Assembly (NCBI RefSeq): GCF_006345805.1
Contig: NC_043005.1
Span: 76,694,001 to 76,758,000 of the forward strand
DNA: 64,000 bases
Reading direction: 5' to 3'
From: Octopus sinensis
Lineage: Eukaryota
Shown: positions 1-64,000 of the stretch, piece after piece
Layout: each line of letters begins with the position of its first letter
Position numbering within the stretch: position 1 is the first letter of the stretch
Notes under the pieces: generated by a model
Told to the model about the DNA's origin: nothing
Seen by the model: the letters and a program-made list of their open reading frames with translations, nothing else
Databases searched by the model: none
Position numbers and translations under genes: made by a program

Positions 1-14
1 TTACAATAATACAG

Positions 15-568
15 TATTAAATCTCAGAGCGAGATGTAAACAGTAACCGCTCAACAACGTAAAGTATAAAAGCCATCTCAATATGGCTAACCACAAAGTG
101 GGGGCGTTACTGTAGCTTTTAGCCCCAGGAGATCGACGTCTCCAGCTGGCTTTAGACACACTTTCTGTGCCCTTCAGGTATTTGCAAAGGGAAGTCATCC
201 CTTCCTCGTAAGCCTTAGTGATACGCACCGGACCGCGGTTTCGAGATTATTGTCTCTTATCAACGGGCGGTAACCACCAGGTCACGATGAAAGGCAAGGC
301 TTGCTTTGCAAATATATAAGAGTTTTTCTAGTGACGTCTGCCACTGATTTCGAAAAACTGACTGTAAGCATTATTAAATCTCAGAGCGAGATGTAAACAG
401 TAACCGCTCAACAACGTAAAGTATAAAAGCCATCTCAATTTGCAAATACCTGAAGAGCACAGAAAGTGTGTCTAAAGCCAGCTGGCGACGTCGATCTTCT
501 GGGGCTAAAAGCTACAGTAACATCCCCACTTTGTGGTTAGCCATATTGAGATGGCTTTTATATTTTAC
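15..568 (-). mobile_element. Penelope-like retroelement remnant (pseudo-LTR-type direct repeat plus inverted segment)
   Basis: Bases 15-82 are repeated directly at 372-439 (period 357). Bases 439-568 are the reverse complement of 59-188, with the junction at the palindrome TTTGCAAA. A degenerate minimal hammerhead lies between them. Partial tandem plus 5' inversion plus minimal hammerhead is the known signature of Penelope-like elements. No RT or GIY-YIG coding sequence is visible. Confidence 0.6.
220..274 (-). ncRNA. Degenerate minimal type I hammerhead ribozyme
   Basis: Minus strand reads GTTACCGCCCG-TTGATAA-GAGA-CAATAA-TCTC-GAAA-CCGCGG-TC-CGGTGCGTATC. Stem II is GAGA/TCTC, GAAA is intact, stem III is the palindrome ACCGCGGT, the cleavage triplet is GUC, and stem I is partial. 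The core has two transitions versus CUGAUGA (C3U, G8A), so it is probably inactive. Confidence 0.65.
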
Positions 569-1074
569 ATACCTAGTATGTCGAAACTAAAGTTTATTAT
601 AAGTAATAAAGTAGTATAACTCTATCATATATATTCCTTTTCCGTTTGACCACAACTGATCTGTTCAGGCATGATTCACTCGCCTTTTCTTCAACTCAGG
701 ATTCGTTTTTACACCTTTGTTATATTCTTCTGTTGATCTTTCCGTCTCAGCACTTTCTTTTTCTGGTCCTTTTGGACACTATTTTCCATTGTGTTACACA
801 TATCTTGTTCTAATCCTGTCTTAGAGCGGAACGGCCTTTATTTTGTATATATATTTATATTCGTAACAACCACCTGTGTGGTGTTTCTTTCCCCCACTGT
901 TCTTTAGGTTCGCTCATTATCCGCAGCAGCTTTTTGCTGCAAACACCACCATCTGTTCCCGTTAAAGGCACGAAATTACTATGATTTCGGGGCTATAACT
1001 TACAAGGAAAGAGCATGTCCATGTCATGCGTGTTCCGTTAATTCCTTTGTCGTCCTCCTGTGCCTTTTTGAATC

Positions 1075-1076
<2 letters not shown>

Positions 1077-1113
<37 letters not shown>

Positions 1114-1184
1114 TCATTGCCTAACAGCTGTTTCTGCTATAAGTGGACTCATCGGGACCGGAATATTTCTTTGTCATCTCCCAA

Positions 1185-1224
<40 letters not shown>
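1077..1224. repeat. Two (TA)n microsatellites
   Basis: Pure TA runs at about 1077-1110 and 1187-1224. Confidence 0.95.
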
Positions 1225-1229
<5 letters not shown>

Positions 1230-2384
1230 TCAACCTTTATTTCAATGCATACATTGAAACATCATTATTGTAGTGATCTTTATTTTCTCTTATTTCATTT
1301 CTTTAATCAAAACTTAATTATCTTAACTTTTACAAAACTCTTGCTTACACGGATTTGAAATTTGTAGTAAAAAGTGCAAGAAATCTTGCGTACAAACTAT
1401 ATGTAAGAAATGAGAAAAGTAGATTCATCAACAATATTCTCTTAAACAGTCTTAAACAATATTCTCTTAAATAGTGTAATATATCATCTTTCCTCAATGA
1501 AGCACATAAAACTGTAGTTTCTTAGGGCGAATTATACATTTTTTGTTACATCAAATCAATATCACGTGCGAATATAGAACACTCATCAAACAACATTAAA
1601 TAACAACGCATTTTAAAAATAACATAACTCAGTTGTAAAGTTTTTATCATATTTTAATAATCCTCTTTATCGCAATGAAATTCAAAAACGTTGTTCTTTG
1701 TTGGGTTTATCAATTACTTGTAGCAATGATCTTTGAGTTGTAATCTCAAGCATCACAGATTAAGTAATCGAAATTGTTAATTACAAAATTGTGAGAAGGA
1801 AGAGAAAGAAAAAAATTGATAAAGTAAAATAGAATTTGCGAAACAAATTAAGAAAATGGAATTACCAAAATATTCTACCAATAGAAGAAAAAAAAAAGCA
1901 ACTCCTCTTTAAAACATTGCACTTATTGTACCATGTGTAATCAAAGAAAATCTGAATGATCCCGATTTAAAAAGAGAAAAATTATAAAGAAAGAATATAA
2001 ATTTGTTTCAAAATATAAAACTAACATAATTTTAACAAAATCAACACATTGTTTTACTTACAAGGGAAATACATTTGCAGCGTTTGAAAATATATAACAA
2101 CCGTCAAACGCTTTGTTTCAGTCTTGTATAAAATATTGATTTTAACCGATAATTTTAACCAATAATAAAGTTCATGTTTTCGAAAGTTTCCTAGTTGGTG
2201 AAATATCTTATACTGGGTTGGTCTAATATTATATAACAGTTTTTTTATTTATAAATTATTTTAAAAGCTAAGCTGAAATTATTTATTTATATTAATTTCC
2301 ATCTTTTCGCTGTTGCAGTGTTGCAAGGTGTAGGCACAATGGTTAAAAGTCCTTAGAGTTAACAATAATGAGGGCTATAATAAC

Positions 2385-2385
2385 T

Positions 2386-2417
<32 letters not shown>

Positions 2418-2511
2418 GAATACTTGTCCTATGTATGAATGTATATATATATGTGTGTGTGTGTATGCATGGTGTATAATTTCATAATATTCGACTCTGT
2501 GGGTGTGTGTG

Positions 2512-2584
<73 letters not shown>

Positions 2585-2600
2585 TGAGTGTGTCTGTGTG
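2385..2600. repeat. (AAT)n followed by (TG)n microsatellites
   Basis: AAT run at about 2385-2415 and a long TG run at about 2503-2600. These explain the THTH and VCVC ORFs. Confidence 0.95.
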
Positions 2601-2758
2601 CGTTTTAAAAGCCTGAAACGGCACTATTTGCTGCTACAAAACTGATACATCCCGTTTACCCACCCATAATGTATTGTAATTCCGATACTTTTCTAAGTAT
2701 GCCTATATATAGGTAGATAGACTGTTGAGAAAGCGATGGTAGCAAGCAGTATGAAGCT

Positions 2759-2807
<49 letters not shown>

Positions 2808-3572
2808 GTAGCTATGTATCTATATATGCGTGTGTAGAGAAATATATTGCTAAGAACAGTAATGCAATGTCGTTTCACATGAAATTACTTTAATTTGTTT
2901 TGCTAGACAGTGGTGTACGCTTTATGATTAAGTTGGCGAAGGTAAATGGCTATGCAGATCTTCATTCCTTCCCCATTTATCAACGTAATCGTGAAAGAGA
3001 AGAAAAAAGAAGACAAGCGAGAAATGAGTCCAGAAACAGGTTGGCTGCAAACTAAATCTTATCATTATATGCAATTTTTAAAGTGCAACGCAACAGCTTC
3101 GATAATGACTCATGTAAAGTTAGAAATAGACACCATGTCGCCAGATAACGAGAGTTAATTAGAGTTTAGCTTATTGGAATTCTAATTTACCTTTAATTGT
3201 CATAAAATTAACTGAAAGAAGTTTAACTCCTGATTCCCGTAGCTGAGTATATTATAGCTGAGACATGGTAGTTTTATCTCTATCTCTTAAGGGTCTATTT
3301 GCCAATTCTATCTTGGTTATTATAGGAACTTTCGTTTCCTATTATATTATAATCATCGCCTCTTTCCATCATAATTACTGGACTGTATGCATTTTATGCA
3401 AATACACGGACGGATAATTAAGAATGTTGTAACCCAGCAGGTTATGCACACGACTCTTTTATTATATTCTTCTAGAAAGTTTCGATGGCGACTTTAGTAG
3501 TTATAACGCGCCGTAATAGTATGTTTAATATTACCTTAAGAATCAGTGTGATTAACGTGTATATATATACAT

Positions 3573-3614
<42 letters not shown>

Positions 3615-4637
3615 TTATATATAGTATATATAGCTGTTAACTTAACTCGAAAAGGTTGCATATAAACCTATTTCACTATAGTTACTTACAGATATTACAA
3701 CCGGGATAACTTCATTTGAATGAAATATTTAGTAAACTAGTATATGTCATTCAAATTTAGTTTCGATTTTCATGTATTTTTGTTCAAAGCGACTGAAATA
3801 TACTGAGGTACGGTACAATTCAATCGAACATAAAAGGACGTAGTTTACGTCTTCGAATGCCATACTTCAAACAAAATATATTTGATCCTTCTAGACACAA
3901 ACAGTCCTTATCCACCGTGGATTCCAATTTGAATATTCAACGTAGACTTTGCATTAGACCTTAGAAGATTCATATACTCTGTTTAAGAATGTACATATGT
4001 ACATATCCGATGAAAATTATTAATACGCATATATGTGTTTGTGCGAGTTTGTGTGAGATGTTAATATATATATGTAAATATTTGTTTGTATCTGCATGTT
4101 GGAAATGTGAGTGAATATCTAAATGCTCGAAATGAGCAATCATCTGCCAGTGTAACTTATATCAATCCTAGATATTTCAATTTAATTTTTGTATTAGCTC
4201 AAGGCTGTAGCAATTTAAAATACATACATATTAACCCACAAAACATGATAAAGTGTATGTATGTATCAGTATGTGTGTGAATGAAGGAGTGTGTATGGGT
4301 ACGTGCTTGTGCGTGTATGTGTGTTTAAGAGAGAGAATAAGTACTCTAGCGGGGTGCAAGTTTGTTTTATAAGTTGTTTGGCACACAGATTAAAAAGGTT
4401 ATAAACTATGACTAAAGATTATATTTCTATGAATATCGGCCTTTGGTCAACAGCAGAATTTCTATGGAAAAAAAGAAAATATTTCCGCAGAAATCTTATA
4501 TGTCTATATTTGTTTAAATACTACAAGGCTTTGAAGCCATGATTTGGGAATGAACAAGAAGCATGGGTATTGTAGAATATTTTTGTAACAACGAAAACCG
4601 ACCAATTATATTTGGTTTTATTTTAATTTTGTGAGCA

Positions 4638-4684
<47 letters not shown>

Positions 4685-6355
4685 CAATAATAACAATAAC
4701 AAATAATCATAGAAAGAAAATAATCTAGTACTTTTGTCTTAATGGCAACTTAAAAAGCTAAGATAGTATTCCATAGTTGTTAGGAACACTAATAACAGAG
4801 ACACTTCTGCAGTATTTTCAAGAAGTAAATCTTATGTTATAACTGTTCAGGATTGCCACAAAATGGACGAATCCTACATGTAGTGATATAAGATATAATA
4901 TATCACTCACTATCAGACGGTTGAAGAATTCTGGGTAGATCCACAATAGAATGGTATTTTATCAAGATTTCTCGAAAGGCAATTAACTTATAAAGAGTTT
5001 CCTCTTATATGATTATCACAGGGTTAAGACTTTCGATGTTGTAAAGCGGGGTCAAAATATCTGATAAATGGCATTGAGAAAATAACTTCAACATAGTTTC
5101 AATTTATCTCAAACCAACTAATTCTCTGATAGGGTTTGAAATTTAGTTTACATTATATATTTATTCTCGCCTTTGGAATGATCTAACAAACGGACTTGGA
5201 TTCAGTAAGGACGGGTTTGATGGCTGAGTTTTAAAGTTTTTAGTTCAGTCATTGAAAGTAAGAAAAAAATAGGGGTTCGTTGGTTAATTTATCACAGTAT
5301 GAATAATCTTCGTCATAACCAACAAAGGCAATACAGTGAAAATATTGATGTCAGGCCTTTACGTTTGTATATATGGCCATTAAAAAAAAAAGACAATGAA
5401 AAACCCTATTTGTTTATTTGTAATGTGGTATACGTTTACATCTTTCATGAACATATATTTGAAATATTCAGGCTATGGATTTCTCATATCTAAACCTTAA
5501 TTGAAAACGTTTCCTGAAGATAATAATTTGTTTACAATCAACTCATAGCAGATTTAAGAATTAACTTATTATTGCTGTTTTCTTTTAAATAAAATACATT
5601 TCTTATTAACATTTTATGAATTCATCCTCAGTTATTATGCATCAAAACGCATTTATAAAAATAACTGTTATTATCCTTATTGTTATTATTATTATTGTTC
5701 AAATCATTAATATTATTATTGAACGCATTATACTTATACTGGAAGTCCTATAAATATAATCCATTAGCTCATTTTCTTTTCTTCGAATATGGGATATAAC
5801 CAAGAAAAGGAAAATACAACGGCATCGGAAAATGTTAAACTTATAATTGCGAACTGTTTTTTTCTATATGAATGAGCTTAGGTTGTTGATTTTTTTTTCA
5901 TCTATATAGGCTTACTTATTGATGAAGAATAGTTTTATGTTTGAGCTATATTTGGGCAAAAACAGAAAAGGAACTTTGTTTATTGAGGGCAAAATATAAA
6001 TCTGATGTGGAGAGTTTAGTGCCAATCTCTGATTGGGTAATGAATAAGCTTATAAAAATCACGCCATTTACTAACATGAAATAATTAGCAACTACTACTG
6101 TTTTGTTTAAAGTCTGCCTGCCAATTACGTTTCTTCTTTTCATGTTATTGAAATTGAAACTTTTAAATTTGTAAACAAAATAATTAAGCTGAACAAAAGA
6201 TTGCTACATTTTGTTTTTTATTCTACAAAAAGTTACGTATGTCTTATTTTTTATTAGAGAATATTGAAATATTTTTATTAATATGATTTAAATTACAGTA
6301 CAAAGTGTTCATAGTAAACTACTATACTTGGGAGAATATATAAAACTAAGCAATC

Positions 6356-6394
<39 letters not shown>

Positions 6395-7650
6395 AATTCA
6401 TTATGTGTCTCTAACAATATTTGATCACCCTTTCCACATTGGATCGGACAAATTCTTTGAAGGAGTTGTATTACCATAAACCTAACATGAGCTTTCATAC
6501 AGTACTAAGCTAAGCATAATTTGCGATATAACGCGAAATGTATTTTACTGTGTCATTGTAAAGAAGGCTAAACATCTTTCGGTCCGTAGCGAATATAGAG
6601 AAAAATGTCATACGAAAATATGTCTATGGTCATTAACATCCATTTTATATAGAAGTATGTCCTACTCATTGTAAGTAAAACGAAACACCTTATGGTTTGC
6701 GTTGCAAAACAACTTTAAGTCATAGACTCTAAAGTCATTAAAGATTTTTACAGAGATTTCCTGAAAGACTTCTTACATCAACAACGCATACCGATAAGCA
6801 GTGCTGCTGGATTTGAGATATTTTACAATTTCACTGGATATTTCTGAATTATATTTCGTATAGTCAAGTAATGTTTCTCCTTTTGAAAAAGAAAATACTT
6901 ATGTAAATTGAGACAAAACCTTGTACATTTGCTATCTTAAATAATATCACATTTAAATTACTGTAAGAATGATCCAATTTTCTTCAAAGCTGAATTCCTG
7001 TCTGAAGATACCACAGAATGTATTAAACATTACCGCAAATTTTATTTGAAAAAATTACAACTCGCGTTATGAATTGTTCATTTATCTGGTACCCTTCATA
7101 TACATGTTTATATGGAATTAATTTTGACAAGAGATCTTCAACTCAAGGACCTTATAAGCACACAGTCTATGGATATAAAACACAATTTGGGTTCATTTAT
7201 GATAAAAATAACTTTAAAAAAGACTTTAGGAAACAATTGCAGTTCGTAAATAAAAATATATCTAATTGTTAGAAGCGTTCAGAATATTGCAAAAAATTAT
7301 TAATATAGCTTGGTACTAATTTAAATATTAGCTTTGAGTGTGATTTACAGTTGAATATAAGCATAGGTGATCAGTTGATCTTAAACTGCGGCCATACTTT
7401 AGCTTAAAATTCGTAAGTATAGATATATTAGTTCCTTATAAACAAGCAAAAATGTCACAGTTTACGTTAAATGTTATATAGCAAATTTTATAGAAATATA
7501 GCGAAATTAAAAAATTACTTAAGTTAACAATGGATTAAAATAGCTTTATCACTATTATTTTTTATAATCGCCTTATGACTCCAGTTTATTAAATAAGACA
7601 ACGCAAATTATAGCTCAGTGGTTTAGCTGTGACGTTATGAAAAGTGGTTA

Positions 7651-7684
<34 letters not shown>

Positions 7685-8411
7685 AGCTAAATTTATGTTA
7701 GATTAATGTATTTATTATTTCTGCATTTATTTTAAATCAGACAAAGGTATTTTTGTTAGTTATGTAATTAGTTTAAATAATGAAATAATCAGAAGAAGGA
7801 GAAGAGGCAGTTGCATTTATGAAATTTATTAATTTATTCCTTTTATTCTTAACGAAGGCGTGATGTATAGCAATAGTCTATATCGCTGTATGCTCTAATA
7901 AAAGTATCGGAATGTATTGATAATCAATAACGTCGCATAATTTAGAAGCTTCAGCTTCAAAATAGCAGTTTTTGATGCTAAAGTTAAAATATACTACCTA
8001 GCAATTTACTAATTTATGAATCTTTCTTTTAGAATTAACCTCGTATCCTGAAATATTGCTTGCTCATTAACAGTATAACCATTGGTAAATAGTGGTATAT
8101 ATTTAGATTCAATTTCTTCAGTTTAACATTAGTCGGCCATTGAAAAGTTTAACATGTCTTGAAATATAAAGTTAATCGTCCATGAATAAGCTTTAGCAAT
8201 ATGCCTAAATCGGCTAATATAGAAAAGAGACTATTTATTATTTCAAAATCTAGTGAGTTTTTTTTCCATAATTATAATTTTTACTTCAAATTCTTCGTGA
8301 GGATGATGAAAGAATGGCGGGATTCAATAATTTTCTTTAGATATATAAACAAAACAACTCCAGTTGGAATGTTGTATCTTGTAACTTGGTTCAGCGCTTC
8401 ATCTTGGCGAT

Positions 8412-8450
8412 CTAATTGTATTGTGTTCTCTGGGTATAGGTAGCTTGCTC
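8412..8450 (-). CDS. NF70: Neurofilament gene, NF70-type isoform, last coding exon (EQATYTQRTQYN*)
   Basis: Acceptor ttacttttag, 39 nt, phase 0, ending in TAG. It continues in frame from QNEKGE and resembles the end of squid NF70 as I recall it. There is no CaaX box, so this is a cytoplasmic IF and not a lamin. Confidence 0.85.
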   Translation of the reverse strand, partial: EQATYTQRTQYN

Positions 8451-9529
8451 CTAAAAGTAAAGTAAAACATTACAAATTGAATACAAACACATACGTATAA
8501 GTTTTTGCACAAACCTATAAAGGGGACTACATTTGCTTGAAATATACGTACATACACACACATATATATATATATAACCTCTCTCTCTCTGTATATATTT
8601 TATATATGCATTTCTTCTTACATGAAAATGTGGACAGTAACTTCGAAATTTCGCAGATCTTGGCTTTATAAAACTTCAAATATCATGTATGCAAATATAT
8701 TAGTGGCATACATGAAATGAATAGTAATCCAGGCAAACATTGATGGATTGATTACTGAGAGCGTATCCCTTTCTGTACAGGGACTATAATACTATTTTTA
8801 GCTTTCAGAAAACCAATGCAGACTCATTGTAAGAAAATAGATATAGCTTCAATTATAAATTAATTCGCAAATTCGACTCACCAATTACTTATCTCCCTCA
8901 TAGAGTGTCCTCGAAGAGATATTTACTTTGTTCTGTGTAACAGTTGAATGTAAATTAATACTAAAGTGATAGAAAGCATGTAGCGTTCCTTTCTATAATA
9001 TTAAATCTGCATTAAGTTTGCGTTATATTTTTTATCCATTACCTATTGATAGCATTCTCATTTAGGTGTTCCTGTATTGTTTGATGCAAAGCAAATATTC
9101 CCTAATTAAGAAGACCATTCAAAAAAATCTTCACATGTGTGATGTATCAAAGCAGACACATTATATCCATACTTCACTGAGAACAATTGTACGTAGTATT
9201 CGGGAAATATTACACTCGATTTACTGTTTTTGACAACCTTCAGTTCGTAGATCCTATGCAATAAAGGGTGTGAAATCATAAACAAAGACTTTGTTTATTG
9301 GGAAACAATAAACAGAGTTGAATATTACAGCAAATAGTTTCCTTCTATTATATGATAATATCTGGGGTCCGAGAAAGACAGTTCTACAATTTCTTGCTGA
9401 GCATCCTGCACAAATGATTTGTTTATAATGAGCTAATGTTTGTACCGCACATTACCTCAGTCTCTTCGTCAATTCGATATTACCTGAACAAGAGCATGGT
9501 ATACCATACATCAGATATCGAAATGATAG

Positions 9530-9650
9530 CAGAGGAATGTGAAATGAAGTGATTTTATTAAGAATACAATGTACCACCCAGTTCAGGAATCGAACCCACA
9601 GTCTCACGATCGTGAACGCAACAACCTAACCACTAGACTGTCCGCCTTCA
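9530..9650 (-). mobile_element. tRNA-derived SINE, 5' part
   Basis: Minus strand shows A-box-like TCTAGTGGTTAGG and a perfect B box GGTTCGATTCC, followed by a degenerate core-like segment. Confidence 0.75.
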
Positions 9651-9717
9651 TAGTTTCCTTGTATACTGATATATAAACAATCGTTTTCAAAATGTATATG
9701 TGAGAATGGTTACATAC

Positions 9718-9834
9718 CTCTCCTTTCTCGTTCTGCAGCACTGTGACAACATTTGAACCGGTTCCCCATGTATCAAAATCTTTGTTAACTAAATCATCTC
9801 CACGAGCTTGTGATTGTTGGCCTTTAGACCAGAT
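9718..9834 (-). CDS. NF70: Neurofilament gene, NF70-type lamin tail domain exon (IWSKGQQSQARGDDLVNKDFDTWGTGSNVVTVLQNEKGE)
   Basis: tatcag acceptor and gtatgt donor, 117 nt, phase 0-0. It carries typical lamin-tail-domain motifs IWS, WGTG and L.N..GE. Confidence 0.93.
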
Positions 9835-10007
9835 CTGATATAAATACATTTACAAATAATAATTAAGAAATGATATATGAAATAAACGTAAACAGAATTA
9901 TAATCAAATAAATATGAAAATCAATAGGCTGAGTAAAACACACCTACAATACCATTTATCATGTCATTTAATTATTGATCTAAGCTAAACAGAAATTCAT
10001 AACGTAC

Positions 10008-10112
10008 CTTAAGAACCATTTGACGTCTCAGTGTGACGTTTGGTAATACGAAAGAGTAAGTTTTGTTGTCATCAACTGTTCTTACAATTTTCCATCCATT
10101 AAGGTTATCATC
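10008..10112 (-). CDS. NF70: Neurofilament gene, NF70-type lamin tail domain exon (DDNLNGWKIVRTVDDNKTYSFVLPNVTLRRQMVLK)
   Basis: ccgtag acceptor and gtacgt donor, 105 nt, phase 0-0. It has the L.GWKIVR lamin-tail motif. This exon is absent from the supplied ORF track. Confidence 0.92.
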
Positions 10113-10354
10113 CTACGGCAGAGAAGAGAAGACAATTAAATAACTAAACCATTACCATCAGCACAATTGAATTAGGTCGATTGAAAAGAAACATTGACGG
10201 ATTATACACACATATAAGCACACATACACACACATATAAAAGAATGTGATTATTTGAGTAAATACTTAGTTAAGATCAATCTTACGTACATTTCATTAAC
10301 AAAGAATGATTATTATATATAGTACGCATATCACACGATCAAGTGCATTTACTG

Positions 10355-10510
10355 TATATACGACAGACGTCTTTCAGATTCCGTCCATCAGATCTAGTCA
10401 TAAGGCCATAGTAGAAGACACTTGCCCGAGGTGCCACGCAGTGGGACTGAACGTAGGACAATGTGGTTGAGAAGCAAGCTTCTTACAGCACGACCACTCC
10501 TGCGCCTCTG
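10355..10510 (-). mobile_element. tRNA-derived SINE (same family as 55155-55497)
   Basis: Minus strand AGGAGTGG...GTTCAGTCCCACTGCGTGGCACCTCGGGCAAGTGTCTTCTACTA matches the head and core of the plus-strand copy at 55155. Confidence 0.8.
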
Positions 10511-11077
10511 CATAAGCGTTGAGTGATTTGGGTTTTTATTTTTTAAAATTAAGGATATATCAGCGTAGAAGATCAGGTAAAAATACTCTTATTCTAAGAC
10601 GGAATAATGTGGCTTGCTAGTCACTTTTTACCGTCTTATAAGGGAATTTTCACTGGATCTTCTTGGCTGTTTTCACAGCTATTCTTCTATGTTCAAGATT
10701 TCCTCAAGTTCCAAAGATTTCATATATACATACAAGGAAAAGAGATGACAAAGAGAAAAGATGGACTTAATTAACTTACAGATGTTATTTTGTCATTAAT
10801 AAAACTATATAGGAAAGGTTATAATACTGTTTAACAAGAACAGTATTTACAATGACTTTGAAGATTTTGTCAACAATCCATCATAGAACTTACAGTATAA
10901 ACATGTGTATGACTATACGTACACCTATATGCTTATACATGTACATATATGTCCTTACTTATACATAGCAAAAATCGTTAAAAATTATCATATAAGCATT
11001 AAGCAAAGAGAATTGCTTTACGGATATGGAGATGAACAACATTTTTTATATGAAGGAAAACCTGAAATTTGCATAAC

Positions 11078-11211
11078 CTTTTTTGTTTCCAAAGAGACAA
11101 AATGTCCTTCAGGGTCGGCTTCTTTGATTGATGCGTGGCTCCTGGAAGTTCTCTGGTATGTTGTTGTAGCAGACATTTCACCTCGCAACATTTTCATCGA
11201 CATTTGGGAAT
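11078..11211 (-). CDS. NF70: Neurofilament gene, NF70-type first lamin tail domain exon ((D)[44 protein letters not shown])
   Basis: Acceptor ttcttcgctgaag and donor gttatg, 134 nt, phase 1-0. It joins exon 30956-31068 to give YEATG-DSQMSMK, matching squid NF70 as I recall it. Confidence 0.9.
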
Positions 11212-11284
11212 CTTCAGCGAAGAAATTGAAGTATTAAATTATCACTTAACAGAATTCATATCTATTACCTGGGGTAAGGTCAGT

Positions 11285-11850
<566 letters not shown>

Positions 11851-12654
11851 TGCACACTCATATAGTGTTATGAATAGAATCTATCTTGGTTGTGTTCAGT
11901 CGTTAATAAAATTCCATTGCGTGCTCTCAGAAAAAAACATGTCGACGTTTTTGTGATGCAAAAAGATTGGGAGAAGAATTTCTACAGAGAATGCAATTTT
12001 TTAATACTTGTTCCTTATTTCAAGAAATAAAACTGAATTTTTGAAGAGACATATAGCAAGTATGTTAAGACATGCATTCATGCTTATTTAATTCCAAGAA
12101 TAATTTTCAAACAAACTTATTGCCTCTTGAAAATTCAATTTTGTTCTTGCTATCAAAATAGTTATTTTCATTAAGTTTTTCTCTCATCTTTGGATTTACA
12201 TGTTCAATACTAAAATCTAAAAATATTAAGAATATTCAATTGCTATTACATACAATATTTTTTTTATCTAATTCTATTGCCTTATCCTTATCATGATAGC
12301 TCGTTCAACAAAATAATTAGTTTTTCTATTGAAATATGAACAAATATTTTATTTAATACTATTTAATCTGGTGTATTGCTATACGGATACTAGTGCCCTT
12401 AAAATAGATATGTATATAATCTGTATTTGTTGGTGCGTGTTAGTGAGCGGGAGTGAGGATTTATGCAGACAGCAAATATATATGTAAGCAATATATTCAA
12501 AAAACAAAATCAACGAAAGTACAGCCCACACAGGATTGGAATTACAAAACGTTTGTATTCATAAACGTAGTTCGATTGTTCAAAAACTTTCAGAATTTTA
12601 ATTAAATTTTAAAATATTGCTTACAAATGTATACCGATTGATATTGGCTTGATA

Positions 12655-12659
12655 CATAC

Positions 12660-12695
<36 letters not shown>

Positions 12696-12935
12696 ATGTA
12701 TGTATATGTATGAATATATATATATACATATGTATATATGTATATATATATATATATGTATATGCATATGTGTATATATATGTATATATATATATATGTA
12801 TATGCATATGTGTATATATATGTATATATATATGTATGTATATATATGTATATATATATATATATTTGTATATATAGTAAATATGTATATGTATGTATTG
12901 AAATGGTAGTGTGTGTGTCTGTTTATGTGTGTGCG
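12655..12935. repeat. Compound (TA)/(TATG)/(TG) microsatellite
   Basis: Directly visible low-complexity tract. Confidence 0.95.
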
Positions 12936-14788
12936 CGTTAATTGAGTTCAGTGTTTTCTTAATCTGTGGGCATATTCAATGCTATTGTAGCCCTTGAATA
13001 TCATCTAACCTTTACCATCACTCATCTGTTCATTGATCCCTTATATCATTATATCCTTCTTTATGAGTTTTCTATGGTGAAAAATAATATGAATTTTTGT
13101 GACGAACACATGAAATTTCAACTTCAAGAAAAGTAGAAGACAATATGTCAATGGAAGGATTGAGTATGAAATTTTTAGATCCAAAGTACACCTTTTTTTT
13201 TCAGGGGAGTGTGTGATAATATTGACACAGCTCTGTTATGCTTCGAAAAGGTTGCAGTAAAAATCATGAAAAAGGATTTTGTATTTTGATCTCTTATGGG
13301 AAAGAAAGCCACTGAAATTTGAGATACAGTTGTGATAGAGAAATATATTCTTTGAGAATTAAAACAAATATTAATAAAAAAGTGTAATCACAATCATTTC
13401 CAACTTAATCGAGACTGCAATGAATGTGTGTGAAACAGGAAAAGCAATGTGAAAATAGTTTTGATATAAAAAATACGATTTCATGTGAATGGTTTCATGA
13501 AAGGTAAAAATGCATATGTATGCGTATATATATGTATACAGTATATGTATATATAAATTTATGTGTCAGGTCTGAATGTATTTCTATGTATGTGTATGCA
13601 TGAAGGGATAGCAGTATAATTTTCAACTACTGCTGCAAAACATTTAACGAACAAAACAGCCTCTGGTATTTAGAGTAGTGTTTTTATATATATATATACA
13701 TGTATGTATGTATGCATGTATATGCATGTATATATATATATATATATATATAATGCATATATATATATATACATACAGGTGTTTGTGCATTTATTTGATC
13801 ATATTCTTGTGTGTGTAAGTGTGTGTGCAAATGTATGATTATTTGATGGCAGTGTGGAATGAATTAAAGCTACACAAATTAGCATGAACTAAACTTTTGG
13901 GCTTGTGAACCAATGAAAGCAATAATGGTTTAAATAATAATAATTGCAATGCGAGAACGCATATTATTTCCCCAAAGCAAACAGTTGAACGAGCTATATA
14001 GAAAATAAGACATGATAATGTTTTACTGAACTGATGCAAAATGTTACATATAGTGTGGGGAGACCCCGTAACTAATCTTTTTAAATTAAGCAATAGTTTC
14101 ATTTTAGCATCACTTTAAACGTAGCGAGTTAAACTATAACATCTTCTGGAATGGAAAATGATGAGCCTATACTGAAGACCTGAAATGATATGCCTAATGG
14201 ATACATGAACCTATATTACGAAGTTAAGTGACAGTATTCAAATTGCTCTAACATTTCTGTTTAAATATAAATGCTAGTATAAACCCATACTAACGAATAC
14301 TGAAAGTGAAAACGGCTCACGAACCGGAGCTAATTGTCGAGACTGTTTCTCATTGTGATGAATGTGAATATAAATTAAATCGGAATATGAATACGAACAT
14401 TAGAGTTATTTGAATTTAGTCACCATTTTCGAAAACATGTGCTTATGTTCCTTTAGGCCTACATTCCTCATACCTTTTAGATCGTGGTACCCTTACGTGG
14501 GCCTCATATTTGACCATTTATTAGGCTTCAGATTTGGCCAATCATTGTCCACTCAAGTCAAAATCATCTAAGTTCTTGCTTTTAATGTGATACCAAAAAG
14601 TAAACTTTTGCATGAGTTTGCATGGGCACATTTTGGAAGGCAAGAAATAACGAAATAAAAACATATAGGGCGATACTCACAAGGTGGGGAACAATTAATT
14701 GTATTTAAAGATATATGGAGTTGTATTGTGATTAATAGACATACAGTGAAAATGCAGAAAATTGTTAGAATAAAGAAAGTAAATTATG

Positions 14789-14836
<48 letters not shown>

Positions 14837-15008
14837 TGTGTATGCACTGTATTCTTTAATTTACCATGTTGTTTAATAATGTAAAATCAATTATTACATG
14901 TATATTTTGTTCCAACGAAATTTCAGTATTGTTAATGTATTACAACAAATTTTCCCAGCCTACTTGTGCGTACCATCTTTGATATATACACCAACATATA
15001 TATTATAA

Positions 15009-15049
<41 letters not shown>

Positions 15050-15053
15050 ATAC

Positions 15054-15089
<36 letters not shown>

Positions 15090-15163
15090 ACCAAAACAAC
15101 GACACATACAATATATGTGTGTTTGCGTGTAGGTGCGGATATATGTGAATGTATTCTTGCATA

Positions 15164-15216
<53 letters not shown>

Positions 15217-17996
15217 AGTGCTAAATATCAAAATGGTAAACTGCCCTGAAGCGTTGACTTTTAGAGCAATAAATATTAGTAATTAAATGCAAACAAAATA
15301 GTGAAAATGTTGAGCAAATAAGTTAACAAAATGATTGAATTGGCATATATACATATATATATACATATATATATATATACACATCCAGTGTTCCAAGATG
15401 ACTTCTTAACGAAGCTATGGGAAATAATCAAATCAAAATATCAAATATATTTGGACAAATAAATGGATTGAAAAATATGAAAATAATCAACCAGTCAGAA
15501 GTAATTTTAAAGGAAAGGAAAAATTTCTCTGAAGTAAGTAAAACGAAAAAAAATCCACAAAACACAGAGTAAATGAATTCAAGCTTGCTACAAAATTAGG
15601 AACGTAAAATGATAACGAATTTCAGAGAAAACAACACTAATCAACAAAGTACACAACATATGAAGCATTGCACGTGCGCAACATTGTTTTAAATTAATAT
15701 TAATTCAAGAGATATTTTAATAACTATATATGCCTACCGTTTCTAATATTATATGATATTTAATTTAATGTTCTTTTATTAGAATGAATTTATACATATA
15801 CAGAAGTAAAATTTTATGAATAATTAGAACACGTGTGTATTTCAGAGATTTTAATTCTTGCTTCTATAATCATCATTTTTTATGTCGATACGTCAATATA
15901 TTTCATAAGTTGAGATATTTCCTTAAATTTAGCAACGAGATATAAGGAATGAATGATATCTTCAAGTACTTAGATTCTCTAAATTGTGTGGTCCATTCAG
16001 TAGGCGTTCAGTTTGAGTTTAAATAAATTTGCATCTACAGGGAAAACACGGGAAATAGTGTGGAGTGTTGTGGTTAGGTATAATATATGGTAGAGATGAT
16101 AAAATCTTTTTATCAAGAGGCCGGTAACAATAAGTTGTTTGCTAACTTAAAATAGCTGAGTCTGTATTAGGTTGTGGTAAATGACGATATAGACATTGCG
16201 ATTTGTGGGTAATTATTTATGAAATTGACGTAGAGTATTTGAGTATGTCCTTGCAGCAATGTAACAGATATTGCACAGTGCTTTATTCTGGATCACAATT
16301 GTTTTGTTTTGTTTTTTAAAGAGTAAAGGATTGGTTCTGAAATATTTTCTAATCTTGGTGTATAAACTAAATTTAGGGACGAAAATTTTGCTATGTTAAT
16401 ATGTTAAGTCCATAATTGGAGGTTATCATAAATCGCGGCCCATAGCACTTCCAGCAACTGTAGACGATTTGCCTGTGTGTGTTTTGGTTGATAAAATCTT
16501 TGTATTGTTATATTAGTAGATTAAGATACCATGTTTCGATAAAATGCTATTTTCCGAGTCTAAATTTACAGAAAATATGTACGAATGGCTAAGTTCGCTT
16601 AACAAAGAGACTAAGATTAAAATGAAATGAAATTGGTAACATTTGCATCAAATTATGTGTGGTTATCAGCAAGTAATATAGAGACACAAGAATGTCGAAG
16701 GAGTAGCTGAATATACAGAATATCCATATATAGTACATGTGATATATAATATATACTATATATTATATAATATCTAATATATACAGTATTAATATAATAA
16801 TAAGGTGTCTACTTCGAAAATTCTTTCGTTAGAATCGAAACATAGAACTACATACGCAGATATCAAGAATGTCTACTGCTAGCCTCAAATCATAGCTTTG
16901 CTGATGTCAAGGTCTCAAGTTAGAGAAAACACTGGTCTATAATATTAGTGTAGGAGAGCACATCTCAGACTCATAAGTGTTCTATTGAAAATATATTGAT
17001 AATTGCTGAGAAACAGGATAATTATGACAATGTAAAAGGTAGTTTTCCCGTAAATTTCGAGGTATAGTCTATGAAGTATATTCAGAGTGGTTACCCCTCA
17101 TAATCATGCAATATCTTGTTGCATGAAAAAACAGTATTTCGCTGTATTTATACTTTTATATTTATACTTTTTTATGTAACAATTTGAGAATCCTGAGAGT
17201 TTGCTTCCTTAACATAGAAAAGGTAACTTTCAATATAACTTTTCCAATGTGCTTGAAACAGATAACATCGAACCATCTTCAGGCTTTAGGAACGGAGACA
17301 TGCGTCTTTCCGAAACATTCTCTGCATAAAACGCTGGATTGTATTAATCAGTAAGAGGTGCAATCGTTATCAGAGATCGTTGCAATACATAATATGAAAT
17401 GCCTTTAAAATAAAGGTAATATATGAATGCATCAATCTGAAGATATTCATATCACTCCTGCGCCTCTGTTTACACTATGTAAAGAAGCTATCAACATATT
17501 CATTTCATAATTCAGAGGCTTGTATATTTTCACCAAATGTTCCCGAGAAAATATTGAGTAATGTGTTTTATGTAAATCTTAATAAGGAAATACATTTAAG
17601 CCAGATATACTAAAGTTGCTACTGATACACATTTATGTATTTGAGTGTTGTGCTGGAATTATAACTGACATTGAAATATTTTAAAATGTCTTATGAAAAA
17701 TATGACTGTTCGAATTATACATATTACAATCAAATAGTAGGAATGCCAAAGTATATTTCTGATAGTTTTTACAGAGAGATTGCTTTTATGATTTTTGCAT
17801 AATATTTTAGATTTATATCTACAAGACTTGAGGCAGCAATAGCATCGATTATACCCATGTTTCTCAATGCTCACAGAATTAATTTTGAGTGTTATTTAGA
17901 ATACAATTAATATTGAAACAACACTAAGTATGCTTTCAATGGCCTATTTCATTCTTGTATTGTCCTTGTAAGGAGTGTCCACGGTACAAAAACTGC

Positions 17997-18038
<42 letters not shown>

Positions 18039-18149
18039 TTAGCAATTTATCAGAATAAGAAAGATACTGATTAATTCCTGTAAATCAACTCATCATTATG
18101 AGAGAATCCTGTAAATTCAAGATCATCATGATGCAGTTATGCGGTAAAT

Positions 18150-18290
18150 TGTTTTTGATAGCCTATGCCAGCTGAGTGCAATGTAAAAATAAAGTATCAT
18201 GCTCAAGGACACAATGCATTGCGAGGAATTGAACTTACGACGTTGCAATCGTGAGCCGAATACTCTAACCACCAAGCGACGCGCCTCAGA
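18150..18290 (-). mobile_element. tRNA-derived SINE, 5' part with core
   Basis: Minus strand GAGGCGCGTCGCTTGGTGGTTAGAGTATTCGGCTCACGATTGC...AGTTCAATTCC (A and B boxes), then TGTGTCCTTGAGCATGATACTTTATTTT. Confidence 0.8.
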
Positions 18291-21200
18291 ATAAAAAAGA
18301 TACTGGCGAACTCCTATAAGTCGACTAATCATTATGAGAATCTTGTAAATTTACAATCATAATGACGTGAAATTCAGATTACAATATCTGCCTCACTTTT
18401 GTTTCCAAAGACACTGGTATATGATTTGTGGTGCTGTATGTACCCGTATAAGTAATCAAGTAGCTTTCTTCTATTTTATAACGATGAGTAAACATCGGGT
18501 TTTATATTTTGAACTCTGTTTCCTGCAGTCTATTTCAGAGTTGTCATATTTTACCCTACTTGTTTTACTCGTACAATAGTGTGATAAACGAATGGGGATC
18601 TCACAGCAAAATACGAGCTTTCGCTAACGAACACTTAATCTTTGCTAGATTTAGTAATTATGTACATGTATGTGCTATTCAAATTAATTTAGGCACATGC
18701 ACTTAAAAGGCTTCGTGTGTGGAAATATATGAAAATTAATAAATAATATTCAGAACATATAAGTGTTCCACTCAAATGCATAATTTTTAGATTTAGAATG
18801 GAAGTGTAATGAACAAAGGAGCCTGCATGCGATTTAGATAAACTAATTATTAAAGACGACTGAATTCTTAAATTATTAATTTCAAATTTCAGTCATCTTT
18901 GTTATTTCATAAAACAAGGCTTACGAAAGCTGTAGTGTAATAACAATTGTTTATGTGTTTGCTTTTACAGACTGAAAGCAAAATACTTTATATTTGAAAG
19001 ATAAATTATGCTTTTTTTTCATAATTAATTCTTCTATTCAATGATTTCTAATGCTTGTGATAAAATCTATCTATATATCGAGTAATTGTTAAGTATTAAA
19101 TAGTTGTATTTAGATGTTAATATCTACATAATTTAATCGATATCGAGGCCTTAATGTCACAGCATCTGACATAAATTAAAACAAGCTAAAAACAGTTACT
19201 ATTAATATCTGTTTAGTTAAACTATTAGAGACATGCTTTTCTACATGAAGGCCTTAGGTAATATTTTGTTTTACTTTATAACTTTATATTCTGTATGAAT
19301 AAATAGGCGTAAGCATAAAATAATTAATTTGCAATGAAATTAAAACAAAAATGTAAATAAGCATTCACGAACAAAACAAAACGACACCATCCAAATATTT
19401 CTCTGCTGATTAGAGAAAACAAAACATAATTACATTTATTGCAATGTCAAAATATATTTATAGAAAATTTTACCATTTAGAAAACAATAACTACTATACA
19501 TAAAGAATAACACAACAAATTGATCAAGGAACACTGGATATTAAGTGCAACATGTGGAGAAAGAGCGACAAACATCTTACCTGGCTTTCTGCTGCAATGG
19601 CTGCTCTGAATGCTATCCAACAATATGATTAATGGGGCCTCTATACACAATTGCTAGAAACTACATAAGTTTTAGTAGGATGCACAATGTTTAATAAATA
19701 ACATTAGTGTCAAATTTCCAAGAATATGATTCTACAGAAATGTCTGTATTTATAAGCTTTTTTTCACATATTGTAGTCTATAATACGTCTGTATTATACA
19801 TTGTGAGTATCTTCACCAATGCAACTAAATTATTGATAACTTGATAGAGTAGCTCTGGTCTAAGGAGCCACCTCAAAAAACAATAGCCGATATATAATAT
19901 TTGCAGCGTAACAAAAAGCTAGACTCAAACCAAACAATTTAATTTAGATAAACATACAATCTGTAATTTGAAGTTTTATCAAAAACATTGTGTTCTTGAA
20001 GTTATATTCTGAATGGTTTAATAAGTATATCATTTCTATCCGGACATAATTTACAATAAATTTTAATTGTTCTAAAAAATCTCTTCCACTATATTAAACT
20101 CATTAATATGTAACTATTTCCTCTTCTGAAGCTAATTGAAAGTAATCTAGAAAATGACAAACCAAAAGATACAATTCTGTAACGTGTATGAATAAGAAGA
20201 TTGAAAAATATACTACTTCACTTACCATTTAAATTATTATCAGATCTATTCTTAGTCTGATTAAGACAATGAATAAAATATTTTAAAATTTAACCAAGGT
20301 ACGACTGAATTAAAATATCTAATGACCAGATTAAGCTATATCGAAGGAAAAAGTATCTATTGACTGGAAACTATTCTTTTCAGAAGTATATATAATTATA
20401 TGATTGGTTTCATTTATTGACACTAAAACAGTAACGAACATATAAGTCTCATTCATAATAACTTTAAGGGAATTCATAAAAACATTTTATGTCAGGTATT
20501 CTGTATCAAATATTTATAAAATTTTAAAGTTACAAATCGAGATGTTACTATCTGAAAATCATATATCTAGAAACCATGACTACATTGATTAATATATGTT
20601 AGCCAATTATTCAGTTAGATGGGAGTGATAAAATAATTATAATTATTCAGAATATCAGTAAGTAAGCTAAATGTTTATTACTGATGTTTTTCAAGAGTAC
20701 AAAACCCTTGTTGTTTAGAGATAACTTTGGTAAGCTTCAGAAAATGACCGAATGTAACTCATTGTATTAATATGCAGCTTAATTATTGTTGCCAAATATT
20801 ATGGTTACGTGACAGCCATTTTGGTTTCCTACAAGTAGCATTATTGATAATTATAACCGAAATAAAAGAGTCGGTTATCTGTCTGAATATAGAATATTAT
20901 TGGTTGATATTAAACTGTAGGCTATCATAATTTTCTATCTCACTTTTCACTAGACTCATGTCATTGGTAGGACATTTTATCAGACAAATCAGAAAATCGA
21001 ATGCTGTATCTATTCTTAAGAGCAATCTGACCTTCTACGATACATTTGAATTTATCCCCAATATACAGAGATACGAAATAAATATAATATCAAAACTGTC
21101 CATAAATCTGATTGATAATTATATTTTGTTTGAATATATGATATAACCACAAATTATATGCTGTCATTAAGGAACTGTTAATAAAGAGATAAAAACTAAA

Positions 21201-21847
21201 CGAATCCCGATATTATTTATTACATTAAAGGCTTTAATGAATCAACACTGATGGTCGTTTACCTAATAAGCTAGAGCCTATTTGGTACATTAACTACAGT
21301 TGACATACATAATTTCATTCCGAAACTAGAACTGTACAGTTATTATGTTAATGCATTTTCTAAGACCAAGCACGCTGAATAGATTATACTTCCTTGAGGA
21401 ATATCTAATAGTACGGGAAGATCTCCAATTTTTATGAAGTATCTCCGCATACTGTAAGCGTAAAAGATCTATTGTATACAGAAGTAAAAAAAAATTGAAT
21501 ACGACCAACAATCGGCCGTATAAATTGCCAAAATGATTAACGTTTTGTAATTTGAGAGCGTGAGCTGTTCAGAATACCAGATTATACTTTGAAAGTCCGT
21601 AGAAAGACTTAAACTCAGCCTTAATGATTCCGATGCCAAAACACACAACGACTTAACAATTGCGGCTCTACAGTTATAAGTTTAAGGAATACAATTCAAA
21701 TTATAGGAACAGGTATGTAATGATCGTACCAGTTTGTAATGTGTCATGGATATATAATAATATAGAATATAATTGATATATACATTATAAATACTTATAC
21801 AGATATGCATATGTACATATAGATATACATATATACACGTATTTATT

Positions 21848-21899
<52 letters not shown>

Positions 21900-22469
21900 C
21901 AACTACAGGTATATGAAATATTATACAGCATAAATTCTTGATTTATGAAATTCATATCTGACTGTAGAGGGTGTGTCATCATTACCGCAGGGCAATTAAA
22001 ATCAGCGCCGTGTCAGAAGGTGAGATTATCACAGGAATCAAAAATTCTCCAATTTTGACTTGAAAGAGACAGTACTATTGTTTGAATATAAGGAGACGAG
22101 TGTTTCTGCTTCAATAGAATTCATCAGCGCAACAGTTGTCAAACATAATCTTTAGCAGTGAAGGGACTTTGACATATATGCAGAGCAGAACACACGTATG
22201 GCTTAAGTAATTTACATTATTTGAAGGAAAATGACCTAAGAGAAAAAAGTCTGACTGACGCCTATTTAGCCAGAACACATGTTGGCGAGTTCATGAATGC
22301 CCTCTTTTCTCGTGAAAAATTAAATTGTCCTCAACTTTAATGCCTGTTAGTTTTGGAGAATTCTGGATTCTTGAAATTATCTCCCTTTCTCAAGTGGGGC
22401 CGGTCTTAACTGTCATACAATGCGATATATGTAAAATTTAAAGAGATATATAGAAATCCATATATATAT

Positions 22470-22504
22470 ATTTACGTATGTGTATACACACATATACATA
22501 TATA

Positions 22505-22574
<70 letters not shown>

Positions 22575-22700
22575 CTTTACATATATTACATATATCTAAT
22601 ATATAATATATATATAATCTATATATATATATATATATTATATATATAATATATATACTTTACATATATTACATATATCTAATATATAATATATATATAA

Positions 22701-22765
<65 letters not shown>
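22470..22765. repeat. (TA)n tract containing a tandem duplication of about 80 bp of AT-only sequence
   Basis: TATATACTTTACATATATTACATATATCTAATATATAATATATATATAATCTATATA occurs twice (about 22570 and 22650). Confidence 0.85.
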
Positions 22766-22767
<2 letters not shown>

Positions 22768-25707
22768 TACAGATATAAATATATGTATAAATATGAGTGG
22801 TTTTCTTTATGTCTTCAAATGAAAATCGAATGATTTTGAAGTTAAATCATAACATCAGACTTAAAAGCCTGTTGCATATACCAAAGTGAAATCTATGGTT
22901 TTTTCACCATTATAGCATAATACCATCGGTTTCTTATTTTCTTTAAGGCTGCGCTGAATTATAGTCCTATGAATAAATTCGTTAATTTTCGTCTCCCAAT
23001 TCACTGATGTTTCGGAGAGAAAAAATACCGAAAGAACACTTTTTGTGACTGCATGATATATAAAAATCACATTATTTTTGTGACCACTGATATAAAGGAA
23101 ATTCGAAGGCAAGAGGGCAGATGAATAATAACATTGCTCCGATATACTTTTTATCTTAATTTTCATGCAGATTCACTGTTTATGTTATTCAAATACAACA
23201 TAATTATTACAACTGTTATATGTTGCTAGGTTTTTCTAATCTCGCATTTTTCCCTCCACTTTCTTCACTTTTCTTTTCTATGGGTCTCACTCATGCACAA
23301 TCTTCATCTTTCGAATGGCTGTGCTGTGTTTGTATAATTCTGAATTCCCGATTAAAAGGGCATTGCCGTTTATTAATACATTTAGATAAACTGATAATCT
23401 TTTTATAAATTTATATATATATATGTGTGCATAAATTTATAAGCGTGTGTACATCAATGCTCATTCATGTATTTTCATATTTAGGGAAAACAGTTGATTG
23501 TGAAACACATTTTAGACATGCTTCTCACCTAGAGGAATGTTTTTTTCTAACGTTGCTCTTTAAATGTTTCTTTATTATTAGATAACAGTTAATTTCAAAT
23601 ATGTTCCCAAGTCAATTAACATTTCTTGACGTCTGCAAGTTTCTGAATGAAGTGTGCATGAAAACTATGTCTATTGCCATGCTTTTATTAACTACATATA
23701 TTTAGCTGGTATCTGCAAATTAGCTCCATTTACTTATAACTACTTTCATTTATTGCACAAGTGTTCTTTCGATATTTACGCAGTATATTTAGTATAGTTT
23801 CAAATCGTTTAGCACATTTAACTCTGGCGAAGACTTTCTGAGTCATCTTTCTTTTCGAGCCTAGTACAAAATGTGAGGCCGAGTTTCTACAACGTATGAA
23901 ATATTGCCGTGTCCAATCAGTTCGACTTCCATACTTTAGGCGTTGGAAAATAAACAACCATTCCGACACGGTGGTTGATAGAACCCGTTGTATCTTTTAT
24001 ATATTTCCGCCTGTCACTTTTCAAACGATATTTTGCCTTGGTTATAAGTGACGAGTGTTGGACTCCGCCAGTTCTGAAAATGTCAAAAACAGGCATCTAC
24101 ATCACGACAGCTCATCTACACCTCGGAGTTGATGACTAAAGCGAGGCAATTTAAGTCAATTTCAAGTGCTACATAAGCAACAATACTTTTGTGTCTACTT
24201 TATTAGGAGGATAACAAGAGATCTTCAAATTTTGCAGTTATTGCTCGATACTAAAGAAAAGATATATACATGAAATATTATATTATATTATAATTTATAT
24301 ATAATATTATATAATATATATATATATATATATATACATATGCTTGGTCAGTCGATAATTTAAACGATGTATGGTGGAATATTAATGAATTCCACTAATT
24401 TACGCAAGAGACATGCATATACATGCATACATACACAAACGTAAATGTACGTTGATATACACTGACACATCCATCCACCCACACATACATACATAAGGCA
24501 ATAACATATTTGCTGGGATAAAAATATTTAACATTATTGATAAAATATTTAACATTCAATTTGTTAGGAAATATATTTGTCCGGTCTTATAGCATAACTT
24601 AAGGTATGTTAAAATTTTTGACCTAGATACTTTCTAATTCAAAACAGTATCCTTACTTGTTGATAAAATATTTTCTACAGAATTCCTTTGTTATGAAACC
24701 CTAGCCAGAATATAGCAGATGTGTGAATGACACCTGGTTTCACGGTAAGCAATAAAAACTTGATAGTTTTATATAGTCATTATAATTCACTCCGATTTCC
24801 TCTTATTGGAGTGTTGGAACTAAGTAACGGAACAATAATCATTATTAAGTTGATACTTTGGCTTACGACAACTAAAGGAGCCTTTAAGGGTAATATCACG
24901 TGGTAGTTCGTGCTGTTAGAAGTAGTGCTTAATTATCATTGAAATTGAATCTCACTGTCTTGTGAAATAAACGCATATTTGATACTGTAGTTCCAGATAT
25001 ACACTAGATGTGGTGATCACGGCTGGAATATATCTGATTATAATTCTGTTCAGTCGGCTCTGAGCTAGTGCTAAATAACAACAACTGCACTACGTATATA
25101 TCTGTAATTAAGTAGATTGGACAAGAGAACTTCAAATGTTTTAGTGAACAAGAGTGATGAGCTCAGGTAAAAACAACCAGTCACAAGTCAATGAGCATCA
25201 AGAGACTCGATGAACTTGGTCAATCGATAATTCAAACGATGTATGGTGGAATATTAACGAATTCCTCTAATTTACGCAAGAGATACTTGACAATAACTTG
25301 ACAGTTTAATTACTGTGCAAGCCTCTAAGAATATCAACCATAGCGATAAATATTCATGTGTGGTTATAACTGCTGCATTGAGCGTGTGGACGATATTCTC
25401 AATTGTCATAATCACGACTGCACAGAGACATAGAGCATAGATATCATTCTCTAATGTAGGAAGCATAATTAAAAAGTACACCGTTAACTATCAATAATGT
25501 ATGCGCCTTTAAGACGGGTGAAAGCAACATTTTTTTTATTTAGAGTGAAACATCACTTAGTACTTCATTATGTACCGATCATGGGTTTGAGTGATACAAG
25601 AAGTGTATAATAAATGAGTTTTCATGTTTCTGCACTAATAATAACTCTTTCTTCTGCCGATTAGCCTGTAATATTCTGAGACTATCTTCAGTAAAATTAT
25701 AGATTTG

Positions 25708-25760
<53 letters not shown>

Positions 25761-28612
25761 GGGTGTATAACTCCAAACTTACAGGGAAAAATTCAATTTA
25801 GTATTAAATCAAATTTCACAATATAAATATAAAAACATAAATTAGAGATAATTTATATTTTATATAAATTATATATATATGTATTATAAAAGAACAAATG
25901 GAGTTAAACATTTACGATGGCTGTTACGGTAGAACTTTATGTATTTCTAGATTGCATTGCATCATAGCATATATTCCGCCATCTTCATTTATTTTGAACA
26001 GGTGAATATCTGATGCTGGATTATATGCTATGATGTAATCTAGGAATACTTCGAACATTTTTACCGAAATAGCACTTGTGAATTTTAAACCCCCAATTTG
26101 AGTACTTTTTTATACCTACGCCGCACCTAGAATCTGCTAAGTTGGATCTACGGTTTAAATTGAATCTGGTACTTACATATCTACAGTATCATACTAAGAC
26201 TACTAAGGTATAATATACTTTCATGGTTGTTTTATTTCACTATACATGTATGTATGTATGTATGTATATGCATATGTGTGTTTATAAAATGTGTCCAGCC
26301 GTCAAAACTGATATAGCTTAAGTGATGGAATTGTCCATGATTTTACTCGGGTTCTGAATTGGCCAATAGTGAGACTTACTTTCATAGAAAGTTGATTCAC
26401 TTGATATAGCACGCCACAGCAGCAAGATAACTGCTCATACAATTCAGAAATCTCAAGAAAATTGAAATTTATAAACAATGATTTACACTTTCCTCACTTT
26501 ATTAGAAAATGTACAAGCGCTCGTAGCAATGTTTGTACCCACAGAAATGTGTACAATAAGAGCGGAAATATATTCGCACCAGTTTCAAGAAACTGAATCT
26601 GGATATTGTAGCCTGACATACCAACACGCAATTTACTCTTTATTATAGGTATTTGTTTGCATATATGCTTTTTCAGTATGTTAAACTATGCTAATTCGTT
26701 TAGAGCTTAGGTTTAATTGAATAATAGATCTCAGCAAATAAGTTATCTTTATCCTTATGTTAACAATGGTTATATTGTAAAAGGGTGGTTGAAAGAAAAT
26801 CGTCACTTGTCATCATATAATCACTTATCACTATTAAAAACGATATATGAACAGCATATCATTTCCTCTATACAGCAAACATCAATGAACTATAGGTTAG
26901 AAGCACATGAATTAGGTGTAAAAGTAAAATTCTCAACTTGGCTGGAAAATAAAAAACATTCATCGTTAATGTTTGGCTAGAAAGAAGAAGAATACATAAA
27001 AAAAAACATTTGTAATAATACAATTGCATAATTTAACGAAAATCTGAAAACAGAATTGTCTTTTTTTTACGCCTTGTTTGTTTGAAAAAACCAGCAGCAT
27101 ATTGAGAGCTGATTCTTTTGACCTATTAATATTAAATAGAAACCGTTGATAGTTGAAAATGAAAGTACGATTTCTATAAATATTTTTGGTCAAAAATACC
27201 CATTGAAGCAGACAGTGACTAATAGTGGTACGAGACTTGCTGATATCCTGATGAGAGCATGGGAACATTTTAACTATATTTACTGAAACTAAATTCGCAT
27301 CCTTAGAAATGTTGTATTTCCCAAAGGATATATAACACTAAAGTTCTTAACATGTTTTTCCGAGAAAAAAATTAGTAAAAGCACATTTTAAAATTGATCT
27401 AGCTTGAACAATACCTCTTTACAACACTTATCATTTTCTTAATATATGATAAATTAGCTGCAATTTCTATGATTGAATCTGAATTATGTGAATAGTTCGT
27501 TTCCGTTATCACCAAAACGTGGAAAGTTGGGATATTTTTATTAACGTTGTCCCTATACTCAGGTCTTGTAGGTAAATTTTTTCCTAAAAGGCCTGATATC
27601 AACTGCAAAGAAACAAAACTATTGTTGGTTTAATTAGTCATGTGTTATAGTTAAGCAAATATTATTTGTTAATATACCAGTACCTTTTTTTAAAGCAGAC
27701 GAGGAGAAATGAGGGGCAGAGAAGTCAACAGTTAGTGATTCAGAATTTTTGCAGTGAATTGTTTTATTATAACAAGTGCTGCTTACAAGTTAGCTCCAAT
27801 GCCCCGCAGCGAAGCTCTGGAGTGAAAGATAGAGTTAGAGAGACAGAGATTGAGAGAGACAGATAGAGATAACTCGTTAGGTTGAATTCGTAAGAACTAA
27901 TAGACGTGAGTTTCACAAGAGACATGCATAAAAGTTAAGAAAAGAGTGTCAAATGCACCGATGCTTCCGTTATGGAATCATCAGAGTTCCTGATAATTTC
28001 TATTCACAGCCGGTGAAAGATCAAAGGTAACCTTTAAGAAAGCACGAAGACACTATATATATATATATATATATGAGTCTATAAACATATATAATATATA
28101 CACATATATAAAATATATGAATATATGTACATGTATATATATAATATATATAACTATGTATATATATATATAATACGTATGCATATATATATTTATAGAC
28201 AAAATATATACATGCCTACACACACATATATATATATATTATACATATCTATGTGTATATATACGTATGTGCATATATGTATATATACATGACGTTTTAT
28301 ATATTTCTTGGAGGATTTAATTGTTTTCATTTTTAGAATTCTTCAATTAAACTCTATATCTCGATAAAATATTTATCATTTACTATTGTTTGACATTCAT
28401 TGGGTGTTCAGAAGCGCTTTCAAGCATTTTGTTTCAGTAAGCTTAAATAATATTAAGGCAGATTAGTCAAACATTATTGGGAAATGAATTAATTTTTAAA
28501 TCTACTTTTCCTATTATTTATATCCTTAATTCATGTTATTAAAATAATTTTTGTCACAACGCTAAAAAATTTAACTTCTAATGGTAACTTTCTTTATCAT
28601 TTAATACATATA

Positions 28613-28676
<64 letters not shown>

Positions 28677-29512
28677 ACAAGAGCTTTTGAAGCGCCTATA
28701 TTTCACTACTTTTATAAAAAGCACTTTTCGAATAAAAATTATTTCCAATTATTTTCATTGTTACATTTTTTATAGTTTATGGAGAAAAAAAAAAAACGCT
28801 CTGACCAAATGGGAAAATTTAGATAGATTTTTTGTTTGTTCTTAAATAGTTTGCCTTTTATTTCATTTTCTATGTTCAAGTCTCTTTTCAGTTAAATACA
28901 AAATTGTGCCAAGGGTTCGACTTTTTAAAGGTAATATCTAGAAGTCCTTTTTCACTCACCATTTTGAGAGAGGTCGATTTATGCAGTGTATATTTAGAAA
29001 TAGCTAAACATGAATATCTCTTATGTTTGAATTTATAATTAAAATTTAAGATCAGGGAAGTTTAGGCTGCCGCTCGGGATTACAGCACGAATTAATAGTA
29101 GTCTCACTCAACGTGCCGGTTTTCTATAATTCTTAAAAGATTAGGTAAGCAGTTTTTCTTTCATGTCCTTTGAACTTAAGCTTATAATAAAAAAGTTAAT
29201 TAATCTAAGATATAAAGAAGGGGAATTAAAATAGGTGATATTTGTTTTTGTTTTTTAAGTTTTATATTAAAAAGTGTTTTCTGTAATTTCTGTTGTAGCT
29301 TTAATTTTGCCAGAGAGGGAAATATAACATTATAATAGGACGAATGCGATAGAGGGGTTATAAATAGACATTATATATATAATATAACTTAAATAATATA
29401 CTGTTAAATTAACAAAGCGCGACATTTTAAAAATTGGTTTGATAATTGATCTTATATTTCATGTTTCAATGCATATGTACCACAGTATATCATTATATAT
29501 ACCTATAGCTGC

Positions 29513-29543
<31 letters not shown>

Positions 29544-29621
29544 TATATGTATATTTAGACTCACATATATATGATATATACATATGTATACGTATATATA
29601 TATATGTATTTTGAACTTTAT

Positions 29622-29652
<31 letters not shown>

Positions 29653-30025
29653 GTTTACATTTTTAAATATATTAACTAGTTGCCTATATATATTTAATGG
29701 CATATATATATAATACAGACAAATGCATATGCTTGTTATAAGTTCATTAGATAAGACCACAAATGTGCCTGATTGATAAGGTTACATGCACATTTTTTTA
29801 CGATTCCAGCAAAAAAGCGATACACATTGAACAATTTGTTTTACTAGACAAATATAAGATCAGCAATGGCGGTAAATAACAATGCCAATATTTTTTGTGT
29901 AATGTTCATGTTTTCTTCACATTTTGTAAAAAAATTGTTGTTGCTACTGTAAAAACTGTTCATATGAAAAATCTATGTTATCAGTCTTTTTTGTTGTATT
30001 TGTTTTTCTTTTGTGTTGATTTTCC

Positions 30026-30099
30026 CTATTCCTTGGTCGAGCTGACTTTTTTTTCTTCACTCATTGTCCGACGTTCTTGAGTGGTCGTAGAAGTTACGC
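30026..30099 (-). CDS. NF60: Neurofilament gene, NF60-type short terminal exon ((G)VTSTTTQERRTMSEEKKVSSTKE*)
   Basis: Acceptor acatatttcag, 74 nt, phase 1 in frame with exon 30956-31068, TAG stop. The Thr-rich QERR.MSEEK end resembles squid NF60 as I recall it. Confidence 0.82.
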
Positions 30100-30804
30100 C
30101 TGAAATATGTAATTTTTGGCCTGTCAGAAGGGAGGAGTAGGAAACATATCGCAGAAGGAAATATAGTACTAACGAAGAAGGATATAAGGATCACAGAACG
30201 GACAGATAAGTGCGTGCAAGAATTTAGTCCAATTGCAGCATCATGCAAGGTAAATCTAATTTCATGTAAATTACTAAACAAGTGTTTTGGTATTTCTTTT
30301 TCCATTTGAGATAAGCAAATTCTACAGAAGATAGCTTTGTTTGTGCAGAAATTAATAATTGAGTAAAGGAAAATAGCACACACACAAGAAAAGAAAATTA
30401 CTAAATTGTAAAGTACCGTTTTGAAGAATGGTACGCTTATTACCAGATTTATAGTATGGAAAATAGAAAAACTGGTTAGATTGTGGCGAGAGAAAGGAGT
30501 TGTTAGAAAGAAGACAAAGATGTTTTGTAGAAAGCACTTTGTTAACATGTCTGTATCTGCAAGCTACAATATATATCTGCACTATGTGTTAGCTATAAAC
30601 TGAGTGATTTGAATCGTTGGAACAACTTAATTTGGAAGGATTCTTGTGACAAGTAAACTGTACATATGAATAAGAATGTGATTATAAAAAATATAGGATT
30701 ATATACACCCCCACCATATGTGTATGCAAGCTATTGTACATTTAATAGTATAAGGTAATATACAAAGTACATATGTACATCCATATATATTACGTATAAA
30801 TGAA

Positions 30805-30861
<57 letters not shown>

Positions 30862-30955
30862 CATATGTACAAACTTCTGATTTTTTTCTGTTTTACTAAT
30901 ATAATTATAAATGAGTAGCACCACGTCGTTTGTACACTTTGGCTCTAATACGCAC

Positions 30956-31068
30956 CACCGGTAGCCTCATAACTGCTTTCTGATGACTTGGTGAGCATGG
31001 TAGACAGCACTTCTGCCTCACTAGTTCTGGATCCGACAACTTGTTCCACTATCTGCTTCATCCCAATT
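30956..31068 (-). CDS. NF70: Neurofilament gene, tail exon shared by NF60 and NF70 types ((R)IGMKQIVEQVVGSRTSEAEVLSTMLTKSSESSYEATG)
   Basis: Acceptor ttgtttgtgccaacag and donor G/gtgcgt, 113 nt, phase 2-1. It joins the LLEGEET-R exon in frame. Not in the ORF track. Confidence 0.9.
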
Positions 31069-32319
31069 CTGTTGGCACAAACAAACAACCAAAAGAAAAA
31101 ACAAGGTAGAAAAAAATGTCTTCTTAAAAACCTACTGCATTTTTTTAAATCTTCGAGTGCGTTGTCCTTTCTTTCGTTCTCTTTCTCACCTGGTTACTAT
31201 TTCACAACGTACCATTTTCCTGTTGACTTCCATAACTTGCCTGTGATGCATTTTGGGAACAATGAGAGCAGTACCAAAGCCTGTTCTGAGTGCTTAATAC
31301 CTTAATATTATTAAAAATCAATTAAAAGCCCTCTATTATTATATTTCTCCTATTGTACAAAATGTCTTTACCTCTTTCTGTCATGTTTCTTTTGCCATCA
31401 AAGTATAATAAGAAAAATAATAAAATTACACATTGAATATATTTTTGCGAAAAACAAAACAAAATATGTAGTAGTTGGAAGACGGGAACACACAAGTTGA
31501 ATGTTTGTTAGCAAACATTGAGTTTGAGGAGAATCAACTTTTAGTTCATATACATATATATATATGAAATAAACAACATTTATCTTCCAGATTTATCTCT
31601 TAAGTATACTATTGATAATGTTAAAATATATAATAAAAGGGCTACTTTCGAATTAAGTTACATAATTATATTACTAATATATGAACAGAATGCAAAATTT
31701 TATTATATTTAATAATTAAAAATATTGCTATTACTACCGTTTTCTTCATTTGGCAAGGTTAACATGCATCTAGTATGTTTAATATTTTTTAATACTGATT
31801 ATGTATCAAAATTACTGTTGTGGTATTCTTAAACTTACATCATACAGTACAAAGCATTGTTGTATAAAAAATAATTAAAATTTAACGTTATATCTCGAAT
31901 CACGTTAATAAATTCGTTTGAATATGAAAATATATATAATTTTTTTTTTTTTTATCATTGAGCAACTCATTCTCTGATTTTGAATCTATCGGCTTCCAAT
32001 GTTTAATACAGTAGCATACGTCATTCAGACTTCTTAAATTGATTTCTTGATAATATTAGAAGATACTAAAAGTGAAAATCTGAAAGGAATAGACAGAGGC
32101 TTTCAATTAAATTTCCTGGTCAGTAGATAGACATGAAGAAACCTGGAGAATTTATATGAACAAAAACTTCCAGGATATAATACTTTATTTTGAATACTAC
32201 ATAATACTACATATTTTGCGGTAATTTTATTTTGAGAAAATTTAGGATTCATTGTTCCTTGATAAACATTTATTTCCGCAAAATCTATTGAAGCTGAAAT
32301 ATTTTCACAGACCCATTGT

Positions 32320-32345
32320 AATTATATATATGTATATATATATAT

Positions 32346-32409
<64 letters not shown>

Positions 32410-32410
32410 G

Positions 32411-32454
<44 letters not shown>

Positions 32455-32638
32455 TATTAATATATATGTATATATATTATTTATTTATATCTATATATAC
32501 ATATATATAAATATATAGTAATATACATGCATACACAATCACATATACACATATAATATAGATACATATATATATGAGTACATGTTTAATCACACATAAA
32601 CACACATACACAAATATTCATACAGGTACATATATGCG

Positions 32639-32692
<54 letters not shown>

Positions 32693-32770
32693 ACATAAAA
32701 TATATACATAGATGCATATATCCATATATATATATACGTATATATGTATGTATATATATATATTCATTTA
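32320..32770. repeat. Compound (TA)n/(CA)n microsatellite field
   Basis: Directly visible. Confidence 0.95.
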
Positions 32771-34507
32771 TATATTTGTGCTCTATTGTTCCACTTATAT
32801 GTACGTAAGTGATGTATGATTCTTTGATTTTTTATACGTTGATGTATATGCAGATGCTAAAAATGTACAGGTGTATTTATGAACTAATGGATATATAAAG
32901 ATGCCTTGAGATGCGTAAATATTTATATGAAAATTATTATGTCTGTGTAACTTTGATTTATTCTCTCCCTAGTATAATCTATTATAAGCTAATCACCCTA
33001 ATTTATCTGACATAGGGCCTAAAAAAACCATATTTTGGAGTTAGCTGTAATAATAGAATGTAAAATAATACAAACGGAAATATATAAAATGCTAAAATGT
33101 TATTGAAATAAAGGAATGTAAAATTTCGTAAGATATAGAGATATACACTGCTTAATTTAGCAAGTATGTGAGGTTACTATCCTTTCATTCTATCATAAGA
33201 CTACATAAATACAATTTCAAGAGAAAATATTTGTTCATTTCTTTGTAATGAAACGTGTAATAAAAAATTATTTTCAATATATACCATCCATTATAATATA
33301 AGAATAGCATAACTGAATGAGACTATCCTAAAATATTGATATATAATACAGGCGGAAGCGTTCATATTTTTTCTGTGTGGGTGGTGGGAGGATAGTCAGT
33401 TTAGTCGATCCAGTACTTACTCGACTTGTATTTATATCATCAACTCAGAAAATGTAAAATATTATATATATATAACGTTTACGAAGTCGAACTCGACTAA
33501 ACTCTTGATGTAAAATGTTATAAGCAAATGAATGGTAACTTAGTCTAACATTGTCTGTAATAAAATTAATAGAAGATTTTTGCAGTGAGGGTATTTTTTT
33601 TTACACTGGAGAGATGGAATTTGACCCCAGCGGAAGTTCTACACAAATCTATTGTCCCGAATTAAATACTGTTAAACATTATAATCACTTAGCTGTTTCC
33701 GACATCACTACGTTTGTCGTATATGATTGCAATGAATTTCATAAATGATACGTTTTAACTCCTACGACACTGATGGCTCTCATTTTGTGATGGTCACACT
33801 TTCCCTATTTCCAGGTCATACTACTTGATTTATTGAGTTCGATCTATCTTTATTATTAGTTTTAAATATAAGACGCTTTGGAATAATTTCGGGACTGTGA
33901 TTTTCCAAAAGAAATATAAACTAAGATAGGAAGTAAAAACTGTCCCAGGACTTTAGCTTAATATATCTTAGAAAGATAGAATATACACTGGATATCAAAT
34001 TAATTTTTATATTTACTTTTCAAACACTTTTCAAAAGTTGCCAATAAATCTAAACTAAGATTAACCCCATCATTGTCAATAACATTTCAGATATAACAGC
34101 ATTTTTCTTTTCTAATTTTGGATAATATTATATAATTGTACTTCTCTAATGTAACGAGAAGTACAGTTCTGAAACAAGTATCCCTTTTTCCTACACTCTA
34201 GTTCAACATCTTGTGATATTTTCATTGTGACTGTTGAATACTATACTTATTTTCTTTTTATTCTACTCATTGTGAAATCAAACTCTACATTTGGGGAGAG
34301 CTGATTTGTATAATAAGCACATTATATAACCATTTTGTGCTTCGCAGTCATGAAAGAGACTATGGCCACATTAAATATTATATTACCATAAATGAGGCTT
34401 GGGTTGATTAAGATAAAGCTTCTTGGATGTGGTGGCATTCATACCTTCTCAGTGTTGTATAATCAGACGATCTCTACCATGAGCTTACCAATTAAAGTAC
34501 GACACTC

Positions 34508-34548
<41 letters not shown>

Positions 34549-34559
34549 TCTTTCTAATA

Positions 34560-34990
34560 GAGGCCCAAGGCCTGAAATTAGTGGGGAGGAGGTTAGTCGA
34601 TTACATCGACTCCCAATATTTAACTGGTACGTATCTCATTGACGCCGAAAGACTGAAAGGCAAAGTTCCCCTCGAATCGACAACACTTGAACCAGAACGT
34701 AAAGATGGAATGCCGCTAAGTATTTTGTTCGGCATGTCAGGTCATTGCCTTCTTAATGATAGAAATAATAATGGTTTCAAATTTTAGCACAGGATCAGCA
34801 GTATATTATAGGAGAAGAATATTCAACACCGAACCAAGTTGTTGGCTGGTTCTTTATTTTGTTTACCCTGAAGCGATAAAAAGTAAAATGGACTTTGGTG
34901 TGGTTTGAACTCAGAGTTTAAATACCTGGAAGAAATGCAGCTAAGCATTATATCAGATGCACCAAAAATTCTGCCAATTCGCTGCCTTGT
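34560..34990 (-). mobile_element. Two decayed SINE fragments (family of 53494-53908)
   Basis: AGTCGATTACATCGACTCCCA...ACTGGTAC...GACGCCGAAAGACTGAAAGGCAAAGT at about 34595-34670, and a decayed head ending CTGCCAATTCGCTGCC at about 34985. Both are similar to the intact copy at 53494-53908. Confidence 0.6.
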
Positions 34991-36340
34991 TACTTGGATT
35001 TGGGGCACAAAACCAAAATATTTGGGGAGAAAGAAGTTACTTGATATCAGCTTCATTAGGTAGCAGCTTTATTATTTCACTAAGATTGTTTCTTTTTACA
35101 TAAAACTATTATTCTACTATATTTGTTTGAACTTAAATTGAAAGAAATCCATCCGCTGTTGAAACTTAAGCAAAAAACCCATTTAAAATCTACAACATTG
35201 TTTAATGAAAAAAATAAGGGATTTTAAGAAAGGGTTACAATGGAAGGAAAGAACCAGGACTAGACAGAAGAACTGAACGATAAAAAACAAGGAAATAGAA
35301 TCTTAGAAATGAGATATTAATTAAGAAGAGAAAGAATTAGGATATGAATGGATTGATTAGGGAATGGAGGTTAGTTTTTAACTCTTTCTATTTCGAGAAA
35401 AAAATGAGGGAAGAAAGTAGTTTTAGAACCGGGTTTAATGTTCAACTTGTTTAATCACGTATTCCAACATCTACCGTACTACGTGTAGATAAACTAAATT
35501 CAGCAGAAATAGCACGAAAACCCAACAGAAAAAAACACACACCTAGAGCACTACTTCAACTGAAAAGTTGCACAGATAAAAACAGAATGAGAAATAAAAA
35601 GAAACAAAAAAGAAACACGATGACATACTACAATATATTTTTTAGCAACAAGCAAAACACTGCCACTGCGTTAAATTTAGAAGTTTCACATCAATATATG
35701 TATATATGGGAAACGGCTTCTCTTATGACACATGTACTGAAAACATGACTGTGATGTAGTTTCATCTATTTTTATCAAAATTTTTTATTCCGTATTCTTT
35801 TATGATTTATTTCTAATATTTTTTATTACAGGAATATTTCTATATCACAAAAAACATCAACAATTCTAGACCTTCATAGACTCTCTTTCGAGAAATGGTA
35901 ATATGGCTGTATGTTACTGCCTCTTAAAGGTAGACAGATCTAACGTGATTGGAATACACTTTACCGCCACAATTAGAAATATAGAGTGTTGATTTATAGA
36001 TTTACGTAACATCTGACAGTTTATTTTCATTTATGACTAGTTTATGTTCTACAACGTGGATCACCTATGAAAGAGACAGAACTAGAACACAGTCGTATTT
36101 TCAATGTAAATATTTGTGTGTGTACCTATACATATAAATATAAATATACATATATATATTCATATATATTAAAGTAGATATATATATATATACACATACA
36201 AATCAGTCATATGAATAATTATTGCTGTTTGCTAGTGCAAAGAAAACGAGGCGAAGTGTAATTAAAATTTAGAAACCAATCGGTTAGCTTGACTACTAAA
36301 ATCTAAGGGGTGCAAGAGCCAGGCAAAACATAAAAAAATC

Positions 36341-39300
36341 TTAGACATGCAAACCAAAATCTGTGTTATCTTTTTTATTAAAAACATCGAAAGCAGGATA
36401 CATGTCCAACAGTTTCAACGTACCACCCACCCCATTTGAACTCGCATCGGGGAAATTCTCCGATGGCCTTTTCATCTCTGCTCTCCTGATTTCAGCGGTT
36501 TCAGCAGTTTTCATCGACTCAGCCATACCATCCGTGCCACTTCTAAATTGCTTAGATGTAGTTTTGAGCTGTATTGTAATTTCCTTTTGGGGATCTTTAA
36601 TCATTCTCACCGCCTCACTTTCAGCTTTGTATACTCGCTTTTCTCCTCCCCAATCATAACCATTCTGTTGACTCTCAGCATATGAATTATCAGCCTCATC
36701 TGTAGCCGAGGTTTCGCTGAATGTCTTATAAACTATTTCGCTTACGCTATCATCGCTCTGCTTTATAAAATAGCTTTCTGGAGCAGACGATTTGAGCAAA
36801 GTATAATTTTCCGTTACTGTATCTTTCGTTGATTTCGATTCAGATACAGAATACATGTGTTCAGTTTCAAAGCCCGTTTTTAACTGATCAATTCCTGGGG
36901 TCGAAGAAGATGTCAACTTATAGGGAAACATTTGTGATGTAGATGTTTCTGGTTGGCCATTTTCTTTTTGTACCCACGATGGAAAACTAGCTACTACAGA
37001 ACTACTGGGAAGTAAACCTTTATCATGGACTACTGTTCTGGTTTGTAAAAAAGTGTCAGTATCCTTGAAAGTTTCTAAATCTGAAGAATGAAAAGAACGC
37101 TGTAACAAAGGGGACTTAACTGTCTCAGAATAGACATGAGACAGCAAAGGTTCACCAGTTTCTAATGGTACTGTGCAACTTGCGGTCTCTAAAACTAACA
37201 CTGAAGTAGAATGTTCAGTCTCGTGCTTTTCAGGTATAATAATGGATGAAGCTTTCATAGAATCATTCAATTTCGAGACTTCAGTAGACTCAGATCGTAA
37301 CTGGTATTTATTGTATTGAGAATTATCATATGTACTACCCTGATTCGATTCAATCTTAAAGGTGATACGATCTGAAGCATTGCCAGTTGTTACAGTGGGT
37401 TGGGAAATTATATTATCACTTGAGGTTTTTAGTTCAGTCTTATTCGTTGAGTTAAAAGATGGAATATATTCAGTGGACGCGGAGGGTGAATGTCTTAAGA
37501 TGTTGGCTTTATCAGATGAATCAGCAGGCCTAGTTGATATTGAAACTACAGATGAACTAGTTGTTACGTATTGTGATTGACTAGACGTGACTGGAAACAC
37601 TTTCTTCCCTGAAGTAGAAAACGAGGTAACTTTCAAGGATTCAGTGTTACTATAAGACCTAGGGGAGGCATCTTTGTCAGATATTAGTGACGTATAGTGT
37701 TTATCATGAGATAACTTTTCATGAAGTGATGAAGTTGCAGTTTTACTGTATTCCTCATCTTCTACAGAAGATTTGAGAGAATTGGCAGAAGCTGGTGATT
37801 GATATTTAATTTGATCTCCTGCCTCAACAGACGAACGACTTTCAGATAAAGTAGAAGTACATCTCCCAGATGCAGGTAAGCTTACACTTGTAGACTTTCC
37901 CTGCTTTAAATCTACTAGAGATTCAGACAAATATACAGGAGATAAAGCTGGTTGGGATGGAGAAGAATACCTTACTGAAAGTACAGGAGATTTTGCAGAA
38001 TTAATGGGTGACTTTACCTTTTGCGAATTTTCCAAAATGTTTGGGGAGATAACTGGTTCAGATTTTACAAAGGACTTGTCCTTCAGATAGTCTGCATCCT
38101 CAGATTGAATAGGTGATGTTGCTTTCTTAGATGACTGTTTTTTATCCGATATAACTTTTTCAGGGCTAGAAGGTGATTTAGCAGGTTTGGTTATCACAGT
38201 GGATTTAGCTTTTTCTGAGGGAGAAGTGGGTAACACTGAGTCAGAGGGTGCAGTTGGTACAGACTTGGTTTTCTCATATATCACAGAGGACTTTAAAGAT
38301 TCAGAAGTAATTGAAGATTTGTGTTTTTCAGAGGCCACAGGTGAAAGAGATCGATCCGATTTATCGGTTATACATTGTCCAGACAATACAGGAGACAAAT
38401 GTTCTGAGTCAGATTTAACAGGGGAGTGGGGAGACGTAGCTATCACAGATGATTTAAGGGTTTCAGATTCTGACTTTTCAGAAGGTTCAGGCGAAAGCCT
38501 TTGTTTCGATTGCATTGACTCTGTCTCCAGTGTGTGTGAAGAGGTTTTGAGGGATTTAGAAGATTTTGAAGAGACTGAGGTTTTTGACTTCTCAGATTCT
38601 GCTTTTTCTGAGGGCACATGTGATGAAGGCGATTTTGCGGCTGGTGACTGAACTGGAGATTTTGACTTAACAGATTCTGCTTTTTCAGAGGGTACGGGGG
38701 ATTGTGGGGATTTTGCAGGTTCTGAGGTGACAGGAGATTTTGACTTTTCAGATTCTGCTTTTTCTGAGGGTACAGGGGATTTTGCAGGTTCTGATGTCAC
38801 AGGAGATTTTGACTTTTCAGATACTGCTTTTTCTGAGGGAACAGGGGATGTTGCAGGAGATTTTGACTTTTCAGATTCTGCTTTTTCTGAAGGGGCAGGA
38901 GATACAGGGGTCTTCGCAGGCTCTGACGTTACAGGTGACTTTGATTTTTCAGATTCTGCTTTTTCTGGGGGGATAGGAGACTTTGGGGATTTTGCAGGTT
39001 CTGAGGTAACGGGGGATTTTGATTTTTCTGAGGTTACAGGGGATTTTGCAGGTTCTGATGTCACAGGAGATTGTGACTTTTCAGATTCTGCTTTTTCCGA
39101 GGGAACAGGGGATTTCGCAGGCTCTGAGGTGACAGGAGATTTTGACTTTTCAGATTCTGCTTTTTCTGAGGGTACAGGGGATTTCGCAGGTTCTGATGTG
39201 ACAGGAGATTTTGACTTTTCAGATTCTGCTTTTTCTGAAGATACAGGGGATTTTGTAGGTCCTGAGGTAACAGGGGATTTCGACTTCTCAGATTCTGCTT

Positions 39301-42300
39301 TCTCTGAAGTTACAGGGGATTTTGCAGGTTCTGATGTGACAGGAGATTTTGACTTTTCAGATTCTGCCTTTTCAGAGGGTACGGGGGATTTCGCAGGTTC
39401 TGATGTCACAGGAGATCCCGACTTTTCAGATTCTGCTTTTTCTGAGGGAACAGGGGATTTCGCAGGTTCTGATGTGACAGGAGATTTTGACTTCACAGAT
39501 TCTGCTTTTTCGGAGGGTACTGGGGATTTCGCAGGTTCTGATGTCACAGGAGATTTTGACTTTTCAGATTCTGCTTTTTCTGAGGGAACAGGGGATATCG
39601 CAGGTTCTGATGTGACAGGAGATTTTGACTTCACAGATTCTGCTTTTTCGGAGGGTACAGGGGATTTCGCAGGTTCTGATGTGACAGGAGATTTTGACTT
39701 TTCAGATTCTGCTTTTTCTGAGGGAACAGGGGATTTCGCAGGTTCTGATGTGACAGGGGATTTTGATTTTTCAGATTCTGCTTTTTCTGAGAGAACAGGG
39801 GATTTCGCAGGTTCTGATGTCACAGGAGATTTTGATTTCTCGGACTCTGCTTTTTCTGAGGGTACTGGAGATTTTGCAGGTTCTGATGTGACAGGGGATT
39901 TTGACTTTTCAGATCCTGCTTTTTCTGAGGGTACAGGGGATTTTGCAGGTTCTGAGGTCACAGGAGATCCTGACTTTTCAGATTCTGCTTTTTCTGAGGG
40001 AACAGGGGACTTTGCAGGTTCTGAGGTCACAGGAGATTTTGACTTCTCAGATTCTGCTTTTTCTGAGGGTACAGGGGATTTTGCAGGTTCTGATGTCACA
40101 GGAGATCCTGACTTTTCAGATTCTGCCTTTTCTGAGGGAACAGGGGATTTTGCAGGTTCTGATGTTACAGGAGATTTTGACTTTTCAGATACTGCTTTTT
40201 CTGAGGGCACAGGGGATTTTGCAGGTTCTGATGTCACAGGAGATTTTGATTTCTCAGATTCTGCTTTTTCTGAAGTAACAGGGGATTTCGCAGGTTCTGA
40301 TGTCACAGGAGATCCCGACTTTTCAGATTCTGCTTTTTCTGAGGGAACAGGGGATTTTGCAGGTTCTGATGTCACAGGAGATTTTGACTTTTCAGATTCT
40401 GCTTTTTCTGAGGGTACAGGGGATTTCGCAGGTTCTGATGTGACAGGAGATTTTGACTTCTCAGATTCTGCTTTTTCTGAGGGTACAGGGGATTTTGCAG
40501 GTTCTGATGTCACAGGAGATTTTGATTTCACAGATTCTGCTTTTTCTGAGGGTACTGGGGATTTCGCAGGTTCTGATGTGACAGGGGATTTTGACTTTTC
40601 AGATTCTGCTTTTTCTGAGGGTACTGGGGATTTTGCAGGTTCTGATGTGACAGGTGATTTTGCCTTTTCAGATTCTGCTTTTTCTGAGGGAACAGGAGAT
40701 TTCGCAGGTTCTGATGTCACAGGAGATTTTGATTTCACAGATTCTGCTTTTTCTGAGGAAACAGGGGATTTTGCAGGTTCTGATGTGACAGGAGATTTTG
40801 ACTTTTCAGATTCTGCTTTTTCTGAGGGCACTGGGGATTTTGCAGGTTCTGATGTGACAGGAGATTTTGACTTTTCAGATTCTGCTTTTTCTGAGGGCAC
40901 TGGGGATTTTGCAGGTTCTGATGTGACAGGAGATTTTGACTTTTCAGATTCTGCTTTTTCTAAAGTTACAGGGGATTTCGCAGGTTCTGATGTCACAGGA
41001 GATTGTGACTTTTCAGATTCTGCTTTTTCTGAGGGGACAGGGGATTTTGCAGGTTCTGATGTCACAGGAGATTTTGCTTTCTCAGATTCTGCTTTTTCTG
41101 AGGGGACAGGGGATTTTGCAGGCTCTGATGTGACAGGAGATTTTGACTTTTCAGATTCTGCTTTTTCAGAAGTTACAGGGGATTTCGCAGGCTCTGATGT
41201 CACAGGAGATCCCGACTTTTCAGATTCTGCTTTTTCTGAGGGAACAGGGGATTTTGCAGGTTCTGATGTGACAGGAGATTTTGACTTTTCAGATTCTGCT
41301 TTTTCTGAGGGTACAGGGGATTTCGCAGGTTCTGATGTGACAGGAGATTTTGACTTTTCAGATTCTGCTTTTTCTAAAAGAACAGGAGATTTTGCAGGTT
41401 CTGATGTGACAGGAGATTTTGCCTTTTCAGATTCTGCTTTTTCTGAGGGTACAGGGGATTTTGCAGGCTCTGATGTCACAGGAGATTGGGACTTTTCAGA
41501 TTCTGCTTTTTCTGAGGGTACAGGGGATTTCGCAGGTTCTGATGTGACAGGTGATTTTGCCTTTTCAGATTCTGCTTTTTCTGAGGGCACAGGTGATTTT
41601 GCAGGTTCTGATGTCACAGGAGATTTTGCTTTCTCAGATTCTGCTTTTTCTGAGGGTACTGGGGATTTGCAGGCTCTGATGTGACTGGAGATTTTGACTT
41701 TTCAGATTCTGCTTTTTCTGAAGTTACAGGGGATTTCGCAGGCTCTGATGTCACAGGAGATCCCGACTTTTCAGATTCTGCTTTTTCTGAGGCAACAGGG
41801 GATTTTGCAGGTTCTGATGTCACAGGAGATTTTGACTTTTCAGATTCTGCTTTTTCTGAGGGCACAGGGGATTTCGCAGGTTCTAATGTCACAGGAGATT
41901 TTGATTTCACAGATTCTGCTTTTTCTGAGGGTACAGGGGATTTCGCAGGTTCTGATGTGACAGGGGATTTTGACTTTTCAGATTCTGCTTTTTCTGAGGG
42001 TACAGGGGATTTTGCAGGTTCTGATGTGACAGGAGATTTTGATTTCACAGATTCTGCTTTTTCTGAGGGTACAGGGGATTTCGCAGGTTCTGATGTGACA
42101 GGTGATTTTGATTTCACAGATTCTGCTTTTTCTGAGGGTACAGGGGATTTCGCAGGTTCTGATGTCACAGGAGATTTTGACTTTTCAGATTCTGCTTTTT
42201 CTGAGGGTACTGGGGTTGTTGCAGGTTCTGATGTGACAGGAGATTTTGATTTCACAGATTCTGCTTTTTCTGAGGGAACAGGGGATTTTGCAGGTTCTGA

Positions 42301-44995
42301 TGTGACAGGAGATTGGGACTTTTCAGATTCTGCTTTTTCTGAGGGAACAGGGGATTTTGCAGGTTCTGATGTCACAGGAGATTTTGACTTTTCAGATTCT
42401 GCTTTTTCTGAGGGTACTGGGGATTTCGCTGGTTCTGAGGTCATAGGTGATTTTGCCTTTTCAGATTCTGCTTTTTCTGAGGGAACAGGGGATTTCGCAG
42501 GTTCTGATGTCACAGGAGATTTTGACTTTTCAGATTCTGCTTTTTCTGAGGGTACAGGGGATTTCGCAGGTTCTGAGGTCATAGGTGATTTTGACTTTTC
42601 AGATTCTGCTTTTTCTGAGGGAACAGGGGATTTTGCAGGTTCTGATGTGACAGGTGATTTTGACTTTTCAGATTCTGCTTTTTCTGAGGGAACAGGGGAT
42701 TTCGCAGGTTCTGATGTCACAGGAGATTTTGACTTTTCAGATTCTGCTTTTTCTGAGGGCACAGGGGATTTCGCAGGTTCTGATGTGACAGGAGATTTTG
42801 ACTTTTCAGATTCTGCTTTTTCTGAGGGAACAGGGGATTTCGCAGGTTCTGATGTGACAGGAGATTTTGACTTTTCAGATTCTGCTTTTTCTGAGGGCAC
42901 AGGGGATTTCGCAGGTTCTGATGTGACAGGGGATTTTGACTTTTCAGATTCTGCTTTTTCTGAGGGTACTGGGGATTTCGCAGGTTCTGATGTCACAGGA
43001 GATTTTGATTTCTCGGACTCTGCCTTTTCTGAGGGTACTGGAGATTTTGCAGGTTCTGATGTGACAGGGGATTTTGCCTTTTCAGATTCTGCCTTTTCCG
43101 ATAGAACAGGGGATTTTGCAGGTTCTGATGTGACAGGGGATTTTGACTTTTCAGATTCTGCTTTTTCTGAGGGTACTGGGGATTTCGCAGGCTCTGATGT
43201 GACAGGTGATTTTGATTTTTCAGATTCTGCTTTTTCTGAGGGCACGGGGGACTTCGGGGACGTTTCAGGTTCTGATGTCACAGGAGATTTTGACTTTTCA
43301 GATTCCGCTTTTTCCGAGTGGACTGGGGATTTGGGTGACTTTGCAGGTTCTGATGTCACAGGAGATTTGGACTTTTCAGATTCTGCTTTTTCGGAAGGCG
43401 AAGGCGAGTGAGCTTTACTAGATTTCACTGAATCTGCTTTCTCTGATGATACAGGAGATTTTGGCGATACACTACTTTCTGTTGTTTCAGCTGTAGATTT
43501 TTCTGTTTCTACTTTTTCTGACTTTACTGTTGTTACGGTACGGACTGTGGTGACTGATAAGGATTTTTCGTATACTTCATCAGGCGATGGTGAGTGCTCT
43601 GATGGGGTAGAGGGCTTAGTGGTTAGATCTTCATCGTGTACGCTAGGTGATTTAGGTTTTTCAGATAGCACGGGTGACTTTTCGGATTTAGGTGATTCTG
43701 ATTTATGGGGAGATGTAACTGGTTCAGACTTTTCAGATTCAGATTTAACAGAAATAGTTGGGGATTTAGGTGCTTCAGATACTACGGGAGATTTAGCGGT
43801 AGGAGTGCGTGCATCATCTGCAGGGATGGGTGACTTTGCATGTTCAGATAAAATTGGGGAAGTTACCTTTTTAGATTCTGTTTTCGAAGGCGAGAGAGAT
43901 TCAGCAACAGATGCTTCAGATCCTGTAGGTGATTTACTTGACTTCAATGGTTTTTCTTTTTCTGGGGACCCGGCAGATTTTACAGATTTCTCTGATTCAG
44001 CGTTATCGCTGACCTCATCCTCTGCTGGTGAAACACATTTTTCAGATGCTGCTTTCAATGTTTCAGATTTATCAAGACCGTCAGCGACTGACTTTTCGTG
44101 TTCTGATGGTGTTGAAGCCTTTTCAGATTCGGCCCTTTCGGATTCGGCTTTTTCAGATTCAGCTGGAGTTGTTGCTTTTTCAGATTCGGCCCTTTCCGAC
44201 TCAGCTTTTTCAGACTCGGCTTTTTCCGATTCAGCTTTTTCAGACTCGGCTTTTTCCGATTCAGCTTTTTCAGACTCGGCTTTTTCCGATTCAGCTTTCT
44301 CAGACTCGGCTTTCTCCGATTCAGCTTTTTCAGACTTGGCTTTCTCCGATTCAGCTTTCTCAGACTCGGCTTTTTCCGATTCAGCTTTCTCAGACTCGGC
44401 TTTTTCCGATTCAGCTTTTTCAGACTCGGCTTTTTCCGATTCAGCTTTCTCAGACTCGGCTTTTTCCGATTCTGCCTTCTCTGATTCTGCTTGAACAGAT
44501 TCTGTTCTCTCTGATTCTGCTTTTTCTGATTCTTCACTAGTCGTTACGACTGTTTTCACAGATTTTACTGTTCGAACTGTCTCTACAGTGATGATATCCT
44601 CTTCAGCTTCCGAAGCTACGTTTTCGACGTCTTCATCAGGCGATTGAGTTTTCTCAGCTGTCACGTCTCTGTAGTCTGTTTTTAATATGAACTCTTCTTT
44701 CACTTCATCTAGACCTGTTCCGGTATCAGCATCTGAATCAGCTTTAGTTTCTTCGGCCTCAGCTTCTGTGTGTGTGTCGGAATCACTGTCTTTCCCTTCA
44801 TCATCTGCTTCTTCTCCAGTCTGGTGGTAGCTTTCTGTTAGAGAACTATGCTCCATTACGATTTTCTCTGGTGAGATCGCTTTTCTTTGCATTGCTCTTG
44901 CACTATGGCTCGTCGTTCGAACTTCTCTTTTAATCAAGTCTGGTGTGTAGGGTTCTCGGCTTCGGTAAGTCATTGGAGGCTGTACTAACTCGATC
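36341..44995 (-). CDS. NF220: Neurofilament gene, giant NF220/NF-H-type terminal exon of about 2,884 aa, with an apparent 1-bp frameshift at about 41666-41669
   Basis: Acceptor ctccctcctgcag/G completes the Arg codon from the rod exon donor at 53073, giving LLEGEETR-IELVQPPMTYRS. ORFs 41614-44973 and 36341-41617 carry the same repeat in two frames. TAA is at 36341-36343. The acidic segment DDEGKDSDSDTHTEAEAEE and the KSP repeats resemble squid NF220 as I recall it. Confidence 0.88.
38600..43411 (-). repeat. Coding minisatellite: 69-bp (23-aa) unit KSPVTSEPAKSPVPSEKAESEKS
   Basis: About 60 near-perfect units plus several irregular end units (estimated as span/69). Two KSP motifs per unit. Confidence 0.97.
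44176..44490 (-). repeat. Coding 15-bp repeat, (AESEK) x21
   Basis: 315 nt = 21 pentapeptide units, with three more units at about 44119-44163. Confidence 0.95.
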
Positions 44996-46677
44996 CTGCA
45001 GGAGGGAGATAAATAACTTTGTCCACCCAGGAAACTACCCCAAGAAGTAGATACAATAACGTAGGAGTAATTTTAAAAGATGTTTCCTATGTTTCCGTCC
45101 AGTGAATTTTTTCTAAGGAAATTTCCTGTATACCAATATATCCTTATCTCATCATTATACGTGTTATTGAAAACAGATGCCAAAAAAAAGTATTACTAGA
45201 AAAGTATGAAAATGAACCTCCATCTCCATTATTCTCGTGTATCTATACAGATAGTATGCATACAATATATGTGAAATCCGTTCTAATGTGTCGAAATGAA
45301 ACAATGTAATATAAAATATGAGTTGATATTGAAGTAACGAGTATAATGATTGTATATACTAATATATATATATATATTTATTTATATACACCAACCAACA
45401 CATCAGGGGGTCCGAAGCGTATCTATCACTCATACATATGTGTGTGTGTGTGTGTGTGATCAAATAGACCTCAATGGGTCTGATGATGTTCTGCGTCGGC
45501 CAGATTTATATTACGTAGTAAAATCGACGCATAAAGTGCAGTAAACTAGTTGTGTTTGCCACACACAGGCACACACATGTATATATATGTATACATATAT
45601 ACATATAACACTTATATGTATATATATGTATACTTATATATACACATAAACACATATGTATATATATATAGATAGATATAAATATATATATATATATAAT
45701 ATGCATGTATATGCATACATATGCATATATATATACGTGCGTATATGAGTATGCATTTATACACGTATAAACTTTTGTCGCTTTATAATAAAGAAAGCTG
45801 TATTTCAATCAGCCAGCCTATCAGTACAAATGTAGTGAATACATTGTAGATATATGCTGGACCTTCGTTGATAAAATTGCAGGTTCAGCAATCGTCCAAC
45901 GCGCAACGAGACATAAAAGCAGATCTGTCATGTCAACAACGTCGATATTCGTTTTTCGGGCTTTGGTATACCATATGGTATGTATTTTATGCGCATAATT
46001 ACGCATACAAAGCACCGATTGTAACCTGCGTATCTACATTAAAAACGTTCCTTTTATTTGAAAAAGAAACAACCGGACCGATGCCTTTAATAATCTGTTA
46101 TGGACACCATGAAAATGATGGATCAAAATACTGAAAACATAGGGCTAAAGTAGGATACACCTATTATTAATTAAAATTTTATATCAGCAACTGTTTCCCT
46201 AAGTATGTTTTAATGCCCTCCTCAAAGCACACTCACTCACAAACAGCTTCCTCATACAAGCAAGCATATCAATTTGATGTCTTAGTCTTAACGGAAATAT
46301 TTGCACTCATAATTAGATTCACAGTTGGAGATAATTTATGAATGTTTACACATTTCAATTTTATCATAAATTGATCTCTTGAATTTTAGAAAGAAATTTT
46401 ATAATAATCCCCTAGATTTCATATAATGATAACTCTGCCCATCTACTAACATAAAGAAATCCAAGGAAATCTATTCCTTTATATTTCTGCTGATGAAAAT
46501 TAGTTAAATATGAGCAATCATCTATATTAAATTGTGTTTATTTCTGTGAATTCGCATGATATGATGTGATATAAATATAAATACAATTATATACATGAAT
46601 ATATATATATATATATATATATATGCACGTTTGTATATCTATCTAACTTATATCATGCATACATACATGCACATATA

Positions 46678-46746
<69 letters not shown>

Positions 46747-46927
46747 GTGTGTATCCAATTACAATGGGACCGAAAAAGGAATGAGAGAGAGGGGAAGAGA
46801 AAGGTTGGGGAAAATAAGGGGATGAAACTATGCATTTTTAATTATCAATAATCATCATTTGCAATTAATATTTAATATCCTTCGATTTTGCTATCTGAAT
46901 TGATTATATATCTGCTTAATTTGACTT

Positions 46928-46934
46928 ATCCGCA

Positions 46935-46985
<51 letters not shown>

Positions 46986-46987
46986 AC

Positions 46988-47026
<39 letters not shown>

Positions 47027-47030
47027 TAAT
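46928..47030. repeat. (AAT)n microsatellite
   Basis: Directly visible. It is the source of the poly-Ile ORF. Confidence 0.95.
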
Positions 47031-48419
47031 AAGATTAGATACACTGGTTTCGAGAATAATGGAAGGTAAGTTCTTTTGTTATTTGAAGTTAATTAGTATA
47101 TCAGTTTACGAAAACTAGTTTAATTTAAATTTTAAAACGTTATCTGATTTGTTGATTTGTGTATATTAAGTATTTTGAGTTGGATAAAGATATATTGGTT
47201 TCAGTTTGACAAAAGGTTGAGGTGGAATCATCGAAACTGGACCAAACCAATAAACAATCATTGAATATCTCACGGACACCAATGCCAGCTGCCGGCGTCA
47301 CATATTACTATGGTTTCAAAAACAGAGACAATATCGGGATTCTATTGTGTTTGACATAATAACATCAGGAGAGTTATCTAGGGAAATTGCCGTTAAATTT
47401 GCTTTTCATAAAACGTTAGAAGTTTTAAAATAGGGTTCAGTAAAGAAGGAAAACATTAATCTTATGAAACGACGGAAGCAATCACTAAACCAAATCTAAA
47501 GAGTATTTTGTTTTTTTACATATGCACTTTAGAGCTTTCTTGTACAAAATTATCCAGAACTAAGGTTCATCGGTTCTTAAAAAACTTTTCAATTAATCTA
47601 GTTGTTTCAATACCTAAACACAGAATTTTTTGATCGGTGATACCGTACAAAAATGTTAACTTTTTAACATTCATTCTAGCAATAAGCATATTATGAGATA
47701 TCATTGGCTTAATGTTTAATGTATTTCAATTGTAGCTTTCTATAAAATACATACCAATAAAACCATAGAGAGTAACGAGAAAAGTAATCCAGAAACAATA
47801 TTTTCTATTAAATTAACCTATCTTCGTAGGAATTGATTAGCTTTCGCAGTAAATGCTTATTAATAATTTTGTCCACCTGATTACAAATTTGGAAAGTTGG
47901 AACAGTGGACTCAATCTTACTGCTATTTGTTGTATGGATGCCAGAAGAAAAAGGCAGAGTTGTTACTGAATACAACAAAACGTTGTATGTCGTTTTCTCT
48001 TTCTCTCTTTCGTTTTCAACAATCCTTATATTCTTACTATTGCTTTCCTTTTGATGAAGAAAAACTTCCTATTTAGATCTACTGTATTTTCGGCTTTCCT
48101 TTCTCCCTCTTTTATCCAACAGGTGTGGTAAAATTATTAAAATTATCTATGTGAAGGTATAATTAGTCTATAATTTCATCGAACAAAATTTCGCTATCGG
48201 ATAGATTGTTAAAATGACTTAGTTAGCAAACTAATGATATTTCAACATGCAAATACAAAAATACTATTAACGATGACAAAACACTGAAGCGAGCATTTTT
48301 CAAAGCTATATCAATGAGAAGGGTCAAGTTCATACACCTTGGATTGTGACCAACAGGTGGCGTGTTATAAATTCTAGCAATTTATTATCTGTGAATTTTA
48401 ATCCTATTAAATATGATAT

Positions 48420-48439
48420 TTGTATAAATATATATATAA

Positions 48440-48480
<41 letters not shown>

Positions 48481-48577
48481 TGTATGTATATATATATATA
48501 ATATATATGTATGTATATATATATATATATAATATATATGTATGTATATATATATATATATATAATATATATGTATG

Positions 48578-48629
<52 letters not shown>

Positions 48630-48700
48630 GTATGTATATATATATATGTGTGTATATACATATATACATACATATATTATATATATATATTTATATATAT
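48420..48700. repeat. Compound (TA)n/TATG microsatellite
   Basis: Directly visible. Confidence 0.95.
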
Positions 48701-49807
48701 AGTCGAATGTCATTAATTTACATTTCGTTTCACTCTTAAGTCCAATTCATTGTGACAAGATTAGCTCTATATAAATATGGAATAAACTATACTTTGTATC
48801 GTTTAGTTACAGAAAACAACCCACAAATTCTAATTTACCCAGCTCCTAACCCATTATCATCTCTATAGAGTTTGGTATAAACTTGAATAGAATAAGCTAA
48901 TTTTTTATAATCATCATTATGATTATTATTATAAATATATAAATATATATATAAATATATATAAATATATGCAATTGAGGAACACTGAAGCTAGTTGTCA
49001 GTTAAATGTGAATATATGAGACCATCTTCTTATTCTTATACTTTAAAATCCTGGTATGTAGCACACTATGTTTTTTATGGCAAGTTATTAGGTTTACAGA
49101 GAATTTAAAGCTGCTTTTGGTTATGCAGTTTAAATGGTAAGATAATAAATAAGATAACTAAATTAGAGTGGGATGTGAGGGTAATTTTGCATGAAAATAT
49201 AAGACTAAGACTGACATAAAAAATTGTGGTATACTTTTTACAAAAAACAAAAAACAACATAAAATATATGTGTATATCGCCTAATTAATTGTTCATCATA
49301 TTTTGGAGTTGCTTTTAGGAAGGGAACACTAAAGAGAAAAAAAAATACAAACAATGGAAGAAAGGAAAATAAGAAGTCTGAATCAAGGCTTAAAAATTAT
49401 GATTCGTATTTGCTACTCATTGAAAGCCGATAGTAATGATAACACTAATATATATTGTTATTTGTTAATAATATTAACGGATAGCTATTGAACTACTAAT
49501 AATAGCTATTGTCTTAAACATCTTATAAAGTCATGATATTAATAATAATAATGGAGCACCGATCAAAGAACTCAAAGTTTATATATATGTATACATTGCA
49601 TTTTATTATCTAGCTACAGTAAATTGCAGATTAACTATTGTCAACGTCTTACATTATTTTATTAATACTAACTATATTATTACTAACCCTAATTTTAGTT
49701 TACCAGTTATTTAAGTTCAGGCATTCTTGTTGGTCAAGAAAGAGCTAAATAATGCATATTTAATTTTCTATACAATGAAGAAAATAGAAGTATACTGCAG
49801 CGTACAT

Positions 49808-49858
<51 letters not shown>

Positions 49859-52800
49859 ATGACTTTCGAATTTCATTGTATAGATCTAAATGTTGGAAGG
49901 AAGCAAAAATATGTGACTCCGACTTAGCGTTAAATCTTATGTAGTCTTAATTATGAAATAAGCACATGTTCACAGGCACCTCTGACTACATATATATATA
50001 TTTATATATATAAATATATGTATGTATTATATATATGTATTATATATATATATATATATATGAATCACTGCTCTACAGTTGTTATGCTAGGTAAAATTGA
50101 AAATAACTATCCACTTACACTCATCACACTTGCACTCACACTCAATGACAGATGGTATATGTTTGGTAATACATTTGTTAAGGCACATAATCGATGACAA
50201 TTAAAGAAGAACCTTCATTATCATTAAATATCTAATAACAGTTCGACGTTAAAAATAATTAACCAATACCCTATGTTGTCGGTAAAAATGAACATATTTA
50301 TAAATGTATATTTTTCATTGATGTGATTTGAATTATATTTAATGATATCTAGAGTTATATGTATTCTGCCGAGACGATGCATTATGATTTGATTCACTGT
50401 GGATACATGGCCGAAGCTGTTAGAATAATAGCATTTAATGATAGGTAAATATTCTTCTTTGTGCTATTGACTGTGTTTTGTTTCATTTAATTGCACCAAT
50501 CAATATCTAAATATCCGAGATGATGCTATGAAACTTTAGAAATACAAAAGTTTTGGTAACCGGCCAAGGTGAATTAAACATTAATCATTGTAACTCGGGG
50601 AGTTCCTTATGACATAAATCTGTTCAGTTGGTTACTTTCAACACATGAATGATGAATTGCTAAAATCCTGACACATTGATCTTGAAAATGTCCAAACCAT
50701 AATAATCCAGAACACGGCAGAAATGATATTACTGAATAATACTGAAATCTGATTTTTTCTTCATAAGTGTTAATGATGATGATGATAACAATATCGATAA
50801 TGCCGTCAATGTTGATGAGGGCCTTCATGATAATAATCCTCCTATGTATACTGTGAAATATTTTCTTGAATTTTCAGTACCATTTTTTTACTGACAGTAT
50901 TGTAGTTCTTTGTTGCCAAAGTATACATTCATCAGCTCACATCTCGCTCGTAAACATATACTGGAAGTAAAAGCTACTATATACATATAACGAAATCACA
51001 TCCATACTTTATTTTGACTGACTCTGATTTCTGATAGACAAATAAAGCATACTATAAATTTTGAAAGTATCATTAACCTCTTAAGTGATGTCTACATACA
51101 TGCTATTTTACCGAAAGTATTTATTAAAGGAATAAGACTGTATCTAATGGACATTTTGCTGATAAGCCATGGTATCCTTAAATATTTTTAACAATACAAT
51201 ACATTCATTTATCTCGCATAAAATATATATCGAGACACACCGATAGCGTGAAACTTATTCTTGAAGAAATATATTAATATTAAACAGAAAAAAAAAGCCA
51301 ATAACGAAATTTAAACTGCAGTGGTATAATAATACTAAAGAATAAGACACTTTCGTCACATTAACACCACGCAAATTATAAAGTAATTGAAAATACATAG
51401 AAAATATTTTCTGCCATGAATATTCATGCCCAAAAGCTGACTTAATTCCAATGCCATTTTTATTAAACACATTACTAATGGACAATACAGTGAGATGAAT
51501 AGCCACATTTCCAGATTTATGCCATAGAGTTGAACATAAGAATTTGAAGAAAGGAGTTGCAAGATTTTAGGACCGATTTTGTATTTCTTGAAGCTATGAA
51601 CTTAAATAAAGCTTGACGTATGATAGCGGATTCATTATAACAGTAAAATACATTGTCACACTTTTCAACATCTATTTTTCATTGACATATTCTAAAACTA
51701 TCTATAAGTATATTGATTTATGTATATTCCATACAAGTCTGAATACTTAAATGGTAACCAAGAAATAGTTAGTTTTTCTTATTTCTTTTCCTACAGCTTC
51801 AGGAGTACAAATTATCAAAGCCGAAAAAACCGAGATAGAGTATCAAATCGGAAATTTAGTAATACTTTTGAAAATATTCTATTATTGTTTGAAAAATAGG
51901 TATTAATCCGTGCGTCAATGCATTTCAGGAAAAAAAACACTGAATGTAATGAATAATGAAATAACACATAAATAAAAAAATATATATATGATAAATAAAT
52001 GAGTAAGAAATAGCCAACACTAATTAATCGATTGATGCGCTCAGGAATGCCTTGATGAATCTCGACTTGAAATTTCGATTATATCACGAAGGGAGAACCA
52101 GACTCAGTAATGATGATGCGAGTAATGACGCTAGTCGGACATGTATTTTATTTTTTTTTGCTGGTAAAGACAAATGCAAAAGAGCTGTAGAAAATGTACA
52201 AATCTTTTCTCAACTTACGTGATCGGTCGTTACAAGTGTATAAAATGCAACCGATTTGCTTTTCCCAACAATTCATAATTTTCTATACAAATTCACCGTT
52301 TCGAAAGCGTTTATATTAATTCTTTAGGCTGAAATCTCTGCTAAAGGATACATTATTAGCGATAAAACAAGCACATAATAGCCTATTGCAATATTTTTAC
52401 GTATAGGAACGCGCATATGATTCGTATATACATTCGTAAATATTGTAACAAGTTTTGTTACGTACACAAATTATTTCCTAATATATTCCGGTTCAAACCG
52501 GTAAAAGACATCGACGAAAAATATTGTTCGATTAAAATGCTTGTAGGAAATTAAATATGAATGTTTGTACACGAGATTCTTAAAGATAGGAACTAATAAC
52601 GTTTCCACCTTTAAGATCTATGTGGATCTTAAAGGTTTATATCTTGTTACATATTGTATGAAACATTTGTATTTCGATCTCGTACCTTCTTTTTGATCTC
52701 AAGTAATACCTCTAAAATAACAAAGGTATTGATCATCAATGCTTTTCATCATATACAAACTCTAACACAGATTTATCTATACGTTATGCTTTCCTTTTTT

Positions 52801-53072
52801 AATATATTAGTAAATTTTACCAATATTCCAATCGAAAGCAACATATCAATATTAAAACTAATAGTCTCTTTGATTTCCATCAAAGGAAATTAATCTGACA
52901 TTCGATCAACTTCGCAAAAAGATATTTATATAAATTCATAATGCTAATTCTATTATAAAACTAATCATTTGACAAACTTGAACGCATTTCTTACATGACC
53001 CATTCTTCAAAACTCTCCATAAACGAAAAAAAGCAACAATTATATTAATACAGATATTAATGGTTCCCCTAC

Positions 53073-53293
53073 CTGGTCTCTTCTCCTTCCAACAACTTCC
53101 TGTATGCAGCAATTTCTAATTCAAGTGATAGTTTGATATCCATCAAATCTTGCAGTTCTTTCAAAATGCTTTCCATTTCTCCACGTAATTTGGTAATTTC
53201 TTCTTTGTATTGAGAACTTTCCAATTCGTTTTGCCTATCTTTTTCTTCTAATTCTCGCATCAAGTCTTGATTTGTTCTTTCCATTTGAGCATT
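53073..53293 (-). CDS. NF70: Neurofilament gene, coil 2B end exon (NAQMERTNQDLMRELEEKDRQNELESSQYKEEITKLRGEMESILKELQDLMDIKLSLELEIAAYRKLLEGEET-R)
   Basis: Acceptor ttttgcttgcag and donor AG/gtaggg, 221 nt, phase 0-2. It contains the IF signature LELEIAAYRKLLEGEE. Shared by all three isoforms. Confidence 0.97.
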
Positions 53294-53493
53294 CTGCAAG
53301 CAAAATATAAAAAATCGTTTAGATTTAAATTGAGACATGAAAAGTACAAGCAAAAATGAAATATCGAAATTTATAATGGCTGTACAGATGCTTAATTTGT
53401 TGAAAGTATTATTGCCATTGTTAGGGGTGTTGTTACTATTAGAAAATTCGTGCATATAATGGTTGTCTTCTTGTTGTCTTGAGCTACATTTCT

Positions 53494-53908
53494 TATTTCT
53501 TTATTACCCACAAGGGGCTAAACACAGAGGGGACAAAAAAGGACAGACAAGAGATTAAGTCGATTACATCGACCCCAGTGCGTAATTGGTACTTAATTTA
53601 TTGACCCCGAAAGGATGAAAGGCAAAGTCGACCTCGGCGGAATTTGAACTCAGAACGTAGTGGCAGACGAAATACCTATTTCTTTATTACCCACAAGGGG
53701 CTAAACATAGAGGGGACAAACAAGGACATACATAGGTATTAAGTCGATTACATCGACCCCAGTGCGGAACTGGTACTTAATTTATCGACCCCGAAAGAAT
53801 GAAAGGCAAAGTCGACCTCGGCGGAATTTGAACTCAGAACGTAGTGGCAGACGAAATACCGCTAAGCATTTCGCCCTGAGTGCTAATGCTTCTGCCAGCT
53901 CACCGCCT
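53494..53908 (-). mobile_element. Young tRNA-derived SINE with internal tandem duplication and a 17-bp target-site duplication
   Basis: Head GGCGGTGAGCTGGCAGAAGC...GAGTTCAAATTCC (B box) and core GCCTTTCATYCTTTCGGGGTC.ATAAATTAAGTACCA. The 3' about 183 bp occurs twice. TCTTGAGCTACATTTCT flanks it at 53477-53493 and 53909-53925. Confidence 0.92.
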
Positions 53909-54657
53909 TCTTGAGCTACATTTCTGTTAACAAAATTTATTTACTTGTGTTTTAAGTGCTGTTACTTCTCGTCTATTTAACATCGAATTTTAAGATATTA
54001 ATCCTGCCATTATACGAGGAGCATATTCGTAAGTCCAAAAATTCAACGATTTCACTAAAGCAGAAATATATAATTCCATGTTTTTGTATTCATACGCAGG
54101 TTCATAAAACTACCCTTAAACATACTGCGTGTATCATTACGCTCAATATAATTTATACAAGATATGAGAACATACTTTAAGATAAGCAAAACGAACGTTT
54201 AGATACTGGCGTGTCTGTTACTATTTCATTCAATAGTAACAGAAATATATATTTATTTACTATTTTATACAGTCTGCGTCTGTATCATTTTTCTAACTCA
54301 TGCAACTCAATGTCTTGGAAGTATCGTTACTATTTACGTATTTTCCCCTGAATTGAATTAGTGAGGTGAACAATTATTTAGCTCTGGGGACAAGTAACTC
54401 CAAATAATATTCTCAAATTTATAACCATATTCTAAAAGGATGTAAATGTTATTGAATTGTAATAATATAATATTGATAAGTAGAAATAGCACCAATATGA
54501 AAATGTTCCACCATATTAGACATATTTTTCAAATTTTCTAAAAGTTTGACATGTTTTACATTATATTTACTGAATCTATTCAAAAACTTTAAGGACTACT
54601 CTGCTGGAGTAATATTGACTTCTTTTTCCGGCGGTGAACCATTGATTATGGCAACCC

Positions 54658-54691
54658 TGGTAAGCAAGCTACTTACCACACAGCCACTCCT
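54658..54691 (-). mobile_element. Isolated SINE head fragment
   Basis: Its reverse complement matches 55155-55188 at 33 of 34 bases. Confidence 0.7.
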
Positions 54692-55154
54692 GAGCCTATA
54701 TGCATACTTTACTGCTAAGACGAGTGTAGTATGTAGTATTACGAGTCTATCCAGAAATACAATGCTCGAACAGGTGTTTTGGACTCAAGCAGTGAAAGTT
54801 TAATATTTTATCTGTTTAGAATTCATACGAATAGTAATGTTGATATTAAATTTTATTTAAATATAATATCAACTGATCCGAGAGTTTGTTGATTTGTAAC
54901 AATTCCCTTTAAATAGGTTGCTGTGACAGTGTGTACCTACAATGGGTTAACGCGAAAGATATCTTCTTTCTTCAAGCTACACTCACAAAAAGATGTGTTC
55001 AACAATTATGAAACGCTATATTTTTATAGGCGGATCTCTATTGGCTGCCTTAAATTGTACACTCCTATTAATAGTTCATTTTCTTTGTTAGCCTTGTTTC
55101 TGTGATCAAAGATATTTTCTAGGAAAAGTCCACTTTTTTTCAAGTTCTAGGCGT

Positions 55155-55497
55155 AGGAGTGGCTGGGTGGTAAGTAGCTTGCTTACCAACCTTGGGCAAG
55201 TGTTTTCTACTATAGCCTTGTGAGTGGATTTGGTAGACGGAAATTGAAAGAAGCCCGTCGTATATATGTATATATATATGTATGTGTGTGTGTATGTTTG
55301 TGTGTCTGTGTTTGTCCCCCCAACATCACTTGACAACCGATTCTGGTGTGTTTACGTACCCGTAACTTAGCGGTTCGGCAAAATAGACCGATAGAATAAG
55401 TACTAGGCTTACAAAGAATAGTCCTAGGGTCGATTTGCTCGACTAAAGGCGGTGCTCCAGCATGGCCGCAGTCATATGACTGAAACAAATAAAAGAG
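55155..55497 (+). mobile_element. tRNA-derived SINE with internal (TA)/(TG) microsatellite; B-box region deleted
   Basis: The head AGGAGTGGCTGGGTGGTAAGTAGCTTGCTTACCAAC joins directly to CTTGGGCAAGTG; the copy at 10355-10510 retains the intervening segment. The 3' end is CCAGCATGGCCGCAGTC...GAAACAAATAAAAGA. Confidence 0.85.
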
Positions 55498-55994
55498 TAA
55501 ATGATTATCCAGAACTACATTATCAAATGTACACTTCTGTTCCTTAAGAAGGGTGAGATGTACTTTGAGGGAGATTCAGTTTCTTTTTCTCAGAAGTCGA
55601 GCAAACATGAAAAGTCTCCTTATGACGGGCATGAAATTTAGGTGCTTACTCCCTAAACAAGTAAATGATACATTTACTTTTCAGTGAATACGGTGACGTG
55701 GTGATATACATAAGGAATACCAACGATACATAATAGAAATGAACAATACAGAGTAAAAGGAGTGTACATATAATAGCTGTGTTCATATAATAACGTTGAT
55801 ATATATTTGTGGGTGTGATAGTAATGTCGAGAGACAGTACAAATTGCGTTTGATATTATCCTAGTTTGCTACAACTGATAGTTATATATCACGCATTTCT
55901 ATGCAAAATAGTTGGCCTTATGACCCAGTTACACTGATTTTATCAATGTATAAATAATCCTTTCTTCTATAGGCACGTTGACTAAAATTTAGGG

Positions 55995-56120
55995 AATAGG
56001 GGGACAAGTCGACTACATTGACCCCCAGTGCTCGACTGGAACATTTTTATCGACCCGAAGGATGAAAGGCAATGTTGACCTTGGCGGTATTTGAACGTAA
56101 TGACGGACGAAATGACACTA
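55995..56120 (-). mobile_element. SINE fragment (family of 53494-53908)
   Basis: AAGTCGACTACATTGACCCCCAGTG...TTATCGACCCGAAGGATGAAAGGCAATGTTGACCTTGGCGGTATTTGAAC. Confidence 0.8.
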
Positions 56121-56377
56121 AGTATAACGTTTGTGTCTGCTCGCTGCCATCGTCAATATATAAATAATGATGTCAATAAATCATTAACGAGATGGATTAA
56201 TTCCATTGCTAATAATATTGCTATTGATGTCAAGCTGTGCTTTTCATCATTCTGGGTTCAGTTAAATATTCGAGACGATTTAATCGACTGACATCCCAAC
56301 GACCCAGATATCAAGATTGTGTCGGTATTAGGAGAAATTATTAGTATCATTATTTTTTTCATTATTATTTAGAAATA

Positions 56378-56492
56378 CCAAGGCAGTGAGTCGACAGAAT
56401 CGTTTGCACGTCGGACCAAGTGTTCAGCGATATTTATTCCGGCTCTTTACATGCTGAGGTCAACTTTGCTTTTCATCCTTTCGGGGGGGGGC
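56378..56492 (+). mobile_element. Decayed SINE head and core (family of 53494-53908), plus strand
   Basis: GGCAGTGAGTCGACAGAATCGTTTGCACG...GCTGAGGTCAACTTTGCTTTTCATCCTTTCGGGG. Confidence 0.7.
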
Positions 56493-56727
56493 GTTAAGTA
56501 ATGTAACAGCCTTTTAAATAAAACTTTAATTACAAATACTACTCCTAATCAGACTTTTAACACTTAGACTGCTTCACAATTACGCTGCTGTGAGTTAGAT
56601 TACATTGTGTTACATCTTCACTAAGTCTTGACATAACCTGAGATGACTGCAGCCATATGTGTGAACGTATGTGTACTGGAAACATCCTGGAAGCCTATAG
56701 GATGGACTCACCAGTTTTAGTAGTGAT

Positions 56728-57005
56728 GGTATTGGCTTAGTGGATAGGGATTTTGGGCTCATGACCGTGGCGTAGTGATTATGGGTGTTGGACTCATTAT
56801 CGTAATATTGTAGTTTTTATTCCTGGAACGGACGATGCATTGTGTTCTTGAACAGAACACTTCATTTTAAGTTACTCTAGCCAACTCAGTTGGTAAAAAT
56901 GAGTAAACCAGCAACTAACTCGAGTCTCGTCCATAGGGGGTGGGGTGGGGGGCTATATATGCCACGGAACCCAAGAAACTTGGAAACCGGCCCAATGAGT
57001 CAATA
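56728..57005 (+). mobile_element. Decayed tRNA-derived SINE
   Basis: A-box-like TGGCTTAGTGG and core-like TTGTGTTCTTGAACAGAACACTTCATTT...ACTCAGTTGGTAAAAATGAGTA, similar to the copies at 18150 and 59935. Confidence 0.6.
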
Positions 57006-57133
57006 CGATTCGGGAAGGAGCATAATCCAGTCATTGATCCATCATCTAGGATAACATAACCACCTGGCCATTTGGATGTCCTCAGGAGAGGTTACATGCA
57101 ATCGTGCCAGCTGTTTATTCTGATGATAATTCA

Positions 57134-57221
57134 TAACTTTCTCTTCCTCATATCCCTGTGGCTGCATGTCTTTTGTATACACAGAGACAACAAATAATAT
57201 CTACTTTGTTATTCAGTAGCT
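57134..57221 (+). repeat. About 88-bp dispersed direct repeat, copy 1 (copy 2 at 58882-58969)
   Basis: ATAACTTTCTCTTC.TCATAT.CCTGT.GCTGCATG...TTTGTATACACAGAGACAACAAATAATATC...TTTGTTATT..GTAGCT occurs at both sites. Confidence 0.9.
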
Positions 57222-57685
57222 TTAACAGATCTAATATTATATGCGACGCTCAAACCAAATGTCACAGACAATGACTCGTATCGATGTTTAATCTTTACGA
57301 TCATGCTGTTATGAATAGAACTGTTCATATGAAGCATATATATTTAGAATATATGACCTTTATTGCATAAAATATTTAATAACTATTGCTAATACCATGT
57401 TTTACAAGTTACTCATCATTGGCATAAACCGCTTATAAGCCGGTAATACATTTACCTGGTTGAGAAAAATAACCAGTAGAAGTTTAGTTTTACTGTAAAC
57501 GTTTACACCATTCGCCTGGCAAATACACAACGAATTTGCCAGGCGTAAAATACTAGAATATTAGAACGCTTTGCTGCCCTGAACATTCATGAATACCCAT
57601 ATAGGCTTCTCTACACATTTTTACTATACATTAAACTACATTACATTACAAGTTGTTCGTATCAGTAACTTCTACAATATATATA

Positions 57686-58071
57686 TCTATATATAAAGCT
57701 GACGTTGTCTGTGTATGGCAGGTTTGGTAGCCTTCAACTAACACTATCTCCTCCGAGACCCTGCGGCTCAAGTTGACCAAAATTGAGGGTATGATAGAAG
57801 AAGGCTTGCTTTTCCTTCCGTAGAAGAAAAAATTCAAATCGGACCACGTTAAAACCAAAAATTATTTACATCTAAAAGGTGTTTTTTTTCTATGAAAACC
57901 CCTATTTTTTACGATTTTTTGACTGCTGTCTCGCCATTTTCGGTGTATTTCAACTAGAAATATGTTCACTTAAAGAGAATACAAGCTACATAATGCAAAA
58001 TTTTTACTTTTCAAAAATTCCAATTGTAAAGGATTGAAACAAACCCGAGCAACGCCGGGCGATACTGCTAG
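57686..58071 (+). mobile_element. Non-autonomous Helitron (386 bp)
   Basis: It starts A|TCTATATATAAAG and ends with the subterminal hairpin CCCG-AGCAACGC-CGGG (58044-58059) followed by CTAG|T. It is inserted between A and T with no TSD, as expected for a rolling-circle element. Confidence 0.8.
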
Positions 58072-58203
58072 TATACATATACATGTGTGTGTGTACATGT
58101 TTGAGTGTGTATGTGTGTATATCTGTACTTTATATTTGCAAGAGCATAAACAAAGTACAGAAAAGAAGGGGTTGCGAAAGAGGAAGTTAAAGGCAATCCA
58201 TAC

Positions 58204-58329
58204 CCTTGCTTCTAAGTCAGTAAGTCTGTTACGAACTTCGTTCATATTGCTTTTCAGTTTTACATTTTCTTCTTTGTTGCGAGTAACTTCCATATTTTGT
58301 TTGGTAGCACCGGTACGGAATTCTTGAAC
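58204..58329 (-). CDS. NF70: Neurofilament gene, rod coil 2 exon (VQEFRTGATKQNMEVTRNKEENVKLKSNMNEVRNRLTDLEAR)
   Basis: ttttaacag acceptor and gtatgg donor, 126 nt, phase 0-0. Heptad coiled-coil pattern, in frame with both neighbouring exons. Confidence 0.95.
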
Positions 58330-58881
58330 CTGTTAAAAAGAAAAAAATATAAAAAGCGATGTTAACTATCGATCTGGATTCGATATTAGCAGTTCAAAGT
58401 ATGTTACTTCAGAACAATATAATATATTCTTTAAATATGATATATTAGATTATATACAGTTTAACTAGAAAATGTGATGAAAGTTGATTCTGATAAGAGG
58501 CCTATGGAGAGGTACCTCAGGACTCTACAGAATCGGACTTCCCTCAGATTAGTGGGTGGAGAAGATGGATGGGGGAATGGATACTGTTTAATATGTATCA
58601 GTATTTGTTAATAATCAGACAATCTTTAATTAGAGATGATCCAAATAACGGGAACGCCTTTCCTATATTTTACCAACATAAGAAATTTATATTAATTACT
58701 ATTACAATGTTCAAGTTTCAGCGTAAGAAGGATACAGACAATCCTTTAGAGTTGGTTGTAGTAGAATGTTAAAGCTATTCTACCTTTCATCTAACCTATT
58801 TTCTCAACGATGTGGGGGAATTTACTGTATGGAGTGAGAAAGATTGAGTTATATGCGTTTCCCACTGACTGAACGCAAACA

Positions 58882-58969
58882 ATAACTTTCTCTTCTTCAT
58901 ATTCCTGTTGCTGCATGACTTTGTATACACAGAGACAACAAATAATATCCCCTTTGTTATTAGGTAGCT
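58882..58969 (+). repeat. About 88-bp dispersed direct repeat, copy 2
   Basis: See 57134-57221. Confidence 0.9.
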
Positions 58970-59209
58970 ACAGTTTGAAGTTTAAGTCTTTGTAGCCATA
59001 TCGTAATCGTTATTTAGTATTCATTGAGTCCAGTAGAGTAACTTAATTCTGGTTTACAAGTTCAGACGCTATGAAGAAGTTTATCAATTAAGGTCTTTTG
59101 CAGAACATATTTGTAAATTATTATGAATGAAATGTCAGTGAAAAAGTAAAGGGCTTGATTGAATGTTTACAATCATTTTAAATTTTGGTTTGATAAAAGA
59201 AAGTCTTAC

Positions 59210-59371
59210 TTTGAGATTGTAATATGCTTCCATATCTCCACGCATTTGATCACATTTGGCATCATATTCTTGTTGAATGTCACGAATAGCTTGAGAGAGT
59301 TCGTTCCTCCAGAATTCACGGTTTTCAGCGGTTGTATCTCGGTATGCGAGAGCTGCCAATTCTTTAAGCTC
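59210..59371 (-). CDS. NF70: Neurofilament gene, linker L12/coil 2 exon (ELKELAALAYRDTTAENREFWRNELSQAIRDIQQEYDAKCDQMRGDMEAYYNLK)
   Basis: tttttacag acceptor and gtaaga donor, 162 nt, phase 0-0. The EL.QAIRDI..EYD motif is typical of lamin-like IF rods. Confidence 0.96.
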
Positions 59372-59934
59372 CTGTAAAAATAAACAGCATTCGTTATATT
59401 TAACTATTTGATTTATAGCGAGCTACAGTAAATTATAAAAAAAGTTTTATTGAGAAACCACCCCTAAAAATTTCACCGTTTTCAAACATTTTTGGTGGTT
59501 CATCAGAAATTGATTTTAAATATGAAGAAATATAGATTAGTGAACAGCCCAAATTATATTCTACGCTCATCTTATTAACATCAAGATTGTAATGCTATAT
59601 TGCTTTCAGATGAAGACATCTCTAAAATGGTAGTCAAATATAAATATTTTCAATTGATCCATGTACATACGCCATGCAACACATTTTATTGTCGAATTAT
59701 TTTCACCAGGAAACTTTGTATGTATGCTTTCTAAGGGTCGTCAGGTAGGTAAATCTTGATTTTGACAAAAACGCTTTTTGCTGGGATCTGATATTTTATA
59801 TTGATTTGGGGACTGCACCCATGGCTTCCACAGGCCCGCCAAAGTTTGTGAAACCAATCCAGCTAATGTTTTCCTTGAATCATAGAAGCCTGGTTCTTAA
59901 TGGAAGAATGAACGTAGGATTTTACTAGAAAGTT

Positions 59935-60212
59935 CCCTTCAGATGCACAAGTCCGGGCAAGGTTGTTTGTGGAAGACTAGCAGTCACACATGTATGCCGA
60001 TCTCTACTCCACGTCCCCAATATTGTTCAAAGGGAAAGAAACGGCCGATAAAGCTTGGCATTAGTGACGTCGCAACTCATTCATACAGCTGAGTGAACAG
60101 GAGCAACATGAAATAAAGTAACTTGCTCAACACACAGCCCATTCCGGGAATCGAACTCACAACCTCACGATTGTAACAGCAACCTATAACCACTGAACCG
60201 TGCGTCTTCACT
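59935..60212 (-). mobile_element. tRNA-derived SINE
   Basis: Minus strand GTGAAGACGCACGGTTCAGTGGTTATAGG...GAGTTCGATTCC (A and B boxes), then TTGAGCAAGTTACTTTATTTCATGTTGCTCC core. Confidence 0.8.
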
Positions 60213-60289
60213 ATGGAAGACGTATAGATAAAGTAAGTATTTAGTTTAGGACCTCAAAAGATATAACCTATATATTTGACAAGAGAGAA

Positions 60290-61700
60290 AAGTAGAACAG
60301 TGCGAGACGAGTAAACTGGGTGGAGCCAGCCTTGAGAAGTTCATTGATGTATTGGTAAGAGACAGTGTTAAAACAAAGTGGGCGAACCAAACTTGGTATG
60401 TGTTGGTGAGCTATTTCATACCTATCAGTTGTGCGGCCTGTTTTGTGAAATATTTTGGATGTAGGATGCGTTTCTCTCTAGGTGTAACACCATTCCACTT
60501 GTGGATCCTGATTCAGCTTTACAGAGAGTTAGCAATAGTTAGGATTTGTACAATTTTCTAACATAATATATCAGTGTATGGGCTACAAGTTTTTGATATG
60601 TTTTAGATGTGAGGACGTCTGTGGAAATTCAATTTCTCCCACAGTTTTACTAATTAGTTTTTAGTTAAGTCTTATTGTTCATTTCTTGAGCAGGTATACT
60701 GTCACATACACAGTGATTATGTACCTGCCCTGTTCAAGGAGTCAGTGTTGATACGACCCTGTGAAAAATGTTTTATGGAATTAGCGCAAGTTTATCGTCG
60801 GCGGTAAAAGAGGATGACTTTTATACGACGAATGCCAGACAGGAGCAAGAGGGTTTAGTTTTCGGTGACGGCAAGTAGGTTGTTGATATACAGGAGAAAG
60901 CATGTCACACACCACACTTCAATGATGTGTGTTAAAGCGAGTTCCATCAACACATGGTGTGAGAGTAAAGGCTGACAGCAGAAAGCTTACAATCTTAAAA
61001 ACGATTGACAAAGAAAAGTAATTGTCAAGCATGGTTGAGTGGAACCACATTATTTTCAACTAGATTCTTAGATCTCCAGAGGATTTGGTATAAATGTGGT
61101 CATTCCGGAATGATAGGGAATTCATATGTTGCAGAACTGGAGATCAAGGATTGTTTGCATTATACTGAAAGTGGGACCAATAGGCTGAAAACGTAGTGGA
61201 ATCGTAGATGGTGTCCGTTATGGAAATGGAATGCAATGTAGCATTTTTACAAGTATCAAAAAACATGCCGAGAGAGAAAAGAGAGACAAGTAGAGTCGGA
61301 GAGAGAGAGAGAGAGGGGGGGGGAGAAATTAGTGATAGAGAAAGTGGTAGAAATATAAATGTTTGGAGAAGTTAGGATTTATCTCTTGGGCCCATGATCT
61401 GAGTGTGGTTGAAGGAAGAACGTTAACAGAGTGCGATGCCTTTTTAGCTTGAATTGAGAGATTTTATGACGAGAACAATAGGTTTAGCAGGGTTTTTATT
61501 TAATATATCCCACACGGAGTTCGAAGAAAGGTAACGGCAAATATGGAACATATCTCCGCGTCTCTATTGCTTAGAGAGACATCATGACTTCAAAGGCGTG
61601 GGTAGGAAAATCCTGCAAATTGGTAAAGATAATTTAAGAGAGGGACTAGAATAATCACAATTTAAGAGAAGTGGAGCTTGAGGAATGATGAAATTCCAAG
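60290..61700 (-). mobile_element. Decayed non-LTR retrotransposon ORF2 (CR1/L2/Jockey-group reverse transcriptase remnant), interrupted by (GA)n at about 61270-61325
   Basis: Minus-strand fragments in the expected order: KSSGDL...WFHSTMLDNY, VDG, CFLLYINNLLAVTEN (about 60860-60900), TADD (about 60794-60805), LTLCKA and KQAAQLIG. There are many stops and frameshifts. Confidence 0.65.
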
Positions 61701-61868
61701 ACCAGTGGATGTCCCAAATAAGTGCTTAGAATGTATGTTTATATGCTTCTACAAGTATTGCAAAGAATTCCTAGTATGTACAACACACCCTTAGAAGAAA
61801 CTGAGATAAATCTAATTAATAATCAGAGTTGATTACTAAGATTACTTACAAAGTAAATATTAACATAC

Positions 61869-61964
61869 CTGTGCATGCAAGTCTTTCTGGAATTCAAGCT
61901 CTTCTTCAAGTGTTTGTCTTCTATTTTCAGCGTCTAAGTGGTTGATGGTTTCGTTATTCAAATC
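61869..61964 (-). CDS. NF70: Neurofilament gene, end of coil 1B exon (DLNNETINHLDAENRRQTLEEELEFQKDLHAQ); 5'-most exon in the window
   Basis: gtcattacag acceptor and gtatgt donor, 96 nt, phase 0-0. It has the LEEELEF coil 1B motif. Not in the ORF track. Confidence 0.95.
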
Positions 61965-62124
61965 CTGTAATGACACAATGAAAAAGGAGAGTTCAGCTAC
62001 GGTGCAAAAAATACGAAGCAATACTTCATACAACGGATATAAAAGAAAATTGTTTTAAATAACAGCAAGTTCCGTGGTATCAGTGGTTGTGATGATATAT
62101 TGTTTTGCTCATTAAAGATATGAA

Positions 62125-62330
62125 GTGATGGATCTCCGTCGTTCAAATTGAAGATTCACTTGTCCGGACAACTGAATTACCTCCTCTTGAATCAACGTGT
62201 AAGTGGCTGAGCAATTTCACAGACACGTGTACCCTTGAATACACGTATATTTCGCAGTGTGACAGGTTACTTTTGAATTACAGATACAGCCCATCCGACG
62301 GCCTTTTCTACAGTTTTCTTCTACCCAATT
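62125..62330 (-). mobile_element. Decayed SINE 3' body
   Basis: ACGTGTAAGTGGCTGAGCA...CACAGACACGTGTACCCTT resembles the 3' body of a common octopus SINE as I recall it. No head is visible. Confidence 0.5.
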
Positions 62331-62706
62331 GCTTACAGAAGCCAGTGGCCGATACAGGCTATAAAAAAAAGTGAAAATTTTCCATGATACCTTGCCATAG
62401 GATAGAATTGCGGCCTTACTGCGTTGAAATGGACTTTTTAAACATTCGTCCATACTGCACACATACACACACACGCTCATATTCACACGTACGCGCCCGC
62501 ATCACACAGGCACACTTATATAAACTACTATGTTTAGAGATAATTGAGGTTTGGGGACAGGACGGGTATCCGGTAATAATAGAACTCCCTCAATGAATAA
62601 TGTCTCATCCATGCATACATGGAAACGGAGACGTTAAAACTATACTATATAATAATAATAATAATAATAATAATGATAATAATAATTATAATAATAATAA
62701 TAATAA

Positions 62707-63243
62707 CAGCCCTGGTGCAGTACCAGGCAGTGGCGCTCATGGCTTCTGATCTTAACTGATTGGAAATGTCATCATGTACATTGTTTTGTCTTGGTATAAA
62801 AGATGGGTTACAGCAAATATTCTGCTCAATACCACAGATTTGCTTGTCAGTTGTTTGACCTTAACCAGTTGAGCATGTCCCTTAGTGGCTGACGATATGT
62901 GCATCTCTGATGGGGGAGCATCATAGTCATGTGCTGAGAATTCTTTGGGGTTTGAATTATTCACCTATGGAAACATGGGTGTTTCGTTCAACATCCTTAA
63001 ACAACCCTTATTCAGGGACCTTTTGAGCGGGATGGGTTACTCGACCAGAAGAAAATTCTAACTGGGCACCACCTGCAAGGTCCTGTGCTGTTTATCTTGA
63101 TATAAGATCACTATGTCGCGCACATATGGTTGTGATGCAAGTTCTTAGTGTACTCTTATCAGACGAGTAATCACGATGGGTATACAGGGCTTCGTATATT
63201 TTACCCCAGTGTCATTTTGATGACATGCACTGCTCTCTCACTC
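62707..63243. mobile_element. About 540-bp GC-richer block bounded by (AAT)n on both sides; probable interspersed repeat
   Basis: Sharp boundaries at (AAT)n tracts 62649-62706 and 63244-63290, and higher GC than the flanks. I recall this as a frequent octopus repeat but have not verified it. Confidence 0.5.
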
Positions 63244-63291
<48 letters not shown>

Positions 63292-63477
63292 TTAATATAG
63301 ACGGCCGTATGCAATGTTTTACCATAAAGGAAAACTATAATTGTCACTAAATATGATTAGACAGTTAGAACACTTACGTTGCTAGAAATAAAAGCTAAAA
63401 AGCTCAAATACTGTAGTTAAAGCATATAATTATATATATATGTACTGAGAGGGACTCGTAGACGTCCATAAGCATCG

Positions 63478-63548
63478 GTCGAGAATTCCCTATACTGATC
63501 GGCCAGTTTCAGCTAATTCCGTAGCCTCATCAGTAGGGACCGCTCGAC
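63478..63548 (-). ncRNA. Type I hammerhead ribozyme with extended stem I, on the sense strand of a neurofilament intron
   Basis: Minus strand reads GTCGAG-CGG-TCCCTA-CTGATGA-GGCTA-CGGAAT-TAGCT-GAA-ACTG-GCCGAT-CAGT-A-TAGGGA-ATT-CTCGAC. Core CUGAUGA and GAAA are intact. Stem I is 6 bp, a 3x3 internal loop, then 6 bp. Stem II is 5 bp with a G-U closing pair. Stem III is ACTG/CAGT. The GUA cleavage site is between 63493 and 63492. Confidence 0.88.
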
Positions 63549-64000
63549 TTCAGCTTTTTTCTAGACTTGCATCTCTATCACTACATATGTATTCGCCATA
63601 TGTATAAGGGAAGCTGTACGTATATATTTAAATATATATTCCCATTAAGAAATTTATAGCGAAAAACTATTCAGTACAAGAATTATCAGAAATATCAGCT
63701 AAAAGAAAATTCAAAATGCAGATAATGTCAACAATACTTACACCTATATGATTATTCTTTTGAATGCATAACGCTGAAAGATCTGTTGAATGCAGAGATC
63801 TTTGTGAAATGCTATTCCAAGTTTATTTCACATTTAAATATAGTACTAAGGTTTGAATTATTTGACTTGGTATTATTCATTGTAAAATTTAGAATATTAA
63901 CATAAGAGTTATAGCTATAAATCACCACTGATATACCTTAGATCATACGCACGTGTGCACGACTGCATGTGTACATTAAAAATTAAAATACATATGTGTA

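Follow-up and report, generated by a model that had tools for sequence, protein, structure and literature searches.

Fast conduction in cephalopods relies on unmyelinated axons of great width, and neurofilaments have classically been prepared from the squid giant axon. The squid proteins NF60, NF70 and NF220 reportedly derive from one gene, described by Way et al. (1992, PNAS 89:6963) as providing a shared head and lamin-like rod to which alternative 3' exons add a tail that is short, that carries a lamin-tail domain or that is long and built of KSP repeats; by its title, that paper reports a squid neurofilament that combines a lamin-like rod with a KSP tail. A '>400 kDa' phosphoprotein of squid axoplasm has also long been known and is usually treated as an aggregate. 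KSP-containing units occur beyond intermediate filaments (IFs) as well: Drosophila, whose lineage is without type IV neurofilaments, has the giant neuronal cytoskeletal protein Futsch/MAP1B, with tens of tandem neurofilament-like repeat units, which is a microtubule-associated protein with no rod domain and not an IF subunit. Squid axoplasm neurofilaments comprise heavily phosphorylated species of 200-220 kDa and >400 kDa (PMC2110134; PMC3680447). Here we describe a giant exon in a 64-kb window of octopus DNA, the whole stretch analysed, whose gene matches the architecture of squid (Doryteuthis pealeii) NF220 in having a shared rod and alternative tails, including a predicted KSP tail.

Results

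We compared the O. vulgaris and the squid and cuttlefish isoforms by tblastn with the window and with a cuttlefish locus (Acanthosepion pharaonis, L001), and verified the exon boundaries. Annotated Octopus vulgaris neurofilament isoforms match the window's rod exons, and the tail exons downstream of them, at 100% identity; all mapped boundaries are canonical AG/GT, and the head and first rod exons are located past the window end. The exons in the window, in order of transcription, are:

61869..61964, minus strand: rod exon (end of coil 1B), by isoform mapping with boundaries checked
59210..59371, minus strand: rod exon (coil 2), by isoform mapping with boundaries checked
58204..58329, minus strand: rod exon (coil 2), by isoform mapping with boundaries checked
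53073..53293, minus strand: last rod exon (...LELEIAAYRKLLEGEETR), with donor AG/GTAGGG after 53073, phase 2, common to all isoforms
36341..44995, minus strand: putative giant alternative 3'-terminal coding exon (NF220/NF-H-like tail), 8,655 nt, conceptual product 2,885 aa
30956..31068, minus strand: competing downstream exon (IGMKQIVEQVV...) of the NF60- and NF70-type isoforms, using the same 53073 donor
30026..30099, minus strand: terminal coding exon of the 503-aa NF60-type isoform (ending ...SSTKE and stop), by isoform mapping
8412..11211, minus strand: lamin-tail domain of the 610-aa NF70-type isoform, in four exons (about 11211-11039, 10112-10005, 9837-9718 and 8450-8412), by isoform mapping

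The rod matches PF00038 (E=4e-54; residues 90-442, 353 aa, over 312 profile positions) and can be aligned to lamin A (6jlb) in one contiguous stretch, against two stretches for vimentin; its coil 1B is, on alignment, of lamin length. A lamin tail (Ig-fold) domain is present in one isoform, as in lamin-like protostome cytoplasmic IFs: the tail of the 610-aa isoform matches lamin Ig-fold PDB chains (E=1e-10 to 1e-13) and scores 26.7 bits against Pfam LTD, under the 34.3-bit cut-off. The head and rod exons are common to the short-tail and lamin-tail-domain isoforms of this one gene, and the giant exon follows the last rod exon and precedes the NF60/NF70-type tail exons. The 53073 donor and the 44995 acceptor are canonical and in phase (...EETR/IELVQPP), and the splice between them, predicted from sequence alone, would put a long KSP tail downstream of the rod in the manner of NF220. 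The same donor could thus join in phase either to the giant exon, giving head, lamin-like rod and a 2,885-residue tail, or to the NF60/NF70-type exons 14 kb further on. We consider it likely that the giant exon is an alternative 3'-terminal coding exon of the octopus neuronal IF gene, the orthologue of the squid NF60/NF70/NF220 gene; the first-pass annotation had likewise proposed an alternative last exon of a lamin-like protostome IF, and the in-phase canonical junction, the PF00038 rod and the lamin-tail isoform agree with it.

The exon opens with the third base of an Arg codon, behind the acceptor ...ctccctcctgcag/G at 44995, and closes with the stop codon TAA at 36343-36341. Joined to residues 1-441 of the O. 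vulgaris protein P0001, its product would form a protein of 3,326 aa and 356 kDa before phosphorylation, a length that, like the 2,885 aa of the exon product, presupposes one restored base at 41669/41668. The open frames, 1,152 and 1,786 codons long in surrounding DNA of 30% GC, are far beyond chance, since no stop-free stretch elsewhere in the window exceeds 168 codons (six frames, the exon and its antisense frames excluded). The four annotated O. vulgaris isoforms all lack the exon, which leaves its junction with the rod in no annotated isoform, and no entry in the protein collections searched covers its product, as might be expected if the frame lay outside the neurofilament gene, being then a separate gene nested in the intron or an intronic repeat that is not expressed. 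We find this very improbable, because the frame begins just upstream of the acceptor, and reaches its first in-frame ATG only 22 nt into the exon; rod donor and acceptor agree in phase, and the acceptor, with its polypyrimidine tract, is conserved between octopus and cuttlefish; the cuttlefish frame lies in the same intron at the same position and orientation; and purifying selection is strong. Squid, moreover, reportedly offers the precedent of rod and KSP tail in one cDNA, going by the 1992 title of Way et al.

As a tail exon of the neurofilament gene, it would encode the following segments, from N to C terminus:

44486..44994, minus strand: non-repetitive acidic N-terminal segment, exon residues ~1-169, including the motif DADDEGKDSDSDTHTEAEAEETKADSDADTGTGLDEVKEE
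44117..44487, minus strand: 15-bp tandem array, (AESEK)x21 plus 3 further copies, by TRF and regex count
43213..44116, minus strand: irregular KSP/SP-rich segment from the AESEK run to the regular array, by translation
39004..43212, minus strand: regular array, 61 units of 69 bp / 23 aa, by TRF and unit variability
36344..38580, minus strand: non-repetitive Ser/Thr-rich C-terminal region, ~745 aa

The A(E/K)SE(K/R) run has exactly 21 units (exon residues 170-274), with 3 more nearby. The array unit has the consensus KSPVTSEPAKSPVPSEKAESEKS, with two KSP; past the 61 units in strict register, a few degenerate ones run on to ~38580; the tail holds about 65 copies, and TRF reports 63.1 copies of period 69 bp at 39023-43392. 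The exon product contains 137 KSP and 188 [ST]P sites, and only 6 of its SP sites have the form SPxK/R (basic +2 after the proline-directed serine). Its Ser/Pro/Lys/Glu-rich composition, with no Pfam domain, suggests an intrinsically disordered tail. For the C-terminal region, no homologue was found among 5.8 and 1.84 billion proteins and no domain in Pfam; it is lineage-specific apart from a stretch of ~70 aa near its end, whose resemblance to the cuttlefish C-terminus is weak (33% identity over 70 aa, E=2e-4, pairwise). The first-pass annotation had read an acidic segment with (AESEK)x21, 60-70 copies of a 23-aa unit with two KSP each, on the order of 130 KSP, about 750 aa of non-repetitive Ser/Thr-rich sequence and a protein of >3,300 aa, all of which these counts bear out; its 8.65-kb single exon of ~2,900 aa is right in extent and length but not in being a single open frame, which a 1-nt deletion interrupts.

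By its pattern of codon variation, the array is protein-coding and under purifying selection: variability at the three codon positions is 0.025/0.019/0.143 across the 61 units, a six- to seven-fold excess at third positions, and codon changes among units are synonymous and nonsynonymous in a ratio of 178:54. Mis-assembly is a classic problem in tandem arrays, and the first-pass annotation had allowed that the array's length might come from the over-expansion of a far shorter one. The array is, however, not over-expanded by any sign we found, and we regard such an origin as exceedingly unlikely: at the DNA level 58 of 61 units are distinct, identity between pairs of units stays at ~0.90 whatever their distance, and no exact internal repeat is longer than the 129 bp of the longest, so that each unit has a unique place in multi-kb reads. 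In the cuttlefish, another species with an independent assembly, there are 50-51 regular units.

The reading frame is broken within the array, at one point:

41666..41669, minus strand: single missing base (GCA/GCG AAA to GC-AAA) that shifts the frame, by frame comparison

The open stretches at 45072-41617 (1,152 codons) and 41701-36344 (1,786 codons) lie in different frames, and it takes the restoration of one base, to an Ala codon of a repeat unit at 41669/41668, to join them; read literally, translation ends at 41616-41614 after 1,126 exon-coded residues. The deletion is present in the sequence as given, and were it a real germline frameshift, the gene would make a truncated sidearm of those 1,126 residues with 54 KSP, in a protein of ~1,567 aa that comes closer to the apparent size of squid NF220, and the 1,786 codons downstream would be a recently stranded, untranslated remnant. 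We judge this unlikely. Third-position variation persists on either side of the break, and the 3:1 synonymous excess is alike upstream (60:16) and downstream (112:37) of it, 2.2 kb of unique AT-rich sequence downstream is still stop-free, and the orthologous cuttlefish frame is unbroken; furthermore, the loss is of one base at a GCA-AAA/GCG-AAA junction in a tandem array, and at such junctions ONT R9.4.1 base calls and polishing with short reads perform worst. ONT R9.4.1 reads, polished in this way, underlie the O. vulgaris reference (PMC10700109), and the argument applies by way of that assembly, to which the window probably belongs, on protein identity. Given the synonymous excess on both sides and the uninterrupted cuttlefish orthologue, the missing base most probably is an error that long-read homopolymer calling or polishing left behind; failing that, it would at most be a recent allele, and in either case the functional gene would encode one continuous tail.

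In the cuttlefish locus, the same intron holds an uninterrupted open frame of 2,623 codons, and the exon has an acceptor sequence identical to that of octopus and encodes 2,600 aa with 125 KSP. With an exon of similar size at the same place, the giant tail is, on the genomic evidence of the one other cephalopod examined, shared by octopus and cuttlefish rather than octopus-specific. The first-pass annotation had called the tail greatly expanded and had allowed that orthologues showing this size to be ordinary would speak against its reading; the cuttlefish exon matches the size, and an expansion peculiar to octopus is not borne out. The unit consensus is identical at 22/23 residues between the species although 13/23 codons differ synonymously, and the unit is 23 aa long in octopus and 24 aa in cuttlefish. 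Unit identity is 0.90 within octopus and 0.85 within cuttlefish but 0.73 between them; on these values, each array is homogenised within its own lineage. The acidic segment is 58% identical over 111 aa (E=1e-33), with an almost identical version of DADDEGKDSDSDTHTEAEAEETKADSDADTGTGLDEVKEE, and in the cuttlefish exon AESER occurs just 3 times. The cuttlefish gene products, whose exon layout is that of the octopus window, fall into clusters with squid NF60 and NF70 at 90% identity or more.

The '60/70 kDa neurofilament protein-like' genes of Haliotis, Lottia and bivalves have an orthologous rod (62-76% identity among the listed molluscs; 75% in Haliotis rufescens, 68% in Lottia), the same exon layout and the same alternative LTD and non-LTD tails. 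The intron after the last rod exon is, however, only 2.0 kb in Haliotis rufescens and 3.4 kb in Lottia gigantea, with no KSP-bearing open frame of at least 200 codons in either gene and no match to the acidic segment in either locus; by this search, the abalone and limpet orthologues are without the giant KSP exon.

Discussion

We assume, from its position and motif type, that the octopus tail is homologous to that of squid NF220; our protein searches surfaced no NF220 entry, and the only similarity detected for the tail is to the cuttlefish genomic exon. NF220 is named for an apparent 220 kDa, whereas the octopus exon predicts 356 kDa and the cuttlefish exon about 320 kDa (computed tail mass with head and rod added), both before phosphorylation. 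The unannotated exon may encode the true high-molecular-weight coleoid subunit, of 320-356 kDa before phosphorylation, one that may correspond to the '>400 kDa' axoplasm phosphoprotein, and NF220 may then be a shorter or processed derivative of it. The two arrays were homogenised separately yet retain 50-61 regular units, 125-137 KSP and a 22/23-identical unit, a pattern suggesting that tail length may be under stabilising selection. Taken together, that the coleoid high-molecular-weight subunit is this exon's protein of ~3,000-3,300 residues and that its tail length is so constrained is a possibility we advance tentatively.

The octopus tail shares with vertebrate NF-H and NF-M a Glu-rich segment followed by tandem KSP units and low-complexity sequence on an IF rod, and proline-directed phosphorylation is expected in it as in those proteins. 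Its 137 KSP in 2,885 aa compare with 42 KSP in human NfH (PMC9826399) and an NF-H tail of about 660 aa (PMC2132801), making it four to five times as long, and the single neuronal IF gene encodes it in an alternative exon, whereas vertebrate NF-H and NF-M are separate genes. Membership of the type IV NF-H/NF-M class was considered and rejected, as the rod is of lamin length and the tail exon belongs to a gene that also makes LTD-bearing isoforms. Vertebrate neurofilament proteins were absent from the matches to both non-repetitive tail ends, where only low-complexity AESEK-like matches were seen; this fits convergence of the octopus and vertebrate KSP sidearms, as had been suggested from the first pass.

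By analogy with squid NF220 and vertebrate NF-M/NF-H, the array unit (4 K, 4 E) would carry no net charge until phosphorylation, in the axon, of both its KSP serines and probably of its SEK serines as well. The tail would then become an extended brush with strong negative charge that stands out from the 10-nm filament core, and this brush would set inter-filament spacing and help to fill and stabilise large unmyelinated axons. In mouse genetics the NF-H tail is dispensable for calibre (PMC2132801), which makes the equation of KSP tail with calibre an analogy and not a rule.

The exon is absent from current gene annotations. The architecture is already known from squid, so that the grafted tail proposed in the first pass holds in its core reading but not as a new idea, being published for NF60/NF70/NF220. 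The exon shows where a reference genome lacks an annotation and probably carries a base error, and offers a clean example of what appear to be convergent KSP sidearms on a lamin-like filament. As a heavy-subunit tail found in octopus and cuttlefish and absent in two gastropods, it supplies a sequence with which to interpret the 220 kDa and >400 kDa phosphoproteins, and the octopus tail would give polymer-brush models of neurofilament spacing an extreme that occurs in nature.

Results

When the annotated proteins of O. vulgaris, together with one NF70-like protein from a decapodiform, are mapped onto the window, they lay out a neurofilament gene on the minus strand, whose exons match the annotated O. 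vulgaris isoforms at 100% protein identity. Between its last rod exon and its next tail exon lies the giant exon, which is absent from all four annotated isoforms (442, 455, 503 and 610 aa).

Features of the gene in the window
61964-61869, 59371-59210, 58329-58204 and 53293-53073, minus strand: rod exons (protein mapping)
45072-41617, minus strand: upstream open stretch, 1,152 codons
44995-36341, minus strand: giant exon
44710-44830, minus strand: acidic block conserved in cuttlefish
41701-36344, minus strand: downstream open stretch, 1,786 codons
31068-30956, minus strand: shared tail exon (protein mapping)
30099-30026, minus strand: terminal exon of the 503-aa isoform (protein mapping)
11211-8412, minus strand: four lamin-tail-domain exons of the 610-aa isoform (protein mapping)

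AG/GT borders are canonical at all rod exons. The donor after 53073 (AG/GTAGGG) leaves two bases of a codon, and the acceptor at 44995, a polypyrimidine tract followed by cag/G, gives the third, such that the junction predicted from the sequence reads ...EGEETR/IELVQPP in phase. AATAAA signals follow the stop of the giant exon, beginning 315 nt downstream. The rod belongs to PF00038, where its 353 residues cover 312 positions of the profile; it aligns to lamin A without gaps and so has a lamin-length coil 1B, and the tail of the 610-aa isoform matches lamin Ig-fold structures. Two of the annotated isoforms have the look of by-products. Read-through of the 53073 donor runs into a TAG, and there the 442-aa form ends (53066-53152, minus strand); the 455-aa form joins the rod straight to the 30099 exon, skipping 31068-30956 and changing frame (30060-30101, minus strand).

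The first-pass annotation had described a single exon with one open reading frame, a claim that fails for the assembled sequence: ORF listing and translation reveal two adjoining open stretches in different frames. In one repeat unit the Ala-Lys codons GCA/GCG AAA appear as GC-AAA, a base being absent between 41669 and 41668, and read literally the upstream frame terminates at 41616-41614. Conceptual restoration of that base yields an exon coding for 2,885 residues, which opens with an acidic non-repetitive segment, continues through exactly 21 pentapeptides A(E/K)SE(K/R) in a run, with three more close by, and an irregular SP-rich stretch, and then enters a regular array of 61 units in strict 23-residue register (consensus KSPVTSEPAKSPVPSEKAESEKS) with a few degenerate units, before ending in about 745 non-repetitive, Ser/Thr-rich residues. 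TRF assigns the array a 69-bp period and 63.1 copies (39023-43392), and the product holds 137 KSP and 188 [ST]P motifs; the repeat and KSP counts estimated earlier were accurate.

Outside the giant exon and its antisense frames, the longest stop-free stretch in the 64-kb window is 168 codons, and GC content is about 0.30 for the window versus 0.43 within the exon. Coding on the plus strand was considered and rejected, as the plus-strand ORFs (1,010, 585 and 360 codons) are confined to the repeat-bearing 38652-44491, where periodic units without stops in the reverse frames account for their length, and only the minus-strand frames extend through unique sequence at both exon ends to reach the acceptor and the stop. 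Such long antisense ORFs could mislead gene predictors.

Variation among the units bears on both the coding status of the array and the nature of the break. Third codon positions carry most of the variability (0.143, versus 0.025 and 0.019 at the other two), and across the 61 units 178 codons depart from the array consensus synonymously and 54 non-synonymously. The ratio is the same on the upstream side of the missing base (60:16) as on the downstream side (112:37). The unique, AT-rich 2.2 kb past the array also remains open. This matching synonymous excess on both sides, together with the open 2.2 kb, argues that both halves were, until very recently, read as a single translated frame, and by this signature the frame break is either young or artefactual. 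The O. vulgaris assembly in print was made from ONT R9.4.1 reads and polished with Hypo (PMC10700109); should the window derive from it, a residual error such as the loss of one base would be expected in a 4.4-kb array whose units are 90% identical. Two possible repairs of the break, programmed frameshifting and RNA editing, were rejected, neither having a supporting signal, and A-to-I editing is unable to insert a base. Over-expansion by the assembler, which the first-pass annotation had raised against its own reading, does not describe this array, which is unlike a collapsed or over-expanded assembly: 58 of the 61 regular units are distinct from one another in DNA, pairwise identity averages about 0.90 however far apart the units lie, and no exact internal repeat is longer than 129 bp.

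The cuttlefish Acanthosepion pharaonis has the same exon layout (locus L001). Its last rod exon (56159-56380) and shared tail exon (77427-77543) flank a single unbroken open frame of 2,623 codons (65310-73178), 2,600 of which come after an acceptor sequence identical to that of octopus, TATTTATCTCCCTCCTGCAG/GATCGAG. This exon, with 125 KSP and a 72-bp array of 51 copies, 50 in strict register, shows that giant size is not special to octopus. The first 111 residues of the two tails are 58% identical, and within them an acidic block of about 40 residues, DADDEGKDSDSDTHTEAEAEET(K/R)ADSDADTGTGL(D/E)EVKEE (about 65560-65690 in L001), differs at two positions only. Conservation so far above that of the flanking sequence hints at a dedicated module, for binding or for phosphorylation of the casein-kinase type, beyond mere acidity. 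The Ser/Thr-rich C-terminus is mostly octopus-specific, with some 70 residues near the end aligning weakly.

The cuttlefish unit consensus, KSPVASEPAKSPVPSEKAESEKSA, is identical to that of octopus at 22 of 23 positions, 13 of the 23 codons differ synonymously, and every cuttlefish unit has an extra Ala. Because units are more alike within species (0.90 in octopus, 0.85 in cuttlefish) than between them (0.73, maximum 0.81), the two arrays have been homogenised separately, yet in peptide, copy number and total length they have stayed almost alike. Two annotated cuttlefish models, P0125 and P0126, begin with about 150 low-complexity residues (L001 10001-16070) ahead of the true head exon (16074-16622); this 5' extension has no match to squid NF60 or NF70 and is likely mis-predicted.

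The orthologous genes of the gastropods Haliotis rufescens and Lottia gigantea, where 2.0 kb and 3.4 kb separate the last rod exon from the next tail exon, contain no long KSP frame and no match to the giant-exon N-terminus. Among the species sampled, the exon thus occurs in octopus and cuttlefish and is absent from the two gastropods; an Argonauta hians locus spanning the lamin-tail exons only has no KSP frame.

Neither a word-indexed search nor exhaustive HMMER against 1.84 billion representatives gave any protein match to the C-terminal 766 aa, a self match included, and the N-terminal 594 aa found only low-complexity AESEK-like matches such as O. sinensis NHE-RF, leaving neither non-repetitive tail end covered by any protein in the searched collections. 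A query of the rod plus the exon start retrieved 1,774 IF proteins, and in the best 120 of these the alignment stops at or near the rod end. The giant exon has no Pfam domain.

Rfam and tRNA scans of the window were empty. Introns are dense in long TA-rich and TATG/TACA-type microsatellites (11250-11880, 12600-12975, 32250-32830, 46570-47115 and 48330-48750) with a poly(ATT)-like tract, from which most remaining ORFs stem. Downstream of the gene, a 130-nt inverted repeat (59-188 and 439-568; 95% complementary, arms 250 nt apart) may represent either two short interspersed elements or one foldback element.

Discussion

Classed by position and motif type, the giant exon is best read as the octopus counterpart of the NF220-type isoform of squid, and it is therefore of a kind already known. 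A squid neurofilament that combines a lamin-like rod with a KSP tail is on record (Way et al. 1992). Squid NF60, NF70 and NF220 reportedly derive from one gene by alternative splicing, and squid NF60 and NF70 fall in clusters with the cuttlefish gene products. The giant exon itself is undescribed in the squid neurofilament literature searched. New from this window are the very large size of the genomic exon, its parallel in cuttlefish, which makes it neither an octopus oddity nor an artefact, its missing annotation, and the one-base break in this assembly.

Compared with vertebrate NF-H, whose tail is about 660 residues long (PMC2132801), and with human NfH, which has 42 KSP (PMC9826399), the octopus tail is far larger at 2,885 residues and 137 KSP. 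In mice the NF-H tail can be dispensed with for radial growth (PMC2132801). Squid axoplasm contains phosphorylated neurofilament bands of about 200-220 kDa and >400 kDa (PMC2110134; PMC3680447), and the full-length product may be this classical >400 kDa phosphoprotein, rather than an aggregate.

The tail, encoded by a predicted alternative terminal exon in phase with the rod and built on a conserved unit, is of low complexity, rich in Ser, Pro, Lys and Glu, and each 23-residue unit, carrying four Lys and four Glu, would be neutral before phosphorylation. Only 6 SP sites take the form SPx(K/R), a rarity that points by kinase consensus to MAPK-type proline-directed kinases rather than Cdk5, so that most SP sites would suit the former; acidophilic casein kinases would act on the SEK sites, whose serines number 160. 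Phosphates on the two KSP serines of each unit, and more on SEK serines, would render the tail strongly anionic and swell it to a brush around the filament core. Such a brush would hold the filaments at a distance from one another and fill up the axon, and by analogy the tail may be linked to axon calibre.

What the first reader, a model, noticed from the sequence alone, without database searches (positions are those of the whole stretch)
63478..63548. Near-intact self-cleaving hammerhead ribozyme in the sense strand of a neurofilament intron
Seen: the catalytic core is complete (CUGAUGA, GAAA, GUA site), all three stems pair, and stem I continues past a 3x3 internal loop (CGG/AUU) into six further perfect pairs (GUCGAG/CUCGAC). 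The only deviation is G-U instead of G-C closing stem II. It lies on the transcribed strand about 1.5 kb upstream of exon 61869-61964. Known: natural type I hammerheads use loop II to stem I bulge contacts for fast cleavage at physiological Mg2+, occur in retrozymes and Penelope-like elements, and are found in some vertebrate introns. Inference: the pre-mRNA for all three isoforms could be cut co-transcriptionally, coupling splicing speed to neurofilament output, with G-U possibly attenuating cleavage. Alternatively this is a recent solo retrozyme-like insertion of about 180 bp between TA tracts (about 63442-63620). That this position is intronic is inferred, because the upstream exons lie outside the window.
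Basis: partly seen in the sequence, partly recalled or inferred. Interest (0 to 1): 0.82.

Follow-up and report, generated by a model that had tools for sequence, protein, structure and literature searches.

The report
Lone hammerhead ribozyme in octopus neurofilament intron
A complete self-cleaving hammerhead ribozyme motif does sit on the transcribed strand of an octopus neurofilament intron, but it looks like a single stray copy of a known kind of mobile element rather than a conserved regulator of the gene.

Summary
Minus strand 63548..63478 encodes a full type I hammerhead with an intact core, three helices and a GUA cleavage site (cut between 63493 and 63492). The only core-adjacent deviation is a G-U pair at 10.1/11.1. 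It is the only such motif in the window and is far beyond chance. A covariance model built only from four experimentally validated animal retrozyme hammerheads finds it at 28.3 bits (E about 8e-6); the next best hit scores 13.6 bits. Rfam does not call it at gathering score. The host gene is the neurofilament gene of Octopus vulgaris or a near-identical species, with exons 100% identical to CAI9729291.1. Residues 1-240 are encoded beyond 64000, so the motif is intronic and in sense. It lies in a GC island of about 175-180 nt, between TA tracts, in an AT-rich intron. There is no second copy and no tandem partner. The complete 97-kb orthologous gene of the cuttlefish Acanthosepion pharaonis has no hammerhead. 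The best reading is a solitary non-LTR-retrozyme-like insertion that may cleave slowly. A host regulatory role is unsupported but not excluded within octopods. Copy number and conservation among octopods could not be tested.

The parts
63478..63548 (-). Complete type I hammerhead ribozyme motif (71 nt), including the distal extension of helix I
   Evidence: Sequence read and hand-built structure, -22.1 kcal/mol. Only descriptor hit in the window, with 0-0.013 hits per shuffled window. Model R1, built from validated retrozyme hammerheads, gives 28.3 bits, E=7.6e-6, full-length match 63539-63487.
63527..63533 (-). Catalytic core strand CUGAUGA (C3-A9)
   Evidence: Direct reading.
63511..63526 (-). 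Helix II (GGCUA/UAGCU) with loop CGGAAU. G10.1 (63526) pairs with U11.1 (63511) instead of C.
   Evidence: Direct reading. UGAAA could be a CpG-to-TpG change of the consensus CGAAA (inference). The validated axolotl HHR_Amex2 also has UGAAA, with a U-U at this position.
63494..63510 (-). Core GAA, then helix III (A-CUGG / UCAG-U, loop CCGA)
   Evidence: Direct reading. Helix III has 5 bp, which is longer than in the four validated retrozyme hammerheads.
63492..63493 (-). Predicted scissile bond, 3' of A17 (63493) and 5' of U1.1 (63492)
   Evidence: Position of the GUA triplet relative to helix III and helix I.
63440..63618 (-). Putative inserted element of about 175-180 nt carrying the hammerhead. 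GTACA is present at both ends (63618-63614 and 63444-63440).
   Evidence: GC is 45-50% against 23-30% in the flanking intron. CpG observed/expected is 0.99 against 0.75-0.84 in the window. The whole stretch folds at -56 kcal/mol, z=-3.1. There is no other copy in the window. The boundaries are inferred from composition only; no empty site was available.
63616..63640 (.). TA-rich tract on the 5' side (minus strand) of the element
   Evidence: Inverted repeat I1 and direct reading.
63424..63445 (.). TA-rich tract on the 3' side (minus strand) of the element
   Evidence: Inverted repeat I1 and direct reading.
61869..61964 (-). Next downstream exon of the neurofilament gene (residues 241-272 of CAI9729291.1; Pfam Filament profile positions 110-142)
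   Evidence: tblastn gives 100% identity. Pfam match.

Best explanation
The motif is a genuine type I hammerhead carried by a solitary insertion of about 175-180 nt. The insertion is of the non-LTR retrozyme kind: small non-autonomous retroelements of animals that are related to Penelope-like elements. It landed in a TA-rich tract of an intron of the Octopus neurofilament gene, in the sense orientation. By analogy with the cuttlefish gene this is intron 2.

Being a single unit, it cannot release a unit-length RNA for circularisation, so it is a dead-end copy. When the intron is transcribed the motif may fold and cut the pre-mRNA between 63493 and 63492. I expect this to be slow and partial, for two reasons: the G-U pair at the base of helix II, and a more stable competing rod-like fold.

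Any effect on neurofilament mRNA is a by-product tolerated by the host, not a selected regulatory device.

Shown: the motif, its statistical significance, its fit to validated retrozyme hammerheads, the intronic sense location, the lack of a tandem partner, and its absence from the cuttlefish orthologue.
Inferred: the origin by retrotransposition, the boundaries of the insert, and the level of activity.
For: - Complete core and three helices.
- Only hit in the window, absent from shuffles.
- Model R1, built from coral, mussel and two axolotl retrozyme hammerheads that were shown to cleave (PMC7229834), scores it at 28.3 bits, E=7.6e-6. The next best hit is 13.6 bits.
- It has canonical helix sizes and a stable helix III. 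PMC7229834 and PMC7761336 describe these as typical of invertebrate retrozyme hammerheads, in contrast to the minimal hammerheads of Penelope-like elements.
- The GC island (45-50%) sits in a 23-30% GC intron, with CpG observed/expected 0.99.
- The size and the GC content below 50% fit the reported 150-450 bp units.
- The whole 183 nt is strongly self-paired, z=-3.1.
- The flanks are TA tracts. PMC8557442 reports (TA)n as the microsatellite target of Naiad-clade Penelope-like elements, which lack canonical hammerheads, and a general microsatellite bias for Penelope-like elements.
- Monomeric copies are dispersed and often intronic in Xenopus.
- 235 Rfam Hammerhead_1 loci were reported in the giant squid genome (PMC6962438), so such elements exist in cephalopods.
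- There is no hammerhead in the 97-kb cuttlefish orthologue.
Against: - No second copy of the element or of this hammerhead variant was found anywhere I could search. That covers the window, about 166 kb of other cephalopod loci, two metagenome scans, two viral scans, and a protein search with six-frame translations. Membership of a repeat family is therefore inferred, not shown.
- No octopus whole genome could be searched.
- There is no clear target-site duplication. The boundaries rest on composition only.
- Rfam's Hammerhead_1, HH9 and HH10 models do not reach even the 21 bits of the permuted Hammerhead_3 match.
- The sense orientation and intact core in a very highly expressed gene are somewhat unexpected for a neutral insert, given the reported depletion of retrozymes from introns.
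Confidence: 0.65

Rival explanations
1. Domesticated intronic ribozyme. The hammerhead is retained in octopods because co-transcriptional cleavage of intron 2 competes with splicing and tunes the output of all neurofilament isoforms. It is analogous to the amniote RECK and C10orf118 hammerheads, or to the CPEB3 ribozyme.
For: - Sense strand, intact core, stable helix III, and an extended helix I with an internal loop placed to contact loop II.
- All alternative 3' tail exons lie downstream.
- The motif is 1.5 kb from the next 3' splice site. Cleavage rates of 0.1-0.8 per min, as measured for invertebrate retrozyme hammerheads, would be of the same order as splicing times (inference).
- There is precedent for domesticated repeat-derived intronic hammerheads (PMC6155905, PMC3088659).
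- There is precedent for an intronic ribozyme that lowers expression (PMC10919898).
Against: - Absent from the entire orthologous cuttlefish gene.
- No match to the Rfam HH9 or HH10 models.
- Weakened 10.1/11.1 pair.
- Looks like a compositionally foreign insert.
- There is no conservation evidence of any kind, and conservation is the only criterion by which the amniote cases were recognised.
Confidence: 0.08
2. Catalytically dead relic. The element is transposon-derived as above, but the G-U pair at 10.1/11.1 and the competing rod fold abolish self-cleavage, so it has no effect on the transcript.
For: - The minimum-free-energy fold (-30.0 kcal/mol) is not the hammerhead fold (-22.1). UACUGAU of the core pairs with AUCAGUA of helix III and the cleavage site, and GGCUA pairs with UGGCC.
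- The hammerhead-compatible ensemble is 8.7 kcal/mol less stable.
- Changing 11.1 back to C in silico does not remove the gap.
Against: - The same calculation on hammerheads that do cleave gives gaps of +4.0 to +10.0 kcal/mol. Mussel is +7.7 and still cleaves at about 0.1 per min (with rates). The gap is therefore not diagnostic.
- The axolotl HHR_Amex2 has a U-U at this position and still cleaves.
Confidence: 0.2
3. Chance resemblance. The motif arose by accident in intronic sequence and has no relation to ribozyme-bearing elements.
For: - Rfam gathering scores are not reached.
- No relatives were found.
Against: - 0 hits in 300 shuffles at stems >=5/4/3.
- R1 gives E=7.6e-6 per window, before counting the features the model does not score: the 6 extra base pairs of distal helix I and the longer helices II and III.
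- My rough analytic estimate for stems of this length is below one occurrence per 3-Gb genome (inference).
- The motif coincides with a compositional island.
Confidence: 0.04
4. Part of a live element. It is either one unit of an active tandem retrozyme that yields circular RNA, or the terminal repeat of a Penelope-like element.
For: Intact hammerhead, undepleted CpG and a self-paired RNA.
Against: - No second hammerhead or repeat unit lies within 63549-64000 or downstream.
- No reverse-transcriptase-sized ORF lies nearby. The only long ORFs in the window are neurofilament exons and repeat artefacts.
- Helix III is not of the minimal type seen in Penelope-like elements.
Confidence: 0.03

Closest known systems
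Non-LTR retrozymes of animals (coral Acropora, mussel Mytilus, axolotl; Cervera and de la Pena 2020, PMC7229834)
   Same: - Canonical type I hammerhead with a full core and a helix I internal loop facing loop II.
- A helix III stable enough to act as a monomer, as in invertebrate examples.
- Unit size in the reported 150-450 bp range, GC below 50%, and a highly self-paired RNA.
- It scores as the one significant hit to a model built from these hammerheads.
   Different: - A single unit rather than a tandem array, so it cannot give a unit-length circular RNA.
- No other family copies were found.
- G-U at 10.1/11.1.
- Helices II and III are longer than in the four validated examples.
- No evidence of expression.
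Conserved intronic hammerheads of amniotes (Rfam HH9 in RECK, HH10 in C10orf118/CTCL, also DTNB)
   Same: A type I hammerhead on the sense strand of an intron of a protein-coding gene. Those are thought to derive from repeat-borne hammerheads.
   Different: The amniote motifs are defined by conservation across birds and/or mammals, and they cleave in vitro. Here the orthologous cuttlefish gene lacks the motif, and the Rfam HH9 and HH10 models do not match.
Minimal hammerheads in the pseudo-LTRs of Penelope-like elements
   Same: Type I topology and an animal retroelement context. The insertion lies in a TA-rich tract, and PLEs show a microsatellite insertion bias, (TA)n being the target named for the Naiad clade. 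Retrozymes are proposed to be non-autonomous derivatives of these elements.
   Different: Those hammerheads have almost no helix III and act as dimers next to an RT/GIY-YIG ORF. Here helix III has 5 bp and there is no such ORF in the window.
CPEB3 intronic HDV-like ribozyme of mammals (PMC10919898)
   Different: A different ribozyme class, conserved across mammals and experimentally shown to matter. Nothing comparable is shown here.

Membership tests
Hammerhead ribozyme (motif) | Conserved core CUGANGA ... GAAA ... UH, with A15.1-U16.1 and C15.2-G16.2 | tested here: met
   CUGAUGA at 63533-63527, GAAA at 63510-63507, and GUA with A17 at 63493.
Hammerhead ribozyme (motif) | Three helices around the core, with helix I open (type I) | tested here: met
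   Helices of 6 (+6 distal), 5 and 5 bp.
Hammerhead ribozyme (motif) | G10.1-C11.1 pair closing helix II | tested here: not met
   It is G-U (U11.1 = 63511). A validated natural family (axolotl HHR_Amex2) also departs here, with a U-U.
Hammerhead ribozyme (motif) | Self-cleavage at the predicted site | not testable with these tools
   Needs an in vitro transcription assay. Folding energetics are inconclusive: the gap of +8.7 kcal/mol lies within the +4.0 to +10.0 range of active controls.
Rfam Hammerhead_1 / HH9 / HH10 (clan CL00010) | Score at or above the family gathering score | tested here: not met
   No match at gathering score. The best clan match is a permuted Hammerhead_3 alignment, 21.1 bits against 48.5.
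Animal retrozyme-type (canonical type I) hammerheads | Fit to a sequence-and-structure model of experimentally validated members | tested here: met
   R1, built from 4 sequences and not including this one, gives 28.3 bits, E=7.6e-6, a full-length match and the sole significant hit. The E-value calibration is rough.
Non-LTR retrozyme (element) | Tandem repeats of two or more units, each with a hammerhead | tested here: not met
   There is one unit only. Monomeric derivatives are, however, common in other genomes.
Non-LTR retrozyme (element) | Unit of about 150-450 bp, GC below 50%, no LTR, PBS or PPT | tested here: inconclusive
   The GC island is about 175-180 nt at 45% GC. The boundaries are inferred from composition only.
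Non-LTR retrozyme (element) | Multiple related copies in the same genome | not testable with these tools
   No octopus whole genome was searchable by DNA. There are no copies in the 64-kb window or in about 166 kb of other cephalopod loci.
Non-LTR retrozyme (element) | Expression as linear and circular unit-length RNA | not testable with these tools
   Needs RNA data.
Domesticated intronic hammerhead | Conservation at the orthologous intron across distant species | tested here: not met
   Acanthosepion pharaonis neurofilament gene (L008): the orthologous intron is 43123-52711. There is no hammerhead anywhere in 97 kb by a relaxed descriptor or by R1 with filters off. Conservation within octopods was not testable.
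Penelope-like element pseudo-LTR | Adjacent RT/GIY-YIG ORF and a minimal helix III | tested here: not met
   No such ORF appears among ORFs of 90 aa or more. Helix III has 5 bp.

The most novel reading that the evidence does not exclude
An active, sense-strand hammerhead has been retained in intron 2 of the octopus neurofilament gene. It cuts a fraction of nascent transcripts and so sets the output of all neurofilament isoforms in neurons. This would be an invertebrate, lineage-specific counterpart of the amniote RECK/C10orf118 hammerheads and of the CPEB3 ribozyme.
Probability: 0.07. Interest if true: 0.6.

Novelty: new member of a known kind. Interest (0 to 1): 0.25.

Why it matters
Type I hammerheads are widespread in animal genomes as cargo of retrozymes and Penelope-like elements, and single copies in introns are common. 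On the present evidence, one more copy is an ordinary transposon annotation.

It is worth recording for three reasons:
- Cephalopod hammerhead elements have not been described beyond a count of Rfam hits in the giant squid genome.
- This variant escapes Rfam's gathering thresholds, so such copies are probably under-annotated.
- A sense-strand, apparently intact ribozyme inside one of the most highly expressed neuronal genes is a convenient natural test of how well intronic self-cleavage is tolerated.

It would become important only if it proved conserved among octopods and active in vivo.

Tried and rejected
1. Rfam at gathering score on the whole window gave nothing. At E-value threshold it gave only a permuted Hammerhead_3 match.
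2. I looked for relatives in several ways, and all failed.
   - Two exact-pattern scans of the metagenome collection. The first found nothing. The second found three chance matches inside GC-rich microbial coding sequence.
   - Two scans of viral contigs found nothing.
   - A protein search with six-frame translations of the element and its flanks, hoping for spurious ORFs called on other copies, found nothing at E<=10.
   - A second such search with intron ORFs returned only intermediate-filament proteins matching the exon.
3. I first took the O. bimaculoides locus L002 for the orthologue. It is a paralogous intermediate-filament locus with 73% exon identity, while the window is 100% identical to O. 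vulgaris CAI9729291.1. Its lack of a hammerhead therefore says nothing about orthologous conservation, and I do not use it.
4. L001 is a related octopod at 88% nucleotide identity, and L007 is Argonauta hians. They cover only other parts of the gene.
5. Look-ups of the O. vulgaris isoforms P0121 and P0242, and of a window ORF, were not on record.
6. I considered using the stable alternative rod fold as evidence of inactivity. I rejected it after the control on validated hammerheads gave similar energy gaps.
7. I considered CpG content as an age estimate. It is weak here because the window as a whole is only mildly CpG-depleted.
8. No tRNA-like head was found anywhere in the window, on either strand.
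9. The literature search found no description of cephalopod hammerhead elements beyond PMC6962438.

Full report
**The observation**

Read on the minus strand, 63548..63478 is GUCGAG CGG UCCCUA CUGAUGA GGCUA CGGAAU UAGCU GAAA CUGG CCGA UCAG U A UAGGGA AUU CUCGAC. This is a complete type I hammerhead.
- Helix I has six pairs next to the core, a 3x3 internal loop, and six more pairs.
- The core strand CUGAUGA is at 63533-63527.
- Helix II has five pairs with a six-base loop.
- GAAA is at 63510-63507.
- Helix III has five pairs (A15.1-U16.1, C15.2-G16.2, U-A, G-C, G-U) with loop CCGA.
- The triplet is GUA, with the scissile bond between 63493 and 63492.

The hand-built structure has -22.1 kcal/mol.

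**Is it more than chance?**

A descriptor search (core, GAAA, UH and three helices) finds this site and nothing else on either strand of the window. In 300 dinucleotide-preserving shuffles of the window there were 0 hits at stems >=5/4/3 and 0.013 hits per window at stems >=4/3/2.

Rfam gives nothing at gathering score. At a permissive threshold it gives only a circularly permuted Hammerhead_3 alignment of 21.1 bits against a gathering score of 48.5, so the type I, HH9 and HH10 models score lower still.

Because Rfam's verdict was negative, I built an independent test.
- I took the hammerheads of four animal retrozymes that were cloned and shown to self-cleave: coral Amil224, mussel Mg353, and axolotl Ax353 and Ax330. 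The sequences come from the supplement of PMC7229834.
- I aligned them (A1) and made a covariance model with the textbook structure (R1).
- With all filters off, R1 finds 63539-63487 (minus strand) at 28.3 bits, E=7.6e-6, matching the whole model. The next best hit in the window is 13.6 bits, E=0.16.

The E-value calibration is rough. On the other hand, the model does not score the six distal pairs of helix I or the extra pairs of helices II and III. I conclude that the motif is a real hammerhead of the kind carried by animal retrozymes.

**The gene and the organism**

The minus strand encodes an intermediate-filament gene.
- A named protein from the database, O. vulgaris 'neurofilament medium polypeptide-like' (CAI9729291.1, P0121, 503 aa), matches the window. 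Residues 241-272 (61964-61869), 442-480 (31070-30954) and 480-503 (30100-30029) are 100% identical. The other three rod segments (59383-59207, 58332-58204, 53317-53066) align at 90-98%; their mismatches lie at alignment ends that run past the exon boundaries, and the exon translations I checked by eye match P0121 exactly.
- A related cluster, joined through exon 61869-61964 (97% identical to its representative P0122), holds the squid Doryteuthis pealeii NF60 and NF70.
- The window also holds lamin-tail-domain exons (11212-9718) and a giant KSP-repeat exon (44973-36341). These are the three alternative tails known for the squid gene.

The window is therefore Octopus vulgaris or a near-identical species. 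Residues 1-240 are not encoded in the window, and no Filament-like segment lies in 61965-64000. In the cuttlefish gene two exons precede the orthologous exon. The hammerhead is thus intronic, on the transcribed strand, 1.5 kb upstream of the next exon and upstream of all alternative tails. It is probably in intron 2.

**The surroundings**

The motif sits in a GC island (45-50% GC over about 63446-63618) inside an intron of 23-30% GC.
- CpG observed/expected is 0.99 in the island, 0.75-0.84 in the window, and 0.40 in a neighbouring block.
- Both sides are TA-rich tracts that form an imperfect inverted repeat.
- GTACA occurs at both ends (63618-63614 and 63444-63440). This is a weak hint of a slightly more-than-unit-length copy of about 174 nt.
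- The whole 183 nt folds into a closed, highly paired structure, -56 kcal/mol, z=-3.1.
- There is no second copy and no second hammerhead in the window.

These features fit published descriptions. Units of 150-450 bp, GC below 50%, self-paired RNAs, and canonical hammerheads with a stable helix III are reported for invertebrate retrozymes (PMC7229834 and PMC7761336). Monomeric derivatives are dispersed along chromosomes, and about 43% of Xenopus copies overlap introns (bioRxiv 10.64898/2026.07.22.740005). Penelope-like elements show an insertion bias for microsatellites, and (TA)n is the target named for the Naiad clade, which itself lacks canonical hammerheads (PMC8557442).

**Would it cleave?**

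The minimum-free-energy fold of the 71 nt (-30.0 kcal/mol, z=-4.1) is not the hammerhead. UACUGAU (the end of helix I plus C3-U7) pairs with AUCAGUA (the 3' strand of helix III plus the cleavage site), and GGCUA pairs with UGGCC. The result is a rod. The hammerhead-compatible ensemble is 8.7 kcal/mol less stable.

Before using this as evidence against activity I ran the same calculation on the four validated ribozymes. Their gaps are +4.5 (coral, about 0.8 per min), +7.7 (mussel, about 0.1 per min), +4.0 (Ax353) and +10.0 (Ax330, poor as a monomer) (rates). The gap is therefore not diagnostic. At most it places this motif among the slower ones.

The G-U at 10.1/11.1 keeps G10.1. A natural family of about 60,000 axolotl copies has U-U there and still cleaves. 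UGAAA could be a CpG-to-TpG change of CGAAA, but without a family consensus that is only an inference. I put catalytic competence in vitro at roughly even odds.

**Conservation**

Conservation is the criterion that separates a domesticated ribozyme from a stray insert.

I retrieved the whole neurofilament gene of the cuttlefish Acanthosepion pharaonis with its introns (L008, 117 kb) and mapped its exons. The intron orthologous to the one holding the hammerhead is 43123-52711. A deliberately relaxed descriptor finds no hammerhead on either strand of the 117 kb. R1 finds none with default filters, and none with filters off over the 97-kb gene.

The motif is therefore not a conserved part of the cephalopod neurofilament gene. 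I could not test closer relatives.
- The O. bimaculoides locus I first fetched (L002) turned out to be a paralogue.
- The related-octopod contig L001 and the Argonauta locus L007 cover other parts of the gene.

**What I could not establish**

I found no other copy of the element or of this hammerhead variant. I searched the window, about 166 kb of other cephalopod DNA, two metagenome scans, two viral scans, and two protein searches designed to catch ORFs called across other copies. No octopus genome can be searched by DNA with these tools. Membership of a repeat family is thus inferred from anatomy, and from the reported 235 Hammerhead_1 loci in the giant squid genome (PMC6962438). It is not shown.

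**Verdict**

The best explanation (0.65) is a solitary, retrozyme-like insertion carrying a canonical type I hammerhead. It is possibly a slow self-cleaver, tolerated in the intron, and without a selected host function.

A further 0.2 goes to the same origin with a catalytically dead motif. The regulatory reading gets about 0.08. It is not excluded within octopods, but nothing supports it beyond orientation and intactness.

This is a new member of a known kind, of modest interest.

Noticed in passing
window 41600-41700 (minus strand), within the KSP-repeat exon 36341-44973: The giant KSP-repeat tail exon is split into two overlapping ORFs in different frames (41614-44973 and 36341-41617). One repeat unit reads GCAAATCC where its neighbours read GCGAAATCC. 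This one-base loss shifts the frame. It may be an assembly error in the repeat array, or it may be a real truncating allele.
   Followed up: partly
window 62707-63243, flanked by (ATA)n at 62649-62706 and (AAT)n at 63244-63290: A block of about 540 bp is GC-richer (43%) and strongly CpG-depleted (observed/expected 0.40). It is bracketed by trinucleotide microsatellites and lies 150 bp from the hammerhead element. It looks like an older insertion. No tRNA-like head was found, and there is no other copy in the window or in the fetched cephalopod loci.
   Followed up: partly
window 63478-63548 (minus strand): The hammerhead sequence has a second, more stable rod-like fold in which helix III mimics the core (CUGG versus CUGA). 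Such bistability is typical of viroid-like and retrozyme RNAs and may itself be a selected property of the parent element.
   Followed up: partly
L002 (O. bimaculoides CM046621.1, 9216436-9241239): The locus holds at least two intermediate-filament gene copies in tandem that are paralogous to the neurofilament gene. Their exon identity to the window is 73% and 56%. The annotated models appear to join or split them.
   Followed up: no
window 59448-59506 (minus strand) and 22095-22127 (minus strand): Two weak hammerhead-like matches: stems 3/3/3 by the relaxed descriptor, and 13.4 bits by R1 covering a partial core only. Both are at the level expected by chance.
   Followed up: no
window 38727-43411 (plus strand): Very long antisense ORFs (985 and 576 aa, repeating GDFDFSDSAFSE) run opposite the KSP-repeat exon. 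They are most likely a by-product of the repeat's codon composition and not genes.
   Followed up: no
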